Shown piece by piece: positions 1-64,000 of a stretch of 64,000 nt of DNA. Below the pieces are notes generated by a model. The model ran no database searches. It worked only from the letters and a program-made list of their open reading frames with translations, and was not told the origin of the DNA. Location of the stretch: assembly GCA_963759805.1 (NCBI GenBank), contig CAVXAT010000008.1, positions 64,001 through 128,000 of the forward strand, in the 5' to 3' direction. Both the position numbers and the translations under genes were made by a program. The stretch is from an uncultured bacterium. GTDB taxonomy: Bacteria; Babelota; Babeliae; Babelales; RVW-14. Numbering within the stretch: position 1 is the first letter of the stretch; every line of letters starts with the position of its first letter.

Positions 1-831
1 AACACCTGAACCAACCCATTCAAGCTCAACACCTGCATAAGCAAAAGACTGTACAACAAAATCACGAACGGACACACTTTGTCCAGTCCCGATTACAAAA
101 TCTCCCGGCTTATTTTGCTGCATCATCAGCCACATTGCTTCAATATATTCAGGAGCAAAACCCCAATCACGCTTGGCATTAAGATTTCCAAGATAAAGTT
201 TGGTTTGTCGCTTGAGAAGCATATTTGCAATCGCCATTGTTATTTTGCGAGTCACAAACGTTTCGCCTCGTCTTGGACTCTCGTGATTAAATAAAATTCC
301 ATTGCTTGCAGTAATTCTGTAAGCCTCGCGGTAATTAACGGTTATCCAGTAAGAATAAACTTTGGCTGCGGCGTAGGGGCTACGAGGGTAAAAATTGGTT
401 TCTTCACTTTGAGGAGCCGAAGAAGCGCCAAACATTTCGGACGAAGACGCTTGATAAAATTTTGCATCACTTTTGTATCTGCGAATGGCTTCAAGAACTC
501 TTAAAGTTCCAAGTCCTGTCACATCTCCTGTAAATTCAGGCATTTGAAAGGAGACTTTTACATGGGATTGGGCGCCAAGATTATAAACCTCATCCGGTTG
601 AACTCTTCCAACAATATCGTTAATAACGCTACTATCAAGCAAATCTCCATAGTGTAAAAAAAATCTTGTGTTTAATTCATGTGGATCAACATATATATGA
701 TCAATACGATGCGTATTAAAAGTAGAAGATTTACGGATTATGCCATGAACCTCATAACCCTTGGAAAGAAGAAATTCTGCTAAATAAGAACCGTCCTGTC
801 CTGTTATACCAGTTATAAGTGCTTTTTTCAT
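1..831 (-). CDS. gmd: GDP-mannose 4,6-dehydratase (3' end outside window)
   Basis: Hand translation of the reverse strand from ATG at 831 gives [19 protein letters not shown], then [27 protein letters not shown] and [16 protein letters not shown] motifs; the frame is open to the window edge. Confidence 0.95.
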
Positions 832-1063
832 TATTCTCTCTCTTTTAATCAACCAAAGTTTTGTCATAACTATTCTGTAAAATTTAACTGAAAAAAAATA
901 AATCTACAAACAATTATCTAAGGCTGATAATATTTTCATTTTTTAGTGCTGGAATTTGGAAAAGTTCTTGAGTATAATTTGACAGGTATAGACGTCTTGC
1001 TAATGCACTCGTAAGATCTATAACGGTTTTAGCGTAAGTCTGCCACCAAAATGAGATCTTTCT

Positions 1064-2809
1064 ATGAATTTTTTACAAAAGCTTTGGGTACTACTTACCT
1101 TGCGAGATAAAAGAAATTTAACAATTCTTTTGTTATCATCGATAGTAGTCTCTATTATCGAGACATTTGCCTTGAGTGCCATTGCAGTTTTTATTTTGTT
1201 AGCAACTAATTTTGATGCCATAAATAAAAATAAATTTTTTTATTATCTTTATAAAGCAAGCGGATGCGTTTCTCCAGTTAATTTTATTATGATGCTAGGT
1301 ATTTTGCTTGCCGTATTTTATCTGCTGCGTGGTGTCATTGCTATTGGACATACCTATCTCATGATCAGGTTTGCTCAAGGACGCTATCAGGATTGGGCGC
1401 AACGAATTTTTAAAGATTATTTACTGTTTCCCTATAAACGATTCGCAAATGAAAATTTATCAAGAATGAACCAAATTCTGTTTGGCTCCGTTGGACAATT
1501 ATCACAGGTAATCAATGGGTTGCTTATCATATCGACTGAATGCTTTACGGTTTTTTGTGTGTATGCAACACTTATGTGGGTTAATTGGAAAATGACCTGT
1601 GTGTTAACATTGTTATTAGCAATAAAAAGTTTTTTGCTTATTAAATTATTTTCGCAAAGCCTGGCACATGCAGGGGTGTTGAGTCGAAAGTATTCAACAG
1701 AAGCATCAAAGACATTTCTAGATTCCTTTGGTAATTACAAAATGCTTAAACTTCTTTCATCTAATGCTCCGGTAATTAATCGCTTTGTGGCTTCTACCAA
1801 AGGTGTTGCGCGGGCCAATGTATTAAATACAACATTGCAGGGCGCCCCGCGCTTTATTCTTGAAACAATTGGTTTTTTTATTTTGGTAGGCATCATTCTG
1901 TACGTTATTTACATGTATCATAGTGCATCATCAGTTCTTTCTATCGTTTCCCTTTATGCTTTAGCTTTTTATCGGCTGCTGCCATCAGTAAATAAAATTT
2001 TATCTGGGTACAATCAGATAGTGTTTTCTAAATATGCTGTCCATGATATCTATGATTTTCTTGGCATGCAACAAGAGAAATTGGGCAGTAATCCGGTTTT
2101 ATTTACAGGGACAATATCTTTGCAACAGGTTTGGTTTGGGTATCTTGATAACAAACCGGTACTTAAAGACGTCAATATGACTATAAACAAAGGCGAACGT
2201 ATTGCTTTTGTTGGTGAAAGTGGCGTGGGCAAAAGTACAATAGCTGATATTCTCATGGGATTGTACACGCCAAACTCCGGAACAATACTTATTGATGGGG
2301 TTGCATTAACCGAAGCCAATCTCAAGGCATGGCGCAGCAAAATAGGGTATGTTCCGCAAAACATTTATCTGTTTGATGGCACAGTTGCAGACAATGTTGT
2401 TTTTGGTCGAAGCTATGATGAGGCTAAGCTTATCAGTGCATTAAAGCGTGCGCGTATTTATGATGATTTGCTAACCAAGGACGGTCTTGACACACGGGCT
2501 GGCGATATGGGCATTATGATAAGCGGTGGACAAAAACAGCGAATAGCATTGGCTCGTGCTCTTTACGAAAATCCAGAGGTTTTGGTTTTTGATGAAGCAA
2601 CGTCAGCACTTGACCATGAAACCGAAAGTAAAATTATGGACGAAATTTATAGTATTGATAAAAACACAACGTTGATTATTATTGCACATCGTTTGACATC
2701 CATTGAGCGTTGTGAAAAAATTTACAAAATAGAAAAAGGACACGTGATTTCTATTGATAATGTGCACGTATTGTATAAGAAACCAAAAGGACATGCAGCC
2801 GCTTGTTGA
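1064..2809 (+). CDS. ABC transporter, fused permease/ATPase (PglK/MsbA-like, probable glycan flippase)
   Basis: N-terminal TM helices; Walker A GESGVGKS, signature ISGGQKQR, Walker [12 protein letters not shown]; lies in a glycosyltransferase cluster. Confidence 0.9.
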
Positions 2810-2816
2810 AACCATT

Positions 2817-3786
2817 ATGATCATAGAAAACAAAAAGATAGAAAACAAAAAAGTTTTAGTAACAGGCGGAGCCGGATTTCTTGGAAGCAACCTATGCCGC
2901 AAGCTTCTTGAATTTGGGCACCAAGTCACAGCTCTTGATAATTTGAGCACAGGCCGGCTGGAGAATATCCAAGATTTAACACAGAACAAAAATTTTAAGT
3001 TTATTAAGCATGATGTAATTTATTCAATCAATTTAGATATCGATTGGATATTTAATTTTGCATGTCCTGCATCACCACCTGCATATCAAAAAGATCCAAT
3101 TCATACAATTAAAACAAGTTTTTTGGGAATGCTAAACATGCTTGAGCTCGCCAAAAAAAATAATGCCCGAATTATGCAAGCATCAACAAGTGAAGTTTAT
3201 GGCGATCCGGAGGAGCATCCTCAGAAAGAAACTTATTGGGGACATGTAAATCCAATCGGAATCAGATCATGTTATGATGAAGGTAAACGTAGTGCCGAGT
3301 CACTGATTTTTGATTATCACAGAACACATGAAACTGATATAAAAGTTATCAGAATATTTAATACTTACGGTCCGTGGGATGGATCCAATGGATGGTCGAG
3401 TTGTAAGTAATTTTATAATTCAGGCATTAAACAATCAGCCAATAACCATGTATGGTGATGGCACACAGACAAGGTCATTCTGTTATGTTGATGATCTTAT
3501 AAATGGAATCATAAAAATGATGCAGACGGATTATGGCATCACAGGCCCTGTAAATTTGGGTAATCCAAAAGAATTTACACTGCTTGAGTTAGCAGAAAAA
3601 GTTTTAGCTCTGACCAAAAGTAAATCAAAAATAGTATTCGAATCGCTGCCTCAGGATGACCCAAAGCGTCGTCGCCCGGACATAACACTAGCAAAACGGT
3701 TATTAAATTGGGAACCAGAGATTTCACTTGAGATGGGGTTAGAAAAAACGATCGAGTATTTTGAAAGAATATCGGCAAGCATGTAA
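2817..3786 (+). CDS. uxs: UDP-glucuronic acid decarboxylase (UDP-xylose synthase, SDR family), split by a +1 frameshift at ~3375
   Basis: [34 protein letters not shown] and RIFNTYGP in one frame, continuing as [17 protein letters not shown] and [10 protein letters not shown] in the next frame; one extra base in CCG-T-GGG-ATG. Confidence 0.9.
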
Positions 3787-3830
3787 GCCACGATAGCCTG
3801 CATTGGCGTACTTTCTTTGAACTCAAAACA

Positions 3831-3839
3831 TGCTATAAT
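3831..3839 (+). promoter_or_regulatory. Extended -10 promoter element (TGnTATAAT) for the AAA-ATPase gene
   Basis: tgctataat about 50 nt upstream of the AGGAG RBS and ATG 3889. Confidence 0.45.
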
Positions 3840-3888
3840 CAAACCATGTCTTGAAAAAAACCTTATTTTTTGGGTAGGAGTGACGAAA

Positions 3889-5493
3889 ATGAAAAGTTTG
3901 CCGATTGGACAACAGTCAATTGAAAAAATAATAAAAAATGACTATGCATACGTTGATAAAACGGGAATCCTTCACGAGTTAATAAAAAAACCGGGCTATT
4001 ACTTTTTTTCTCGCCCACGTCGCTTTGGTAAGTCACTGACCTGCTCGACACTAGAGGCAATCTTTCAGGGGCGCAAGGAGTTATTTGATGGCCTTGCGAT
4101 AAGCAAGACGAATTATGACTGGAAAAAGTATCCGGTGGTCAGATTGGATTTCAGTGAGATTGATTACGAAAGCCCAACGGTATTTACACAATCAATGCTT
4201 GAGACTTTGGATAAAATTGCTGAAAACTATCGTGTAAAAATAAAAAGTAAGATTTTAAAAAACGCGTTTAAAGATCTTGTTGTTGATATTGCAAAAAAGC
4301 ATGGTCCCGTGGCAATTATTATCGATGAGTACGACAAACCCATTCTTGATCATATTCACGACACTGATATGGCTATAAAAATGAGAACAGCTCTTAAGAG
4401 TTTTTATGGAGTTTTAAAGGGGAAAGATATTGAAGCCAATCTACGGTTTTTATTTCTTACGGGTGTCAGTAAATTTTCAAAAGTTTCAATATTTTCAGAA
4501 TTAAATAACCTGCAGGACCTAACATTAGATGAGCGGGCTGCGACTTTGTGCGGATATACGCAGAAAGAACTGGAGCTTGTCTTTGATAAACATATCCAGC
4601 AGCTTGCCACACATATGTGCAAAAATAAAAAAGATACGCTAACCGATCTGAAGTATTGGTATAATGGATTCAAATTCAGCAAAAATGGTGCTACCGTTTA
4701 CAATCCTTTTTCAATTTTAAACTGCCTTGAAAAAAAGGACTTTGCAAACTACTGGTTCTCAAGTGGAACGCCAACTTTTATCCTGAAATTCATTGAAAAA
4801 AATCCGGCCAAGGTTGAAGAGATAATTATGCTCGAGGCAGAGCGGATCACCGTTGGTCAGATGGAAAAACTCTCTGTGGAACGCTATTTTCAAGATATGG
4901 TTTTATTATTTTTGCAGACAGGATATTTAACAATCGCCGGGTACAATGAAAAATCACAAATTTATCAGCTTTCGTACCCGAATTATGAGGTGCGCCTCTC
5001 AATGACAGACCAAATTTTGGAGTTCATTGCAAACCTGAATCCTGTTAAACTGTCCGATTTTGTTGTTCGCTTTAAAAATGCATTACAAGTCGATGATATT
5101 AATGCCTTCTGCCTTGCCATGAAAGACTTTTTCGTTATAATACCACACACCGTAATCATTAATTTAGAGAAATACTATCACGGTATATTCTTCACCATTA
5201 CCAAACTGGTCGGAGCAAAAATTACAATCGAAGATGCTACGAATATTGGCTTTATCGATGCCATGCTTGAGGGCAAAAATAACACGTATATTATTGAATT
5301 CAAAAGAGATAAGACTCCTGATAAAGCACTAAAACAAATTGAAAACAAAAAATATTTTGAGAAGTTTCAGATTGAAGGTGATAAGCCGGCTGTTCTTGTC
5401 GGCATGAACTTTGATTACTCCAAAAAGGGCAAAGGCGTAACACTGAATTGGAAAATCAAAAGTAAAAAAGCTAAAATTAGCAAAAAAAGTTAA
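3889..5493 (+). CDS. AAA-ATPase-like protein with C-terminal PD-(D/E)XK nuclease domain
   Basis: LPIGQQS..YVDKT, FFSRPRRFGKSL, IIIDEYDKP, FLTGVSKFSK, WYNGF, YNPFS, YWFSSGTP, YPNYEV; C-terminal GFIDAML..YIIEFK..ALKQI; AGGAG precedes ATG 3889. Confidence 0.9.
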   Translation: MKSLPIGQQSIEKIIKNDYAYVDKTGILHELIKKPGYYFFSRPRRFGKSLTCSTLEAIFQGRKELFDGLAISKTNYDWKKYPVVRLDFSEIDYESPTVFTQSMLETLDKIAENYRVKIKSKILKNAFKDLVVDIAKKHGPVAIIIDEYDKPILDHIHDTDMAIKMRTALKSFYGVLKGKDIEANLRFLFLTGVSKFSKVSIFSELNNLQDLTLDERAATLCGYTQKELELVFDKHIQQLATHMCKNKKDTLTDLKYWYNGFKFSKNGATVYNPFSILNCLEKKDFANYWFSSGTPTFILKFIEKNPAKVEEIIMLEAERITVGQMEKLSVERYFQDMVLLFLQTGYLTIAGYNEKSQIYQLSYPNYEVRLSMTDQILEFIANLNPVKLSDFVVRFKNALQVDDINAFCLAMKDFFVIIPHTVIINLEKYYHGIFFTITKLVGAKITIEDATNIGFIDAMLEGKNNTYIIEFKRDKTPDKALKQIENKKYFEKFQIEGDKPAVLVGMNFDYSKKGKGVTLNWKIKSKKAKISKKS

Positions 5494-5534
5494 TCGCCAA
5501 AAATGGAAAAAACATTAGGTCTCTTTCGAAATTT

Positions 5535-5692
5535 AGCCCGCCGCCCTTCCGCCTTCGTTAAAACTACGGCGGACAAGACGGGCGATGGTTCGACCCTTCG
5601 ACAAAGCTCAGGGCAGGCCTTCGAACCGACAGTGCCTTTAGTGCTGAGGAGCGAGTCCGACGAGCGTCTCGAAGCATCACCACGAGCGGGCT
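5535..5692. repeat. Nested cluster of REP-like palindromes
   Basis: GC-rich island with outer agcccgc/gcgggct arms; inner imperfect hairpins tccgccttcg-ttaaaa-ctacggcgga, cccttcgacaaagctcaggg and tgctgagga..tctcgaagca. Confidence 0.75.
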
Positions 5693-5732
5693 TGGTAGAT
5701 TTGCTTTGTCTCGGGAAAAGGTCTATTAAATC

Positions 5733-6935
5733 ATGAAAGTTGTAGTTTCTGCTGGCGGTCGATTCCATGCAATCAATCTTGCGCAACAACTAAATCAGAA
5801 GCACTGCTTACGCAGGTTATATTCTTTCAGTTTTGACAGCGCAGATGGGTGTAAAATAGACAAAAACTTAGTTAACACAATCAATTCATGCAAGTTTTTG
5901 GATCTAGCCTTTCAAAAGCTCAGGCTTTCACATTTTATTAATCCATCTGTTTTCAATGCATTTAAAGATAATTTGTTTGATTCTCTGGTTGCTTGCGAAA
6001 TTAAAAAACTTGAACAAATTGATATTTTTACCGGCTGGGCAAATTACTCTCTAAAAAGCCTTGATCTAGCCAAAAAAATTGGGGCTAAAACTATAATCGA
6101 ATCAGGTTCATGCCATATCAAAGAACAGCAGATACTATTATCACAAGAATATGAAAAATGGGGGATAAAGCGTAATCCAGTGTATCAAGCAACGGTAAAT
6201 AAAATGACCGAAGAATACGAAAACACTGATTTTATCATGACACTTTCGGATTTTTCTTACCAAAGCTTTATCAGGCAAGGGATTAATCCCAAGAAAATTT
6301 TGAAGACCCCGTGCGGCGTTGACGTCGATTTTTTTCAACAACCATTTATTCCCGGGTTTGATAAGCCACAAAGCTTTCTTGCCACAACAAAAAAATTTAG
6401 AGTAATTTTTGTTGGCATGATCAGCCTGCGCAAGGGCATATCATATTTAATTGAGGCTTGGAATAAGTTAAATCTCCCAGAAAACTCAACAGAGTTAATT
6501 CTTGTTGGGAATATACAAAAAGACATGTATCAGGTTTTGAAAAAACTAAAGATCAAAAAAAATATTAACTTCTTTGGATCTTGCAGCAGAGATGATTTAA
6601 AAAAACTTTATTTGGAGTCTGATGCCTTCGTTTTGCCATCTGTTGAAGATGGGTTTGGCATGGTGATAGGGGAAGCCATGGCATGCGGGCTGCCTGTTAT
6701 TTGCTCAAAAAACACGGGCGCAAGCGACATTATCCAAGACGGCAAACATGGTTTTTTGGTGCAAGCGCAGAACTCTGAAGCTTTGGCTGAAAAAATTTTA
6801 TGGTGTTATCAAAATCCGGAGCTAAGCAAAGTAATGGGAGCATCGGGTAAAAATAAAATTCTTGATTTTAGCTGGAATAATTACGGGAACAATATTTTTG
6901 AAATTTATCAGAATATCATGCGGGGCAGTCTGTGA
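5733..6935 (+). CDS. Glycosyltransferase family 4 (GT-B)
   Basis: IFVGMISLRKG and FVLPSVEDGFGMVIGEAMACGLPVI (EX7E-type motif). Confidence 0.9.
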   Translation: MKVVVSAGGRFHAINLAQQLNQKHCLRRLYSFSFDSADGCKIDKNLVNTINSCKFLDLAFQKLRLSHFINPSVFNAFKDNLFDSLVACEIKKLEQIDIFTGWANYSLKSLDLAKKIGAKTIIESGSCHIKEQQILLSQEYEKWGIKRNPVYQATVNKMTEEYENTDFIMTLSDFSYQSFIRQGINPKKILKTPCGVDVDFFQQPFIPGFDKPQSFLATTKKFRVIFVGMISLRKGISYLIEAWNKLNLPENSTELILVGNIQKDMYQVLKKLKIKKNINFFGSCSRDDLKKLYLESDAFVLPSVEDGFGMVIGEAMACGLPVICSKNTGASDIIQDGKHGFLVQAQNSEALAEKILWCYQNPELSKVMGASGKNKILDFSWNNYGNNIFEIYQNIMRGSL

Positions 6936-8071
6936 GCATAAAAAAAGTACTGTTAGTTGGCAACTTTAATGATAATCCTAAAATTTACACTTACGCCTCA
7001 TCGTTTTATAAAGCGATGCAAAATTTGGGGCTAATTGTCGAGAAGTTTAATTATAAAAATTCAAGATTTAACAGGCCAATATTCGGGAAATATTTATTAA
7101 ACTATTTATTATTAAGAACAGTAAAAAGTTTTGAGCCTGATCTGATTTTTATGCTTAAGGCTGAAAATATTTCGCCACAAACATTAAACAAAATTAAACG
7201 CAATAGAATAAAACAAAACAAAGATATCAAGATAATTAATTTTTATCCTGACAATCCATTTACATTTTGGAATGGAAATTCAAATGCTAACGTGCTACTT
7301 TCTCTCCCATTTTATGATCTGTTTTTAATATGGTCACACCAACTTATTCCGATACTTTATTCGGCAGGAGCCAAAAACGTACGCTACTTCCCATTTGGCT
7401 TCGATAAAGACATATTTTCTCAGGAGATAAAAATTACAGATAACGATATTAATTCCTACCAATCAGACGTATGTTTTGTTGGGACCTGGGACCCGGAGCG
7501 TGAAGCCCTGTTAACGCATCTTATGAATAAAATGCCTACGCTCAAGCTGGCGATCTGGGGCAACCGATGGAATGAAAATTTGCCACAAAACTCAATATTA
7601 AAAACATATTTGAAAGGTTGTGCAATTTATGGTATCGATATGATAAAGGCTTTTCGGCTTTCAAATATCGTCTTAAATTTTATAAGAAAGCAGAACTTGG
7701 ATGCCCACAATATGCGTTCAATCGAGGTTGCAGCATGCAAGTCTTTTTTGCTGACCCAAAGAACAACAGAACAGGCCGAACTGCTTTTTAAAGAGGGTGT
7801 AAGTATCGAGTGTTTTGATGGCATTAATGATTTAACAAATAAGATAAATTTTTATTTATCAAATCGAAGTGCACGAGACAAAATTACTCAAGCTGGATAT
7901 ATAGCCACTCAAAAATATTTGCTAGAGAGTTTACTTTTAGAGACTTTAAAAAATTTTTTTGAAATTAAAACTTACGGATTTATGAAAAAAAGCACATCAT
8001 ATAATAACCTATCAGAAGTAAAATTATCGTATTTAAAGAAAGTTTTACAAGGGCAATCAATCAATGACTAG
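6932..8071 (+). CDS. CgeB-like glycosyltransferase (GT-B)
   Basis: DVCFVGTW..ER, AIWGNRW, IVLNF..NMRSIEVAACKSFLLT; GTG start overlaps the previous stop codon. Confidence 0.8.
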   Translation: MSIKKVLLVGNFNDNPKIYTYASSFYKAMQNLGLIVEKFNYKNSRFNRPIFGKYLLNYLLLRTVKSFEPDLIFMLKAENISPQTLNKIKRNRIKQNKDIKIINFYPDNPFTFWNGNSNANVLLSLPFYDLFLIWSHQLIPILYSAGAKNVRYFPFGFDKDIFSQEIKITDNDINSYQSDVCFVGTWDPEREALLTHLMNKMPTLKLAIWGNRWNENLPQNSILKTYLKGCAIYGIDMIKAFRLSNIVLNFIRKQNLDAHNMRSIEVAACKSFLLTQRTTEQAELLFKEGVSIECFDGINDLTNKINFYLSNRSARDKITQAGYIATQKYLLESLLLETLKNFFEIKTYGFMKKSTSYNNLSEVKLSYLKKVLQGQSIND

Positions 8072-9392
8072 CCAGCCAGAATTCCAAGAAAATTCCCCCA
8101 AAAATATTATGTATAAAAGCAATTTTATTAAAAAACCAAAGATTGCAATTCTTTCATTAAAAAACAGTTATGGGTATGGTGGAGTGTTATCCTCTCTTAA
8201 AGTCGCCCATGATTTCTGTGAAAAATATTTCGATCCCACCGTATTTTTTCTTGGATTTGAGCCTACAATTTCAACAAGTCTAAAAAAACTAAAATTCACT
8301 TCAAATGTACAAAATTTGAATTACTGTGGAATGAAATGTGTAGAAATCGGGTCGAGATGGGCTTTTTGGGAACCCGGTCATTATAAATTTAATTTAAAGT
8401 TTTGGAAAGAACAGCTCGAGGGGTATGATTATTTTTTGGCTGTCAGTGGAACATGTATCTGTGCACACCCTCTTATGCTTTTAAACAAAAAATTTGGGAT
8501 GCTCATCTCAACTCCTTATAAGGAAGACAGGGCAAGACGTGTTGATGAGCTTCGCGGAATAAGATATTTAATAGACAGGGTAGCCAATATAAAAATGCAA
8601 ACTATTGAGAAGCAAATTCTTGAAAGCTCTAACTTTATCTGGGCATTAAGTAATTATTCAAAAAGAGAATTTGAAAAAATAATATCAAAACCAACGTCTA
8701 AAATTATATGCTGCGGACATCCGATTGATTGTAATTCATTGCCTAAGCTCAACATAAAAGAGGAAAATGTAATTATAGCAGTTGGTCGATTTAGTGATCC
8801 AAGAAAAAATATTGATATGCTTTTACGAGTATTTGGCAAAATATGCAGATCCATGCCAAACGTAAAATTATATGTGGTTGGTAACGCACCTGAGCACAAC
8901 AAAATAAAGCATTTCGCCAAACTTCCATTTTTTCAAAATGTAATATTCACCGGACAGGTCAGTGCAAGAGATCTTGAATCTCTTTATCAACGAGCCTCTT
9001 TAATGCTTCTAACATCATACCAAGAAGGATTTGGCATCGTAGGTCTAGAGGCACTTTTGCATGGAATTCCAATTGTTGCAACAAATTGCGGCGGGCCGGC
9101 AGATTATACAGTCAATGGTTTGACCGGATACCTTGTTGAGATAAACGACGATGAGGAAATGGTCAAAAAAACCATAGCTATTTTATCCGATAAAGAAAAA
9201 CTTTGTCTAATGTCTTCAAATTCGCAAAAATTTGTTGTGGAAAATTACTCAATTGACATAGTTGAGAATTTTTTCAAATGTGGTTTTATCAAAATTTACC
9301 CGGAGCTTAAGAAAATCTTTGATTCAGTCGATAGTGACACAAAGTTTTTTCCAAAATCGAGCAATATTCAATTAAAAAACATTTTGTTATGA
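8064..9392 (+). CDS. Glycosyltransferase family 4 (GT-B)
   Basis: IAVGRFSDPRKN and TSYQEGFGIVGLEALLHGIPIVATNCGGP. Confidence 0.9.
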   Translation: MTSQPEFQENSPKNIMYKSNFIKKPKIAILSLKNSYGYGGVLSSLKVAHDFCEKYFDPTVFFLGFEPTISTSLKKLKFTSNVQNLNYCGMKCVEIGSRWAFWEPGHYKFNLKFWKEQLEGYDYFLAVSGTCICAHPLMLLNKKFGMLISTPYKEDRARRVDELRGIRYLIDRVANIKMQTIEKQILESSNFIWALSNYSKREFEKIISKPTSKIICCGHPIDCNSLPKLNIKEENVIIAVGRFSDPRKNIDMLLRVFGKICRSMPNVKLYVVGNAPEHNKIKHFAKLPFFQNVIFTGQVSARDLESLYQRASLMLLTSYQEGFGIVGLEALLHGIPIVATNCGGPADYTVNGLTGYLVEINDDEEMVKKTIAILSDKEKLCLMSSNSQKFVVENYSIDIVENFFKCGFIKIYPELKKIFDSVDSDTKFFPKSSNIQLKNILL

Positions 9393-9480
9393 AATACTTT
9401 CAATTAGCGTAACAATTTGCTTGTATAATAAGTAAATGGATGATGAGATAGTATTGTTTTATAAAAAAAGGGAATGTACA

Positions 9481-11970
9481 ATGACTATATCTTGCCGTTT
9501 ATACATTTTGATTATCTTTTCATTATTGAATTTTTGGACGCAAGACACTTATGCTAATCTCAAATTTTCAAATCCTAGCTCAGTTATTGCAATGTATCCG
9601 ACAAATTCCTTGCTTAAAATTACAAATGTCAGTAAGGTTACAGGCTGGTCAGAGCAGTCAATAGTAAAGGCATTTGGAAATAATGCACCATCACAATGGG
9701 TTGAAGGATATACAGATAATGTAATAATAGCTCAGACTGGTGGGACGGCAGTACCACACACAAATTTAATTTATTCGGACAGTAATGCCATAAACAGCCT
9801 TGACCCACTTGTAATTAATAACAGCAATGCTGTTGTTTATCTAAATGTTGCGGTCAGAACTGACAGCAATGCCTTTGCTTACGGCATCAGGAACAATAGT
9901 AACGCTATCATATACTTAAACCAGATAACCGGTGAACTCTCAATTCACAACAGTAATGCTATTATTGCTCTTAATAATACCGTCAGAACTGACAGCAATG
10001 CCTTTGCTTACGGCATCAAGAACAACAGCAACACACTGTTAGCATTAAACCGTACAACTTCAAATGCGCTTCTCTTTAGTAACAGAAACAACTCCAATGC
10101 AATCGTCAAACTGGGTGTAACCGAAAGAACTAATTCAAACGCTTTTGCTTACGGCATAACGAACAACTCGAATGCAATAACCAAGCTTGACATAACTGAG
10201 AGAACAAATTCCAATGCCTTTGCTTACGGCATCAAGAACAACAGCAACACACTGTTAGCCTTAAACCGTACAACTTCAAATGCTCTTCTCTTTAGTAACA
10301 GAAACAACTCCAATGCAATCGTCAAACTGGGTGTAACCGAAAGAACTAATTCAAACGCTTTTGCTTACGGCATAACGAACAACTCGAATGCAATAACCAA
10401 GCTTGACATAACTGAGAGAACAAATTCCAATGCCTTTGCTTACGGCATCAAGAACAACAGCAACACACTGTTAGCCTTAAACCGTACAACTTCAAATGCT
10501 CTTCTCTTCGGTGATCGAAACAACTCAAATGCGATAATAAATCTTGGTGTAACCGATAGAACAAACTCCAATGCCTTTGCCTACGGAATCAAGAACAACA
10601 GTAATGCCATTATCAAATTAAACCAGATTACCGGCGAGCTCTCTATTAATAACAGTAACGCCATCGTTTCTTGGATTAAGAGCACCAGTAATTCTGTTGT
10701 CAGCCTTGATTCTAGAGAAACAAATTTAGAAAATACTGTCAGAACTGACAGCAATGCCTTTGCTTACGGAATCAGGAACAATAGCAACGCTATCGTATAC
10801 TTAAACCAGATAACCGGTGAACTCTCAATTCACAACAGTAATGCTATTATTGCTCTTAATAATACCGTCAGAACTGACAGCAATGCCTTTGCTTACGGCA
10901 TCAGGAACAATAGTAACGCTATCGTATACTTAAACCAGATAACCGGTGAACTCTCAATTCACAACAGTAATGCTATTGTAAAAATTAATGCAGAGATGAT
11001 AACCATAAATGGACCGGGTGTAACTCAAATTAGTACCCCTACATATACTATGTTGTATGACATTTATTTGAGTACAGACCATACACTAAATATCGCAAAC
11101 AGTTGTGTGCTTGATGGCAACGGACACATGATAAATTTTGCAAAAGATAGTCCAAATATTTTCACAACAGGGATGAATAGTAACGTCATTCTTAACAATG
11201 TTGTTCTGAAAAACTTTGATGACTCATCAGTGCAACTGGGCGCCGGTGCCACATTAACATTTGGCGACGGATGCAGAATTGATCTTGCAGATGAGCAGAC
11301 AATGTCCATGCCATGGATATTCAGCGGAAATTCTGCAATCAATGGTTACGGCAACCCTCTTGATCTTGGTACACAAAGCATCCAAATCATGCAAAGTGGA
11401 ACCTTGGCGATAGAAAACCTTCTCCTGAGTGGCCTTGTAGACAACAATGTACGATGCTTAGGTCCAAACGCAAATATTACATTCAAGAATGATACATTAC
11501 AAATTACGGGCGATTACAGCTTTACGGCTGGGTCTCTGATATTCCAAGACGAAGTTGAAATCAAGTCTAATAATGAGCTTTCACTTTCAAATGAATTTAT
11601 TTACGCATCTGATCAAATATCGACAATAAACAGTTACTCAAGATTGAAATTGGATTATGGCGTGTTCTTCTATTATGCACCAAGTGTTGTGAGTAGAAAT
11701 CTAATTGCAATGCAAGATATTTCTTCAGAGTTATATTTGAATGGATGCGCATTGGCAACATCATCAGTCGGAATGTGTTTAATAAAAGGAACATTGACCG
11801 TTGACAGCGACAACCAATTAATCGATGTTTTATTTGGAACACCAACAAGTCTTGCGCAAAGTATCTGTTTTGGTGATGGATTTGCAGCTGATGACTTGGC
11901 AATAAACATACTCCCAGGCGGGCAATTGGATATAACCAATGGAATACTTGATTACCAAAACGTAAATTAA
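9481..11970 (+). CDS. Exported Ser/Asn-repeat stalk protein with C-terminal 'carrier' domain lacking a propeller insert
   Basis: Signal-peptide-like N-terminus (..FWTQDTYA); ~400 aa of NSNA repeats; C-terminal domain resembles the carrier modules at 28-47 kb (SELYLNGC, SICFGDG..DLAINILPGGQLDITNGILDY). Confidence 0.8.
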   Translation: MTISCRLYILIIFSLLNFWTQDTYANLKFSNPSSVIAMYPTNSLLKITNVSKVTGWSEQSIVKAFGNNAPSQWVEGYTDNVIIAQTGGTAVPHTNLIYSDSNAINSLDPLVINNSNAVVYLNVAVRTDSNAFAYGIRNNSNAIIYLNQITGELSIHNSNAIIALNNTVRTDSNAFAYGIKNNSNTLLALNRTTSNALLFSNRNNSNAIVKLGVTERTNSNAFAYGITNNSNAITKLDITERTNSNAFAYGIKNNSNTLLALNRTTSNALLFSNRNNSNAIVKLGVTERTNSNAFAYGITNNSNAITKLDITERTNSNAFAYGIKNNSNTLLALNRTTSNALLFGDRNNSNAIINLGVTDRTNSNAFAYGIKNNSNAIIKLNQITGELSINNSNAIVSWIKSTSNSVVSLDSRETNLENTVRTDSNAFAYGIRNNSNAIVYLNQITGELSIHNSNAIIALNNTVRTDSNAFAYGIRNNSNAIVYLNQITGELSIHNSNAIVKINAEMITINGPGVTQISTPTYTMLYDIYLSTDHTLNIANSCVLDGNGHMINFAKDSPNIFTTGMNSNVILNNVVLKNFDDSSVQLGAGATLTFGDGCRIDLADEQTMSMPWIFSGNSAINGYGNPLDLGTQSIQIMQSGTLAIENLLLSGLVDNNVRCLGPNANITFKNDTLQITGDYSFTAGSLIFQDEVEIKSNNELSLSNEFIYASDQISTINSYSRLKLDYGVFFYYAPSVVSRNLIAMQDISSELYLNGCALATSSVGMCLIKGTLTVDSDNQLIDVLFGTPTSLAQSICFGDGFAADDLAINILPGGQLDITNGILDYQNVN
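9780..10980 (+). repeat. Intragenic tandem repeat: 11/14-aa SN units with a 216-bp (72-aa) super-repeat
   Basis: aacaacagcaacacactgttagc recurs at 10021, 10237 and 10453 (period 216); unit lengths 14+11+14+11+11+11. Confidence 0.9.
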
Positions 11971-12035
11971 TTTAACAAGATCAGACAAAAAATTCGAGCC
12001 ACCAGAATTGGTTCATGAGTATCGGAGCAATTACG

Positions 12036-12647
12036 ATGTCAAAAGAGATAGAGATAAAAATCAAGTTAGATAACAGCCAGGTAGAACAGTTTAAAAAGTG
12101 GCTTATCCAGCATGCAAAATTTATGGATAAACTGCAAATTATTGATTATTACCTGGATAATCCTAAAAAAAGTTTTTACAAAGTTAGCCCTCAAGGGTTC
12201 AAGGATCCTCTCGAGTTTTGGCGCGTCAGACAAATCGATAATGTTTATTTCTTATGTAACAAAAAAAGAGTAATTGATGAAACCGGAAAAACTGTAAGTG
12301 TTGAGGAAAACGAAGCTGTAACACCAGAAGGAGAAGCCATTTTACAAATTTTTAAGAAACGCGGATTTACTGACCAAATTATTATTTATAAAACAAGAGA
12401 AATTTTCCAATACGAGGATTTTGAAATTGTTTTAGATTATGTTAAAAAATTGGGGGAATTTGTCGAAATCGAATTAAAATCGGACGAACAAGACCCAATC
12501 CAAGGGAAAAAACTAATTTATGACTTGTTAAAAAAAATCGGGCTTACAGAGTTTATTCAATTTGACCGCGGATATCTTTGTATGATTTTAAACGCTGGAT
12601 ACAACTTTGGCGAAAAAGTAAATTTAAACAATACAGGCCAGAATTAA
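12036..12647 (+). CDS. cyaB: CYTH domain protein (class IV adenylate cyclase / triphosphate tunnel metalloenzyme family)
   Basis: N-terminal EIEIK (EXEXK), DYYL, KTREIF, LDYVKKLGEFVEIE; GGAG RBS before ATG 12036. Confidence 0.8.
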   Translation: MSKEIEIKIKLDNSQVEQFKKWLIQHAKFMDKLQIIDYYLDNPKKSFYKVSPQGFKDPLEFWRVRQIDNVYFLCNKKRVIDETGKTVSVEENEAVTPEGEAILQIFKKRGFTDQIIIYKTREIFQYEDFEIVLDYVKKLGEFVEIELKSDEQDPIQGKKLIYDLLKKIGLTEFIQFDRGYLCMILNAGYNFGEKVNLNNTGQN

Positions 12648-12668
12648 CTGGCCTATAATTTTTACCGC

Positions 12669-12992
12669 TTACTTTTCAAAATAGCTTTGAATCTTACTTT
12701 TCAGCGTATCTTTATTCATAAACCCAGTTTCTCTTCCAATCACAACTCCATTCTTAATAAATAAAAATGTTGGAATAGACGAAACATTATGCTTAACCGC
12801 TATTTCACGTTCCTCATCAATGTTGACTTTGGCAAATTTGTACTTGATAAACAGTTCTGCTGCCACCTCATCCAAAACAGGTGACATCATCTTGCAAGGC
12901 CCGCACCAGGTTGCGTAAAAATCAACTACGACAGGTTGTGCCGACTTCATAATTTCTTGTTCAAAATTTTGAGTTGTTGCTATCTTAACCAT
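12669..12992 (-). CDS. trxA: Thioredoxin
   Basis: VVDFYATWCGPCK and SIPT motifs, 107 aa. Confidence 0.95.
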   Translation of the reverse strand: MVKIATTQNFEQEIMKSAQPVVVDFYATWCGPCKMMSPVLDEVAAELFIKYKFAKVNIDEEREIAVKHNVSSIPTFLFIKNGVVIGRETGFMNKDTLKSKIQSYFEK

Positions 12993-13080
12993 ATCAAAAC
13001 TCCTCTTAATAAAGTTGAGGACTAATCAAATAAACAAAATCTAAGGCTAGTATAGTAAATATGGCATGAAATTGCACCTG

Positions 13081-15177
13081 CTAATTCACCTGTCCGATAT
13101 AGTCAACAAAATCAGGGTACTGTTCTTGTGGAATCTGCGGTTTTTCTACCGCAGTCCAGTCGTTTGTTTTTGGTTCAACAAGCCGAGAATACCGATTGAA
13201 CCAAACCCCATTGTGATTATTTAAAATATTTTTTATCCATTCATACGATTTTTTATCGGTTATTTTTGAAAGCAGTAAAACACTTGAATGGGTCGCATTT
13301 ATTCTGTTGTCATCAAACCATTTTTGGTGATTTAAATACTCTGCATTAAAAGAAAAAAGATGTACCGGTTTTTTGTCGGTATTTAGTCCTTTGTATAATC
13401 CCTTATAAAACCAGTTTATTAAAATATTTGGCATATAACAGGCAATGATACAGTCATTAATTTTATTATCAAAGGCCTGTTTAAGCTTATTTCCAATTTC
13501 AATTGCTTGATTTTCAAGGAAATCAAAGTATTTTGTGCCCATTTTTTTATCAATTAAAAACTGTACCATTTCTGCAACCTTCATTTGCTGCATTTGTAAA
13601 TTATTTTTACGTAAGAATAAATTAAAATTACGGTTATTAAAGCCCATGGTTGAGAAGAATGTTCCTGTTGTTTTTCGACAGTACATTTCAAGATCAATCA
13701 TTATTCCTGAGATAGGAATCCCATTACATATTTCAGGATTATTCCATTGCTCTACCAACTTTTCAATCGGAACCTCTATTTCGTTATGCCAGAAATTTTG
13801 ATCTACTGGATCAGGTATGTCACCGTATGCATTGTCATAAACATCATGAGCACAGGGTTTGGGTAAATTTGGCTCATAAATATTATTTGTTATTTCAAAT
13901 CCAATTAAAATCTTTGGACCTGCCTGGTTTGAGCTGATGACTGCGGTTTTTAACTTCTTTGTAAATAAAGCAATTGTTTCTATTAATTTTTTTTCTCCGT
14001 CAGCCTTGCGTGCAATTGGACTGTAAAACATGTTTGGATTTAAACTTATCCAAAGGGCATCAAGCTTAGACTTTATAATAAAGTCAATTAACTTGTCTTG
14101 CTGTAGCCTTTGATTTGCGATTTTATCATCCTGTTGAGTTGATGTTAGTTTTGAATCGAGCTGAATGGGTTCAAAAACATTTAGTTCCATCCACGCAGTC
14201 TTTCTCAATGGATAGTTTTCGTTGCGACTTATTTTTTTGCCAAAGTTTTCAATGGCATCACTGCTTTGCACCTGTGTTGATGTAACAACACTGTCCAAAG
14301 CTTTAGACGACGGAATTTGGTTGATCATATCTCTTATTCCAACCAACATCTCTTTTCGTAAACTGAAATCATTAGGACAGAAATGGAAACTCTCCATAAT
14401 TCCCGAAAAAGTAAGTATTGTTTGATTCGATATAAAAACATGATTTTGTTTAATCGGATTGAACCAGTAAATTCCATAAGGCATGGTATTTACCACCGGG
14501 TCTAGATATTTTCTGATAATTGGAAGAGCTTTTAAATATTCGCAAGACTCACCCAAAAGCTGCGTTATCTTTGTTGAGTAAAAACCTACACCACCATGCG
14601 GTTGACTTAGTGTTGTTTGATATTGCAATGGCCTACTCTCAGGCGGTCTTGTTAAGAAAGCATTTGCCAATGTTATAAAATTTTCAACTTTCTTATCCCC
14701 CAACACTTTATTATTTGTTTCAATTCCCATTGGGTTAAAAATAGGTGCAAATTTTTCAACCAGATTTATTTGCGGATTAATATTAAGAGATGGAAAGATT
14801 AGGCCTACCAGTTTATTCGGTTTTTGACAAAAATTGTTGAGCATCGTAAGAATTTTTTTAGCCACCGGCGACGTGTCTATTGATTTTAAAAACTCGATTC
14901 CAATTATGAAAAATGTCGCTTGGGCTGATGGATCCAAATCTTGCCCATCTAAGTCCATAATTTGATCAAAACCAAGATATTTAACATCCCAATTGGCTTC
15001 TTTCAAAATCTGGATAAACGGATAATACAAAAAAGCCTCGCGATGTGTCGAATCTATTATTAAAAATTCTCTGTTTACAGATTCTCTATTTGCCGCTGGT
15101 ATTTCTGCCCAGGTATTTTTGCTGGCAAAAATCATGAAAATCAAAATAAATATTCTTGAAATACTAAAACTTTTCAT
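13081..15177 (-). CDS. Exported hypothetical protein (possible C-terminal glycoside-hydrolase-like domain)
   Basis: 698-aa ORF with signal peptide (..KNTWA) and GAGGGGGAGG RBS; GIMIDLEMY only weakly recalls TIM-barrel hydrolases. Confidence 0.6.
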   Translation of the reverse strand: MKSFSISRIFILIFMIFASKNTWAEIPAANRESVNREFLIIDSTHREAFLYYPFIQILKEANWDVKYLGFDQIMDLDGQDLDPSAQATFFIIGIEFLKSIDTSPVAKKILTMLNNFCQKPNKLVGLIFPSLNINPQINLVEKFAPIFNPMGIETNNKVLGDKKVENFITLANAFLTRPPESRPLQYQTTLSQPHGGVGFYSTKITQLLGESCEYLKALPIIRKYLDPVVNTMPYGIYWFNPIKQNHVFISNQTILTFSGIMESFHFCPNDFSLRKEMLVGIRDMINQIPSSKALDSVVTSTQVQSSDAIENFGKKISRNENYPLRKTAWMELNVFEPIQLDSKLTSTQQDDKIANQRLQQDKLIDFIIKSKLDALWISLNPNMFYSPIARKADGEKKLIETIALFTKKLKTAVISSNQAGPKILIGFEITNNIYEPNLPKPCAHDVYDNAYGDIPDPVDQNFWHNEIEVPIEKLVEQWNNPEICNGIPISGIMIDLEMYCRKTTGTFFSTMGFNNRNFNLFLRKNNLQMQQMKVAEMVQFLIDKKMGTKYFDFLENQAIEIGNKLKQAFDNKINDCIIACYMPNILINWFYKGLYKGLNTDKKPVHLFSFNAEYLNHQKWFDDNRINATHSSVLLLSKITDKKSYEWIKNILNNHNGVWFNRYSRLVEPKTNDWTAVEKPQIPQEQYPDFVDYIGQVN

Positions 15178-15384
15178 TGGCCCACCCTCCCCCTCAAAGA
15201 CTGCTTCTTAATTATGTAAATTATTATTTGTCATCTTTCAGTTATAATATTATTAAATTTGTTTACAAATAGTCAATGAAAGCGTTTAAATGGGAGTTTA
15301 AGTAAATGGAAAAGCTCAAAGTCTCTCTTTTTCTTAACCAAATCATGTGCTAACTTATAAACGTCAAAATTTTTATTTATAAAA

Positions 15385-15540
15385 ACACCAGTTCGATAAC
15401 TCAGCAGAATTTAAAACGCCTACGGGGAGAGACTTTTGAATTGCATATTTGTCATCCTGAACTAGTTTCAGGATGACAAATCTCTGATCGGAAGACACCT
15501 TTGGCGTCCACAGCCGTTTTTCTAATTATCGAATTGGCGT
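15385..15540. mobile_element. MITE-like element with terminal inverted repeats and an internal REP hairpin
   Basis: Ends acaccagttcgataa / ttatcgaattggcgt, with tataaaa on both flanks; internal tttgtcatcctgaa-ctag-tttcaggatgacaaa hairpin; right ~70 bp are similar to 27920-27989. Confidence 0.7.
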
Positions 15541-15572
15541 TATAAAAAATGGGATTCTTAAAGGAGATTCTT

Positions 15573-17237
15573 ATGCGTTTTTTTAAATTTAAAAAATTCA
15601 AACCCATTATTTTATTGGCTATTTTTATCTCTGCCGCTTGCTCAAAAGACAACACTGACAAAAAAACAACCGAACACGATCCTGTAATTCATTTAGCACA
15701 TCTAACAGATGGATGGTACCCGCAAGACGAAATGGCGCTAACTGAAACATTAAAAGATTTTTTCACACAAGCAAAAAAGGAGTTTAATCTAGTCGGTGAT
15801 TCACAATCAGTCAAAGGTTTAATTGTACCCCATGCAGGAATGTATTACTCGGGATTATGCGCGGCAGCAACTTATCAGTCATTACTTCTACAGGACGGGG
15901 CAAAAAATGATACATATAAAACCGTCATAATTTTGGCACCAAGCCATACCACATTCATCAATGGAATAGCATTACCCGACTATGATGTTTATAAAACAGC
16001 ACTCGGAGAGATAAAAGTTGATACACAAGCCCTGAAAATTTTAAAAAACTCAAGTTTATTTAAAATAATGAAAGAGGCACATGACAAAGAACACGCAATT
16101 GAAATTCAACTACCATTTTTGCAGCAAGTTTTGAGCAATTTTAAAATTGTGCCACTGATTGTTGGAAATTTAACCGAGGAAAATCTTGCGCTATCTGTTA
16201 AACAGTTACAAAAAATTATTGATGATAAAACATTAATTATTGTAAGTTCTGACTTTACTCATCATGGATCATCTTATGATTATAAACCATTTACGCGTGA
16301 CATTTTGGCTCAAATTAGATACCTAGATTCAGTAGCAGTTCATCTGATCTCAACTTATTCTGTACCAACTTTTGATAAATTTTTAGGAGATACCGGAACC
16401 ACAATTTGTGGCGCCAACCCAATAAGGGTCCTGATGGGACTTATATACCTTCGATCACTGGGGCCAGTTATAAATACCCGCTTAGCTTGCTACTACACAT
16501 CTGCACAACTTAGTAGTGCAAGAACCCACTTAAACTCAAATAATATTATTAGTACAAAAAAACTGCTTACCCCACTTGAAGACAAATTTGTTGATAATAG
16601 CGTTAGTTACGCGGGATTAATTTTTACTGATCAGAAAATATCTGATTTAAAAGATAAAGATCAATTTACAGATTTTGAAAAGAAATCATTACTGCGTTTA
16701 GTTAGAGATAAAATCGAAAATGAGTTTAAAACAGGGGATAATAAATTGCCTGACCATATTTTATATCCAATTCTTGCCCCTGCCTTACTAAAAACATCCG
16801 GAGCCTTTGTAACACTAAATACAAAAGATGGCAACCTGCGTGGTTGCATCGGCCGTATTATTTCCGATGCACCGCTATTCCAAACTGTTGGAGAAATGGC
16901 AATTGCTTGCGCTTTTCACGATGATCGGTTCTTGCCAGTAAAAAAAGAAGAACTTGATAATATTGTAATTGATATTACAATTCTCACACCCCCACAAAAA
17001 ATTGAAAACTATCAGGAAATTAAAATTGGGAGAGATGGAGTAGTTCTGAAGAAAATTGGAAACAATGGAGAAATTATTACATCATCAGTATTTTTACCGC
17101 AGGTTCCATCAAGTTTTGGTTGGGATTTACAAACAACTCTTGAACAGTTGAGCAGAAAGGCCGGCTTGGGGAAAGACGAATGGAAAGATAATTGCAAATT
17201 TGAAGTTTTTCAAGGTTTTGAAATCAAAGAAAGTTAA
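15573..17237 (+). CDS. amrB: AmmeMemoRadiSam protein B (Memo-like) fused to protein A (AMMECR1), with a lipoprotein-type signal
   Basis: GWYP, IVPHAGMYYSG, LAPSH, EHAIEIQLPFLQ, SSDFTH, TICG, VSYA (Memo); GAFVTL..LRGCIG, FLPQV, LSRKAGL (AMMECR1); AAGGAG RBS; lipobox-like ISAAC. Confidence 0.9.
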   Translation: MRFFKFKKFKPIILLAIFISAACSKDNTDKKTTEHDPVIHLAHLTDGWYPQDEMALTETLKDFFTQAKKEFNLVGDSQSVKGLIVPHAGMYYSGLCAAATYQSLLLQDGAKNDTYKTVIILAPSHTTFINGIALPDYDVYKTALGEIKVDTQALKILKNSSLFKIMKEAHDKEHAIEIQLPFLQQVLSNFKIVPLIVGNLTEENLALSVKQLQKIIDDKTLIIVSSDFTHHGSSYDYKPFTRDILAQIRYLDSVAVHLISTYSVPTFDKFLGDTGTTICGANPIRVLMGLIYLRSLGPVINTRLACYYTSAQLSSARTHLNSNNIISTKKLLTPLEDKFVDNSVSYAGLIFTDQKISDLKDKDQFTDFEKKSLLRLVRDKIENEFKTGDNKLPDHILYPILAPALLKTSGAFVTLNTKDGNLRGCIGRIISDAPLFQTVGEMAIACAFHDDRFLPVKKEELDNIVIDITILTPPQKIENYQEIKIGRDGVVLKKIGNNGEIITSSVFLPQVPSSFGWDLQTTLEQLSRKAGLGKDEWKDNCKFEVFQGFEIKES

Positions 17238-18431
17238 ATGACAAAATATGTAGTGATAGGTGCATCAGCGGCCGGCGTTGCTTGCGCCACAAAATTAAGA
17301 GAGCTAGATAAAGAATCTGAAATTATTATGATTGGGGCAGATGATAAATTGCCATGCAACAGGTGTCTTCTTTCAGAAATTTTATCCGGAGATAAAACAG
17401 AAAATGATATAAAAACCAAAGATTTAGATCATTTTAAAAAAGAAAATATAGAAGTGATGCTCAGCACGACTGTAACTGAAATTCACCCAAATGAAAAAGC
17501 TGTTACTTTAAATAATGGGCAAAAGCTATTTTATGATAAGCTTTTTTTGGGGGTAGGCAAGTCCGGATTCATTCCAGATGTTCCCGGTAGCAACTTGCAC
17601 GGTGTTTTTTCATTTTACGGTTTACCTGATGTAAAAGCCATTTGTGATTTTATTGATAAAAATAAAGTTAAAAATGTTGTTATAGTGGGAGCAGGCCTTA
17701 CAGGGCTTGAATGCTGCGACGCTTTAGCATCCAAAGGCCTGGCTGTGAGCCTAATTGAACGATCTAATCACGTTTTACCTCATCAAATTGATCCTAATGG
17801 CGCTAAATTTATTCAAAATTTGATGGGAAAAAATAAAGTTAAATTTTATCCGGGACAGATTGTTGAACGAATTTCATGTGCGGACAAAGCGAGCGAAAAA
17901 GTCAGCGGGGTGATAATTTCAGACCACGGTGAAATACAGGCAGACATGGTCATTTTTGCAATCGGTGGAAAAACTAACATACAACTCGCCCTTCATGCAG
18001 GAATAAACACATTACCTAGCGGCATAATCGTAAAAAATACAATGCAGACATCCAATTCAGACATTTTTGCAGGTGGAGACTGCTGCATTGTTAAGGATTT
18101 ATTAACGGGACGAGATGTGCAAAGCTGCCTATGGCCAGATGCGGTAATGCAAGGGATGACCGCTGCACACGGAATGGTTGGTGTAAAACGGGAATATCCC
18201 GGAACGCTGATAATTACCAGCTCAAATATATTTGGAACACAATTTGTGACGTGTGGACCGGTAAGCCTGCCAACATCAACGGGCGAAGAGATAATACAAA
18301 GCGAACCTAGTTTTTATCACAAATTTTTAATACATGATGGAGTACTTAAAGGCTTTATTATGGTTGGTAAAGTTGAAAATGTAGGCATTTTGCGTAAAAA
18401 ACTAATCGATAAAACAGCTTTTCAACCTTAA
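17238..18431 (+). CDS. NAD(P)/FAD-dependent oxidoreductase (NirB N-terminal / rubredoxin reductase-like)
   Basis: VVIGASAAG, VIVGAGLTGLE, MQTS..DIFAGGD. Confidence 0.85.
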   Translation: MTKYVVIGASAAGVACATKLRELDKESEIIMIGADDKLPCNRCLLSEILSGDKTENDIKTKDLDHFKKENIEVMLSTTVTEIHPNEKAVTLNNGQKLFYDKLFLGVGKSGFIPDVPGSNLHGVFSFYGLPDVKAICDFIDKNKVKNVVIVGAGLTGLECCDALASKGLAVSLIERSNHVLPHQIDPNGAKFIQNLMGKNKVKFYPGQIVERISCADKASEKVSGVIISDHGEIQADMVIFAIGGKTNIQLALHAGINTLPSGIIVKNTMQTSNSDIFAGGDCCIVKDLLTGRDVQSCLWPDAVMQGMTAAHGMVGVKREYPGTLIITSSNIFGTQFVTCGPVSLPTSTGEEIIQSEPSFYHKFLIHDGVLKGFIMVGKVENVGILRKKLIDKTAFQP

Positions 18432-18442
18432 CCAAACATTCT

Positions 18443-18871
18443 TTAATTGCGATCAAAAGCCAAGTGATCAAGATAGCTTTGTAAAATAAATGCAGCGGCA
18501 AGACTGTGATTCTGTCTTTTACTTTCAGGATCATACTTGCCGCCCTGTATTTCTGAAGCTCGCTTGCTACTCAATCTTTCATCCCATAAAATCCATTTTA
18601 TGTTTGCAAAATTAACCGTTGCAAATTCAGACTCCAGCTCTTCTTTTAATTTAACTATTTTTTTTGTTTGGTCGCTTTCGGTTCCCGAAAATGTTTTTGG
18701 GTAGCCAACAACTACCGTGCTAATCTCCATTGCACCCAATGTGTCTTTTAAAAACTGCTTAAGCTCGTCCAATTCAACCGTTTTTAATGGCTTGCATGTT
18801 ATGCCAAGAGGGTCAGAAATAGCACTGCCAACCCACTTATCCCCAAGGTCTAACGCTAATATTTTCATCAA
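18443..18871 (-). CDS. ruvX: YqgF/RuvX pre-16S rRNA nuclease
   Basis: ILALDLGDKWVGSAISD, VVGYP, WDERLSS, AAAFILQSYLD. Confidence 0.92.
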   Translation of the reverse strand: MMKILALDLGDKWVGSAISDPLGITCKPLKTVELDELKQFLKDTLGAMEISTVVVGYPKTFSGTESDQTKKIVKLKEELESEFATVNFANIKWILWDERLSSKRASEIQGGKYDPESKRQNHSLAAAFILQSYLDHLAFDRN

Positions 18872-18877
18872 ATCACC

Positions 18878-20035
18878 CTATTTTAAATTATTTTCGATCA
18901 GAAATTGCTCCGCTTGCAACGAATTTATAAAACAAAATCCATGGGCTGCTTTTATTCTACTACTTTGGTGTTTATCAAAGTAGTCACTACCAATCAATAT
19001 TTTTACTTTTTGGTACTGCGCATGCATTATTTGCTGCATGGCATCACAAAATGGGCCGTTAAAGTTGGGCATCGGAAAGACTGCCTTAACCTGGGATTTA
19101 TAAGAGTTATGAAAAACATTTCGCAATGAATAAAAATCATTTATAGTAACGGGAAAAAATAAATTTACTTCTGCCGGCTCAAATTGGCACCAAACATTTC
19201 TGTATTCCCAAACCGTTAACTTTTTAGTAGGATTTTTTTGCAAATAATGCGCAATTGCCTGACTAACTACCTTGAAAACTTTCATATGCGTTTTATGTCC
19301 ACGCTCACCTTCCGACGCAAGCGTCACTACATCCGGATCTATTTTTTCAAGAAGCTCCACAACCTTTTTTATGTCTTGGGAAAAGTCAAAATTTTCATCT
19401 TTGCTTGAGTAAAAACTAAGCTTCATGTGACTAATATCTGAATCGCCTACTCCAAGATGTCCCCAGGCAATCCCCTCCTCCCAATCGCGAATAAGGCCCT
19501 TGAGCGTTCTTATCCTATCGCTTGAGCCATTGCTGATCTCCTGCTTTATCAGTATAAGCGCATCAGATAGGCGCGCTCGTGGTGAGCCTGCCGAACCATC
19601 CGTAGTAGCCTTGGCGTAGACGGACGCGCCAGCATTCAGAAAAAGTTCACCATAAACCTGCAAAATATCTCTAGTCATACGAGTTGCTTTTGCAATCTCT
19701 TGAATTTTTGGATCATCTTTTGAAATGCCTTCAAAAAACATTTTAGTTTCGTAATTTTTGTCAGTACCAAAATTAAAATTATCAAAAATAATAGTTTCTA
19801 AACTTTCCAGATTTTTAATTAAATATTCATCAGATATAGAATTAAAACCGGCAGTCATGGTTGCAAAATGGTGCGAGGATCCTGTATTAAGAACCAAGTG
19901 CTGCACAATTGGAAAATACGCAAGCATAGTATCATCATGATGTGGTGTGGTATGTAAAAATCTCTTCTTTGAAAAATCTTGTAACGTTGAGTCTACTTTT
20001 AGCTTTAAATCATCTGGCTTTAAATCATTAACCAT
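18878..20035 (-). CDS. PIG-L/LmbE-like deacetylase-fold protein (similar to the C-terminal domain of long glucosamine-6-phosphate deaminases)
   Basis: FLHTTPHHDDTMLAY, KGLIRDWEE, GHKTH, WEYRNVW, YKSQ..A.FP..GPFC. Confidence 0.65.
   Translation of the reverse strand: MVNDLKPDDLKLKVDSTLQDFSKKRFLHTTPHHDDTMLAYFPIVQHLVLNTGSSHHFATMTAGFNSISDEYLIKNLESLETIIFDNFNFGTDKNYETKMFFEGISKDDPKIQEIAKATRMTRDILQVYGELFLNAGASVYAKATTDGSAGSPRARLSDALILIKQEISNGSSDRIRTLKGLIRDWEEGIAWGHLGVGDSDISHMKLSFYSSKDENFDFSQDIKKVVELLEKIDPDVVTLASEGERGHKTHMKVFKVVSQAIAHYLQKNPTKKLTVWEYRNVWCQFEPAEVNLFFPVTINDFYSLRNVFHNSYKSQVKAVFPMPNFNGPFCDAMQQIMHAQYQKVKILIGSDYFDKHQSSRIKAAHGFCFINSLQAEQFLIENNLK
19570..19630. repeat. REP-like palindromic insertion in frame within a CDS
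   Basis: GC-rich ggcgcg..cgcgcc segment containing ctcgtggtgagcctgccgaacca and tccgtagtagccttggcgtagacgga; translates as GASVYAKATTDGSAGSPRAR. Confidence 0.75.
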
Positions 20036-20211
20036 TCAAAATCCTTAAAAATCGTCATTTATAATCGCCCGTAAGATTGGTAATGAGCAGTTTGCAGCAA
20101 TTTAACACGAAAAACAATCCGATTAATGGTTTTTTATGAAATTATGCTAATTTATGCTATATTTCCACATGAGTTATGTAAATATAGAAAATCGATATGG
20201 AAGGAGTTTTC

Positions 20212-23055
20212 ATGCATAAATTACCACCTGAGACATCACATAAAATATCACGCGATGCATTATTTATCGTTGATGGATCATATCTTCTTTACAGATCATT
20301 TTATGCATTAAAACCACTTTACACAGCCGAGGGGATTCAAACACAAGCAATTTATGGCTTCTGCCGCACAATCAAAAAATTTGTCGACGAATTTGATCCT
20401 CAAAATATAGTCGTTGCCTGGGACCATAAAGGCAAGACTTTTCGAAGCGAAATTTATACCGAGTACAAGGCCACACGCCAAGCTCCTCCCAATGAACTTT
20501 TTGCGCAAAAAGAAGAGATAATAAAATTTCTTGATTTGATTGGAATCTGCCAGGTATCCATACAGGGGTATGAGGCAGACGATCTGATTTATTCAATCGT
20601 AAAAGATACTCAAGACAAAGATAAAAACAAAGAGATTGTTAAAGAAATTGTTATTGTTTGTCCCGACAAAGATCTGTTTCAATTACTAGGCAAAAATGTT
20701 GTAGTGTTCGATCCGTTTAAAGAACGCTTGATTGACAAAAAGACTTACGAAGAGGAACGCGGAATTAAGGTAGATCGAATTAATTTATACTACTCGCTGC
20801 TTGGTGATACATCAGATAACATCCCGGGAGTAGCAGGAATTGGAGAAAAAACGGCAAAAGAGCTTGTAAATCAATTTGAATCGCTTGAAGATATTTACAA
20901 AAATCTCGATAAGATTGAGAAAGAACGAATAAGAAAAAATCTTGAAGAGCACAAAGATGATGCATTTTTAAGCACCAAACTTTTTACACTGAAATATCAT
21001 GAAATTTCACTTACTGATAAAGATTATAAATTTGATAAAAGCAACTGGAATAAGACAGGCGATTTTTTCCGCAAATTTGACTTCAAAAGTCTTTTGAAAA
21101 CCATCTCTGTGAAAGAACAAAAGGCTATTAGTTCTGGCGAACATCAAGGTTCTTTATTTGATTTTTCGTCCGAGACACCTGTTTCTGCTAGTGAAGAAAA
21201 AGACAAGTCCAAAGCTGTTAATTATTCTACATGGTCATGCATTCTGGTCCAAACACCCGAAACTCTTGAAAAGATGCTAAAAGAGTTAAAAGAGTCAGAT
21301 ATTTTTGCTCTTGATACTGAAACTACAGGTGGAGATTCGCTTCGAAATGAATTAGTAGGCTTTTCCGTCGCTGTTAATAAAAAAGAGGCTTACTATGTTC
21401 CACTTGCTCATATAAATCTCGAAGGCGAGCCCCAACTCAATCGAGAAGAGACACTTGCAACATTAAAACCGATTTTTGAAAGCAAAAAAATCAAAAAAGT
21501 TTTGCACAATGCCAAGTTTGATAAATTGGTTCTTTCACAATATGACATTGAGTTGCAAAATACTGTTTTTGACACACTGATTGCAGCATCCTTGGTCAAA
21601 AAAGAGTGGCAGAAAATTAATTTAAAAGCACTGTCCGATTTTTATCTTGGCGAACCGATGCAAAAATTCAAAGATGTCATTGGAAACAAATATAAAACAT
21701 TTGCAGAGGTTCCAATTTTGCAGGGATCAATGTATGGAGCGCATGACGCCCTACAAACATTTAAATTAATGCCAATTTTAGAGAACGAGCTGAATCAAGA
21801 TCCAAAATTGAAAAAGCTTTTTGAAGATATCGAAATGCCATTATTTGAAGTTCTTACAAAGATGGAAAAACATGGCATAGAACTCGATGCCGAAAAATTA
21901 GCAGAGATTGGCAAAGAAGTTGAAAAGGAGATACACAAAGTTGAAAATAAAATATTTGGAGCGTTTGAAGGAATTGAAGAGATAAAAGCCTCTGAGATAA
22001 ATTTGAACTCTCCTCAGCAAATTGAGAAGTTATTATTTGATCACCTAGGGCTTAACCATGTAAAAAAAAGCGCAACCGGACGTCGTTCTACTGACCAGGA
22101 GGTCTTAGAAGAGTTAAGCAATTTACATCCAATTCCAGGCTTGATTTTGAAATATCGAGAGCTGTCAAAGCTTAAAAATACTTATATCGAGCCACTACCA
22201 ACATTTGTTAATCCCAAAACAGGCCGCGTACATACAACATACAGCCAAACGTTTGTGGCAACCGGACGACTCTCAAGCCAAGAACCAAATCTTCAAAACA
22301 TCCCGACGGGAGATGGCCCTGGAGCACAAATTCGAGCTGCATTTGTAGCCCCACGTGGATATCGATTCTTATCAGCTGACTACTCCCAAATTGAGCTACG
22401 CGTGCTTGCACACATGACAAAAGATGACAATCTTACAGACGCCTTTTTGCATGACAAGGACATTCACGCCCAGACTGCCTCACAGCTTTTTGATGTCCCC
22501 GTTGATAAGGTAACACATGAGCAACGCCAACTTGGCAAACGGATCAATTTTAGCATCATTTATGGCCTAACTCCCTACGGATTGTCAAAAGATCTCGGAA
22601 TTAAACCCAGCGAAGCAAAAGAGTACATCGAAAAGTACTTTAAACAGTACCCAATGGTTCTGGAATGGATCAATCAAACCGTGGAAACTGCCGTTAAAAA
22701 CGGGTATACCCAAACTTGGATGGGTAGACGCAGGTATATTGCAGATCTGGCAGAAACCAACAAAAATCTGTTCGAAGCAGGCAAACGCGTTGCAATCAAT
22801 AGCCCGGTACAGGGAACATCGGCTGAAATTATCAAAATTGCAATGATTAATGTCGATCAAGCATTTTCTGATAAAAAGCTTGATGCAGCCATTATTTTAC
22901 AAATTCACGACGAGTTAATTATTCAGATGCATGCCGACATTGCAGATGAAATTGAAAAATTGGTCACAAAAGAGATGGAGAACGTCATTGACTGGGAGAT
23001 TCCATTCAAAGTTTCAACCCGAATTGGTAAAAACTGGGGGGATATCACTAAATAA
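20212..23055 (+). CDS. polA: DNA polymerase I
   Basis: 5'-3' exonuclease (IVDGSYLLYRSF, GDTSDNIPGV), 3'-5' exonuclease (ALDTETTG), polymerase motifs ADYSQIELR, KRINFSIIYG and LQIHDEL; AAGGAG RBS. Confidence 0.97.
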   Translation: MHKLPPETSHKISRDALFIVDGSYLLYRSFYALKPLYTAEGIQTQAIYGFCRTIKKFVDEFDPQNIVVAWDHKGKTFRSEIYTEYKATRQAPPNELFAQKEEIIKFLDLIGICQVSIQGYEADDLIYSIVKDTQDKDKNKEIVKEIVIVCPDKDLFQLLGKNVVVFDPFKERLIDKKTYEEERGIKVDRINLYYSLLGDTSDNIPGVAGIGEKTAKELVNQFESLEDIYKNLDKIEKERIRKNLEEHKDDAFLSTKLFTLKYHEISLTDKDYKFDKSNWNKTGDFFRKFDFKSLLKTISVKEQKAISSGEHQGSLFDFSSETPVSASEEKDKSKAVNYSTWSCILVQTPETLEKMLKELKESDIFALDTETTGGDSLRNELVGFSVAVNKKEAYYVPLAHINLEGEPQLNREETLATLKPIFESKKIKKVLHNAKFDKLVLSQYDIELQNTVFDTLIAASLVKKEWQKINLKALSDFYLGEPMQKFKDVIGNKYKTFAEVPILQGSMYGAHDALQTFKLMPILENELNQDPKLKKLFEDIEMPLFEVLTKMEKHGIELDAEKLAEIGKEVEKEIHKVENKIFGAFEGIEEIKASEINLNSPQQIEKLLFDHLGLNHVKKSATGRRSTDQEVLEELSNLHPIPGLILKYRELSKLKNTYIEPLPTFVNPKTGRVHTTYSQTFVATGRLSSQEPNLQNIPTGDGPGAQIRAAFVAPRGYRFLSADYSQIELRVLAHMTKDDNLTDAFLHDKDIHAQTASQLFDVPVDKVTHEQRQLGKRINFSIIYGLTPYGLSKDLGIKPSEAKEYIEKYFKQYPMVLEWINQTVETAVKNGYTQTWMGRRRYIADLAETNKNLFEAGKRVAINSPVQGTSAEIIKIAMINVDQAFSDKKLDAAIILQIHDELIIQMHADIADEIEKLVTKEMENVIDWEIPFKVSTRIGKNWGDITK

Positions 23056-23066
23056 GGGAATTTGAT

Positions 23067-23094
23067 TTGACTTTTGTCCCAAAAAAGGCATAAT
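23067..23094 (+). promoter_or_regulatory. Putative sigma70 promoter for rpmA-secF
   Basis: TTGACT-16 nt-CATAAT upstream of rpmA. Confidence 0.45.
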
Positions 23095-23189
23095 TAAAAC
23101 ATTAAAAACAGAGATGGTGAGTTTCAGGTTTTATTCGATGGTTAAAAGCAAAAATAACCCTTTTAAGATATGAAAAGTTAGGAATTGCG

Positions 23190-23450
23190 ATGGCAACGAG
23201 TAAAAGTGGTGGTTCTACAAGTAACGGCCGCGAGAGTATAAGCAAACGGCTTGGATGCAAGAGATTTGATGGACAGATGGTTCTATGCGGTGAAATTCTG
23301 GTTCGTCAACGCGGAACAAAGGTGCATCCGGGCAAGAACGTTCTTCGCGGTGGCGATGATACTCTCTTTTCTGTGGCAACAGGAGTTGTAAAGTTCCATT
23401 CAGGATTGAAAGGCAGAAAGTTTGTATCTGTCGTTCCTTCTAATGGCTAA
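23190..23450 (+). CDS. rpmA: 50S ribosomal protein L27
   Basis: [43 protein letters not shown]. Confidence 0.97.
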
Positions 23451-23506
23451 AATATTAAGAGTAGTAGTTTTTTCTTTCTCAACCCAAGTCTTTTTATGGA
23501 GAGACA

Positions 23507-24420
23507 ATGCAGGTATCCACAAGGTCTACAAGATTTCATTTTAATTTTTTAAAGTATAGTAAAATTTGGATTGGCGTATCGATTGCCTATTTGGCCATTG
23601 GAATAGTAGCCTTCATCGTCATGGGAGGCTTTAAATATCACATTGATTTTACAGGTGGTGCTGAAATTCAAGTCTCTTTTGAAAAGCCAATTGATACGGC
23701 AACCGTCAGAAGTGTTGTAGCAAAGGCCGGTTGGAACCAAGCTATCATCCAGGAAATCGGTAGTACAAAAAAAGAGTTTTTAATTAAACTGGGCGGAGCA
23801 TTAGAAACAGGACTAGAAGACAAAGTTAAGTCTACCATCACAACAAACATACCTGAAAATAAACTTCGAGGTTAGAAATGTTGAATGGGTGGGGGCAGAG
23901 GTTAGCTCAGATACCACTTGGAACGCAATTTTAGGCCGTAGCATTATCTGTTCTTATTCTTTTACTTTATATGGCCTTTCGCTTTGAGTTTGCATTTGGA
24001 GTGGGTGCGGTGGTAGCACTTCTTCACGATTTACTGTTTGTTTTAGCCTTTATTTTAATCACAGGACAGCAGATATCGTTAAATGTTTTGGCAGCTGTTC
24101 TGGTAGTTCTTGGATATTCAGTTAATGACACTATTGTTATTTTCAGTAGAATGCGTGAAAATTTGAAAAAGATGCCCGAAGTTTCTGAATATGAAGTTGC
24201 AAATTTGAGCATTAATCAGACGTTAACCAGAACTATTTTGACAAGCTTTGCCACGATTTTATCTGTCTTGGCTATTCTATTTCTGGGTGGCACAACGTTG
24301 CATGATTTGTCTTTGATAATGTTTATAGGAATCGTTGTTGGAACATACTCTTCGATTTACATTGCCAGCCCCGTTATGTTGTTTATCAGATCATACAAAA
24401 AATCGAATCTCCCTAGCTAA
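23507..24420 (+). CDS. secF: Protein translocase subunit SecF, split by two +1 frameshifts (~23862, ~23934)
   Basis: IDFTGG in the first piece; intervening frame reads FEVRNVEWVGAEVS; last piece has FRFE, ALLHD, LGYSVNDTIVIF.R.REN, QTLTRT and GTYSSIYIASP. Confidence 0.9.
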
Positions 24421-24450
24421 TGTGTACTTGGAGAAAATGTTGAATTGTAT

Positions 24451-24480
24451 TTGACTTTTGGGGGCAATGCTTGCTATCAT
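24451..24480 (+). promoter_or_regulatory. Putative sigma70 promoter for rho
   Basis: TTGACT-18 nt-TATCAT with a TGn extended -10. Confidence 0.45.
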
Positions 24481-24620
24481 GTCCTCTGTGGTAGTGAGAA
24501 TCTAGTAAATAAAGCAGAATCATAACTTTCCTGCTTGAATTCGTTGAAATTTTGAAAAATTAAATAAATTATTTTCGATGGTCTTATATTATTGTCCCTT
24601 TAACTTAATGTTTTTTATTT

Positions 24621-26339
24621 ATGGTTAATTCAAATAACAAAAAAAACGGTTCTGCTCAGGCAGAAAAATCTGTAGAAAAAAATGAAAAGTCCAAGGCCCT
24701 TGATACAAAGGTTGATACAAAAGTTGATACAAAAAAGGCCAAGGAACTTTTGCTGCCAGAACTTGAAATTGGACCTGAAGTCGATACGCCTACTGATCTT
24801 GATACGCCTATTGAACGTATTGATGAGTATGTCCAAAATCTTGTAGCTCAAGAAGCTCAGGCCGTTCAAACTACACAACCTGAACCAACGCCCGCTCAAA
24901 AAGCACAAAGAGCCGCTGAAAAGGTAGTCGAAAAGATTAATGCTCGCATTCGGGCAGAGAAGGCCATGGATAAAAATTCCAGTGATGATGTTACAAATTC
25001 TGAACAGCAGACGGCTACAGAAGAGTCTGCAAACACAACCAAGGTTTCTATTGATGTTCAGGTTCTTAAAGAGATGAACATTACAAATTTAATCAGCTAT
25101 GCACAGGGTCTTGGTATACAAGGTGTTGCATCGCTAAAAAAACAGGAAATAATTTTTAAAATATTAGAAGCACAGTCAGATCAAAGAGTGGAAATATATG
25201 GGGAAGGAATTCTAGAAAAACTTCCTGACGGATTTGGCTTTTTACGTTCACCCAAATTTAGTTATGTCCCGGGACCGGACGACATCTATGTTTCACCTGC
25301 GCACCTTAAACGCTTCTGCTTACGTACGGGCGATGTTGTAAAAGGAACATTGCGTAAACCAAAAGAAGGCGAAAAATATTTTGCACTACAACGTGTTGAA
25401 AGTGTAAACTATGGGTCACCGCTTGCAAATGTAAACAAAACAGTTTTTGAAAATCTTACGCCTCTATTTCCCAACGAAAAATTTAAACTTGAATCCAATC
25501 CAAACGTAATATCAATGCGCATTATGGACATATTGGTGCCAATTGGTAAGGGTCAGCGTGGATTGATTGTTGCTCCTCCAAAAACAGGTAAGACCACTCT
25601 TTTAAAAGAGATTGCAAATTCAATTTTAACCAATCATCCGGAAGTTATAATGATGATTCTTTTAATTGATGAGCGACCTGAAGAAGTCACGGACATGGAA
25701 CGCTCTGTCAATACAGAGGTTATCAGCTCAACATTTGATGAATATGCGACTCGCCACGTTCAAGTATCAGAAATTGTTCTTGAAAAGGCAAAACGTTTGG
25801 TCGAAAGTGGTAAAGATGTTGTTATCCTACTTGATTCATTAACTCGTCTTGCTCGCGCATACAATACTCTCGCTCCTGCATCCGGTAAAGTTCTTACCGG
25901 TGGTATTGATGCAAATGCATTACAAAGACCAAAACGATTTTTTGGTGCAGCACGAAATGTTGAAGAGGGAGGATCTCTTACAATTTTATCAACGGCACTT
26001 GTTGAAACCGGATCGCGAATGGACGAAGTTATTTTTGAAGAATTTAAGGGAACAGGCAACATGGAAATTCACCTTACTCGTAAACTCTCCAATAAACGCT
26101 TATATCCGGCATTTGATCTCCAGGCTTCCGGAACTCGACGCGAGGAGCTTATGCTTTCCGAAACCGAACTTAACAACATGTGGGTATTACAAAAATTCCT
26201 TAGTTCAATGAATCTTGGTGAGGGCATGGAGTTCTTAACGGATAAGATGCGCAAAACCAAAACAAATGAAGAATTTTGGGATATGATGCTAAAGAAAAAA
26301 GGCAGTTCTACCAACGGGTCCGGATCTTCTACCAAATAA
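24621..26339 (+). CDS. rho: Transcription termination factor Rho with long N-terminal extension
   Basis: [65 protein letters not shown]. Confidence 0.97.
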
Positions 26340-26367
26340 ATTAGTTTACTGAATAAATTGGTCTAAA

Positions 26368-27414
26368 ATGACTCTGATTTTGGGAATTGAAACATCTTGT
26401 GATGAAACCGGAGCTGCCGTTTACAATTTGGAACAGCAGCGCATTTTATCAAACGTGCTTTTTTCCCAAATTAAAGAGCATGAAAAATACGGGGGCGTAG
26501 TTCCTGAAATCGCCTCCCGTTCTCAACTTGAAAAAATAAATCCTATTGTTTGCGCCGCTTTACAAAGCGCCAACATCTCAATTGATCAAATTGATGTTAT
26601 TGCCGTAGCGCAAGGCCCGGGTCTTGTGGGATCACTTTTTGTTGGACTCTGCTTTGCAAAGGGAATTGCATGGTCTTACAACAAAAAACTTGTTGGTGTA
26701 AACCATCTTGAAGCCCATGTTTTCTCGTCTTTTTTAACAAATAATCTAACAATCGAAAAAAACATTGGATTCCCCCATCTCTGTCTTTCTGTCTCCGGCG
26801 GACATACTTCACTTTATCTGGTTAATGATTTTGGGTCTTATGAAGTTGTTGGGCAGACAATCGACGATGCTGCAGGAGAGGCTTTTGATAAAATCGCTAA
26901 GATCCTAGGTTTTGGATATCCGGGAGGACCTGTAATCGAAAAATTAGCCCATCAGGCAGGATTTCAGGATTATTTTAAATATCCTCGTACAAAACCACAC
27001 GGAGATGAAGTCTTTTTTAGTTTTTCGGGCCTCAAAACCGCCGTACTTTATGATCTGGTCAGACGTGGTGCCTACGACTTAAACGTTGGCCCAATAATTC
27101 AAAATTTGGCGGATGAATTAAAACAGCAAGTTGCCAGTTCATTGCTTGTCTGTATTGGGGATATTTTTGTTAATAACGTTAAAATAGCATTCAAAAAATA
27201 TCCCAATATCAAAAGCTTCACATTTGTTGGCGGTGTTGCATGCAATAAGTATCTTCGTAGCCGCCTAGAATTAATATGTAATAAATATCAAAAAAGCTTC
27301 TTTTTTGCTCCGCCACAATTTTGCACGGATAACGCCGCAATGATTGCATTTGTGGGGGGATATAAAACTCTAAAAAACGAATTTTCTGATCTAACGCTAG
27401 ATGTTAAGATATAA
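26368..27414 (+). CDS. tsaD: tRNA N6-adenosine threonylcarbamoyltransferase
   Basis: ILGIETSCDET, GGVVPEIASR, NHLEAH, SGGHT, DDAAGEAFDK, FSFSGLKT, TDNAAMIA. Confidence 0.97.
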   Translation: MTLILGIETSCDETGAAVYNLEQQRILSNVLFSQIKEHEKYGGVVPEIASRSQLEKINPIVCAALQSANISIDQIDVIAVAQGPGLVGSLFVGLCFAKGIAWSYNKKLVGVNHLEAHVFSSFLTNNLTIEKNIGFPHLCLSVSGGHTSLYLVNDFGSYEVVGQTIDDAAGEAFDKIAKILGFGYPGGPVIEKLAHQAGFQDYFKYPRTKPHGDEVFFSFSGLKTAVLYDLVRRGAYDLNVGPIIQNLADELKQQVASSLLVCIGDIFVNNVKIAFKKYPNIKSFTFVGGVACNKYLRSRLELICNKYQKSFFFAPPQFCTDNAAMIAFVGGYKTLKNEFSDLTLDVKI

Positions 27415-27989
27415 TGTCAGTTCTATAACTAGGTATATTTAGATTAGAGGCTTGTGGCTTGTTATTGTCGTGTCGCGTTCCGTTTGTCATGCTGAACTTG
27501 TTTCAGCATCCATGGATTAGTTGCTCCTATTGCCCAATTACAAAAATTTTGAATTATTTTATCTATGGATCCTGAAATAAATTCATAACTGTCCGAAGTG
27601 TTAAACGTAGCTTTGAATCGTCGGATGCGTATGGTTTTCATCGCGCTCGTCCTGAGTGATTTGCAAGCAACTTGTTGCTTAGCAAATCGTATCGAAGGAT
27701 AGAGCGCAACGGCGGATAGAATAAGTTTTTAGGGCGCACCCTTCGATACGCCTCGCAAGGCTCGGCACTCAGGGCGAGCGCCCTTGAGTGAGCACAACAA
27801 GCGTTCAGATGGCTTTTAAAGCACTTCGGACAGTTGTGAAACAAGTTCAGGATGACACAGTACTTCGGTGAAAGCATTTAACCTTATAAAGCACTTCGGA
27901 CAGTTATGAAATAAATTCAGGATGACAGATCTCTGATCCGAAGCCACTTTTTGCGTCCACAGCCCTTTTCCTAATTATCGAACTGGCGC
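27414..27989. mobile_element. Composite nested MITE/REP region (outer element related to 15385-15540)
   Basis: Outer ends atgtcagttctataa / ttatcgaactggcg; REP hairpins at ~27486, 27568, 27837 and 27907; inverted pair gctcgtcctgagtg..gtatcgaagga / cccttcgatac..cactcagggcgagc. Confidence 0.7.
27586..27906. mobile_element. 321-bp non-autonomous element with 15-bp TIRs and a perfect 13-bp target-site duplication
   Basis: TIRs taactgtccgaagtg (27586-27600) / cacttcggacagtta (27892-27906); tgaaataaattca at 27573-27585 and 27907-27919. Confidence 0.8.
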
Positions 27990-28023
27990 TGATTATGTAG
28001 AATGGTATAACGTCAGTTCTATT

Positions 28024-28060
28024 AAAAAAGTCAGGGGCTTACAAGTGCAAGCCCCTTTTT
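28024..28060. terminator. Probable bidirectional intrinsic terminator
   Basis: aggggctt-acaagtgc-aagcccct stem with an A-tract before and a T-tract after, between convergent tsaD and the giant gene. Confidence 0.65.
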
Positions 28061-28084
28061 CACGTCAAAGCAAATCGTCTAAAA

Positions 28085-31000
28085 CTAATAACTTGGATTG
28101 TAATAGATATAACCTAAATTATCTAACCATGCACCTGACAGTAATTGAACATTCATGTCGCCGCCAACCAATCCATTGCCCAATTCGAATGAGGTTGCTT
28201 GAGTCGTGTTTCCATTAACCGTTACTTTGTTATTAAAGTAAACTGATCCATTTATTAACTGCCAGCCGCTGTCCGGTAACTGTACCGTACACTGATCAAA
28301 GTAAATTCCGGATGTCTGATCTGCCATCTTAATTAAATTACGCTCTGATAAAGTATGACGTCTGGTTAAGCCCGGGCTGTAACTGAACGTAGTGTTTTTA
28401 TCAAAATACAGTGTTGAATGCAATGCTATGTAAGATGTTCCTGTTGAGGCATAACTGAATTGATTTGTGCCTGTCACAAAAACATCATCCTGAACAAACA
28501 GTTGACCTTGTGTGAATGCATAGTCTATGTCAAAACTTGTGCTCATATTTTGCAATGTAAGTTTGCATGTTTCATCCCGCATCTCAATCGGAGTTGACCC
28601 GGCTGCCAGCAAGTTAAGATTTCTTAGCGTTAAAGTTACACCGGTGTCTACTACCAGCCTGGCTCCAGATGCAAATGAAAGATCATTATTCTGACCATCG
28701 AGCACGCCACCTGAAACAACTGTGATTGCAATATTTGTCGGCAAAGTTAAATCTCCGCCAAAAATCATTGCGTTTCCCTGCAAATCAAAATTACCCGACG
28801 ATACAACTGTTGTTTGACTTGCAAGAGTCATGTCGCTGCCCAATGTAAGTGTTCCACCTTGCAGATCAATTGGACCTGATGACATACTTTCGCCCTTCAC
28901 ATTTGTTGAACCGGTAATTGCACCAAGCACCGTAAGTGTTCCGTTATTAACAGATATGAAGTGATCACGCTCAAAATTGATCGCATTGCTGTTATCGTAA
29001 ACGAGCTCACCCGGAGCTTGATCGTAAGTTACAATATTATTGCCTGAGGAGTAAGTTTGCAGATTATAATCTCCAAGTCCTGCACCGGTGATATTTTTAA
29101 TAAGCGAACGATCTTGCCAACCAATAACAGTGTTAGGTGTCATACGAATCTTAGAATTGCTATTTGCAAGTACAAATCGCGCATCATCGTTGCTAAACAT
29201 TGTATAACCAAGAGTGTTATCGTAATTCATCAGCCCGCTGATAGAAACATTTGCACCGGATAACAACTTAACATTAAGATCCTCCGACAATCCTAAAGAA
29301 GAATTACCTAAGATAATAGAGCTGGAGAAAGGCTGTTGTTGACTATCTGCCCCCCAATTTACAGCATATGCTTTTAATACGTAATTTGGATAGCCGGGAC
29401 TTTGATCAATACATAAGACATATTTGCCATCAGGACTTAAGGCCGCTTTTGAACCAGGCAGCCCGCTGCCGCTAGTTCCAACCTCTTCTAATCCGCCAGA
29501 AGGCCCAACCCCTGTTACTTTATAAACTTTAGTAAGATTTGCAAAGGCCCAACCAACAACAACATAACGTCCATCAGGAGTCCAGCCGGCAGGTTCTAAT
29601 AATTCGCCAGTAAATATAGGCATATATCCGGTACCAAGCTCAGCAAACCCACCAGCATTCCCACCTCCTGTAAAGTTGTAAACCTTAAGAGCCGATAATG
29701 CATGCATAAGAACTTTCTTGCCATCAGGGCTCCATTGCGCTCCAGAGGTATCAAAAGTAGATTGGATAAATGCAGTAAATCCCGAACCAATTTCAGCAAG
29801 TCCACCATTTAAAGAAAGACCAGTAAATTTGAATGCCTTTAAATCCGTTTGGCTATGATCATTAGGATCTATAAATGCTACTGCTATGCTTGTACCATCA
29901 CAACTCCACGATACAAAACCAACATTAGCATTTAAACCTAAATTTACATTACCAGCAAAATCATCTTCAAAGCCACCGCTGTTGCCTGCACAGATAAATC
30001 TGAACGTTTTGACTTTGTATGATCCATCACTATTATCTGCAACACCAACAACAACATATTGAGAATCTGGACTCCAATCAATTGATGTGATCGCGCTCAA
30101 GTAGTTAATCATTCCACTGGCAACTTCCTGTAATCCACCTTGATTACCAGAACCAATAAATTTATAAGCTTTGATAACACCGGTAGAACCGGAAAGGCCA
30201 ACACCAATAACCGCCATGTACCTTCCATCCGGACTCCATTTTATTTGTGAAATAGAACTCAACGGATAAGCCATTTGACCTGATCCAATAACTGAAAGTC
30301 CACCCGTTCCAGAAGTAGCCGTAAAGCGATACGTCTGTAATCCGGAGCCTGTGTTAACAACGGCATATCTGCCATCCGCACTCCATGCAGCATATAAGAA
30401 AGCTCCGATCTGTCCTCCGGTAAATACATCAGATAATCCACCTGTTGTTGAGTTTGGACTAACAATACTTGCAATCTGGCTTGAAACCGAAACTTCATTG
30501 TCAAAAATTAACTGGCCTTTTGTTAATCTAAATCCTGTCTGAGTGGTTTGAAGCGTACAGCCATTCAGATATATTTTTGATGTCGCATCATCTAAAGTCA
30601 AAAGAGAGCTTCCAGCAAGCCCAATTGCCCCTGTTGTACATGGTTGATAATCAAAGATAGTTCCAGGGTTGAATATCAACGACCCGCCCGACATGATATA
30701 ACTTTGCGCCGCAGAGCTGTAAACAAATGAACTGGAACCGGTTACATTCATATCATTGTAAACATACATCTGTCCGCGATTTAACCAGAAATTATCTGCA
30801 AGATCAAAATTTACACTATCAAGAACTAGCTTGCTTGACAAAGAAGCTAATTGTATCGATTGATCTGCAGATCCATTGGAGGTATTTCTAAATATCAAAT
30901 TTCTCAGAGTTAAGGTAGCACCGGTGTCAACCATAATCTTAGAATCGTTTCCTAATGTCAGAGAATTACCATTGCCTTCAATGGTAGTATCATTGCCAAT

Positions 31001-33805
31001 ATGCAAGATGTTCCCATCCGGAATCGAAAAATCACCATTTAGATGAAGAGCTTTTCCATTGCCAAGAATATGACCAAAGCCAAATGAACTGGAAAGCGTT
31101 GTTCCCGAATCCATAAACAGATCATTGCTCAACGTCAAAGTTCCTGCAAGAGAAATTTGACCTGACACTTCAAGAGGAGTTCTTAGAGCAAAGGTTATAT
31201 CTGGGTAAATTGCAAAACCATTTTTATACCAAGCGAGAGCATCAATGGTGGTGTTAGTAGAATAAATTTGTTGAGTACCAAATATCTGAATATTGGTCGC
31301 AAGTTTAACAATGGCATTGCTATTGTTTATAACACGCTTATTAAGATAAACCGCTGCATTGCTGGTCTGTTTAATCCAGGAAACAATCGCATTACTGTTG
31401 TGAATTGAGAGTTCACCGGTTATCTGGTTTAAGTATATGATAGCGTTACTATTGTTTCTGATGCCAAAGAGTAATGCGTTGCTGTTGTTCTTAATTCCAT
31501 ACAATAATGCATTACTGTCGGTTCTTACTCTTGTACTCAAGTAATTTGCTGCATTGCTTGTTACTCTGAGCAAGTTACTGTTTCCTCGCTCCACACCGCT
31601 GAGCCATGCTATTGAGTTACTTGTCATTCTACTCAAATAAGCTATTGAATTACTACTCGTCCTACTTAAATATGCTATCGAGTTGCTACTCATTCTGCTT
31701 AAATATGCTTCTGAATTACTTGTCGTTCTTCGTAAATAAACTAATGCATTGCTTGTTACTCTGAGCAAGTTACTGTTACCTCGTTCGACTCCACTCAGCC
31801 ATGCTATTGAGTTACTTGTCATTCTACTCAAATAAGCTATTGAATTACTACTCGTCCTACTTAAATATGCAATAGAGTTGCTGCTCATTCTGCTTAGATA
31901 TGCCATGGAATTGCTTGTTGTTCTGTTTAGATAAACTAATGCATTGCTTGTTACTCTGAGCAAGTTACTGTTTCCTCGCTCCACACCGCTGAGCCATGCT
32001 ATTGAGTTACTTGTCATTCTACTCAGATAAGCTATTGAATTACTACTCGTCCTACTCAAATATGCAATAGAGTTACTGCTCATTCTGCTTAAATATGCTT
32101 CTGAATTACTGGTCGTCCTTCGCAAATAAACTAATCCATTACTCGTTACTCTGAGCAAGTTGCTATTCCCTCGCTCCACACCACTGAGCCATGCTATTGA
32201 GTTACTTGTCATTCTACTCAGATAAGCTATTGAATTACTACTCGTCCTACTCAGATATGCAATCGAGTTGCTGCTCATTCTGCTCAGATATGCCATGGAA
32301 TTGCTTGTTGTTCTGTTCAGGTAAGCTAACCCGTTGCTTGTTACCCTGAGCAGGTTACTGTTCCCACGCTCTATTCCATAAAGCCATGCTATTGAGTTAC
32401 TTGTCGTTCTGTTCAAATAAGTTAATGCATTACTCGTTACCCTCAAGAAGTTACTGTTTCCTCTAATAACCGGCGCCCAGTAGTTCATTGAGTTACTTGT
32501 TTGTCTTGCCCATGACATAAGTGCATTGCTGTCAGTTCTTACTCTCATACTCAAATAGTTTGCCGCATTACTTGTTACTCTGAGCAAGTTACTGTTCCCT
32601 CGCTCCACACCGCTGAGCCATGCTATTGAGTTACTTGTCATTCTACTCAGATAAGCTATTGAATTACTTGTCGTTCTACTCAAATATGCAATAGAGTTAC
32701 TGCTCATTCTGCTTAAATATGCTTCTGAATTACTGGTCGTCCTTCGCAAATAAACTAATCCATTACTCGTTACTCTGAGCAAGTTACTGTTCCCTCGCTC
32801 CACGCCACTTAGCCATGCTATCGAATTACTTGTCATTCTACTCAGATAAGCTATTGAATTACTACTCGTCCTACTCAGATATGCTATCGAGTTGCTACTC
32901 ATTCTGCTTAAATATGCTTCTGAATTACTGGTAGTTCTTCTCAGATAAACTAATGCATTACTTGTTACTCTGAGAAAGTTACTGTTCCCTCGCTCCACGC
33001 CACTTAGCCATGCTATCGAGTTACTTGTCATTCTACTCAGATAAGCTATTGAATTACTACTCGTCCTACTTAAATATGCTATCGAGTTGCTGCTCATTCT
33101 GCTTAAATATGCCATCGAATTACTTGTTGTTCTGTTTAGATAAACTAATGCATTACTTGTTATTCTGAGAAAGTTACTGTTCCCTCGCTCCACGCCACTT
33201 AGCCATGCTATCGAATTACTTGTCATTCTACTCAGATAAGCTATTGAATTACTACTCGTCCTACTTAAATATGCTATCGAGTTGCTGCTCATTCTGCTTA
33301 AATATGCCATCGAATTACTTGTTGTTCTGTTTAGATAAACTAATGCATTACTTGTTATTCTGAGAAAGTTACTGTTCCCTCGCTCCACGCCACTTAGCCA
33401 TGCTATCGAATTACTTGTCATTCTACTCAGATAAGCTATTGAATTACTACTCGTCCTACTCAGATATGCAATAGAGTTGCTGCTCATTCTGCTTAGATAT
33501 GCTTCTGAATTGCTGGTAGTTCTTCTCAGATAAACTAATGCATTACTATTTGTTCTTGCAGTTACCGTCAGTCCCACTACTGCATTACTGTTATCATAAA
33601 CAAGTTCGGCAGGAGCCGCTGCATAATTCACAATATTATTATTTAGAGTAGGCGCATATGAAACCAGGTTGTAATCTCCAAGCCCACCTCCAACTGTATT
33701 CTTGATAAGGGATCTATCATTCCATCCAACAACAGTGTTTGGGGTCATGCGAATTTCAGAAGCACTATTTTTTAGAACAAAGCTTGCATTATTATTACTG
33801 AACAT
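28085..33805 (-). CDS. Giant modular protein, C-terminal piece: connector, long SN-repeat stalk, carrier with 7-blade propeller, terminal carrier without propeller
   Basis: 1906-aa ORF; seven W(S/T)PDG-type blades; carrier motifs; the reading frame continues upstream of its ATG (LLSGANVSVDGILNYDNTLGYT-MFSNNN). Confidence 0.85.
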   Translation of the reverse strand: MFSNNNASFVLKNSASEIRMTPNTVVGWNDRSLIKNTVGGGLGDYNLVSYAPTLNNNIVNYAAAPAELVYDNSNAVVGLTVTARTNSNALVYLRRTTSNSEAYLSRMSSNSIAYLSRTSSNSIAYLSRMTSNSIAWLSGVERGNSNFLRITSNALVYLNRTTSNSMAYLSRMSSNSIAYLSRTSSNSIAYLSRMTSNSIAWLSGVERGNSNFLRITSNALVYLNRTTSNSMAYLSRMSSNSIAYLSRTSSNSIAYLSRMTSNSIAWLSGVERGNSNFLRVTSNALVYLRRTTSNSEAYLSRMSSNSIAYLSRTSSNSIAYLSRMTSNSIAWLSGVERGNSNLLRVTSNGLVYLRRTTSNSEAYLSRMSSNSIAYLSRTTSNSIAYLSRMTSNSIAWLSGVERGNSNLLRVTSNAANYLSMRVRTDSNALMSWARQTSNSMNYWAPVIRGNSNFLRVTSNALTYLNRTTSNSIAWLYGIERGNSNLLRVTSNGLAYLNRTTSNSMAYLSRMSSNSIAYLSRTSSNSIAYLSRMTSNSIAWLSGVERGNSNLLRVTSNGLVYLRRTTSNSEAYLSRMSSNSIAYLSRTSSNSIAYLSRMTSNSIAWLSGVERGNSNLLRVTSNALVYLNRTTSNSMAYLSRMSSNSIAYLSRTSSNSIAYLSRMTSNSIAWLSGVERGNSNLLRVTSNALVYLRRTTSNSEAYLSRMSSNSIAYLSRTSSNSIAYLSRMTSNSIAWLSGVERGNSNLLRVTSNAANYLSTRVRTDSNALLYGIKNNSNALLFGIRNNSNAIIYLNQITGELSIHNSNAIVSWIKQTSNAAVYLNKRVINNSNAIVKLATNIQIFGTQQIYSTNTTIDALAWYKNGFAIYPDITFALRTPLEVSGQISLAGTLTLSNDLFMDSGTTLSSSFGFGHILGNGKALHLNGDFSIPDGNILHIGNDTTIEGNGNSLTLGNDSKIMVDTGATLTLRNLIFRNTSNGSADQSIQLASLSSKLVLDSVNFDLADNFWLNRGQMYVYNDMNVTGSSSFVYSSAAQSYIMSGGSLIFNPGTIFDYQPCTTGAIGLAGSSLLTLDDATSKIYLNGCTLQTTQTGFRLTKGQLIFDNEVSVSSQIASIVSPNSTTGGLSDVFTGGQIGAFLYAAWSADGRYAVVNTGSGLQTYRFTATSGTGGLSVIGSGQMAYPLSSISQIKWSPDGRYMAVIGVGLSGSTGVIKAYKFIGSGNQGGLQEVASGMINYLSAITSIDWSPDSQYVVVGVADNSDGSYKVKTFRFICAGNSGGFEDDFAGNVNLGLNANVGFVSWSCDGTSIAVAFIDPNDHSQTDLKAFKFTGLSLNGGLAEIGSGFTAFIQSTFDTSGAQWSPDGKKVLMHALSALKVYNFTGGGNAGGFAELGTGYMPIFTGELLEPAGWTPDGRYVVVGWAFANLTKVYKVTGVGPSGGLEEVGTSGSGLPGSKAALSPDGKYVLCIDQSPGYPNYVLKAYAVNWGADSQQQPFSSSIILGNSSLGLSEDLNVKLLSGANVSISGLMNYDNTLGYTMFSNDDARFVLANSNSKIRMTPNTVIGWQDRSLIKNITGAGLGDYNLQTYSSGNNIVTYDQAPGELVYDNSNAINFERDHFISVNNGTLTVLGAITGSTNVKGESMSSGPIDLQGGTLTLGSDMTLASQTTVVSSGNFDLQGNAMIFGGDLTLPTNIAITVVSGGVLDGQNNDLSFASGARLVVDTGVTLTLRNLNLLAAGSTPIEMRDETCKLTLQNMSTSFDIDYAFTQGQLFVQDDVFVTGTNQFSYASTGTSYIALHSTLYFDKNTTFSYSPGLTRRHTLSERNLIKMADQTSGIYFDQCTVQLPDSGWQLINGSVYFNNKVTVNGNTTQATSFELGNGLVGGDMNVQLLSGAWLDNLGYIYYNPSY
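31310..33590 (-). repeat. Intragenic tandem repeat: 195-bp (65-aa) super-repeat of 11/11/11/11/14/7-aa SN units
   Basis: tccctcgctccacgccactt at 33181 and 33376 (period 195); SNALVYLNRTT SNSMAYLSRMS SNSIAYLSRTS SNSIAYLSRMT SNSIAWLSGVERGN SNLLRVT. Confidence 0.92.
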
Positions 33806-36757
33806 TGTGTAACCAAGGGTGTTGTCGTAGTTTAGAATTCCATCAACTGAAACGTTTGCACCGGAAAGTAATTTACATTAAGATCGCTTGTTTGACCTGC
33901 TGCTGAGTTACCAAATACGATTGAGTTGGACGGAACTTGGGCTGCCGTTTGAGGCCTAAATCCGGTTGGGTATACCTGCATTACTCTAGAATCTCCACAA
34001 GATGCAACATATTTTAAATCAGGAGACACGGCTAAACACCTCAGATCCATGTGAAGACTGATCAGATTGATTAATCGCAGCCCCACCGGTAAACGCATTA
34101 TAAATCAAAACCCTGCGCGTAGTACACCACCACATGCCATTACAAATTTTCCACTTGTATCCCAAGCAACAGAATAAACAATGATCCGCTATACGTAGAT
34201 ATTGCCGGCGTAATTGGATCCAATGAGGTTAAATTTTTAAAATAAAATACTTTTGCCGCACTAGTCGCAGTTCCAAATCCAGCTACAACATACATGCCAT
34301 CAGGACTCCAAGCAATTGAATATGCTATACCATTATATGATGGCGATTGAGCTATAGGTGATCCACTATTATCAAATCCAGTACCATTAAAGCTATAGAT
34401 GTTTATAGGAAGTGGTGGTGAAGCTCCACCAGCTGCACCGGCTGCAATATACTTTCCATTGGGACTCCAAGAAACTGAGTATATTGTTGCAGTATAACTA
34501 GCAGATGCAGCAAGATAATTACAACTACTACCGGTAAATCCATAAACTTGAACAGTTTGCGTTGTTACTCCTCCTGCTGCAATATATTTTCCATCAGGAC
34601 TCCATGCTACTGATTCTATTGTTCCACTATAGGATGGCGATTGAGCAATAGGTGAGCCACCATTATCAAACCCAGTGCCATTAAAACTATAGATGTTTAT
34701 TTTCTGAGTAGCTCCACCTGCAGCAATATATTTCCCATCAGGACTCCATGCTACTGATTGTATTATTCCACTGTAATTAGCAGATTCAGCAACAAGATTT
34801 AATGTCGATCCTGTAAAACTGTACACCTGAATCGTTTGCTTGCCTGATCCTCCAATAGCCACAAACCTTCCATCGGGACTCCAGACAGTGGCATAAATTA
34901 GTCCGGTGTAGCTTGGAGTCGACGTTGCAGTTGTAAGGAAACTATAAAGATCAAAAGATGCTGCGCTGGTCATAGAAACACTGTTATCTAATAATATTTG
35001 TCCTTTGGTCAGGCGCATTCCTGTAAATGTTGATTTAAGTGTTGCACCATTCAATGTAATTTTTGAGCTTGCATCATCCATCCCCAACAGATCTTTGGCT
35101 AACAAACCTGATGTACCTGTCGTAGATGGCCTGAAATCAAACGTAGTGCTTGGATTAAATTTAAAGTTGGCGCCTGACTTTATATAACTTGGCATAGTTG
35201 ATCTGTAAATAAATGCATTTGTGCCATTGATATTAACATCGTTGTATGCAAACAACTTGCCGCGATCAAAATAAAAATCATTTGCCGGAATCAGAGTTGC
35301 ATTGTCCAGCACAAGCTGACTGCGGTTTGATGCCAACTTTATTGCAGGATTACCAGGGCCATTCAAAGTACTATCAACAACAACGTTACGCAATGTCAAC
35401 GTTATTGTGTCATCTACAAAGATTTCAGAATTGGCACCAATACTTATTGTGTTACCGTTACCATCAAGCACTGCATTGTTACTAACGTGAACGATTGTAT
35501 TTGCAGGGATATTCCAGTTCGAACCAACCAAAGTATTCGGCACGCCGGAATAATTTATTAGGTTAGTTGGAATTTGGGCATTTTTTGGACTCACATCGGA
35601 GATTAAATTGTAGTCACCCAAACCGGCGTTTGAGACGTTAGAAATTATAGAACCATCTTGCCATCCAACAACAGTGTTTGGGGTCATGCGAATTTCAGAG
35701 TTGCTGTTTTTTAATACAAAGCTTGCATTGTTATTACTGAACATTGTGTAACCAAGGGTGTTGTCGTAATTTAGAATTCCATCGACTGATACGTTTGCCC
35801 CCGAAAGTAGTTGAACGCTTAAATCTGATGCTGATCCGGCAGCCGAATTGCCAAAGACAATTGAGCTGGACAGAGCTTGAGTCGATCTATCTACAACATA
35901 ATTAGTACTAAATATTTGTAGTGTACCGCTATTGTAAGTGACAAGAGCAATAAAGCGCCCATCCGGTGACCAGGACACTGAACGTGGATTACCGCTAGCA
36001 CTTGCACTGCTGCCAACCAATGTTGGGTTCCCCGACCCACTAAAGCTACATATTTGCAGTGAACTGGTGTAATCAGCAACAGCAAGATAGCGACCATCCG
36101 GTGACCAGGACACTGAATATGGTTGAGTTCCAGGATTTACACTGCCCACCAATGCTGGATTAAGACCATAGAAGCTAAATATTTGCAGAGAGTATGGAAT
36201 ACTGCCAAAACAAACAGCAATAAAGCGGCCATCCGGTGACCAGGATACTGCTTGTGGTCCAGTAGTAATAACCACACTGCCAACCAATGTCGGATTGCCG
36301 GATCCACTAAAGCTAAATATTTGCAACGTAAGGCCGGCGTTATTAACAACAGCAAGATAGCGACCATCTGGAGACCAAGATACTGAATATGGCGTAGATC
36401 CTGTACTTGCGCTACCAACCAATGCTGGGTTGCCTGATCCACTGAAGCTAAATATTTGCAGCGAAGTTGAAGAACCAACAACGGCAATAAACCGACCATC
36501 CGAGGACCATGACACTGACCTTGGGCCGCTCGTACTTACACTGCCAACAGGACTGGCGGAAGGTATGCCTCCATTGACGCTAAATATTTGCAATGTGCTA
36601 CTAGTGAAAATACCAACAGCAATAAAACGACCATCCGATGACCAGGATACCGATATTGGACCATTTCCAGTACTTACGCTACCAACCAATGTTGGATACC
36701 CCGAACCACTGAAATTAAATATTTGCAGCGAATTACCATTAAAATTAACAACCGCTG
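33806..36757 (-). CDS. Giant modular protein, middle piece (ORFs 34140-36689 and 33832-34098): propeller, connector, carrier, propeller; frameshifted at ~34080-34190 and ~33873
   Basis: Repetitive SVSWSPDGRFIAV blades, QALSSSIVFGNS closing motif, carrier domain and a second propeller whose last two blades (WDTSGKF, VSPDLKY) lie in shifted frames. Confidence 0.8.
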
Positions 36758-39700
36758 ACAGTTGCTAGCGTTGACGTCGTTGTTCCGGAGAATAGATACA
36801 CGGATAAGCTACTTGGTTGCACTAGTAACTTTTCCCTTGTTTGACCCGCTACTGCCAACTTTCTCCCGTCAGGGCTCCACTGTAACTTGTCAATTTCTCT
36901 GAATGCATTTGCAATACCGGTCCCAAGCGTAAGAATCGCACTTGTGCCCGTTGCCCTGAACGATGTTGCACTAGTCATAGTCACATTGTTACTAAGAAGC
37001 AACTGTCCATTGGTCAAACGCATGCCAGTTAGTGTTGTTTTCAATGATGCTCCGTCCAATGTCAACTTAGATGTCGCATCGCCCATCATTAAAAGATCTT
37101 TTGCCAAAAGGCCTGTCACACCGCTTGTAGCAGGTTCAAAGTAGAAGGTAGTCTTTGGATTAAATTTAAGATTTGCGCCCGACATAATTTGACTTGGAAC
37201 AGTTGAACGGTAAATAAATGAACTTGTTCCCGTAAAGTTAACATCGTTGTAACAAAACAGTTCTCCCTGATTGAAGTAAAAATCATTTACAAAGTTCAAT
37301 CTTGCATTATCAAGAACAAGTTTGCTTCTGCTTGTCGCAAGCTCTATCGGCGGATTATTTGCAAAGTTTTGATTATTACTGATTACAACGTTTCTCAAAG
37401 TCAAAGTCACATTGTCATCAACAAAAATTTGCGAATTGTTGCCAATATTTACCGTATTCCCATCACCCTCAATTATCGTGTTGGCACCAATGTGCATTAA
37501 GTTATTACTTGGAATTGCAAGATTTCCGCCCAAATGGATTGCATTGCCATTTCCATAAATCTCCCCAAATCCATAGCTGCTTGTGAACGTTGCTCCGGCC
37601 TCAAGGAACAGATCACTGCTCAATGTCAATGTGCCCCCAAGCGATATCTGCCCATTTACCGGAATTGGAGTATTCAATGCCAAAATTACACCCGGATCAA
37701 CTTGAAATCCGGCCTTGTACCAGGCAAAGTTTTGAATCGTTGCAGGATGATTATAAACTTGTTGTGTGTTAAATACTTGGACATTGTTTGAGAGATTAAT
37801 GATTGCATTGCTGCTGTTCTTGATTCCGTACAAAAACGCGTTACTGTCAGTTCTTACTCTCGTGCTCAAATAATTTGCTGCATTACTTGTTACCCTGAGC
37901 AAGTTACTGTTCCCTCGCTCCATTCCATAAAGCCATGCTATCGAGTTGCTTGTCGTTCTGTTCAGATAAATTAATGCATTGCTATTGATTCTCGTTGTTA
38001 CCGTCAGCCCCACTACCGCGTTACTGTTATCATAAACAAGCTCAGTTGGCGCCTTGGCATAGCTAACTATCTTATTAGCACCTTCATAATTTACAAGATT
38101 ATAATCACCCAAACCCTGACCGGTAGTTGTTTTGGTTAATGATCTATCACGCCAGCCAAGAACTGTGTTTGGACTCATGCGAATTTCGGAATTATTTTGA
38201 AGAATATTATTGCTGGCTTTGAGCGTAAAACACGCATTATTATTGCTAAAGATCGTATAACCCAAAGTGTTGTCGTAATTAAGTATTCCATCTACCGATA
38301 CGTTTGCACCGGAAAGTAGTTGAAGATTTAAATCATAACTTGAACCTAAAGCAGAATTACCAAACACAATTGAATTAGAGATAGCCTGAGAATTATATGC
38401 CTCTTGGCCGTATGCTACCTGCGCTAACTGAAGTTCTTGTTGCGTGCTACCTGTGACAGGCAATAATCCAGCCACAGAACCTCCAACTGCTAGATATAGA
38501 CCGTTAGGATTCAGGTCACAAGCATAAAGTGCAGTTCCATAAGAAATCTTTTTTAGAGGAACTAACGAAGATCCTGTAAATGCCATGTACAAAGTCAAAT
38601 CGCTTGAGGAACTGTCATTGCCACCCACCAGTATAAATCTTCCATCAGGGCTCCATTTTACAACTCTTGCGTTTACACCAAACGGTGCAGTTGCAACTGC
38701 ACCAAGCGTAGGTGATGCTGGATTGGCACCATTAAATGAATAAATCGTTATATCCTTAGCTGTCGCCCCAGACCCATTTTGTCCTGTTGCTGCCAAGAAA
38801 TTTCCATCAGGACTCCATGCAACGTTTGTTGCAAAAGATGCGTAACTTCTTGTTAATGACGTTGCGATCAATGCCCCGTTCCCGTTATTAAAAGAATAAA
38901 TGGCTATACTGTTGGTTGAAGAGTTTGTGGCAATCGCAATATATTTTCCACTTGGATGCCAAGAGATTCCTAGAACCTCTGAAACCCCTGAAGTTGCTGA
39001 AACTTGATTCAAAGTAGTTCCGTTGAACTGATATATCGTCAGATTTCGCATGTTGCCGCCAACTGCCAAGTAGTGCCCATCAGGACTCCAGCTTACCGGA
39101 CCTGTGTATGATGCCCTAGTCGTTCCAAGATTTGTCTGCGCAACTGTCGAAAGGGTATTATTCACAATGGAGTAAACTTGTAGGTTCGAGGTTGATACTG
39201 TTAACGATAATGGTAGGTTTACTTTTCCACCCGCCGCTATATACTGCCCATCAGGACTCCATGAAACACCTGATGACGTTACCGAAAAGGCAGTCGCTGC
39301 CAACGTTGTTGTTGTTGATCCGGAAAAGAGGTATACTGCCACGTTATTTGCTTGCGCTAGTAATTTTTCCCTCGTTTGACCCGCAACTGCCAACATTCTT
39401 CCATCAGGACTCCACTGTAATGTATCAACTTCCCTGAATGCTCTTCCTATATAATTAGGAGTGGTACCTGATTGAATTTGATATGCATAACTTGTCCCTG
39501 TAATCTGCAGTGATGCCGCACTTGTCATCGTAACTTTATTACCAAGCAGTAACTGTCCTTTGGTCAGACGCATTCCTGTCAGTGTTGTTTTAAGTGATGC
39601 TCCATCCAATGTCAACTTTGATGTCGCATCGCCCATTACAAATAAATCTTTTGCCAAAATTCCCGATGCACTCGTAGTAGACGGCGCGAAGGCAAATGTC

Positions 39701-40407
39701 GTTCCCGGATTAAATTTAAGATTTGCACCTGACATTATATAACTTGGGCTTGCAGAGCGATAAATAATTGCACTTGTACCTGTAACGTTAACATCGTTGT
39801 ATGCAAACATTTGTCCACGATCAAAGTAGAAATCATTGGATAAATTTAATCTCGCATTATCAAAAACAATCTTGCTTCTGCTCGTTGCAAGTTTTATTGG
39901 CGGATTACCTGCAAAATTTTCGGTATTATCAATTACAACGTTGCGCAATGTAAGAGTTACAGTGTCATCAATAAAAATTTGAGAATTGTTGCCGAGATTG
40001 ATCGTGTTATTATTGCCATCCAATACAGCATTTGCAGTGACGTGAATTACAGTGTTGGCAGGGATGTTCCAGTTCGAACCTATCAAAGTGTTCGGCACTC
40101 CGGGATAGTTTATGATGTTCCCTGAACTTGGATATGTTGAGTTGCCTATGTTTTTGGCATCCAACAGCAGATTATAATCACCCAAGCCGGCGTTGGAGGC
40201 GTTGGCAATTATCGAATCACTTTGCCAGCCTGAAATTGTAGTCGGCGTAAACCTTATTTGCGAATTGCTGTTTTTGAGAACAAATCTCGTAGACTCCATA
40301 TCCAATTGAAGACTGGCAAATACAAACGGATCCTGAATCAAGTTCAGGATGACAAAATAGGAGGATAGAATACGTGCTAACCAAAACCATTTACTCTGAA
40401 ACTTCAT
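36745..40407 (-). CDS. Giant modular protein, N-terminal piece: signal peptide, carrier with 7-blade propeller, connector, short stalk, second carrier, first blade of next propeller
   Basis: MKFQSKWFWLARILSSYFV.. preceded by a purine-rich RBS; seven WSPDG-type blades; ends abruptly after one blade. Confidence 0.85.
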   Translation of the reverse strand: MKFQSKWFWLARILSSYFVILNLIQDPFVFASLQLDMESTRFVLKNSNSQIRFTPTTISGWQSDSIIANASNAGLGDYNLLLDAKNIGNSTYPSSGNIINYPGVPNTLIGSNWNIPANTVIHVTANAVLDGNNNTINLGNNSQIFIDDTVTLTLRNVVIDNTENFAGNPPIKLATSRSKIVFDNARLNLSNDFYFDRGQMFAYNDVNVTGTSAIIYRSASPSYIMSGANLKFNPGTTFAFAPSTTSASGILAKDLFVMGDATSKLTLDGASLKTTLTGMRLTKGQLLLGNKVTMTSAASLQITGTSYAYQIQSGTTPNYIGRAFREVDTLQWSPDGRMLAVAGQTREKLLAQANNVAVYLFSGSTTTTLAATAFSVTSSGVSWSPDGQYIAAGGKVNLPLSLTVSTSNLQVYSIVNNTLSTVAQTNLGTTRASYTGPVSWSPDGHYLAVGGNMRNLTIYQFNGTTLNQVSATSGVSEVLGISWHPSGKYIAIATNSSTNSIAIYSFNNGNGALIATSLTRSYASFATNVAWSPDGNFLAATGQNGSGATAKDITIYSFNGANPASPTLGAVATAPFGVNARVVKWSPDGRFILVGGNDSSSSDLTLYMAFTGSSLVPLKKISYGTALYACDLNPNGLYLAVGGSVAGLLPVTGSTQQELQLAQVAYGQEAYNSQAISNSIVFGNSALGSSYDLNLQLLSGANVSVDGILNYDNTLGYTIFSNNNACFTLKASNNILQNNSEIRMSPNTVLGWRDRSLTKTTTGQGLGDYNLVNYEGANKIVSYAKAPTELVYDNSNAVVGLTVTTRINSNALIYLNRTTSNSIAWLYGMERGNSNLLRVTSNAANYLSTRVRTDSNAFLYGIKNSSNAIINLSNNVQVFNTQQVYNHPATIQNFAWYKAGFQVDPGVILALNTPIPVNGQISLGGTLTLSSDLFLEAGATFTSSYGFGEIYGNGNAIHLGGNLAIPSNNLMHIGANTIIEGDGNTVNIGNNSQIFVDDNVTLTLRNVVISNNQNFANNPPIELATSRSKLVLDNARLNFVNDFYFNQGELFCYNDVNFTGTSSFIYRSTVPSQIMSGANLKFNPKTTFYFEPATSGVTGLLAKDLLMMGDATSKLTLDGASLKTTLTGMRLTNGQLLLSNNVTMTSATSFRATGTSAILTLGTGIANAFREIDKLQWSPDGRKLAVAGQTREKLLVQPSSLSVYLFSGTTTSTLATVSGC
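40328..40353. repeat. REP hairpin inside the signal-peptide coding region
   Basis: ggatcctgaatcaagttcaggatgac, same family as the intergenic hairpins at ~15451, 27907 and 50973; encodes VILNLIQDP. Confidence 0.75.
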
Positions 40408-40470
40408 AAAACTCTCTCTTTCCATTTTTTTGTTTTTTATAACTTATCCTTCGTAATTTTGTTTAGCATC

Positions 40471-40510
40471 CTAACTTACACAATCGTAATTTATTATGCC
40501 ATCTACGGTC
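40471..40510 (-). pseudogene. 3'-terminal remnant of an additional propeller paralog
   Basis: Reverse strand reads TVDGIINYDCVS-stop, a diverged copy of the paralog C-terminus TVDGMVNYDCVS-stop at 40556-40595; abuts a REP-like hairpin (~40508-40537). Confidence 0.7.
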
Positions 40511-40555
40511 CAGGCTTCGCCAAGGCTACGCCGGACTGGACATATTCACGCAAAC

Positions 40556-42647
40556 CTAACTTACACAATCGTAATTCACCATACCATCTACGGTCATCTG
40601 TGCACCGGACAACCCACGTACGCTCAAATCATAACCTGACCCCAACGCCGAGTTGCCAAAAACAATCGAGTTGGACAGGGCTTGAGTTTGTGTCTCATAG
40701 CTCCAGTGTAATGCCTGTATCTGCACCTCCTCAAATGATGGTGAATTGGCAGCATTACCGGCAATAGCCAAAAAATTGTTATCAGGACTGAATGCAATAC
40801 CACGAGCATAACTATTAGTAAGTTTAAATGTGCCAACTTGTGAAAGCGTGTTCCCCACAAGTTGAAAAACAATAGCGTTAAAATTCGCTGTTGTTGCATC
40901 TTGTCCGCAAAATGCAACGTAACGCCCGGTTTTATCCCAGGAAGCGGTGTAGCCCGAAGCGCCTGTTGTGCCTGTATAAGAAGCAACACGCACTAATGCG
41001 CTACCGGTAAAGTAATGAACCCAGAACATAGGGGCTGCATCTGTAGATGCTGCAGTTGCCAAAAATCTTCCATCCGGGCTCCAAACAATATCAGCAGCAC
41101 CAGTAAGAGTGTAACTATTCAATAAAATCAAAGAATTTCCCGTAAATTTGTATATTGCAAGCGCAGTAGATGAACCTACAGCAATGGTTTGCCCATCAGG
41201 ATTCCAAGATGCACCATAGCTAGTGCTTCCCAAATTTACTGATGCAACCACACTCCCAAGAGAGGTTCCTGTAAATGCGTAAACATTTAATTGATGTAAG
41301 CCCAAATTAGAAGCAACAGCAAGATAGCGTCCATCCGGGCTCCAACGAGCGGTCCAAGATTCAACAGGACCCGCTAAAGAAGCTACATGACGTAAGAGTT
41401 GTTCCATTAAAAGAATAAACTCTTACAAAAACCGTCCCACCGGAATCCTGTCCGGCACAGGCTAAATATCTTCCATCCGGACTCCAACTAGCCCCAAGAC
41501 AAAAATTTGACCAAGCAGTTTGAGTAATAGGGGTAAAGGATGTCCCATTAAACCCTAGAACTACAAATCTGATAGAACCTGCAGGCCCACTATCAACACC
41601 AAAAGCTATGTACTTTCCCGAAGGGTGCCAATCAACGCAAGCAGCTCTTGGCGTTGCCTGCCAGTTAGTGACAGTAGTAGAAAAGTCGACAAGCCGAAAT
41701 GCTGCGGCGCTTGTCATTGATACTTTATTATCAAACAACAATTGCCCCCGGGTTAAACGAAATCCCGTATATGTTGATTTAAGGGTGCAACCGTTTAAAT
41801 AAAGTTGGCTTGTTGGGTCAGCCATATATAATAAATCTTTTGCCAAAAGTGAAGGAGTTCCGGTTGTGCTAGGGTAAAAATCAAGCGTTGTTCCAACATC
41901 AAAGTACAGTTTTGCCCCTGAAGTTATAAAGCTTGGCTGGCATGAACTGTAAAAGAATGCTGACGTACCGGTTACAGCAACATCATTATGAACAAACATG
42001 CTGCCTTGATTAAAATAAAAATCATTGGGAAGATCAAGCTCAGCATTATCCAAACAAAGTTGGCTTCGGGAAGATGCACACTGGATGGCAGGACTCCCCG
42101 GACTGTTCAACGTCCCTTGCACAATTATATTTTTCAAAGTCAGCGTTGCACCGATATCAACAAAAAGCTGTGATCTGCCCCCAAGAATTAATTTATGCCC
42201 TTGTCCATTAAATGCAACTCTTCCCCCGACGTGAATTGTATTGCCTGCCGGAATTGTTAGATCACCTTTTAAAATTACGGCTCTATCATAACCGTACAAT
42301 CTTCCCCCCGAAGAGAACGTAACTCCATTATCCAAAGTTAAATCCGAAAGAAGAATTATAGTATTTGTGTTACGTAAATCGATTGCGCCGGAGACGGAGA
42401 TGCATGTGTCCATGTAAACAGAAGATCCATGCGCCGCAGCTGGCACAAGAGTAAACCCATTTGTCATTCTGACAAATCCAATGGCACTCTGTTGATCCCT
42501 AAAGTTATTTTGTGTTGTTGTGTACAAGATCCCGGCACGGCCAAGCAGGCTGCCTGCAAACATGTTAGAAAAATATAGTGCTGCAAGAAACACGCACTCT
42601 ATTAAAAAAAGTAATCTCAGATTTTTCTGTACTAATCTCATTTCCAT
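40556..42647 (-). CDS. Single-module carrier/7-blade beta-propeller protein, paralog 3 (+1 frameshift at ~41390)
   Basis: ORFs 41361-42647 and 40556-41407 align end to end with the intact paralog 45059-47158. Confidence 0.85.
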
Positions 42648-42785
42648 CTCTCTTTTTTAGATCTCCAACTTCTCGAACTGGGCCTGTCCGTCGTAGCCAC
42701 GAGTGCATACACCTACGCTCTACGTAGCTACGGTGCACAAGACGAGGGCGAAGTCGGAATCTGTCAGCATTAATTTATAAGCCGG
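42568..42785. repeat. Direct repeat copy 1 (gene 5' end plus intergenic nested REP)
   Basis: Near-identical to 44822-45042; contains tccgtcgtagcc..cacctacgctctacgtagctacggtg..ggcgaagtcgga. Confidence 0.85.
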
Positions 42786-42801
42786 CCATTTTTATGCAAA
42801 C

Positions 42802-44901
42802 CTAACTTACACAGTCGTAATTCACTAAACCGTCTACAGCCATCTGCGCCCCTGATAATCCGCGGACATTCAAATCATAACTTGACCCCAACGCCGAGTT
42901 GCCAAAAACAATCGAGTTGGACAGAGCTTGAGTTTGTGTCTCATAACTCCAGTGCAATGCCTGTATCTGCACCTCCTCAAATGATGGTGAATTGGCAGCA
43001 TTACCGGCAATAGCCAAAAAATTGTTATCAGGACTGAATGCAATGCCACGAGCATAAGTTGAAGTAAAGTAAAATGTGCCAATTGGTGAAAGCGTGTTTC
43101 CCACAAGTTGAAAAACAACAGCATTATATGTAGGCGTTGTTTGATCTTGTCCTCCAAATGCCACGTAACGGCCGGTTTTATCCCAGGAAGCGGTGTAGCC
43201 CGAAGCGCCTGTTGTGCCTGTATAAGAAGCAACACGCACTAATGCGCTACCGGTAAAGTAATGAACCCAGAACATATGGATGTATTTTAGAGCAGCAGTT
43301 GCCAGAAATCTTCCATCCGGACTCCAAACAGTATCGGCAGCACCAGAAATAGTATAATTACTATGCAATTGAATCAACGACGTCCCCGTAAATTTGTATA
43401 TTCCGAGCACATTGCTATTATTAACAGCTACAGCAATAGTTTGCCCATCAGGATTCCATGAAACTCCCTGGGCAGCAAATGAGAAACTTTGGGACCCAAT
43501 AAGAACAAGAGTATTTCCGGTAAATGCATAAACAGTTAATGGGTTTGCGCTCAAATTAGAACCAACAACAAGATAACGTCCATCAGGACTCCAACGAGCG
43601 GTATATGCCATGGGGCCGAGGGTACCCGATATAGTAGCTACCTGCGTAAGAGTTGTTCCGTTAAAAGAATAAACTCTTACATAGGTATTTGATGTATCCT
43701 GCCCGGCACAGGCTAAATATCTTCCATCCGGGCTCCAATTAACCCCATAAGCATAAGCTTGCCATGATGGCAGTTTGAGTGATAGGGGTAAATGATGTTC
43801 CATTAAACCCTAGAACTACAAATCTAGGGCTGAACGCAGCCCAGCTTGAACACCAAAGGCAACATACTTTCCCGAAGGATGCCAATCAACGCAGGTAGCC
43901 ATTGTTGTTGCTTGCCAGTTAGTGACAGTAGTAGAAAAGTCGGCAAGTCGAAGGGCTGCGGCGCTTGTCATTGATACTTTATTATCAAACAACAATTGTC
44001 CCTGGGTTAAACGAAATCCGGTATAAGTGGATTTAAGGGTGCAACCGTTTAAATAAAGTTGACTTGTCGGATCAGCCATAAACAATAAATCTTTTGCCAA
44101 AAGCGAAGGGGTTCCGGTTGTGCTAGGATAAAAATCAAGTGTTGTTCCAACATCAAAGTACAGCTTTGCCCCTGAAGTTATAAAACTTGGCTGGCATGAA
44201 CTATAAAAGAATGCTGACGTGCCGGTTACAGCAACATCGTTATGAACAAACATGCTGCCTTGATTAAAATAAAAATCGTTGGGAAGCGCAAGCTCAACAT
44301 TATCCAAACAAAGTTGGCTTTTAGAAGATGCACACTGGATGGCAGGACTCCCCGGACTGTTCAATGTACCTTGCACAATTAGATTTTTCAGCGTCAGCGT
44401 AGCACCGGTATCAACAAAAAGCTGCGATCTGCCGCCCAGGATTAATTTATGCCCTTGTCCATCAATAACTATTCTATCGCCTATGTGAATAACCGTGCTC
44501 GCAGGGATTGTTAAGTCTCCATTTAAAATCAAAGCTCTGTCGTAACCATAAATAGCTCCACTGGAGGAGAATGTAACTCCATTATCCAGAATTAGGTCTG
44601 ATTGAAGAAAGATCTCGTTACCATTACGTAAATCAATCGGCCCGGAGACGGTAGTGCATAAATCCATATAAGCAATCGAAGCGCTTGAGTTCGGGACAAC
44701 AGTAAAGCCATTAGTCATTCTGACAAAACCTCTGGCATAGTCCGTGTTACGAAAAACGTAGTTGAAAGGCTGGTATGCAAAATAGCCCGGCGATCCGCCA
44801 AGACTCGCTGCAGATAAAGTTGAAAAATATAGTGCTGCAAAAAACACGTACTCTATTAAAAAAAGTAATCTCAGATTTTTCCGTACTAATCTCATTTCCA
44901 T
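42802..44901 (-). CDS. Single-module carrier/7-blade beta-propeller protein, paralog 2 (compensating frameshifts at ~43840 and ~43768)
   Basis: ORFs 43816-44901 and 42802-43803 are in the same frame; the segment between them reads RFVVLGFNGTSFTPITQTA in a shifted frame, as in the paralogs. Confidence 0.85.
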
Positions 44902-45042
44902 CTCTCTTTTTCTCAGATCTCCAACTTCTCGGAGCTGGGCCTGTCCGTCGTAGCCACGAGTGCATACACCTACGCTCTACGTAGCTACGGTGCACAAGAC
45001 GAGGGCGAAGTCGGAATCTGTCAGCATTAATTTATAAGCCGG
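44822..45042. repeat. Direct repeat copy 2 (gene 5' end plus intergenic nested REP)
   Basis: Near-identical to 42568-42785. Confidence 0.85.
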
Positions 45043-45058
45043 ATATATTCCTACAAAC

Positions 45059-47158
45059 TTAACTTACACAATCGTAATTCACCATACCGTCTACGGTCAT
45101 CTGTGCACATGACAATCCGCGCACATACAAATCATAACTTGCACCCAAGGCTGAGTTGCCAAAAACTATTGAGTTGGACAGAGCTTGAGTTTGTGTCTCA
45201 TAACTCCAGTGCAATGCCTGTATCTGCACCTCCTCAAATGATGGTGAATTGGCAGCGCTACCGGCAATAGCCAGAAAATTGTTATCTGGGCTAAATGCAA
45301 TGCCACGAGCAGAAGTTGAGCTAAAGTAAAATGTACCAATTGGTAAAAGAGTGTTCCCCACAAGTTGAAAAACAACAGCGTTATATGTCGGAGTTGATTG
45401 ATCTTGCCCACTAAACGCCACATAGCGGCCAGTTTTATCCCAGGCACAAGCAGTGCCAGACCCAGTAGACGAAAGATTATAAGTAGCAACACGCACTAAT
45501 GCGCTACCGGTAAAATAATGAATCCAGCCAATAACTGCTGGTGAAGATACTACAGTAGTTGCTAAAAATCTTCCATCAGGACTCCAAGCCATATCATTAA
45601 ATTGAGAGGCGCCGAAATTGGTGTAACTATTCAATAAAACCAAAGACTTTCCCGTAAATTTGTATATTGCAAGCGTACCCCCATTATTACCTACAGCAAT
45701 GGTTTGTCCATCAGGATTCCAACATGAGCCAAAGGAAGTTCCTAATACATTCGCTGATGTAACAAAAATAAGAGAAACTCCTGTAAATGCATAAATAGCT
45801 AATTGATTTGAGCTCACATTATTAGAAACCGCAAGATAACGACCATCAGGGCTCCAACGAGCGGTCCAGGCCTCACCAGTTGATAGAGAAGCTACCTGCG
45901 TAAGAGTTGCTCCGTTAAAAGAATAAACCCTTACATCAATTAACGATGAATCCTGTCCGGCACAGGCTAAATATCTTCCATCCGGGCTCCAACTAGCCCC
46001 AAGGCAATCGTTTGACCAGGTCGCAGTTTGAGTAATAGGGGTAAATGACGTCCCATTAAACCCTAGAACTACAAATCTGATAGAGCCGGCAGGCCCACTA
46101 TCAACACCAAATGCAACATATTTTCCCGAAGGATGCCAATCGACACAAGCAGCTCTTGCTGACGCCTGCCAGTTAGTGACAGTAGTAGAAAAGTCGGCAA
46201 GTCGAAACGCTGCGGCGCTTGTCATTGATACTTTATTATCAAACAACAATAATCCCTGAGTTAAACGAAATCCGGTATATGTTGATTTAAGGGTACAACC
46301 GTTCAAATAAAGCTGACTTGTCGGATCGGACATAAACAATAAATCTTTTGCCAAAAGTGAAGGCGTTCCGGTTGTGCTAGGGTAAAAATCAAGCGTTGTT
46401 CCAACATCAAAGTACAACTTTGCCCCTGAAGTTATAAAACTTGGCTGGCATGAACTATAAAAGAATGCTGACGTGCCGGTTACAGCAACATCGTTATGAA
46501 CAAACATGCTGCCTTGATTAAAATAAAAATCGTTGGGAAGCGCAAGCTCAACATTATCCAAACAAAGTTGGCTTTTAGAAGATGCACACTGGATGGCAGG
46601 ACTCCCCGGACTGTTCAATGTACCTTGCACAATTAGATTTTTCAGCGTCAGCGTAGCACCGGTATCAACAAAAAGCTGCGATCTGCCGCCCAGGATTAAT
46701 TTATGCCCTTGTCCATCAATAACTATTCTATCGCCTATGTGAATAACCGTGCTCGCAGGGATTGTTAAGTCTCCATTTAAAATCAAAGCTCTGTCGTAAC
46801 CATAAATATTTCCACTGGAGGAGAATGTAACTCCATTATCCAGAATTAGGTCTGATTGAAGAAAGATCTCGTTACCATTACGTAAATCAATCGGCCCGGA
46901 GACGGTAGTGCATAAATCCATATAAACAGTCGAGGCATTTACGGCCGATAGAACCGTAAATCCATTAGTCATTCTGACAAAACCTCTGGCATAGTCCGTG
47001 TTACGAAAAACGTAGTTGAAAAGCTGATATTTCGCCGTACTTGTCCCATCTAGAGACGTCGAATGAAGACTGACCAAAACCAAAAATTGGGTGAAAAATA
47101 TATGTATGAAAAAAATGCGTGTTGCCCAATTTAAAATCAATCTCATTATTCTCCTCAA
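45059..47158 (-). CDS. Single-module carrier/7-blade beta-propeller protein, paralog 1 (intact)
   Basis: 699 aa; hydrophobic N-terminal signal; carrier domain; blades WHPSGKY, WSPDGRY x2, WNPDGQT, WSPDGRF, WDKTGRY, FSPDNNF; closing QALSNSIVFGNS..NYDCVS. Confidence 0.88.
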   Translation of the reverse strand: MRRIMRLILNWATRIFFIHIFFTQFLVLVSLHSTSLDGTSTAKYQLFNYVFRNTDYARGFVRMTNGFTVLSAVNASTVYMDLCTTVSGPIDLRNGNEIFLQSDLILDNGVTFSSSGNIYGYDRALILNGDLTIPASTVIHIGDRIVIDGQGHKLILGGRSQLFVDTGATLTLKNLIVQGTLNSPGSPAIQCASSKSQLCLDNVELALPNDFYFNQGSMFVHNDVAVTGTSAFFYSSCQPSFITSGAKLYFDVGTTLDFYPSTTGTPSLLAKDLLFMSDPTSQLYLNGCTLKSTYTGFRLTQGLLLFDNKVSMTSAAAFRLADFSTTVTNWQASARAACVDWHPSGKYVAFGVDSGPAGSIRFVVLGFNGTSFTPITQTATWSNDCLGASWSPDGRYLACAGQDSSLIDVRVYSFNGATLTQVASLSTGEAWTARWSPDGRYLAVSNNVSSNQLAIYAFTGVSLIFVTSANVLGTSFGSCWNPDGQTIAVGNNGGTLAIYKFTGKSLVLLNSYTNFGASQFNDMAWSPDGRFLATTVVSSPAVIGWIHYFTGSALVRVATYNLSSTGSGTACAWDKTGRYVAFSGQDQSTPTYNAVVFQLVGNTLLPIGTFYFSSTSARGIAFSPDNNFLAIAGSAANSPSFEEVQIQALHWSYETQTQALSNSIVFGNSALGASYDLYVRGLSCAQMTVDGMVNYDCVS

Positions 47159-47356
47159 TCCCTTTTAAATTGTTCGAATCACAGATGCTATGAAGTTATA
47201 AAAAATCAAACAGAATGTAAATATTTTTAAAAAACTTATACATTAATGATTCTAATTGAATTCAAAAGAATAGGGATAAAAAAAGTTAAAATAAGAAACC
47301 CCACACTCAATGCATGGGGGTCTATTATCTAGCAAATATAATTTTGACAGTCAAAG

Positions 47357-49789
<2,433 letters not shown>

Positions 49790-49969
49790 TCACCCCACTA
49801 CCTAAAAAATAAAATTTATCTGTCATTAGTTATTTGCCATTTTCACAGAATACTTCCAAAAAAATGAAGCTTTTAGTATTTTAGCATACATACTCGTGTT
49901 AATCGGCCATTATTTAAAGTAAAAGGATACCATAATTTGAGTTATAAATCACTCGATTTGAGAACTGAT

Positions 49970-50458
49970 ATGAAAAAAGATAAGCCTCTTTTAAGAAGCC
50001 ACTTTAAAAATCATGAATTTTATATGCAAAAAGCATTACAACAGGCAAAAATAGCAGCTATCCATAATGAAGTTCCAGTTGGAGCGGTGATAGTCGGCCC
50101 GTATGGGGAAATAATAGCGCGAGCGTACAATAAAGTTGAGACTAATGCATGCCAAACGGGACATGCAGAAGTTTTGGCTATTCAAAAAGCTACCAAAAAG
50201 ATGGGAGACTGGCGATTGAATGGCTGTTCGATTTATGTTACCCTGCAACCATGCCTGATGTGCCTTGGTTTAATACAACTTAGCAGACTTGAAAAAGTCG
50301 TTTTTGGAGCTGCCTCACCAATATTTGGAACAGGATCTTTGACAAGTAACACTAAATTAGTGCATAATTACCTAAAAAAGTTGGACATCGAAGGTGGAAT
50401 TAAAGAAAAAGATTGCGCAGATCTATTGAAGTCTTTTTTCAGGAAAAAGCGATTTTAA
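49970..50458 (+). CDS. tadA: tRNA adenosine(34) deaminase
   Basis: EVPVGAVIV, HAE, WRL..YVTLQPCLMC; start may instead be TTG 49937. Confidence 0.85.
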   Translation: MKKDKPLLRSHFKNHEFYMQKALQQAKIAAIHNEVPVGAVIVGPYGEIIARAYNKVETNACQTGHAEVLAIQKATKKMGDWRLNGCSIYVTLQPCLMCLGLIQLSRLEKVVFGAASPIFGTGSLTSNTKLVHNYLKKLDIEGGIKEKDCADLLKSFFRKKRF

Positions 50459-50470
50459 GCTAAGAAAGGC

Positions 50471-50821
50471 GTGGCAGTGAAGAACAGAGCACAGTTTATT
50501 GAGACGATGAAAAAGAGCTTGTTACAGCGCAGAGGCGAAATGGCAGGACGATTGTCAAACCAATCTCAAGAAAAAGTATCTGATGGGCAAGTACAGGATA
50601 GCGGAGACGAAGCACTGTCACTATCAATGGAAAAACTACAAAACACATTGCAGCAAAGTGAGATGGACGAAATTAGATTAATAGATGATGCGCTTGAAAG
50701 AATCGGTAGAGAGGAGTACGGAGTTTGCATGGAATGTGCAAGCCCTATTCCTGAAAAAAGATTAGAAACATTCCCGTATGCAGCCAGGTGTGTGGCTTGT
50801 CAGGAAAAGCTCGAACAGTAA
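50471..50821 (+). CDS. dksA: DksA/TraR family C4 zinc-finger transcription factor
   Basis: Coiled coil with DSGD tip; IDDALERI..YGVCMECASPIPEKRLETFPYAARCVACQ. Confidence 0.85.
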   Translation: MAVKNRAQFIETMKKSLLQRRGEMAGRLSNQSQEKVSDGQVQDSGDEALSLSMEKLQNTLQQSEMDEIRLIDDALERIGREEYGVCMECASPIPEKRLETFPYAARCVACQEKLEQ

Positions 50822-50827
50822 TAAATT

Positions 50828-50902
50828 GCCGGTGTAGCTCAGTGGTAGAGCAACTGATTCGTAATCAGTAGGCCACCAGTTCAAATCTGGTCACCGGCTC
50901 CA
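50828..50902 (+). tRNA. tRNA-Thr(CGT)
   Basis: GCCGGTG/CACCGGC acceptor stem, TAGCTCAGTGGTAGAGC D-arm, ACTGA-TTCGTAA-TCAGT anticodon arm, GTTCAAATC T-loop, encoded CCA. Confidence 0.96.
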
Positions 50903-50906
50903 GAAA

Positions 50907-51007
50907 CCTGAATTTATTTCATAACTGTCCGAAGTATTTTGTAATGTTAGACGGCTTTCATCGAAGCGCTGTGTCATCCTGAATTTATTTCAGGATCCAT
51001 GGATTAG
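50907..51007. repeat. Partial MITE end plus REP hairpin downstream of the tRNA
   Basis: cc-tgaatttatttca followed directly by TIR taactgtccgaagt; intact gtcatcctgaatttatttcaggatccatggattag at 50973-51007. Confidence 0.75.
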
Positions 51008-51018
51008 TCCATTCCCGC

Positions 51019-51336
51019 TCAACTCATCTTATTATATCTATCATAAGAATATGGCTCGATTTTTGCAATCTTATCAGCTAAAAGCCTCTTCGCCTCAAGA
51101 AGATCATAGTCAGTCTGCATTCGCAGAAAATAACCCTCAGATAACCCAAAAAATTTACATAACCGTAAATCTGTATCAGCCGTTATACTGCGCTGGCCGC
51201 GAACAATGCTATGAATTCGATTTGAAGGAACTTTAATTGCACTCGCCAAAGCATTTTGACTTAATTCAAGTTCATCAAGAAATTCAGTTTTTAAAATCTC
51301 TCCGGCGTGAGGATTTTTAAGTATTTTTTTAGCCAT
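51019..51336 (-). CDS. higA: HigA/VapI family antitoxin (HTH)
   Basis: NPHAGEILKTEFL..LSQNALA..VPSNRI..RSITADTDLRL.KFFG.SE.YFLRMQ.DYDL. Confidence 0.9.
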   Translation of the reverse strand: MAKKILKNPHAGEILKTEFLDELELSQNALASAIKVPSNRIHSIVRGQRSITADTDLRLCKFFGLSEGYFLRMQTDYDLLEAKRLLADKIAKIEPYSYDRYNKMS

Positions 51337-51364
51337 AACTATCCCAATTTACAACAGCAAGTTG

Positions 51365-51916
51365 TTAGAATTTATCCTGCTCAAGCTTAAACGCATATGG
51401 CAAAAGCGTTTTCAACTGTTCGATTTTATAATTCCCGGAAACAGTTGCCATAACAATATACGCTTCAGGCTCGGCAAACTCATTGATAACCTGACGGCAA
51501 GCGCCACATGGAGCACCATATTCAGGAGCATCAAGAACAATTGCTATTGCCTTTATAAAGTTGCCTTTTTCACCTTCAGAAACTGCTTTAAAAATAGCAG
51601 TACGCTCCGCGCAAATCGTTACCCCGTAGGATGCGTTTTCAACATTCGTTCCGGTATAAACTTTGCCAGTTGTAGTTAAAACAGCCGCACCAACTTTGAA
51701 TTTTGAGTATGGACTGTATGAGTTTTCTCTGGCCTTTTTGGCTTGAGCAATTAAATTTTTGAAATCAAAACCTAATTCGGCTTCTTTGATTTCGCTTCGA
51801 TTTGTTTGATCCAGTATTTGTGTCAATTCATTACCCTTTCTATCCAATGGGAATACTTGTAAAAAGTTTAACGACAAAACAGCAACTGACAATAAAAAAT
51901 ATTTCGCAATTTTCAT
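51365..51916 (-). CDS. cdd: Cytidine deaminase with signal-peptide-like N-terminal extension
   Basis: YSPYSKFKVGAA, GTNVENASY, CAERTAI, PCGACRQ, LLPYAF. Confidence 0.92.
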   Translation of the reverse strand: MKIAKYFLLSVAVLSLNFLQVFPLDRKGNELTQILDQTNRSEIKEAELGFDFKNLIAQAKKARENSYSPYSKFKVGAAVLTTTGKVYTGTNVENASYGVTICAERTAIFKAVSEGEKGNFIKAIAIVLDAPEYGAPCGACRQVINEFAEPEAYIVMATVSGNYKIEQLKTLLPYAFKLEQDKF

Positions 51917-52007
51917 GTACGTCTTTCATGTTAAAACCATACTTTTGTGTTGACTCAAGTAGCAGAGCATACAACATGGAAAATACGAAATCAATAGGTT
52001 TTTTTGG

Positions 52008-52868
52008 TTATCCCCAAAAAAAAGATATTATTTTTTGATCAAAGAAAAAATATAAAAAGGCGCCCAACGAAAGAAATGGGCCAAACGGAATTCTAGTAAA
52101 TCGATCTTTTTTTAGTATCAATAGAAAAAGCCCACCTAAAATAAGGCCAGCGAAAGAACCTAGCATTAAAGAGAACCACACTCCCACTGGACCAAGAAAC
52201 GAACCAATCATGGCAAGCAGCTCCATATCGCCAATTCCTATCCCATCTCGCTTTGTAATTGTTTTGAATAAAAATGCAATAATCCACAGCACACTGTATC
52301 CCAACACAGCCCCAATAAAACTTGCACTTACAGAAATGTATGTGTATCCCAAATATGAAGCAATAAAACCAACAGGCACAAACCAAAGCGTGCAGGCTTG
52401 TGGAATGATCATTCCTTGAAAATCAGTTCTTGTAGCAACTAATAATGCTGAGAAAAATATAAAAAATATAAGAAAATAAAAACAGTTTTGCGCCGAAACT
52501 TGATTTGCTAACTTTGCAAATGACATATCAAAATCCGCCACAAGCGGATTTGCTGATAAGTAATAATAAAGTGGTGAAAATTTGGGGAAGCATTTTTGAT
52601 AAAGCAGAACCAACGTCGACGCTGTTAGCAATTCAATCAATGGATATAAAACTGAGATGCGTTCTTTGCACGTTCTACATTTTGCTTTTAATAACACCCA
52701 GGAGATAACTGGAATATTGTCATACCAAGAAATTACACTGTTGCACTTGGGGCATGCAGATCTTGGACTAAAAAAAGATCGTCCGGTTATTAACCTAAAA
52801 CCAACAACATTTAAAAACGATCCCCAGCACAACCCGAATAAAAAAATAATTAAAAGAACAGTACTCAC
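52008..52868 (-). CDS. pilD: Prepilin peptidase (A24)
   Basis: GSFLNVV, PRSACPKC, WYDNIPVISW..KCRTC, GIGIGD, IPFGPFL. Confidence 0.92.
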   Translation of the reverse strand: MSTVLLIIFLFGLCWGSFLNVVGFRLITGRSFFSPRSACPKCNSVISWYDNIPVISWVLLKAKCRTCKERISVLYPLIELLTASTLVLLYQKCFPKFSPLYYYLSANPLVADFDMSFAKLANQVSAQNCFYFLIFFIFFSALLVATRTDFQGMIIPQACTLWFVPVGFIASYLGYTYISVSASFIGAVLGYSVLWIIAFLFKTITKRDGIGIGDMELLAMIGSFLGPVGVWFSLMLGSFAGLILGGLFLLILKKDRFTRIPFGPFLSLGAFLYFFFDQKIISFFWG

Positions 52869-52886
52869 CGAACTACCCTCCTATCT

Positions 52887-53942
52887 CTAACCTTTTATTC
52901 CAGCCTTTATCAAATCATGAATATGTACAATGCCAACCGCCACATTATTCTCAACCACAACCAAGCTTGTTATGTTGAAATTTTCCATAATTTCAAGCGC
53001 CGCGAGCGCAAGCTCGTTAACATTTATCGTCTTGGGATGTTGCGTCATTATATCGGTTGCTTTTTTATTAAAAACATCCGGACCGAATTTGTCGCAAGCA
53101 CGTCGTAAATCACCATCGGTGATTATTCCACAAAGACTGTTTTTATCATCAACCACCACACCTATACCCAATTTCTTGGAAGATATGGTGTAAAGAATTT
53201 CACTAAAACTTGAATCTCTTGTAATTACAGGCAAATTTTGACCGGAGAACATAAAATAATTTACCGACAAAACAAGCCGCTTGCCAAGAGCGCCTGATGG
53301 ATGAACACGCGCGAAACAATTTTTATCAAAGTTATTCATTGAGCTAACAACAACAGCTACCGCATCTCCAAAAGCCATCATCAATGTTGAGCTACTCGTT
53401 GGTGCTAAATTTAGAGGACAAGCCTCGCGCTCGAGTGGAAGAACCACAACAAGATTAGCTAAATCACAGAGGCTGCCTTTGTTGCAGCAAATCAATACCG
53501 TATAATTTTTCGTAAAATTTTTACTGTTATTTAAAGATGCAAAAATATTTTCAAGTTCTACTCCCGTACCACTTTTGGATAATGCAATGAAAATATCGTT
53601 TGGTTGAATAACACCAAGATCGCCGTGTAAGGCATCGCATGCATGTAAAAATATTGAAGGGATTCCAAGACTTGAAAAAGTTGCCGCCAATTTCTGGCCG
53701 ACTAAACCTGATTTGCCGATGCCGGAAAAAACAACTTTACCTGTGTTTTTTAGAATTTTGGAAACAAGAACAGTCGTGCTTTCCGGAATACTGTTTGCAA
53801 CTGCCGTTAAAGATTGAGACTCATGCAAAATTACATCAGCAATGGCTTTTTTAATATCAAGTTTATTGATATCAAATTTTACTGCACCATGTACTGTTGC
53901 GCCATGTACTGCAAATACTCTATCTTTTTGCTGGTCCAACAT
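52887..53942 (-). CDS. kdsD: Arabinose-5-phosphate isomerase (KpsF/GutQ, SIS+CBS)
   Basis: GIGKSG, ALHGDLG, EACPLNLAPTSS, HPSGALGK, ITDGDLRR, GIVHIHD. Confidence 0.92.
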   Translation of the reverse strand: MLDQQKDRVFAVHGATVHGAVKFDINKLDIKKAIADVILHESQSLTAVANSIPESTTVLVSKILKNTGKVVFSGIGKSGLVGQKLAATFSSLGIPSIFLHACDALHGDLGVIQPNDIFIALSKSGTGVELENIFASLNNSKNFTKNYTVLICCNKGSLCDLANLVVVLPLEREACPLNLAPTSSSTLMMAFGDAVAVVVSSMNNFDKNCFARVHPSGALGKRLVLSVNYFMFSGQNLPVITRDSSFSEILYTISSKKLGIGVVVDDKNSLCGIITDGDLRRACDKFGPDVFNKKATDIMTQHPKTINVNELALAALEIMENFNITSLVVVENNVAVGIVHIHDLIKAGIKG

Positions 53943-53956
53943 TGCAACCCCATATT

Positions 53957-54346
53957 TTACTCTTTTTTATTAGTACCAAGATCTTGAATTACTTTATCAA
54001 GCAGTGAATCGATGCGATCCTGCTTCTCTCTAATTTCATCATAAAGAAAGATTATTTCCGGCGTGTGGCGAGGGTTTAAGCGAGCTGCAATCTCTTTGCG
54101 TATCGATGGTCTATAAAGCTTGAGAGCTTCCAATGCAGCTTTGAATATCTCTGCAGAATATACATCAAATGTCGACAGATAAACATAAAGAATGCCGGCG
54201 TCTTGGGAAAAATCTACGCGTGTCACGTAGACCTTTTGTACGTCCGGATTTTCGTTGGAGATTAAACTAATAATTTGAGATAACTCACGAAAAAAGAGGG
54301 ATTTTTTCTTCTCCCTCTTTATTTCGTGTAACTTTGATGCAACCAT
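53957..54346 (-). CDS. rbfA: Ribosome-binding factor A
   Basis: VTRVDFSQD..VYLS, IRKEIAARLNPRHTPEIIFLYD. Confidence 0.85.
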   Translation of the reverse strand: MVASKLHEIKREKKKSLFFRELSQIISLISNENPDVQKVYVTRVDFSQDAGILYVYLSTFDVYSAEIFKAALEALKLYRPSIRKEIAARLNPRHTPEIIFLYDEIREKQDRIDSLLDKVIQDLGTNKKE

Positions 54347-54555
54347 TACTTAAGCATACCTTCCATGCTCTTGATAATGTTGTTCTTGACCGCGCGCATC
54401 AATCTTTTTCGCTTCTTCTGCGTTGGAGGTTCAAAATAAACCTGTCGCTTCATATCACGAATGACGCCTTCGCGTTCAACTTTTTTCTTAAGTTGTTTTA
54501 AGCTTTTTTCGAGATTTCCAGTGACCTGGATTTCGATATTATATGACTTTGACAT
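54346..54555 (-). CDS. rpsU: 30S ribosomal protein S21
   Basis: LEKSLKQLKKKVEREGVIRDMKRQVYFEPPTQKKRKR. Confidence 0.9.
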   Translation of the reverse strand: MSKSYNIEIQVTGNLEKSLKQLKKKVEREGVIRDMKRQVYFEPPTQKKRKRLMRAVKNNIIKSMEGMLK

Positions 54556-54620
54556 TGAATTCTAACACCGCCTTAAAAAACAAGTTTTGGGGTTGATACA
54601 TACTCACTATCACATCAAGA

Positions 54621-54648
54621 ATCCTAACAGAACATGTCCTTTTGTCAA
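54621..54648 (-). promoter_or_regulatory. Putative sigma70 promoter for rpsU-rbfA-kdsD-pilD
   Basis: Reverse strand TTGACA-16 nt-TAGGAT with a TGn extension. Confidence 0.4.
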
Positions 54649-54816
54649 AAATAATCGATAAAATCGGGTATTATAACCATTACGCCCGGGCCTAACTCTG
54701 CTTTTTGAGTCAAATTATTACAAATTTCGCCTTTACAGTAAGTATTTTACTTTTTATAATCAAAGCCGTTATTGATAAAAAATTAGTAGAAATAGCTTAT
54801 TTTAAGGGGAAATTTT

Positions 54817-55824
54817 ATGAAATCTTTAGCGACTAGCAAAAAAATAATATTTATCTGTTTTGCCTCGGCTTTTATTATTTCGCATGTGATGGCGGATAAT
54901 TCTAATTCGCCCGGTGTTTATGATTTACCAGATCACGATGCAATTCAAAAAGAGGTAGAATCGTTGATTAAGCTCGATCAAGACGAAAAACTTCAAGCAA
55001 CTGTTTTTCAAAAAATTAAGAATACTGTTTCGCGAAGCAATGGATATATTGAAATTACAAGTAAAAATGCCCCCAATATTTATAAATTGCTCGATACAGC
55101 TGCAAAAACAATCGGAATCGAAATCCCATCAAAAGTCTATTTAAATACCACACATGCACTTAATTGGAATTGTTGCAATGCATGCGTTATGAAGTCACTT
55201 GGCAAAGATACATGCCTATCTTTGGGAAATAAATTTTTATGCGAACTTGCGCCAGAAGAAATCAACGCAATGTTGGAACACGAATTTACGCATATAAAAG
55301 ATAAATTCCTTGAACAGCTTAGTTCAAAGGTGTATGGAAATCAGCTATGGGGATTAGCCAACTGGGTCATATTGAGCGCAGACTTGGGTTTACTTGTTGC
55401 AATATTAGAGGAGACTATTTATTTACATAAATATTCGAAAGCCACGCTAATGAGTTTGTCGGCGTCTTTATTATTGTCTTATTTATTAACACGCACTACA
55501 TCACGAATTATTGATAACCAAAAGCAAATATTTGAGTTCTGCCAAAAATTAGAAGAACATGCAGATTTAAACGTCAGCTCAAAATCAAACTTTGCAAACG
55601 GACTAAAAAAAGTCATGGCAATGTTAACAGTAGAAACCATAAAATACTATCCCAATTATATCAACGCTATCATTCAAATAATAGAAAAAGACCTTCAAGA
55701 TGTCATAATTAAGAGTATCGACAGCGGCAAATTGGATTCCAATGACCCCTCCCATCCATCACTTCAAAATAGATTGAAATATTTAAAAGAAGAAGAAAAA
55801 GAAGAATCTGCCGAAGTAGCATAA
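54817..55824 (+). CDS. M48-like zinc metalloprotease with signal peptide
   Basis: EEINAMLEHEFTH (HEXXH), EEHAD, SHPSLQNRL. Confidence 0.8.
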   Translation: MKSLATSKKIIFICFASAFIISHVMADNSNSPGVYDLPDHDAIQKEVESLIKLDQDEKLQATVFQKIKNTVSRSNGYIEITSKNAPNIYKLLDTAAKTIGIEIPSKVYLNTTHALNWNCCNACVMKSLGKDTCLSLGNKFLCELAPEEINAMLEHEFTHIKDKFLEQLSSKVYGNQLWGLANWVILSADLGLLVAILEETIYLHKYSKATLMSLSASLLLSYLLTRTTSRIIDNQKQIFEFCQKLEEHADLNVSSKSNFANGLKKVMAMLTVETIKYYPNYINAIIQIIEKDLQDVIIKSIDSGKLDSNDPSHPSLQNRLKYLKEEEKEESAEVA

Positions 55825-55845
55825 TTCCAATATTTGATAAATTAT

Positions 55846-55883
55846 TATCATCATTGTAGCACGACTATGCTACAATGATGATA
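55846..55883. other. Perfect 16-bp intergenic inverted repeat
   Basis: tatcatcattgtagca-cgacta-tgctacaatgatgata. Confidence 0.85.
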
Positions 55884-55926
55884 TGTGGTTTTCAAAAGTA
55901 ATCAGGGAGAGTAGGAGCCGTAGATT

Positions 55927-57489
55927 ATGAGATGTAAGTCTAAATTTAATCTGTTTTTTGTCCCAATATTTTTTGTTAGTAATTTTTTCGCAATTGAATT
56001 AAAGAGCCAAGACACTATCGAAGACACCCCCAAAAACGGAACTGTCGTATTTGAGCATTCAAAAGTTTGGCGTCGAGTTCAAAAATTGTCTCAAGACACG
56101 GTTGTACAAATCTTTGTTAATACGGCCTCTTTTAACTGGGAAGAACCCTATAAAACACCAAAACAGAAAAAAGCATGCGGCAGCGGATTTTTTATTAACG
56201 ATCAGGGATTAATTGTTACCAATTATCATGTCATAGACGAAGCAGCAGGAATTAGAATTCAGATCCCATCACTGGGCAAAGAACAATTTAAAGTAAATGT
56301 TGTTGGGGTAAGTCCTGACAGAGATATAGCATTATTAAAATTAAGCGAAAGATCCTTTAAAATAATCCAACAAACATTAGGCTCAATTCCTTACTTGAAA
56401 CTTGGGGATTCTGACAAAGTTTTTAGAGCACAAGAGATAATGGCCATAGGATATCCTCTTGGACAGGAAAAATTGAAAAGTACACAGGGAATAGTCAGCG
56501 GACGCGAAATTTTAGTTGATGAATCTTACATACAAATCACCGCTGCCCTTAATCCCGGTAATTCAGGCGGTCCATCCTTAAACACATCAGGTGAAGTCAT
56601 TGGAATAAACACTGCACGAATATTAAAAGCAGAGGGCGTTGGCTATATTATTCCAATAAATGATGTAAAAAATGTAATTCAGAACTTACTCAAAATAAAA
56701 TTTTTGCGTAAGGCAATTCTTGGGTTTGAATGGAATTATGGCACAAAAAATGCCACTAAATTTTTATCAAATCCATTGTCTGGAGGCCTTTATGTCAGTC
56801 GTGTTCACAAAAATACTTTACTTGAGATGGCAGGCGTTAAATCAGGTGATATGATTTATGATATAAACGGACACAAAATTGATTTGTACGGAGAAACAAA
56901 TGTCGAATGGAGCGAAGACAAAATTCCAGTAGTTGCGCTACTCAATCGTTTTCCACTTGGTCAAAGAATTAATATGCTAGTTTATAGAAATGGAGATCCA
57001 ATTAATATTAGCTTTGATTTTGGACTGACAGACCCTCTTCCAATAAGATTTTATTACCCTGATTACGAAAAAATTGATTATGAAATTATCGGCGGAATGG
57101 TCATAATGCAACTGGCTATTAATCACATTGAAAAATTTGAACAGGCAAATCCTTTTCTTGTAAAATACTTCAAAAGAGAAAATCAGTACACTCCCCGCCT
57201 AATCATCACACATATTTTCCCAACATCAAAAGCACAGGACGCTAGAATTGTTTGCGAAAGTGATATCATTAAAAAAGTAAATGGGCGCGTGGTAAATACA
57301 TTAGAAGAATTAAGAGACACCATAAGATTGTCAGAAAATTATCTCTCTCTTGAAACATCAGAAAAACATTTTATGGTTCTTCCGTTTGAGAAGATACTTT
57401 TGGATGAAAAAAGACTAAGCCAAAAGTTCTTTTACAAAAAAACAAATTTAGTAGAAGAACTTCTGACAAAACGTGCCATAAAAAATTAG
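55927..57489 (+). CDS. HtrA/Deg-like trypsin serine protease with PDZ domains
   Basis: GSGFFI, TNYHV, DIALL, GYPLG, NPGNSGGP; signal peptide. Confidence 0.9.
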   Translation: MRCKSKFNLFFVPIFFVSNFFAIELKSQDTIEDTPKNGTVVFEHSKVWRRVQKLSQDTVVQIFVNTASFNWEEPYKTPKQKKACGSGFFINDQGLIVTNYHVIDEAAGIRIQIPSLGKEQFKVNVVGVSPDRDIALLKLSERSFKIIQQTLGSIPYLKLGDSDKVFRAQEIMAIGYPLGQEKLKSTQGIVSGREILVDESYIQITAALNPGNSGGPSLNTSGEVIGINTARILKAEGVGYIIPINDVKNVIQNLLKIKFLRKAILGFEWNYGTKNATKFLSNPLSGGLYVSRVHKNTLLEMAGVKSGDMIYDINGHKIDLYGETNVEWSEDKIPVVALLNRFPLGQRINMLVYRNGDPINISFDFGLTDPLPIRFYYPDYEKIDYEIIGGMVIMQLAINHIEKFEQANPFLVKYFKRENQYTPRLIITHIFPTSKAQDARIVCESDIIKKVNGRVVNTLEELRDTIRLSENYLSLETSEKHFMVLPFEKILLDEKRLSQKFFYKKTNLVEELLTKRAIKN

Positions 57490-57586
57490 CCACTCTATTT
57501 TTTAAGTTGTTGTTGACTATGGTAACTTTTTTTTACTAAGTTAATTTAAAGTCGAAATATTTGTATAATTTTCTAGAAGGAGAAGT

Positions 57587-58351
57587 ATGAAGATTTTCAG
57601 GTTTCCATTGCTACTCGCAACAGTTGTAACAACAGTATTTTTTGTGGCACAGGCCAGTGTGGGCGAAAATGCAATAAAAGACATGCAACAAAGACTAAAA
57701 CAACCATGCATTGAACTTCTGGCCTCAAGCGAATTAATCGATTGGGAGACATTTAAAAATCGCGTCAAGACTTTAAAAGACGCCGTACTTGCATTCGAAG
57801 TTAAATTGGATGAGTATAAGCAGGCGGCAAAAAATATGGAACCAACGCCGAAAGCAGTTCCAGCACAAACACCTACTCCAGCCGCTACAACACCTGCTGC
57901 AACGCCAGCGCCCACGCCAACACCTGTAACCACACCAGCGCCTGTAGCTACACCAGCACTGGCACCAGTACAAGCACCGGCCCCAGTACCAGCTCCAACG
58001 CCAATGCCAACACCAGCAGCAATGCAGACACCTACGCCAACATCTGTGACCACACTAGCACCTGCATCACCTGTCACTCCAGCCACAACTCCTGCAATGC
58101 CTGGTACCCCAGCCATAGCTCCAGCACCAATGCCACCGGCACCAGTACCAGCGCCAACACCAACGCCTGTAGCCTCAACGCCAGGAGCTGCACCAACTCA
58201 ACCAAATATCATCTACTCAACGTCACCTACAGCGCCGGTTGCCAACCCAGCCACTGTCCCCGCCTCAGCACCAGAAACGGCCCCCACTGAAGATGCTGCG
58301 CCAATGGGGATGCCTTCCGCTGCGGACGCAACCGACCAGCCAGCAAGCTAA
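57587..58351 (+). CDS. Exported Pro/Ala/Thr-rich low-complexity protein
   Basis: AGGAG RBS, signal peptide (..VAQA), short helical domain, then ~165 aa of PAT repeats. Confidence 0.75.
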   Translation: MKIFRFPLLLATVVTTVFFVAQASVGENAIKDMQQRLKQPCIELLASSELIDWETFKNRVKTLKDAVLAFEVKLDEYKQAAKNMEPTPKAVPAQTPTPAATTPAATPAPTPTPVTTPAPVATPALAPVQAPAPVPAPTPMPTPAAMQTPTPTSVTTLAPASPVTPATTPAMPGTPAIAPAPMPPAPVPAPTPTPVASTPGAAPTQPNIIYSTSPTAPVANPATVPASAPETAPTEDAAPMGMPSAADATDQPAS

Positions 58352-58436
58352 AACTAAATATATTTCGTCAAATCATAAATATTGTTTGTTTGATAGCCGT
58401 TTTTACGCTATAATCCCATAAAAATATAGGATTTTT

Positions 58437-58685
58437 ATGTATTGTCAGTACTATCAAGCAAATGTTAATACTCCGTGCACACATTTTATTACCGGAATCC
58501 TTCGCAGTCACGAGCACCTGGTTTTTGAGAGAGCTATCGATGGACGCAACAGCTCGATTATTGAGTTTTTTGTTCCACAAGACTCTGAACGCTTATTTAT
58601 CGATATCATGCATCACTTTGTTGAACTGGGGTATATCTTCAGTTTTGAAAAAAAAGAAAATAGGTTGAAATTTCAAAAATTATAG
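58437..58685 (+). CDS. Small hypothetical protein
   Basis: 82-aa ORF with AGGA RBS, ending 7 bp before cysK. Confidence 0.6.
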   Translation: MYCQYYQANVNTPCTHFITGILRSHEHLVFERAIDGRNSSIIEFFVPQDSERLFIDIMHHFVELGYIFSFEKKENRLKFQKL

Positions 58686-58692
58686 GAATTTT

Positions 58693-59673
58693 ATGAATAA
58701 AAAAATAGTTTACAAAACTCTTTTACAACACATTGGCAAAACACCAATTGCCAAACTAGAATTTGACGTCAAGCCAACTCTGCTTGCAAAGCTTGAATTT
58801 ATGAATCCGGGTGGCAGCGTCAAAGATCGCTCTGCCCTATTTATGATTGAGCAAGCCGAGAAAAACGGAGATCTAAAACCCGGAGGAACAATTGTAGAGG
58901 CATCATCCGGAAATCAGGGTATTGCCCTGGCCATGATTGGCGCATTAAAGGGATACAAAGTTATAATTACGGTCCCGGACAGAACAGCTGCCGAAAAAGT
59001 TGCAATTTTACGCGCATATGGAGCTGAAGTCTGTGTCTGCCCAAATACCGATGACTTACATGATCCTAGAGGATATCATGCCAAAGCAGAACATTTTCTT
59101 CATTCAATTCCCGGGGCATATATGCCAAACCAATACTTCAATAAATCTAATCCTTTGGCTCACTACACAACAACCGGTCCTGAAATTTGGGAGCAAACTC
59201 AAGGAACTGTCACTCATGTAATTTTGGGCGCCGGATCTTGCGGAACAATTTCCGGAGTTGGCAGATATTTAAAAGAACAGAACCCAAATGTAAAAATCAT
59301 TGGGGTTGATGCTGCAACATCTGCATACTCAAGCAAAAATCCAAAAGCATACAATGTTGAGGGACTTGGAATTGATGTAATAACGGACACATTTGATCAA
59401 GCTGTAGTTGATAAGATTATACCAATTTCTGATGAAGATGCATTTTCATCAACACGTAAACTGGCAACAGAGCATGGATTACTTGTTGGAATAAGCAGTG
59501 GCGCAGTTATGCATGTAGCTCTTGAATACTGCAAAAAACTAACAGAACAGGATGTTGTTGTGGTTATATTAGCAGACTCAGGTAAAAATTATTTGAGCAA
59601 AGTTTTTGTAACGCAAACAAATAAAACTGCTTCTGAAAAAATAAGCCCTACTAAGCAAGTAACTTCGCTATAA
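58693..59673 (+). CDS. cysK: Cysteine synthase / cystathionine beta-synthase family PLP enzyme
   Basis: KLEFMNPGGSVKDR, EASSGNQG, HYTTTGPEIW, GAGSCGT, GISSGA. Confidence 0.88.
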   Translation: MNKKIVYKTLLQHIGKTPIAKLEFDVKPTLLAKLEFMNPGGSVKDRSALFMIEQAEKNGDLKPGGTIVEASSGNQGIALAMIGALKGYKVIITVPDRTAAEKVAILRAYGAEVCVCPNTDDLHDPRGYHAKAEHFLHSIPGAYMPNQYFNKSNPLAHYTTTGPEIWEQTQGTVTHVILGAGSCGTISGVGRYLKEQNPNVKIIGVDAATSAYSSKNPKAYNVEGLGIDVITDTFDQAVVDKIIPISDEDAFSSTRKLATEHGLLVGISSGAVMHVALEYCKKLTEQDVVVVILADSGKNYLSKVFVTQTNKTASEKISPTKQVTSL

Positions 59674-59700
59674 TTCAATGATTTTGGAGGCACTACGTTC

Positions 59701-60558
59701 ATGTTAAAAAATTTTTATAAATATCAATCACTTGGGAATGATTTCATTCTTTTTGATTGGTATAAAAAGCCTGAAACCTTCGTTGAACAGGTGCTGAGTG
59801 AGCAAAATTTACAAGATCTTGTTATTAAAATCTGCCAACAACATTTTGGGATAGGTGCCGACGGAGTGTTGATTTTAAAGGGAAATACTAATGCAAGAGT
59901 AGCAGAGATGTTAATTTTTAATAAAGACGGCAGTCGCGCAGAAATCTGCCTTAATGGCTTGCGATGTGTAGCCCAACACCTATTCATGCATTACAATTTT
60001 CCGGAAAAATTTCAAATTAAAGCTGGACAGAGAATTGTTGAATGCTTAGTTCAAAATTCAAAGGACAATCCTGAGCAGGTAATCGTAAAAAACAACATTG
60101 GCAAAGTTGAATATCTTGGCACAAAATTAATAACAATATCTTCCGGCCAAATTTCAGGACACTGTGCATCAGTTGGAAATCCGCATTTTATTGTATTTGG
60201 AAAAAAGGATTTAAACTGGGTACAAAACATTGGTCCCGAAATTGAAAATCATAAAGAGTTTGAGACTTCAACTTCCAGTAAAACTAATGTCGAATTTGTC
60301 TGGCAAGATAAAATATCTAAATCAATTAAAAAATTTGATTCTATCGTTTATGAGCGTGGTTGCGGCATAACGCTTGCATGCAGTTCGGGAGCTGCAGCTA
60401 TCTGTGGAGTTTTACACAAACTTGGATTAGTAAATAAAAACGAAGAATTTCAAATTTCAATGCCGGGAGGCACTGTTAAATGCAGCCTTGATGATTCTGA
60501 AAATATCATAATGCATGCTACATCAAACATTGTTTTTAGCGGCACACTGGGAAAATAG
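59701..60558 (+). CDS. dapF: Diaminopimelate epimerase
   Basis: KYQSLGNDF, GIGADG, NKDGS.AEICLNG.RC, SVGNPH, TNVEF, ERGCGITLACSSG. Confidence 0.93.
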   Translation: MLKNFYKYQSLGNDFILFDWYKKPETFVEQVLSEQNLQDLVIKICQQHFGIGADGVLILKGNTNARVAEMLIFNKDGSRAEICLNGLRCVAQHLFMHYNFPEKFQIKAGQRIVECLVQNSKDNPEQVIVKNNIGKVEYLGTKLITISSGQISGHCASVGNPHFIVFGKKDLNWVQNIGPEIENHKEFETSTSSKTNVEFVWQDKISKSIKKFDSIVYERGCGITLACSSGAAAICGVLHKLGLVNKNEEFQISMPGGTVKCSLDDSENIIMHATSNIVFSGTLGK

Positions 60559-60662
60559 AAAAATTTATTCAAAGCATTGACATAACTAATTTAAATCATG
60601 TAAAAAAATGATTATAAATCATAGTAATTTTTGAACTTAAAAATTAACCCAGGAGCATAAAA

Positions 60663-61931
60663 TTGAATCCAAATAATACTTCTATATCCAGACACATCGA
60701 CAAGAGTCTACCGTTTGAGCTAGATGACTGGGTGACAGAAAAAATAGATCCTTTGAGATATGAAAAAATATTTAACATTTATCGCTTCTATAAAAAATTT
60801 AATTTGGAAAAGCTAGGGTTTATTCAAGCCGAATTAATAAATCAAGATTCTGAACTATTTTTAAAAGTTAAAAAATATGTAAAAACTTATCCCGAAGAGT
60901 GGACCATCTCCATGATAAAAGATGCAGCGTTGTTCCACCTAACTATTTTCGAAAAACTGTACTCTCTGAATCTTGCATTAAAAAGCTCTTCCTTGCAAAA
61001 CATTTTTTTTGAATATACAAAACCGATTTTTTCGGATTTAACAACCCTTTCAATGCGTGACGAAGAGACACTTTTACCATTAAGCATAAACGATGCTAAT
61101 TTAAAAGGCATTGTAAATAAAATACTGTTGGTTACAGAATTAATTAAACAGAATAATTATTTAAGAATGCGTCAGGTATTACAAGAATCAAATGACTTTA
61201 TTTTGAATAAAAAAATATCTGAAATATTCTCAAAAAATAAAAATCTAAAAAATTCATTTGAAGATGCTGCAAAAATTCATAATACCCAGTTGAGCACCAA
61301 AAAAAGTTTTGTAGCCCAGTGTGAATATCTTTATGATTTGGCATTAAATATAAACACCTTGCCATCCCAAACTGAAAAAGCAAAAAGCTCCGCTGATCCA
61401 TTGCAATTTAACAGCGCTTCTATTTTGAATCAAAAGCAAAAAGTTGTTCAGCAGATCATACAAGCTGAGCATCCAAATACTGTTCTTGACGTTAATACAA
61501 ACTCCGGATGGGGTGCCCTTTTGGCAGAACGGGAAGGTGCAAGGGTTATTGCAACAGGTACCGACGAATTCTCAATTGATAATTTGTATAATCAAGCGAA
61601 AAGACAAAACTTGAAAATTTTGTCTTTATTTATGCCATTCTCATCAATGTCTCCAAAAATTTATTGTGACTTAGTTTTATGCTTGGAAGATCTGGATAGT
61701 ATTGCATTAAAACCAAAACTGAAACTAGGTGATATATTTAAAACTTTCTATAACGCAACCAATAAAACACTTGTTTTAGACTTTGCAAACCAGCAAGATC
61801 AAAGTGAATCGACGAATAGCAGCGCTTATGCAATCGATACAGTAATCAAACACGGACTTCAATATTTCAGCACAGTTGATACTTTGGATTCATATCCGGA
61901 TAATAATAAGCTGCTTGTGTTTAAAAAATAA
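60663..61931 (+). CDS. Hypothetical protein with degenerate C-terminal SAM-methyltransferase-like domain
   Basis: YPEEWT..MIKDAALFHL; TVLDVNTNSGWG resembles methyltransferase motif I; DLVLCL. Confidence 0.6.
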   Translation: MNPNNTSISRHIDKSLPFELDDWVTEKIDPLRYEKIFNIYRFYKKFNLEKLGFIQAELINQDSELFLKVKKYVKTYPEEWTISMIKDAALFHLTIFEKLYSLNLALKSSSLQNIFFEYTKPIFSDLTTLSMRDEETLLPLSINDANLKGIVNKILLVTELIKQNNYLRMRQVLQESNDFILNKKISEIFSKNKNLKNSFEDAAKIHNTQLSTKKSFVAQCEYLYDLALNINTLPSQTEKAKSSADPLQFNSASILNQKQKVVQQIIQAEHPNTVLDVNTNSGWGALLAEREGARVIATGTDEFSIDNLYNQAKRQNLKILSLFMPFSSMSPKIYCDLVLCLEDLDSIALKPKLKLGDIFKTFYNATNKTLVLDFANQQDQSESTNSSAYAIDTVIKHGLQYFSTVDTLDSYPDNNKLLVFKK

Positions 61932-61950
61932 TATATTAGAAATCACAATC

Positions 61951-63999
61951 TTAGAACGATTCACCAAATACAAGATGCCAGCCGTAGCTGCTGTCGCCAG
62001 GCATGCGTTTTTTCCATTTCCAGCCTATATCAAATCTAACTGATCCAATTGGAGTTTTGTATCTGACCCCTACTCCGGATGTTGGAAACCACACCTTAAA
62101 ACCACCCAGCCCAGTTTGACTAAGTGCACCAATGTCCTCAAATACCGCCCCGTAAAAATTTTTAAATATTGGAACACGTAACTCTAAGTTTACGTTAGCC
62201 ATAGAACTTCCACCTTGAATAGCGTACTCACGAGTTACGCCCGGCTCAGGTGAGTCTTTAATTTGATACGCAGTATATTGACGAATAATTTTGCCTTCCG
62301 CATTTTTTTCGGTAACACCAAGTGGCGGAAGCGAATCAATTTCGTAACCGCGTACTGAGTATGGACCGCCAAGATAAAAACGCTCTATCGGCATAATATC
62401 CTCAAACTTCCGTCTAAAAAGATGTCCAAAGCGAATCCTTGCACCCAAAACAAAGTCTTTATAAACGGGATAAAAGGCGGACTGTTCGATTTGTAATTTG
62501 GCTGAAGCTATTCCAATTTTTTCCGGCGCCATAACCTTTAATGAAGCAAAACTCATGGATCCCTTTTTGGGAGCTAATCTGTCGTCCAGCTTATCTATAA
62601 CCAAAGATGGCTCTACAAAAAAATATGGTGCCGAAACATCTACCAAATCAGGGGATAATTTAAGATAGCCATGAATATTTTTTGTAGTCATCCACTCGTT
62701 ACCAACGTTAATACCCCAGTGGTAACACTCTTTATATTCATCATTCAAGCCAATCAAAAAACCGTTTAGTAAAGAGGTATAGGCAGGCTCTGTTTTACCA
62801 ATTCGGACAGGCTGAATATATTTATTGGAGTAAACTTTAAACTTGGTCGTTGCAGGATTGCCAAAAAATGACGGCAACTGATATTGTGCATCAAGCTTAC
62901 GCTCAAACTCCATCCAATCAAAATCAAAAGAAAGTCTATCTGCTTTATTAAGCGGATTTTTTAAGATAAGCGATGATCCGATTTTTGGCGTTGACTGACG
63001 CTTAAGTTGAATAATATTTTTACTGGTTACAAAATAACCTGCGCGCAAACGAAGTTCTAGCGGATCATCGTCCACCAATGATAAAATCATTGGCTTTTCA
63101 CTAACATTTTTCGACATCTGGTATGGCTGGATCTGAACAGTCTTAAAAACATCCAAGCTCTTCAATTTTTTTCGAGTGAGCTCAATTTTTTTACGGGACC
63201 ACTCATCACCTTCTTTAAATTTTAATTTTTTTAAAACTTCTTTAAACGGAATTCTTGTATTTCCACGCAACAATACTTTACCAAATTTAATCTTTTGGCC
63301 CGGATCAATTTTCCAGTGCACCGCCACCTTTGAACCTTGAAAATTTCCCGCTCCGGAATCTACTTCAATTAATTCAGGTTCAATTTCCGCATACCAAAAA
63401 CCAAGTTTCTTAAAATGATCCAGTAAAAAAAATCTTTGCTCGTAAAGCCATTTTAGATCAAAGGGGACGGGTTGTTCAGCTGATGGAGGCGAATATTTTT
63501 TAAAAAATTCATTATTTTCAAGATCTTTGAAATTCTCTATCTCTACCCCACCCCAAAATCTTTGAACTCCCTTGTCCACAAAAATTTGAATAGAATAAGT
63601 TTTGGAATCAGGATTGCGCACAAATTTTTTGTCTACAACCTTGAAGTCCCAAAAGCCTTGAAATTGATAAAAATTGCTAAGCTGTACAATGCCACTTTCG
63701 AGTTTTTCTTGATCAAATCTCTTTTTACGTAAAAGCTCTTCCCAAAAAACATTTGTTGATTCCGGTATATGTGTAATACAATCTTTTACCTCAATGTTTT
63801 CAAGAGTTATTGGAAAACCCTCATTCACTGTAAAAAAATACCCAAAATCGGTTTTTTTCTGATAATCAATTGAAACATCCCAAAATCCATTTTTATAATA
63901 TTCATATCGAAGCTGTTCTGAGATAATATCCGGGGAAAACAGCCACTCGGGCTGATTATTCCCAATAATATCTTCTTTGATTTTTTTTTCAGAAAAAAG
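61951..63999 (-). CDS. Omp85 (BamA/TamA) family outer-membrane protein, 5' end outside window
   Basis: POTRA-like segments, ERFYLGGPYSVRGY, NLELRVP, GVGVRYKTPIGSVRFDIG, C-terminal F; the frame is open to the window edge. Confidence 0.92.
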   Translation of the reverse strand, partial: LFSEKKIKEDIIGNNQPEWLFSPDIISEQLRYEYYKNGFWDVSIDYQKKTDFGYFFTVNEGFPITLENIEVKDCITHIPESTNVFWEELLRKKRFDQEKLESGIVQLSNFYQFQGFWDFKVVDKKFVRNPDSKTYSIQIFVDKGVQRFWGGVEIENFKDLENNEFFKKYSPPSAEQPVPFDLKWLYEQRFFLLDHFKKLGFWYAEIEPELIEVDSGAGNFQGSKVAVHWKIDPGQKIKFGKVLLRGNTRIPFKEVLKKLKFKEGDEWSRKKIELTRKKLKSLDVFKTVQIQPYQMSKNVSEKPMILSLVDDDPLELRLRAGYFVTSKNIIQLKRQSTPKIGSSLILKNPLNKADRLSFDFDWMEFERKLDAQYQLPSFFGNPATTKFKVYSNKYIQPVRIGKTEPAYTSLLNGFLIGLNDEYKECYHWGINVGNEWMTTKNIHGYLKLSPDLVDVSAPYFFVEPSLVIDKLDDRLAPKKGSMSFASLKVMAPEKIGIASAKLQIEQSAFYPVYKDFVLGARIRFGHLFRRKFEDIMPIERFYLGGPYSVRGYEIDSLPPLGVTEKNAEGKIIRQYTAYQIKDSPEPGVTREYAIQGGSSMANVNLELRVPIFKNFYGAVFEDIGALSQTGLGGFKVWFPTSGVGVRYKTPIGSVRFDIGWKWKKRMPGDSSYGWHLVFGESF

Positions 64000-64000
64000 A

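Follow-up and report, generated by a model that had tools for sequence, protein, structure and literature searches.

Babeliales are a group of protist parasites, and we know of no described mechanism by which Babelota (TM6/Dependentiae) recognize and enter their protist hosts. Among described systems with related parts, phage tailspikes combine β-helices with coiled-coil necks, and the Methanosarcina surface-layer proteins, said to have been described by Jing and co-workers in 2002, reportedly hold β-propeller, PKD and β-helix domains and form an expanded family. In the available text of two sources, trimeric adhesins have stalks with a polar core and hendecads (PMC13580157), and S-layer proteins feature β-helix lattices, propellers and long stalks (bioRxiv 2024.05.28.596244). 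Ankyrin repeats are the main subject in the available parts of the Babelota host-interaction literature. The β-helix carrier family, the fusion architecture and the stalk that we report here are not described in the available portions of the literature, including PMC4776705, PMC6561590, PMC12172432 and PMC12644861, and the family is also absent from those of bioRxiv 2023.11.21.568195, bioRxiv 2024.05.28.596244 and PMC13580157.

Results

Architecture of the locus

We analysed a 64,000-nucleotide stretch of contig CAVXAT010000008.1 from an uncultured Babelota bacterium (the window). On its minus strand, positions 40407-28085 hold three ORFs of 1226, 849 and 1906 aa, which are almost certainly pieces of one head-to-tail multi-module gene by ancestry (Table 1). 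The initial annotation had proposed such a gene, of ~12.3 kb with five carriers and four propellers, and our module count agrees: five carriers and four seven-bladed propellers were counted across the locus, and the six in-frame pieces summed from the break coordinates come to 4,106 codons, against an earlier estimate of ~4,100 aa. The junction motif that it had counted four times was located at four ends of T, the terminal rungs of a module (38280, 35771, 33832 and 29227), with an N-cap motif next each time. None of the long pieces is interrupted by an in-frame nonsense codon. The start of the second ORF falls within a propeller and that of the third is the Met of an internal junction, and a purine-rich stretch was seen by eye upstream of the ATG at 40407 and not before the starts at 36689 and 33805, in keeping with the earlier claim that only the first piece has a ribosome-binding site and a signal peptide. 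A palindromic repeat breaks up the h-region of this probable signal peptide, itself judged by eye.

Elsewhere in the same genome, an unbroken 3,901-codon paralog (G000:C1:236447-248152; hereafter C1) holds four propeller modules, a stalk and a terminal carrier, and reads through the same junctions. Intact multi-module frames were also found in G003 (1,767 aa), G015 (1,670 aa) and P0122-P0125 (2,238-2,738 aa), and the T-to-N-cap junction is common to P0122-P0125 and G003. Because of this intact paralog and these intact fusions, we take the one-gene architecture to be real. No syntenic copy was found when orthologous loci were compared in G002 and G003; there the flanking genes tsaD and gyrB lie on different contigs, and the gene neighbours beside tsaD in G002 and beside gyrB in G003 differ from those of this locus.

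By sequence kinship, the three-ORF gene is a mosaic of the C1 paralog and a second fusion paralog, C4. In a careful 17-row carrier tree, from which three divergent terminal modules were left out, the module 2 carrier groups with C1 modules 2 and 4 (100/99); a quick 96-row tree is cited for strongly supported pairs only. The module 4 carrier has the same opening rungs as the stand-alone paralogs, and module 5 shares 70% identity with the terminal piece of the 1,767-aa G003 fusion. The initial annotation's idea that the gene is a covalent version of an assembly built non-covalently by single-module paralogs is not supported in that form: the neighbouring single-module paralogs lack the N-cap, whereas the fused junction uses it. 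They do stop where the fused gene was said to continue, although two of the three adjoining copies are themselves frameshifted.

Table 1 Features of the three-ORF gene and of related genes in the window
Feature	Position	Strand	Remarks
Start ATG 40407 and probable Sec signal peptide	40315..40407	-	signal peptide by eye
Short palindromic repeat, in frame within the signal-peptide region	~40328-40363	-	33 blastn-short matches in genome
Module 1: N-cap, β-helix carrier, inserted 7-bladed WD40 propeller, T	38263..40314	-	carrier groups with C1 module 1 (99/96)
Module 1 propeller blades; terminal rungs T	39414-38514; ~38400-38266	-	
Module 2, 5' part: N-cap, short Ser/Asn-repeat stalk, carrier, one type-A blade	36755..38262	-	
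Break 1: out-of-frame chimeric junction, 2-bp microhomology	36754..36755	-	~1.9 kb (one module) most likely lost
Type-B propeller (first blade truncated, six whole) and T	35760..36754	-	
Module 3: N-cap, carrier, 7-bladed propeller (34883-34029), T	33820..35759	-	four frame changes inside
Module 4 N-cap (junction 3)	33608..33819	-	
Ser/Asn repeat stalk, 768 residues	31304..33607	-	likely hendecad coiled coil
Module 4 carrier, 7-bladed propeller (30385-29440), T	29213..31303	-	
Module 5: N-cap, propeller-less carrier, T, stop	28085..29212	-	no barrel or YadA anchor
Single-module paralog	40556..42647	-	one frame change (one extra base)
Single-module paralog	42802..44901	-	two frame changes
Single-module paralog, 699 aa: carrier, propeller, T	45059..47158	-	intact
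Ser/Asn stalk and propeller-less terminal carrier, 844 aa	9436..11970	+	further family member

Spread of the carrier family

Carriers form a multicopy family in Babelota that has no name, and neither they nor the fusion and the stalk are named in Pfam or NCBIfam. The family was found in 66 of the 201 Babelota genomes searched, with no match in the other 135, and is present in all 22 genomes of its own taxonomic family; several families have many copies per genome, and at 50% identity the family comprises 2,273 clusters. Among 147 top-scoring relatives, a ranking that favors multi-domain proteins, 125 have at least two carriers, 33 of these with propellers and 92 without. Single-module relatives are filed in databases as 'WD40 repeat domain-containing protein' (Dependentiae/Babeliales). 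NCBIfam matched the carrier in none of four proteins, a PDB sequence search with the carrier returned nothing significant, and Pfam gave only weak β-helix hints, among them weak matches to the pectate-lyase-like adhesive domain PF20585 in 5 of 51 carriers (best E 3e-4). The best ESM Atlas scores with the carrier, 0.84 and 0.86, are leads only.

Predicted structure of carrier, propeller and stalk

AlphaFold2 modelled the intact single-module paralog with high confidence (pLDDT 92.1, pTM 0.92). Residues 286-620 of this model match the WD40 structure 2ymu (Z 40.3, rmsd 1.7, 286 aligned) and 5yzv (Z 39.2), and each propeller of the locus shows seven blade motifs with Pfam WD40 matches. The propeller is thus predicted to be a seven-bladed WD40 domain inserted before T in a β-helix module, and the multivalent fibre with different propellers imagined in the initial annotation is consistent with the AlphaFold2 models.

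In the models, T joins its own carrier in cis (pLDDT about 95), and it also ends propeller-less and stand-alone modules. T is thus predicted to form the last rungs of the module's own right-handed β-helix, and its reading as a linker, or 'connector', was rejected. The same observations speak against the earlier suggestion of strand complementation by the connector; the connector-carrier packing model that had been called for places T in cis, which argues against a donor strand.

The junction itself was modelled on a propeller-less carrier-T-N-cap stretch of a G030 homolog (pLDDT 89.3, pTM 0.88) from another family, 35-37% identical to the window's rows, with an alignment (A7) that placed this homolog first, included the window's four junctions and held ~13 rows over the N-cap part. 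Against single continuous β-helices, 265-277 of the 306 residues of this model could be aligned, with Z 16.1 and rmsd 5.3 for pertactin and Z 15.5 and rmsd 4.1 for Fap2. Carrier and T together could supply only ~235 residues, fewer than were aligned. Carrier, T and the next N-cap are accordingly predicted, from this model, to form one continuous right-handed β-helix. Foldseek gave no match at E ≤ 0.001. In the list for the G030 model, adhesins, phage tailspikes and glycan lyases match the β-helix about equally well, so that adhesion cannot be read from the fold. Invariant positions in the carrier hold Gly, Asn or Thr, and no acidic catalytic set is invariant.

The 768-residue segment of module 4 consists of 11-residue units in 65-residue super-repeats, with periods of 3.6 and 10.9 and a single Pro, and it is likely a hendecad coiled-coil stalk. 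A region mostly within the stalk is 93% identical in DNA to the C1 paralog over 1,367 nt. The stalk would be an oligomeric, probably trimeric, coiled coil ~115 nm long; stalk and fibre lengths were computed from standard rise values. Pfam CUB and GP4 matches on the stalk were set aside as low-complexity noise, with no significant single stretch.

Break 1 and the clustered frame changes

The initial annotation attributed the separation of the pieces to small slips. The frame change that it placed at ~33873 was confirmed and falls at 33872-33873 between DLNV and LLSGANVS; the shifted frames of blades 6-7 of propeller 3 were confirmed too, the breaks lying near 34184, 34124 and 34031. Small slips alone do not account for the break between the first and second ORFs at 36754-36755, which the initial annotation left unexplained: it is a chimeric junction and not a one-base slip. 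Upstream DNA aligns without gaps, at 88.6% identity, with C1 module 4, which is of type A; downstream DNA tracks blade 1 of the C4 paralog's type-B propeller. Only 2 bases are common to both sides, and the junction is out of register with the repeats. Here a lone type-A blade is followed by seven type-B blades, of which the first is truncated, and so a single base cannot restore a normal module. Carrier type and propeller type also mismatch (17-row carrier tree; AU p 0.0045), and the equivalent distance in the C4 paralog is 1,887 nt. Most simply, break 1 is most likely the loss of about 1.9 kb, one module; the missing module was probably lost in reality or by misassembly, and we lean toward a real loss. 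With a module most likely missing at break 1, either a genuine pseudogene or a longer gene of six carriers may underlie this locus.

The four small breaks in module 3 lie inside ~320 bp of the 12.3-kb gene (P 7.5e-5 under uniform placement). We counted 15 frame changes in 322 conserved genes of this assembly, as compared to 2 in 333 for G003; because the frameshifted genes include gyrA, atpH and secF, the four shifts may be errors too, and one conserved gene has three frame changes within ~1.1 kb. We rather favor consensus errors for these four shifts. However, 11 of the 13 interpretable cases genome-wide are one-base insertions and 2 are deletions, whereas three of the four clustered breaks resemble 1-base losses, and natural decay would also fit. 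By hand count, frame changes affect 6 of this genome's 15 family members, and a transposase-like ORF splits the C4 fusion paralog; natural inactivation therefore does occur.

That the three-ORF copy is a real pseudogene, formed by a deletion at 36754 and later small deletions while the C1 paralog does the job, is marginally favored. The microhomology junction out of register with the repeats, the disagreement of carrier and propeller types, the loss-like breaks in an assembly whose errors are mostly insertions and the split C4 paralog all point this way, but the small breaks are clustered within 313 bp and not scattered, the long pieces are free of in-frame nonsense codons, and essential genes are frameshifted in the same assembly. 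Production of the full-length protein from this locus is somewhat doubtful. The pseudogene reading concerns the state of the locus and is compatible with a fibre architecture.

Anchor and export

A profile search found no C-terminal autotransporter barrel (PF03797) in the three-ORF gene, and the sole match in the genome, which is 88.7% complete, lies at C4:87418-88167. The YadA anchor (PF03895) was found neither in the gene nor in the 88.7% complete genome, and an E. coli control matched. The first ORF and the carriers gave no Pfam match to a TPS secretion domain, no TpsB gene lies beside the locus, and a genome-wide search with PF03865 (ShlB) gave zero matches, as did its controls. The genome has three secretins.

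Discussion

We propose, with a probability of roughly 0.6, that the fusion gene encodes an exported adhesin-like fibre of β-helix modules with WD40 inserts and no known anchor. On the basis of the models, the protein would be exported by Sec and its modules would stack as a right-handed β-helix rod, each carrying a different WD40 propeller near its end, with coiled-coil stalks likely separating rod segments. The whole fibre would be roughly 150-170 nm long and would likely present several binding surfaces to the protist host, in an adhesin or host-contact role. Such genes could have arisen when tandem N-cap-type genes fused at their natural C-terminus and were then shuffled between paralogs.

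The proteins might instead be secreted effectors whose eukaryote-like WD40 propellers bind host proteins inside the protist, with the β-helix as carrier or spacer. The available text of PMC4776705 mentions WD40 genes in TM6 and proposes that their domains act on host processes, that of PMC6561590 has C. destructans secreting many proteins via Sec, and the missing anchor and three secretins would fit. However, a 4,000-residue rod, a stalk of ~115 nm and tandem paralog arrays would suit a surface fibre better, and the propeller is absent from 92 of the 125 multi-carrier relatives; we consider effectors unlikely. Less likely still, the modules could be structural proteins of the envelope, a coat or periplasmic lattice that propellers and stalks decorate or space. 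A large multicopy family in 22 of 22 own-family genomes is consistent with such a lattice, as are the S-layer features cited above (bioRxiv 2024.05.28.596244), but propeller diversity is high and shuffled in mosaic fashion, 135 of the 201 phylum genomes searched lack a match, and the available text of that source does not mention the Babelota phylum. There is a slight chance that the β-helix is a glycan-binding or -cutting domain, like those of tailspikes or pectate lyases, that digests host or cyst polysaccharide: tailspikes and lyases score as high as adhesins among the structural matches (Z 13-16) and the PF20585 matches point the same way, but the invariant Gly, Asn and Thr columns fit structural stacks and not an acidic catalytic set, and no solved enzyme was matched by sequence. 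Finally, three separate genes, each translated independently, are annotated as frames with start codons, but ORFs 2 and 3 have neither purine-rich leader nor signal peptide, and the read-through of the same junctions in the C1 paralog largely refutes this very improbable reading.

Within the fibre reading, a more speculative and rather unlikely idea is that these proteins form a surface filament class of the Babelota's own. Modules would stack via their terminal rungs and carry interchangeable propellers, tandem single-module genes would polymerise into mixed fibres, and fused genes would be a pre-polymerised form that recombination among paralogs reshuffles to vary host recognition, with no barrel, anchor or chaperone-usher of known type. 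The locus in any case reveals a large unnamed family filed as 'WD40 protein' or hypothetical. The predicted continuous β-helix with plug-in propellers, coiled-coil spacers and no known anchor makes it a candidate host-contact apparatus of the Babelota, and a fibre without a known anchor raises the question of its export. For further study the intact C1 paralog is preferable to the three-ORF copy, which is broken as assembled here.

The type Va autotransporter adhesins (pertactin 2iou, UpaB 6bea, Fap2 9qe7, Ag43 and TibA) share the long right-handed β-helix and a signal peptide, probable here, with structural matches of Z 15.5-16.1 over 260-277 residues (pertactin, UpaB, Fap2) at 6-10% sequence identity; unlike them, the gene described here has no C-terminal barrel, and has repeated modules of ~330 residues, WD40 inserts and coiled-coil-like stalks. 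Trimeric autotransporter adhesins of the YadA/UspA/BadA class are long mosaic fibres with polar-core coiled-coil stalks that include hendecads (PMC13580157, available text), to which the periods of 3.6 and 10.9 in the putative stalk may correspond, whereas here there is no YadA anchor and no Pfam match to the class, the heads are β-helix and WD40, and a trimer is only probable. TpsA adhesins (EtpA 8vba, HMW1 2odl, FHA; Z 12.9-13.0) are, like the predicted protein, large exported β-helices without a barrel of their own, but no TPS domain match or adjoining TpsB gene was found here. In donor-strand-complemented pili a terminal segment completes the next subunit in trans, whereas T is modelled in cis. 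The generic 'WD40' proteins of Dependentiae/Babeliales are the single-module relatives, in which carrier, fusion and stalk are unnamed. Phage tailspikes and polysaccharide lyases (6c72, 5w6p, PL6) belong to the same fold class with Z 13-16, whereas this is a chromosomal multigene family with probable signal peptides, propeller inserts and no invariant catalytic residues. Methanosarcina surface-layer proteins similarly combine propeller and β-helix in large surface proteins, but there YVTN propellers and PKD domains are said to stand in series, whereas here, with no PKD match, the WD40 propeller is predicted to be inserted into the helix itself.

One gene of five carrier modules

The window covers positions 64001-128000 of contig C8 in the genome under study (1.50 Mb in 21 contigs, 88.7% complete), which belongs to the Babelota (TM6), described in passages of PMC4776705 and PMC6561590 as a protist-parasite group, and the named sources of homologs of the gene family were Babeliales, Dependentiae and TM6. 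The initial annotation had read three ORFs as probably one gene with five carriers (the predicted beta-helix part of each module) and four propellers. Motif mapping bore out this composition, counted seven blades in each propeller and placed four junctions in the gene, at each of which the predicted terminal beta-helix rungs of one module (T) run into the segment opening the next (N-cap); by their coordinates, the in-frame pieces sum to 4,106 codons. That the ORFs form one gene was further borne out by an unbroken 3,901-codon paralog on contig C1, in which a Ser/Asn stalk and a terminal carrier accompany four propeller modules; three single-module genes precede it, as in the window. Unbroken fusions are present too in G003, a genome of the same genus (1,767 aa, the terminal piece 70% identical to the window's), in genome G015 and in database proteins P0122-P0125. 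The paralog on contig C4 keeps a 2,259-codon frame with three junctions, its 5' end being cut off by a transposase-like ORF. The window's four junctions match those of C1, C4, G003 and a further genome, G030, column for column. Because intact relatives exist and the junctions align, the fusion is genuine and not the product of frame errors.

Smaller features accompany these loci. The repeat in the probable signal peptide resembles the RPE kind of in-frame palindromic element of Rickettsia, and the duplicated stop motif before the gene is possibly a tandem duplication or deletion scar.

Table. Features of the gene, its window and related loci (positions are of the window unless a contig is named)
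Feature	Location	Strand	Remarks
Three ORFs, 1226 / 849 / 1906 aa	40425-28085	minus	
Palindromic repeat in probable signal peptide	40328-40363	minus	Short, in frame; 33 blastn-short matches in genome
Second NYDCVS stop motif	~40460-40500		Directly before start of fused gene; short duplicate of upstream paralog's end
Break 1	36754		Between ORF 1 and ORF 2
Four small breaks	~34184, 34124, 34031, 33873		
Stalk	33607-31304		
GC-rich element, ~106 bp	42680-42800; ~44937-45042		Identical copies between single-module paralogs; 32-bp core in three copies at 149-bp spacing on contig C14
secF (by inspection)	23507-24420	plus	Split by one-base insertion near 23866 vs G003; probably an assembly error
Probable AAA-ATPase genes (by eye)	3817-5493		Near the window's 844-aa family member
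Probable AAA-ATPase genes (by eye)	C1:228409-230040; 248287-249519		Flank the C1 array
Unbroken fusion paralog	C1:236447-248152		
Alanyl-tRNA synthetase-like frame	C1:249577-252000		In-frame low-complexity insertion, palindromic-element-like by eye
Transposase-like ORF (by inspection only)	C4:82288-83370 (locus L112)		Interrupts first carrier of C4 fusion, leaving a 164-codon head and the remainder
Single carriers with tandem propellers	C5:110973-114689; loci L097, L102, L104 (genomes G001-G003)		

Module fold, junction and stalk

AlphaFold2 predicted an intact single-module neighbour (667 residues, 103 alignment rows) to be nearly all beta (pLDDT 92.1, pTM 0.92), and residues 286-620 of the model are a seven-bladed WD40 propeller (Z 40.3, rmsd 1.7). 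T also closes modules that lack a propeller, both module 5 of the window's gene and natural propeller-less genes, which indicates that the propeller is an insert and that T is part of the carrier. A second model covered 306 residues from G030, in which carrier, T and N-cap follow one another naturally without a propeller (81-row alignment with the window's junctions among the rows); it reached pLDDT 89.3 and pTM 0.88, with local pLDDT of ~95 in T and 79-91 in the N-cap. This G030 model superposed on single right-handed beta-helices over 265-277 residues, with matches to pertactin (Z 16.1), SRRP (15.8), tailspike 6c72 (15.8), UpaB (15.5) and Fap2 (15.5). Because this length exceeds the ~235 residues of carrier and T together, the homolog model predicts that the next N-cap extends the same beta-helix across the junction. 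In this prediction, simple in-cis continuation of the helix replaces the strand complementation that had been suggested for the "connector". The neighbouring single-module genes open with other rungs and have no N-cap. An N-cap is present in some stand-alone genes, including one in G003 that is sister to a fused module (84/78, moderate support), suggesting that tandem genes of the N-cap type gave rise to the fusions by linkage at their natural C-terminus.

The stalk comprises 768 residues in 11-residue units grouped in 65-residue super-repeats, with dominant periods of 3.6 and 10.9. It contains a single proline, and this pattern points to a likely hendecad coiled coil whose core has polar layers. 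At the coiled-coil rise of 0.15 nm per residue it would be ~115 nm long, and the protein is likely oligomeric, since the stalk helix needs partner helices. The carrier after the stalk restarts with first rungs that stand-alone genes also have, which indicates that stalks lie between rod segments.

Frame breaks

The DNA upstream of break 1 tracks module 4 of the C1 paralog (88.6% over 719 nt, gapless) to the point where the first type-A blade ends, and the downstream DNA tracks the opening blade of the type-B propeller of C4, the two sides overlapping by two bases. After the break come seven type-B blades, of which the first is truncated. A carrier tree of 17 rows, built without three terminal modules, placed the carrier preceding the break with C1 type-A carriers (support 100/99), and a clade uniting it with C4 carriers, which normally stand before type-B propellers, was rejected (p-AU 0.0045). 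In C4 the corresponding distance measures 1,887 nt. Most simply, these sequences read as a gene of six carriers and five propellers (~4,700 residues) that has lost one module; alternatively, an in-frame chimera may have formed first and then lost ~50 nt. We lean towards break 1 being real.

The initial annotation was right about the frame change at 33873 and about the propeller blades in shifted frames. Three of the four small breaks resemble one-base losses beside A or G runs; that at 34031 is ambiguous. Uniform decay is an unlikely cause, since all four fall within 320 bp (P 7.5e-5 under uniform placement). The assembly is noisy, as imperfectly polished long reads would be: mapping G003 proteins on it revealed 15 frame changes across 364 kb and 322 conserved genes, and the reverse mapping revealed 2 in 333, in a comparison that covered ~835 kb of the 1.5-Mb G003 genome. 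Among the genes hit, by inspection, are gyrA, secF and that for the ATP synthase delta subunit; one gene is interrupted three times in ~1.1 kb. Two observations count against assembly error in the cluster: 11 of 13 interpretable frame changes genome-wide are insertions, whereas the clustered breaks look like losses, and family genes are more often frameshifted here (6 of 15, by hand count) than in relatives (of 115 listed frames, 3 are split with no N gap to account for it). Even so, we consider the cluster of four probably an error.

Family distribution

The carrier profile matched 66 of 201 phylum genomes searched, commonly in many copies each, and 22 of 22 genomes of its own family; several families of the phylum had no match in this search. 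It found 2,273 clusters at 50% identity, which may extend beyond the phylum. NCBIfam, Pfam and a PDB sequence search gave the carrier no name. Two to nine carriers, spaced mostly 380-450 residues apart, were present in 125 of 147 top-ranked proteins, a ranking that favours repeats, and 33 of the 125 had propellers. By these counts the family often repeats its carriers head to tail, and the form with propellers and a stalk is one variant. A second route to multivalency is taken by proteins of 1,240-2,110 aa in which one carrier bears two to four consecutive propellers ahead of T. Among P0126-P0133 and P0179-P0296 we also observed giant relatives (2,700-4,700 aa) with many propellers and one, mostly C-terminal, carrier, and propeller-free chains of 3-9 carriers spaced mostly ~413 residues apart.

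Discussion

The observations of the initial annotation largely hold, as does part of its interpretation. The protein would most likely be exported by Sec and then cross the outer membrane by some further route; the genome has three secretins. It would then most likely form a fibre projecting from the cell surface, with propellers of several binding specificities, presumably for the host, and paralog recombination would reshuffle them, as the mosaic of C1- and C4-like parts suggests. Rival readings would make it a secreted effector, an envelope lattice or a glycan-active protein.

No description of the family was found in the literature covered, and within that scope the fusion is a real, undescribed variant. 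We do not file it under types Va, Vb or Vc, from which it differs: no barrel, YadA anchor or TPS domain was found in the gene. It would work like the beta-helical adhesins, and its predicted stalk has features in common with trimeric adhesins, in whose stalks a passage of PMC13580157 describes hendecads with polar core layers.

Follow-up and report, generated by a model that had tools for sequence, protein, structure and literature searches.

The HNWD/NWD receptors of Podospora anserina, het-d and het-e among them, exchange WD40 propellers among loci by concerted evolution, and have a role in recognition; their variable codons are located in the d-a loop and the b-c turn of the top face, paired around a conserved position (PMC1805685, accessible parts). 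According to the same parts of that account, these receptors belong to the NACHT proteins, are cytoplasmic, have near-identical repeats and evolve under demonstrated positive selection (PMC1805685). As far as those parts go, the locus described here resembles them in the exchange of propeller DNA among loci and in the top-face variation of the d-a and b-c loops. In contrast to HNWD, blades of the same gene have diverged from one another, paralogs exchange segments in register, loop lengths change, a signal-like helix and a beta-helix are present, and the signal for omega above 1 is lost under multi-hit models. No Pfam match to a NACHT or HET domain was found in paralog A, whose predicted model is all beta past the N-terminal helix. 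Overall, these proteins likely constitute a set of host binders in which the scaffold is homogenised while the top face stays divergent and recombines, resembling the fungal receptors.

The repetitive bacterial WD40 propellers (WRAPs) include the best structural match, 2ymu. For WRAPs, rapid turnover and frameshifted copies are reported in the accessible parts of PMC9218822; in that description they arise by amplification of single blades and are linked to STAND immunity. In contrast, the blades of the five close paralogs A-E are not near-identical; some modules of the giant genes of this family are repetitive. The Dependentiae are described as encoding eukaryote-like repeat proteins with ankyrin expansions, and WD40 is named in passing (PMC4776705, PMC6561590, accessible parts). 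The likeness consists of expanded, signal-bearing families of interaction domains in protist parasites with a proposed action on the host, whereas those parts of the two accounts contain no mention of a beta-helix with an inserted propeller or of its arrays, mosaic structure and variable top face.

Beta-helical adhesins, the passengers of autotransporter and two-partner systems (Vag8, EtpA, TibA, PfbA), likewise have a parallel beta-helix, predicted here, behind a signal-like N-terminus. At this locus, however, a propeller is inserted into the solenoid, and a C-terminal beta-barrel in the same chain is absent from A by Pfam search and in the predicted model. Borrelia vls, Anaplasma msp2 and Neisseria pilS represent antigenic variation by segmental gene conversion. 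A conserved framework, variable exposed loops and block exchange among copies are shared with them; in contrast, no truncated donor cassettes were found here, and each copy possesses its own signal-like N-terminus. To our knowledge, the hosts recorded for this lineage are protists, organisms that lack antibodies.

Layout of the locus and predicted fold

The window (the whole analysed stretch of 64,000 nucleotides) contains at 40556..47158 three tandem genes of about 700 codons, followed downstream by a giant gene of the same family:

45059..47158, minus strand: paralog A, an intact ORF of 699 aa with a signal-like helix, a beta-helix carrier into which a seven-blade propeller is inserted, and a C-terminal beta tail
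47060..47158, minus strand: A codons 1-33, combining a basic N-region with a hydrophobic helix (helix 2-30 in the model)
46208..47059, minus strand: A codons 34-317, predicted parallel beta-helix carrier (carrier model pLDDT 93.5)
45200..46186, minus strand: A codons 325-653, propeller of WD40 type with seven blades (predicted), its d-a and b-c loops variable
45062..45199, minus strand: A codons 654-699, conserved beta-strand tail past the propeller, from model secondary structure and consensus
44902..45058, no strand: A/B intergenic segment, which shares 93% identity with its B/C counterpart
42802..44901, minus strand: paralog B, two ORFs, breaks near 43838 (-1) and 43765 (+1)
42648..42801, no strand: B/C intergenic segment, counterpart of the A/B segment
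40556..42647, minus strand: paralog C, two overlapping ORFs, +1 break near 41387 (about codon 421)
28085..40425, minus strand: giant gene in four ORF pieces, several carrier and propeller modules in series

All three tandem paralogs announced by the sequence-only reading are present, with B and C as broken, frameshifted ORFs; in B, the -1 break lies near codon 356, the +1 break near codon 380 and a stop between them. The giant gene has an intact counterpart of 3901 aa on contig C1, and a GC-rich repeat core of the intergenic segments recurs on contigs C1, C10 and C14. An inverted-repeat search gave nothing of note.

Seven four-stranded blades are present in the AlphaFold model of A (pLDDT 91.7, pTM 0.90), and the closest solved propeller is 2ymu_B (Z 40.2, rmsd 1.8, 286 residues). 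Pfam WD40 (PF00400) reaches 51.4 bits against a cut-off of 27 as a whole-protein score, individual stretches all being below the cut-off. Canonical WD40 repeats end in GH and WD dipeptides; none were seen by eye at repeat ends in the paralog alignment. Against solved structures, the carrier gives a best Z of 15.4 (rmsd 5.1, 263 aligned) at which many beta-helices tie, and since lyases and tailspikes are among the tied scores the fold shows no function. The adhesin passengers named above also appear among the matches in this comparison. Foldseek with the carrier as query returned zero matches at E<=0.001; the top feature score in ESM Atlas was 0.84, a lead only. Codons 1-33 are likely a Sec signal peptide, and a simple hydropathy rule, used in place of a dedicated predictor, assigns a signal-like N-terminus of this kind to 75 of 89 family members. 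The tail at codons 654-699 may complete the carrier.

A match to the family was found in 24 of 24 same-family genomes, many of which carry tandem arrays, and the homolog names among the matches listed are Babeliales/Dependentiae, described as a lineage of protist parasites (PMC4776705, PMC6561590, accessible parts). Own-genome copies aside, no full-length homolog above 48% identity was found among the best 120 of 192 protein matches, and this search thus supplied no alleles for comparison; a metagenome scan for close alleles gave no confirmed relative. No publication on the propeller family was found in a literature search that covered mostly the main texts of openly accessible papers.

Of the five close copies, A and D are intact and the other three carry frameshifts in the assembly. 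That the assembly contains indel errors is evident from its conserved genes, 7 of 184 of which show frame changes (GyrA and ATP synthase delta among them), and from a split SecF; the frameshifts of B and C are probably assembly errors. Together with the density of breaks in family genes A-G (5 in about 14.6 kb, around nine times the measured background), these errors would fit a wider artefact, in which near-identical repeats were mis-polished or chimerically joined, producing the frameshifts as well as part of the mosaic tracts or of the multi-base differences. Such a contribution is very unlikely: loop indels keep the frame, the intact A and D share the same pattern, the mosaics connect different contigs, and relatives hold intact tandem arrays with similar divergence.

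Distribution of variation among the paralogs

Near-identical carriers and blade frameworks, with differences and length changes at two places in each blade, had been read from the letters, and the quoted framework and loop peptides are confirmed in the translations. With blade elements taken from the AlphaFold model and class borders set by offsets of our own choosing relative to the blade anchors, variation among A-C affects 80 of 129 top-loop columns (d-a and b-c), compared with 35 of 200 in the remaining propeller (Fisher p=1.5e-16), so the differences do concentrate where they had been placed. They are not spread evenly over both faces, as only 3 of 53 bottom-loop columns vary; the c-d loops and outer strand d vary in 14 of 60 (p=8e-7 against the top loops). 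Among all five close paralogs the counts are 89/129 for the top loops and 43/200 for the remaining propeller. The length changes follow the same distribution, with 23 of 30 propeller gap openings in top loops. Variation is uneven along the propeller: in blades 3-5 almost all top columns vary, in the b-c loop of blade 7 only 4 of 15. Near-identity of the carriers holds for A and B (99% over codons 76-255) but not for C, which is 72-73% identical to them over codons 76-165 and 45-49% over codons 34-75; the carrier N-terminus is highly variable too.

Relative to the blade anchor, positions -4 and -6 vary in 6/7 and 7/7 blades, respectively, and position -3 in 1/7. Aromatic residues account for 14/35 at -4 and 7/35 at -6, positions which we take to match the top-face hot spots of WD40 proteins.

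Codon models and selection

The top-loop dN/dS is 0.80 (0.60-1.07; range across analyses 0.73-0.80), higher than in the remaining propeller (0.24) and the mid-carrier (0.08). As read from the aligned codons, the middle of the carrier, the cores of the blades and the bottom loops are under purifying selection. Top and bottom loops are alike in dS (0.41 and 0.46), while top dN is about 10-fold that of the bottom loops. The two results that would have spoken against the proposed diversifying selection on one surface, an even spread over both faces and a loop dN/dS no higher than in the framework, were thus not obtained, but dN/dS above 1 is not established.

In codon models run with our own scripts (not PAML or HyPhy) on one tree for five sequences despite recombination, the standard site tests gave 2dL=17.2 for M1a-M2a and 16.7 for M8a-M8. 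Sites with a posterior above 0.5 were on top in 12/12 cases for the best tree and at least 14/16 for the star tree; the same tests on the non-top propeller and mid-carrier gave no signal. These results would suit a fast arms race, i.e. recurrent positive selection on point mutations at a small number of top-face codons under pressure from changing host receptors or from host defence, and rapid successive selected steps can resemble multi-base change. This explanation is nevertheless improbable. Many flagged sites adjoin gaps, and the M1a-M2a 2dL drops to 9.6 and 5.7 with gap-adjacent columns masked, to 3.1 under site-rate variation and to 0.04 once multi-nucleotide changes are modelled (amino-acid exchange rates alone leave it at 20.2). 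Simulated multi-base change alone yields a standard-test 2dL of 6-26, whereas under a simulated true omega of about 6 the corrected test stays at 8-45 in 7/7 runs, with a multi-base gain of at most 13 compared with 109 observed. The simulations favour the multi-base reading of the site-test signal. Positive selection by standard M2a/M8 is therefore unproven, and the earlier arms-race reading is only partly supported because the signal vanishes with multi-base or site-rate modelling. The case is cautionary, in that a standard site test on these genes would report positive selection and the call fails under multi-hit models.

The best-fitting models, M1a with multi-base change and without an omega>1 class, are compatible with relaxed constraint only, whereby exposed top loops drift near-neutrally (omega about 1, indel-tolerant), purifying selection and conversion hold the scaffold, and the proteins may have a structural role or all bind one ligand. 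The top omega agrees with this, as do the mostly small variable top residues (Ser 18%, Thr 14%, Ala 11%, Gly 9%) and the correlation of family-wide entropy with A-E variability (Spearman 0.45), the top loops being the most variable class across the whole family as well. General tolerance is not the full explanation, because, where columns tolerate change over 88 homologs (entropy >3 bits), 60/76 top ones vary among A-E and only 9/26 of the equally tolerant non-top ones, less than half as often (p=7e-5). The exposed c-d loops and strand d also vary far less (17/60 against 89/129), and aromatic residues are exchanged at -4 and -6. Relaxed constraint alone is accordingly a possible but minority explanation.

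Pairwise counts gave more silent change in and beside changed codons; the column-level test was not significant (19/41 in or beside changed codons, 21/60 otherwise, p=0.30), and of the invariant four-fold columns 10/21 on top and 30/80 elsewhere differ silently (p=0.46). Local loop hypermutation is unsupported because top dS is like bottom-loop dS and the silent column tests are non-significant. Where conversion acts on duplicates, a peak of divergence has been described as a sign of selection between them (PMC3924837, accessible part); silent divergence is not clearly higher on top, and the silent peak expected under long conversion protection is therefore weak.

Gene conversion and the proposed role

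The five close copies A-E lie on three contigs, two of them (D on contig C1) outside the tandem group. Two exchanged segments are delimited as follows:

46400..46933, minus strand: A/B conversion tract, 538-bp, A codons 76-253; 52 consecutive silent polymorphic sites agree
43174..43276 (approximate), minus strand: B segment of about 103 bp, A codons 543-576, blade 5 to 6 d-a loop

The A/B tract has a permutation p=2e-4, the floor of 5000 shuffles. The B segment is common to C and D, while A and E have other versions. Nearest-neighbour relationships switch along the gene: C and D are 99% identical over codons ~541-643, A and D 91-93% over codons ~334-487, and codons 76-165 of A and B are 86-87% identical to G, with propellers only 42-43% alike. 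Among 211 informative sites, neighbouring sites support the same split in 86 cases, compared with 33.5 after shuffling (p=2e-4). Judged from these patterns, the paralogs are gene-conversion mosaics swapping blade-sized and carrier-sized blocks. Such mosaicism, absent from the sequence-only reading, is the best-supported diversifying process here.

A dedicated diversifier (a diversity-generating retroelement, DGR, or silent donor cassettes) rewriting the loops is hardly probable at all. The strong excess of multi-base replacement and the lower transition bias in loops are in its favour, and the frameshifted copies could be donors or errors. Against it, adenine bias is absent (variable fraction 0.52-0.53 for all four bases), the sole RVT_1 match of the genome is a 598-aa ORF on the 4.8-kb contig C20 that is LINE-like by eye, and loop-private 14-mers recur elsewhere in 13/864 cases (14.3+/-4.2 expected). 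Neither a DGR template repeat nor silent donor cassettes with loop variants outside the paralogs were found, and both models are rejected as far as the 89%-complete assembly allows.

We give about an even chance to a secreted host-binding repertoire with differing specificities, the paralogs of which exchange blocks and differ mainly in predicted top-face loops. Following Sec export, the proteins would be displayed on the surface or on the host side. In the predicted structure, the beta-helix stalk carries the seven-blade propeller, joined at the strand c/strand d side, and the top face would therefore point away from the stalk, as judged from blade topology rather than coordinates, towards a putative ligand on the protist host. 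Amino-acid change, multi-base replacements and small indels concentrate in the d-a and b-c loops; conversion may keep the scaffold alike among paralogs, selection for distinct specificities on loosely constrained loops may keep the top faces different, and block exchange would create new loop combinations. The proteins are candidate host-specificity determinants, because the family has many members, occurs in all same-family genomes that were searched and is likely secreted, and because nearly all change falls on one face.

A more far-reaching version, rather unlikely in our estimate, is a Babeliales library of recombining surface propellers on a beta-helix stalk, a bacterial HNWD counterpart whose top loops would set protist host range and be rewritten by multi-base patches and blade-block conversion. 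The true host range of Dependentiae remains to be defined (PMC12172432), and the family may bear on how they recognise and enter protist hosts. The stable scaffold with length-variable loops may also serve as a natural binder library.

Replicate clusters were viewed as alignments (the G023 paralogs, the G002/G003 pair and the giant-gene modules, of which 38 were extracted and others missed). In the five-paralog G023 cluster, whole blade 3-5 blocks differ by eye, strands included, beyond the top loops.

Paralogs and the variable propeller face

The genome under study (1.50 Mb, 21 contigs, 89% complete) contains 27 carrier matches spread over five contigs. The family genes of the window, of which A-C stand in tandem, and the counterpart of one of them on contig C1 of the same genome (G000), are as follows:

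45059-47158, minus strand: paralog A, ~700 codons, intact
42802-44901, minus strand: paralog B, ~700 codons, broken frame
40556-42647, minus strand: paralog C, ~700 codons, broken frame
28085-40425, minus strand: giant multi-module carrier and propeller gene, in four pieces
G000:C1:236447-248149: intact 3901-aa counterpart of the giant gene

The 27 matches include two close paralogs: D, intact, on contig C1, and E, on contig C4 with one break. Two further relatives on C1, F and G, possess a propeller of another type.

The AlphaFold model, built with 89 sequences (pLDDT 91.7), predicts successively a helix (2-30), a beta-solenoid carrier, seven blades of four strands each (about 325-653) and, at the end, a beta tail. 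The predicted propeller corresponds to WD40 folds, 2ymu_B scoring best (Z 40.2). The carrier modelled alone (pLDDT 93.5) matches parallel beta-helices generically, with Z between 15.4 and 11.9 across 50 rows comprising a mix of adhesin passengers, lyases and tailspikes. A basic, hydrophobic N-terminus was identified by a simple rule in 75/89 family members. Since the blade topology places the stalk attachment at strands c and d, the top face of the propeller, i.e. the d-a and b-c loops (convention of PMC1805685), would point away from the stalk.

The sequence-only reading had placed the variation in these loops, and the counts bear this out: 80/129 top columns vary among A-C vs 35/200 elsewhere in the propeller. 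Among A-E the numbers are 89/129 and 43/200, and 17/60 for exposed c-d loops plus strand d (p=3e-7 against top). Top loops hold 23 of the 30 propeller gap openings. In a count from the blade anchor that does not depend on aligning the loops, positions -8, -7 and -6 are variable in 7/7 blades, -4 in 6/7, -3 in 1/7 and 0 to +4 in 0/7; the variable positions -6 and -4 match top-face hot spots of WD40 propellers. Among columns tolerant across 88 homologs, 60/76 top vs 9/26 non-top ones vary among A-E, a comparison in which loop misalignment may inflate top entropy. The pattern is real and well localised; how general it is among close copies is judged from a single cluster. The same reading went too far in two respects: the blade 7 b-c loop is mostly fixed, and the carriers, described as nearly identical, diverge in their N-terminal third.

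A second variable region, A codons 34-80 (window about 46920-47059), occupies the N-terminal end of the beta-helix and comes in at least three types shared between contigs (A/B/G-like, C/D, E/F). It might set assembly partners or form a second binding site.

Selection on the top loops

Pooled NG86 estimates for A-E give dN 0.325 and dS 0.405 at the top, a ratio of 0.80 (bootstrap 0.60-1.07), vs 0.24 in the non-top propeller, 0.08 in the mid-carrier and 0.07 (dS 0.46) in the bottom loops. Standard site models prefer a small class with omega ~6 (M1a-M2a 17.2, M8a-M8 16.7); all 12 flagged sites lie on top, and there is no signal elsewhere. The signal falls to 9.6 and then 5.7 with gap masking, and is lost with site-rate variation (3.1) or once double and triple changes are allowed (0.04), the two added parameters improving the fit by 109 units of 2dL. 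Simulated multi-base change without positive selection yields 6-26 in the standard test (10/10 runs), whereas a true omega ~6 yields 8-45 in the corrected test with a multi-base gain of at most 13 (7/7 runs). PMC6332903 describes the same artefact in both M2a and M8.

The loops therefore evolve at least near-neutrally, with clustered replacements; the data, from custom scripts and five recombining sequences of limited power, fall short of showing omega above 1. The "antibody-like arms race" was overstated, and an arms race by point mutation, which the standard models would favour and the corrected ones do not, seems improbable. Relaxed constraint alone, set beside the top ratio of 0.80, is a more serious candidate, though still a rather unlikely one.

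Gene conversion and the leading explanation

Gene conversion among the paralogs is evident. A and B are identical at 52 consecutive silent polymorphic sites spanning 538 bp; D resembles A in blades 1-4 (91-93%) and C in blades 5-7 (99%), its tail being similar to its neighbours F and G; A and E have one loop version in common at codons 514-573, over 16 informative sites. Neighbouring informative sites show the same split 86 times vs 33.5 expected. Codons 76-165 of A and B were acquired from a G-like source. Pairwise counts show more silent change in and beside changed codons; the column-wise excess is not significant.

A dedicated diversifier is the least credible source of the loop differences: variable sites lack adenine bias, and in the 89% complete assembly neither a DGR-type reverse transcriptase nor a donor for loop-private 14-mers was found. 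A 598-aa reverse transcriptase ORF, eukaryotic non-LTR-like by eye, was observed on a 4.8-kb contig (L061:1039-2835, G000:C20), which is regarded as contamination or host-derived DNA.

The leading explanation, held at about even confidence, is that the protein would be exported, its beta-helix stalk displaying a propeller whose top face may bind a protist host target, while conversion would keep the scaffold alike and recombine blade blocks, the top loops remaining different between copies. The family works like the Podospora HNWD repertoire as presented in the text of PMC1805685, with top-face variation and concerted evolution, but is not a member: it lacks a NACHT domain, its blades are divergent and omega above 1 is unproven. 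It resembles beta-helical adhesins without their barrel. The vls, msp2 and pilS systems are further points of comparison.

G023, a related genome, encodes two arrays (loci L028 and L029) with five close paralogs between them, 65-94% identical. The paralogs look mosaic by eye, whole blades 3-5 blocks differing, strands included; the arrays appear to swap blade blocks and form a good replicate set.

Frame breaks and spread of the family

Frameshift-aware alignment located a -1 break at codon ~356 and a +1 break at ~380 in B, and a +1 break at ~421 in C; with each break treated as unknown, no further stops occur. For the background, 279 ORFs from 400 kb of the genus-mate G003 were used, 184 with orthologs here. 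A frame change was found in 9/184, and in 7/184 after excluding a paralog overlap, which is also the only case in the reciprocal test (1/203), and a pgsA-pgpA fusion; seven stop-only rows were put aside as likely shadow frames. The seven include GyrA and ATP synthase delta, elsewhere in the genome, and SecF is split by frame breaks in the window (23507-24420, plus strand). The assembly therefore contains indel errors, and its split genes warrant caution. The family shows 5 breaks in about 14.6 kb vs about 1 per 26 kb in the background, where compensated pairs are missed, and 3 per 75 adjacent blade pairs vs 1/169 in relatives. These are likely errors in hard-to-polish repeats; true decay is possible. 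As an explanation of the variation itself, assembly artefact is very unlikely.

The giant genes consist of several family modules strung in series. Near 36765, an out-of-frame junction fuses the opening blade of one type of module to an internal part of a different type, through deletion or misassembly. The giant gene of the window and the one on C1 share a long Ser/Asn-rich tandem peptide repeat, located in the window between carrier modules (about 30900-33600, minus strand) and possibly a stalk lengthening the protein.

Among the matches listed, named homologs belong to Babeliales, Dependentiae or TM6. Family matches occur in 24/24 same-family genomes and 9/16 others of the order; weaker matches could represent propellers only. 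Among the papers listed by literature searches, none describes the family. The text of PMC4776705 names TM6 WD40 proteins once, in passing; by term search, the main texts of PMC6561590 and PMC12172432 do not mention WD40 proteins, nor does that of PMC9218822 for the Babeliales/Dependentiae lineage. The family is apparently undescribed and lineage-wide.

An intergenic segment is present in two copies (window 44902-45058 and 42648-42801); its GC-rich repeat core recurs on C1, C10 and C14, on the last of these three times at a spacing of 149 bp. Two genes upstream of the family's C4 array lies a 616-aa ORF (G000:C4:87358-89205, minus strand), autotransporter-barrel-like by eye and a possible export partner of the family.
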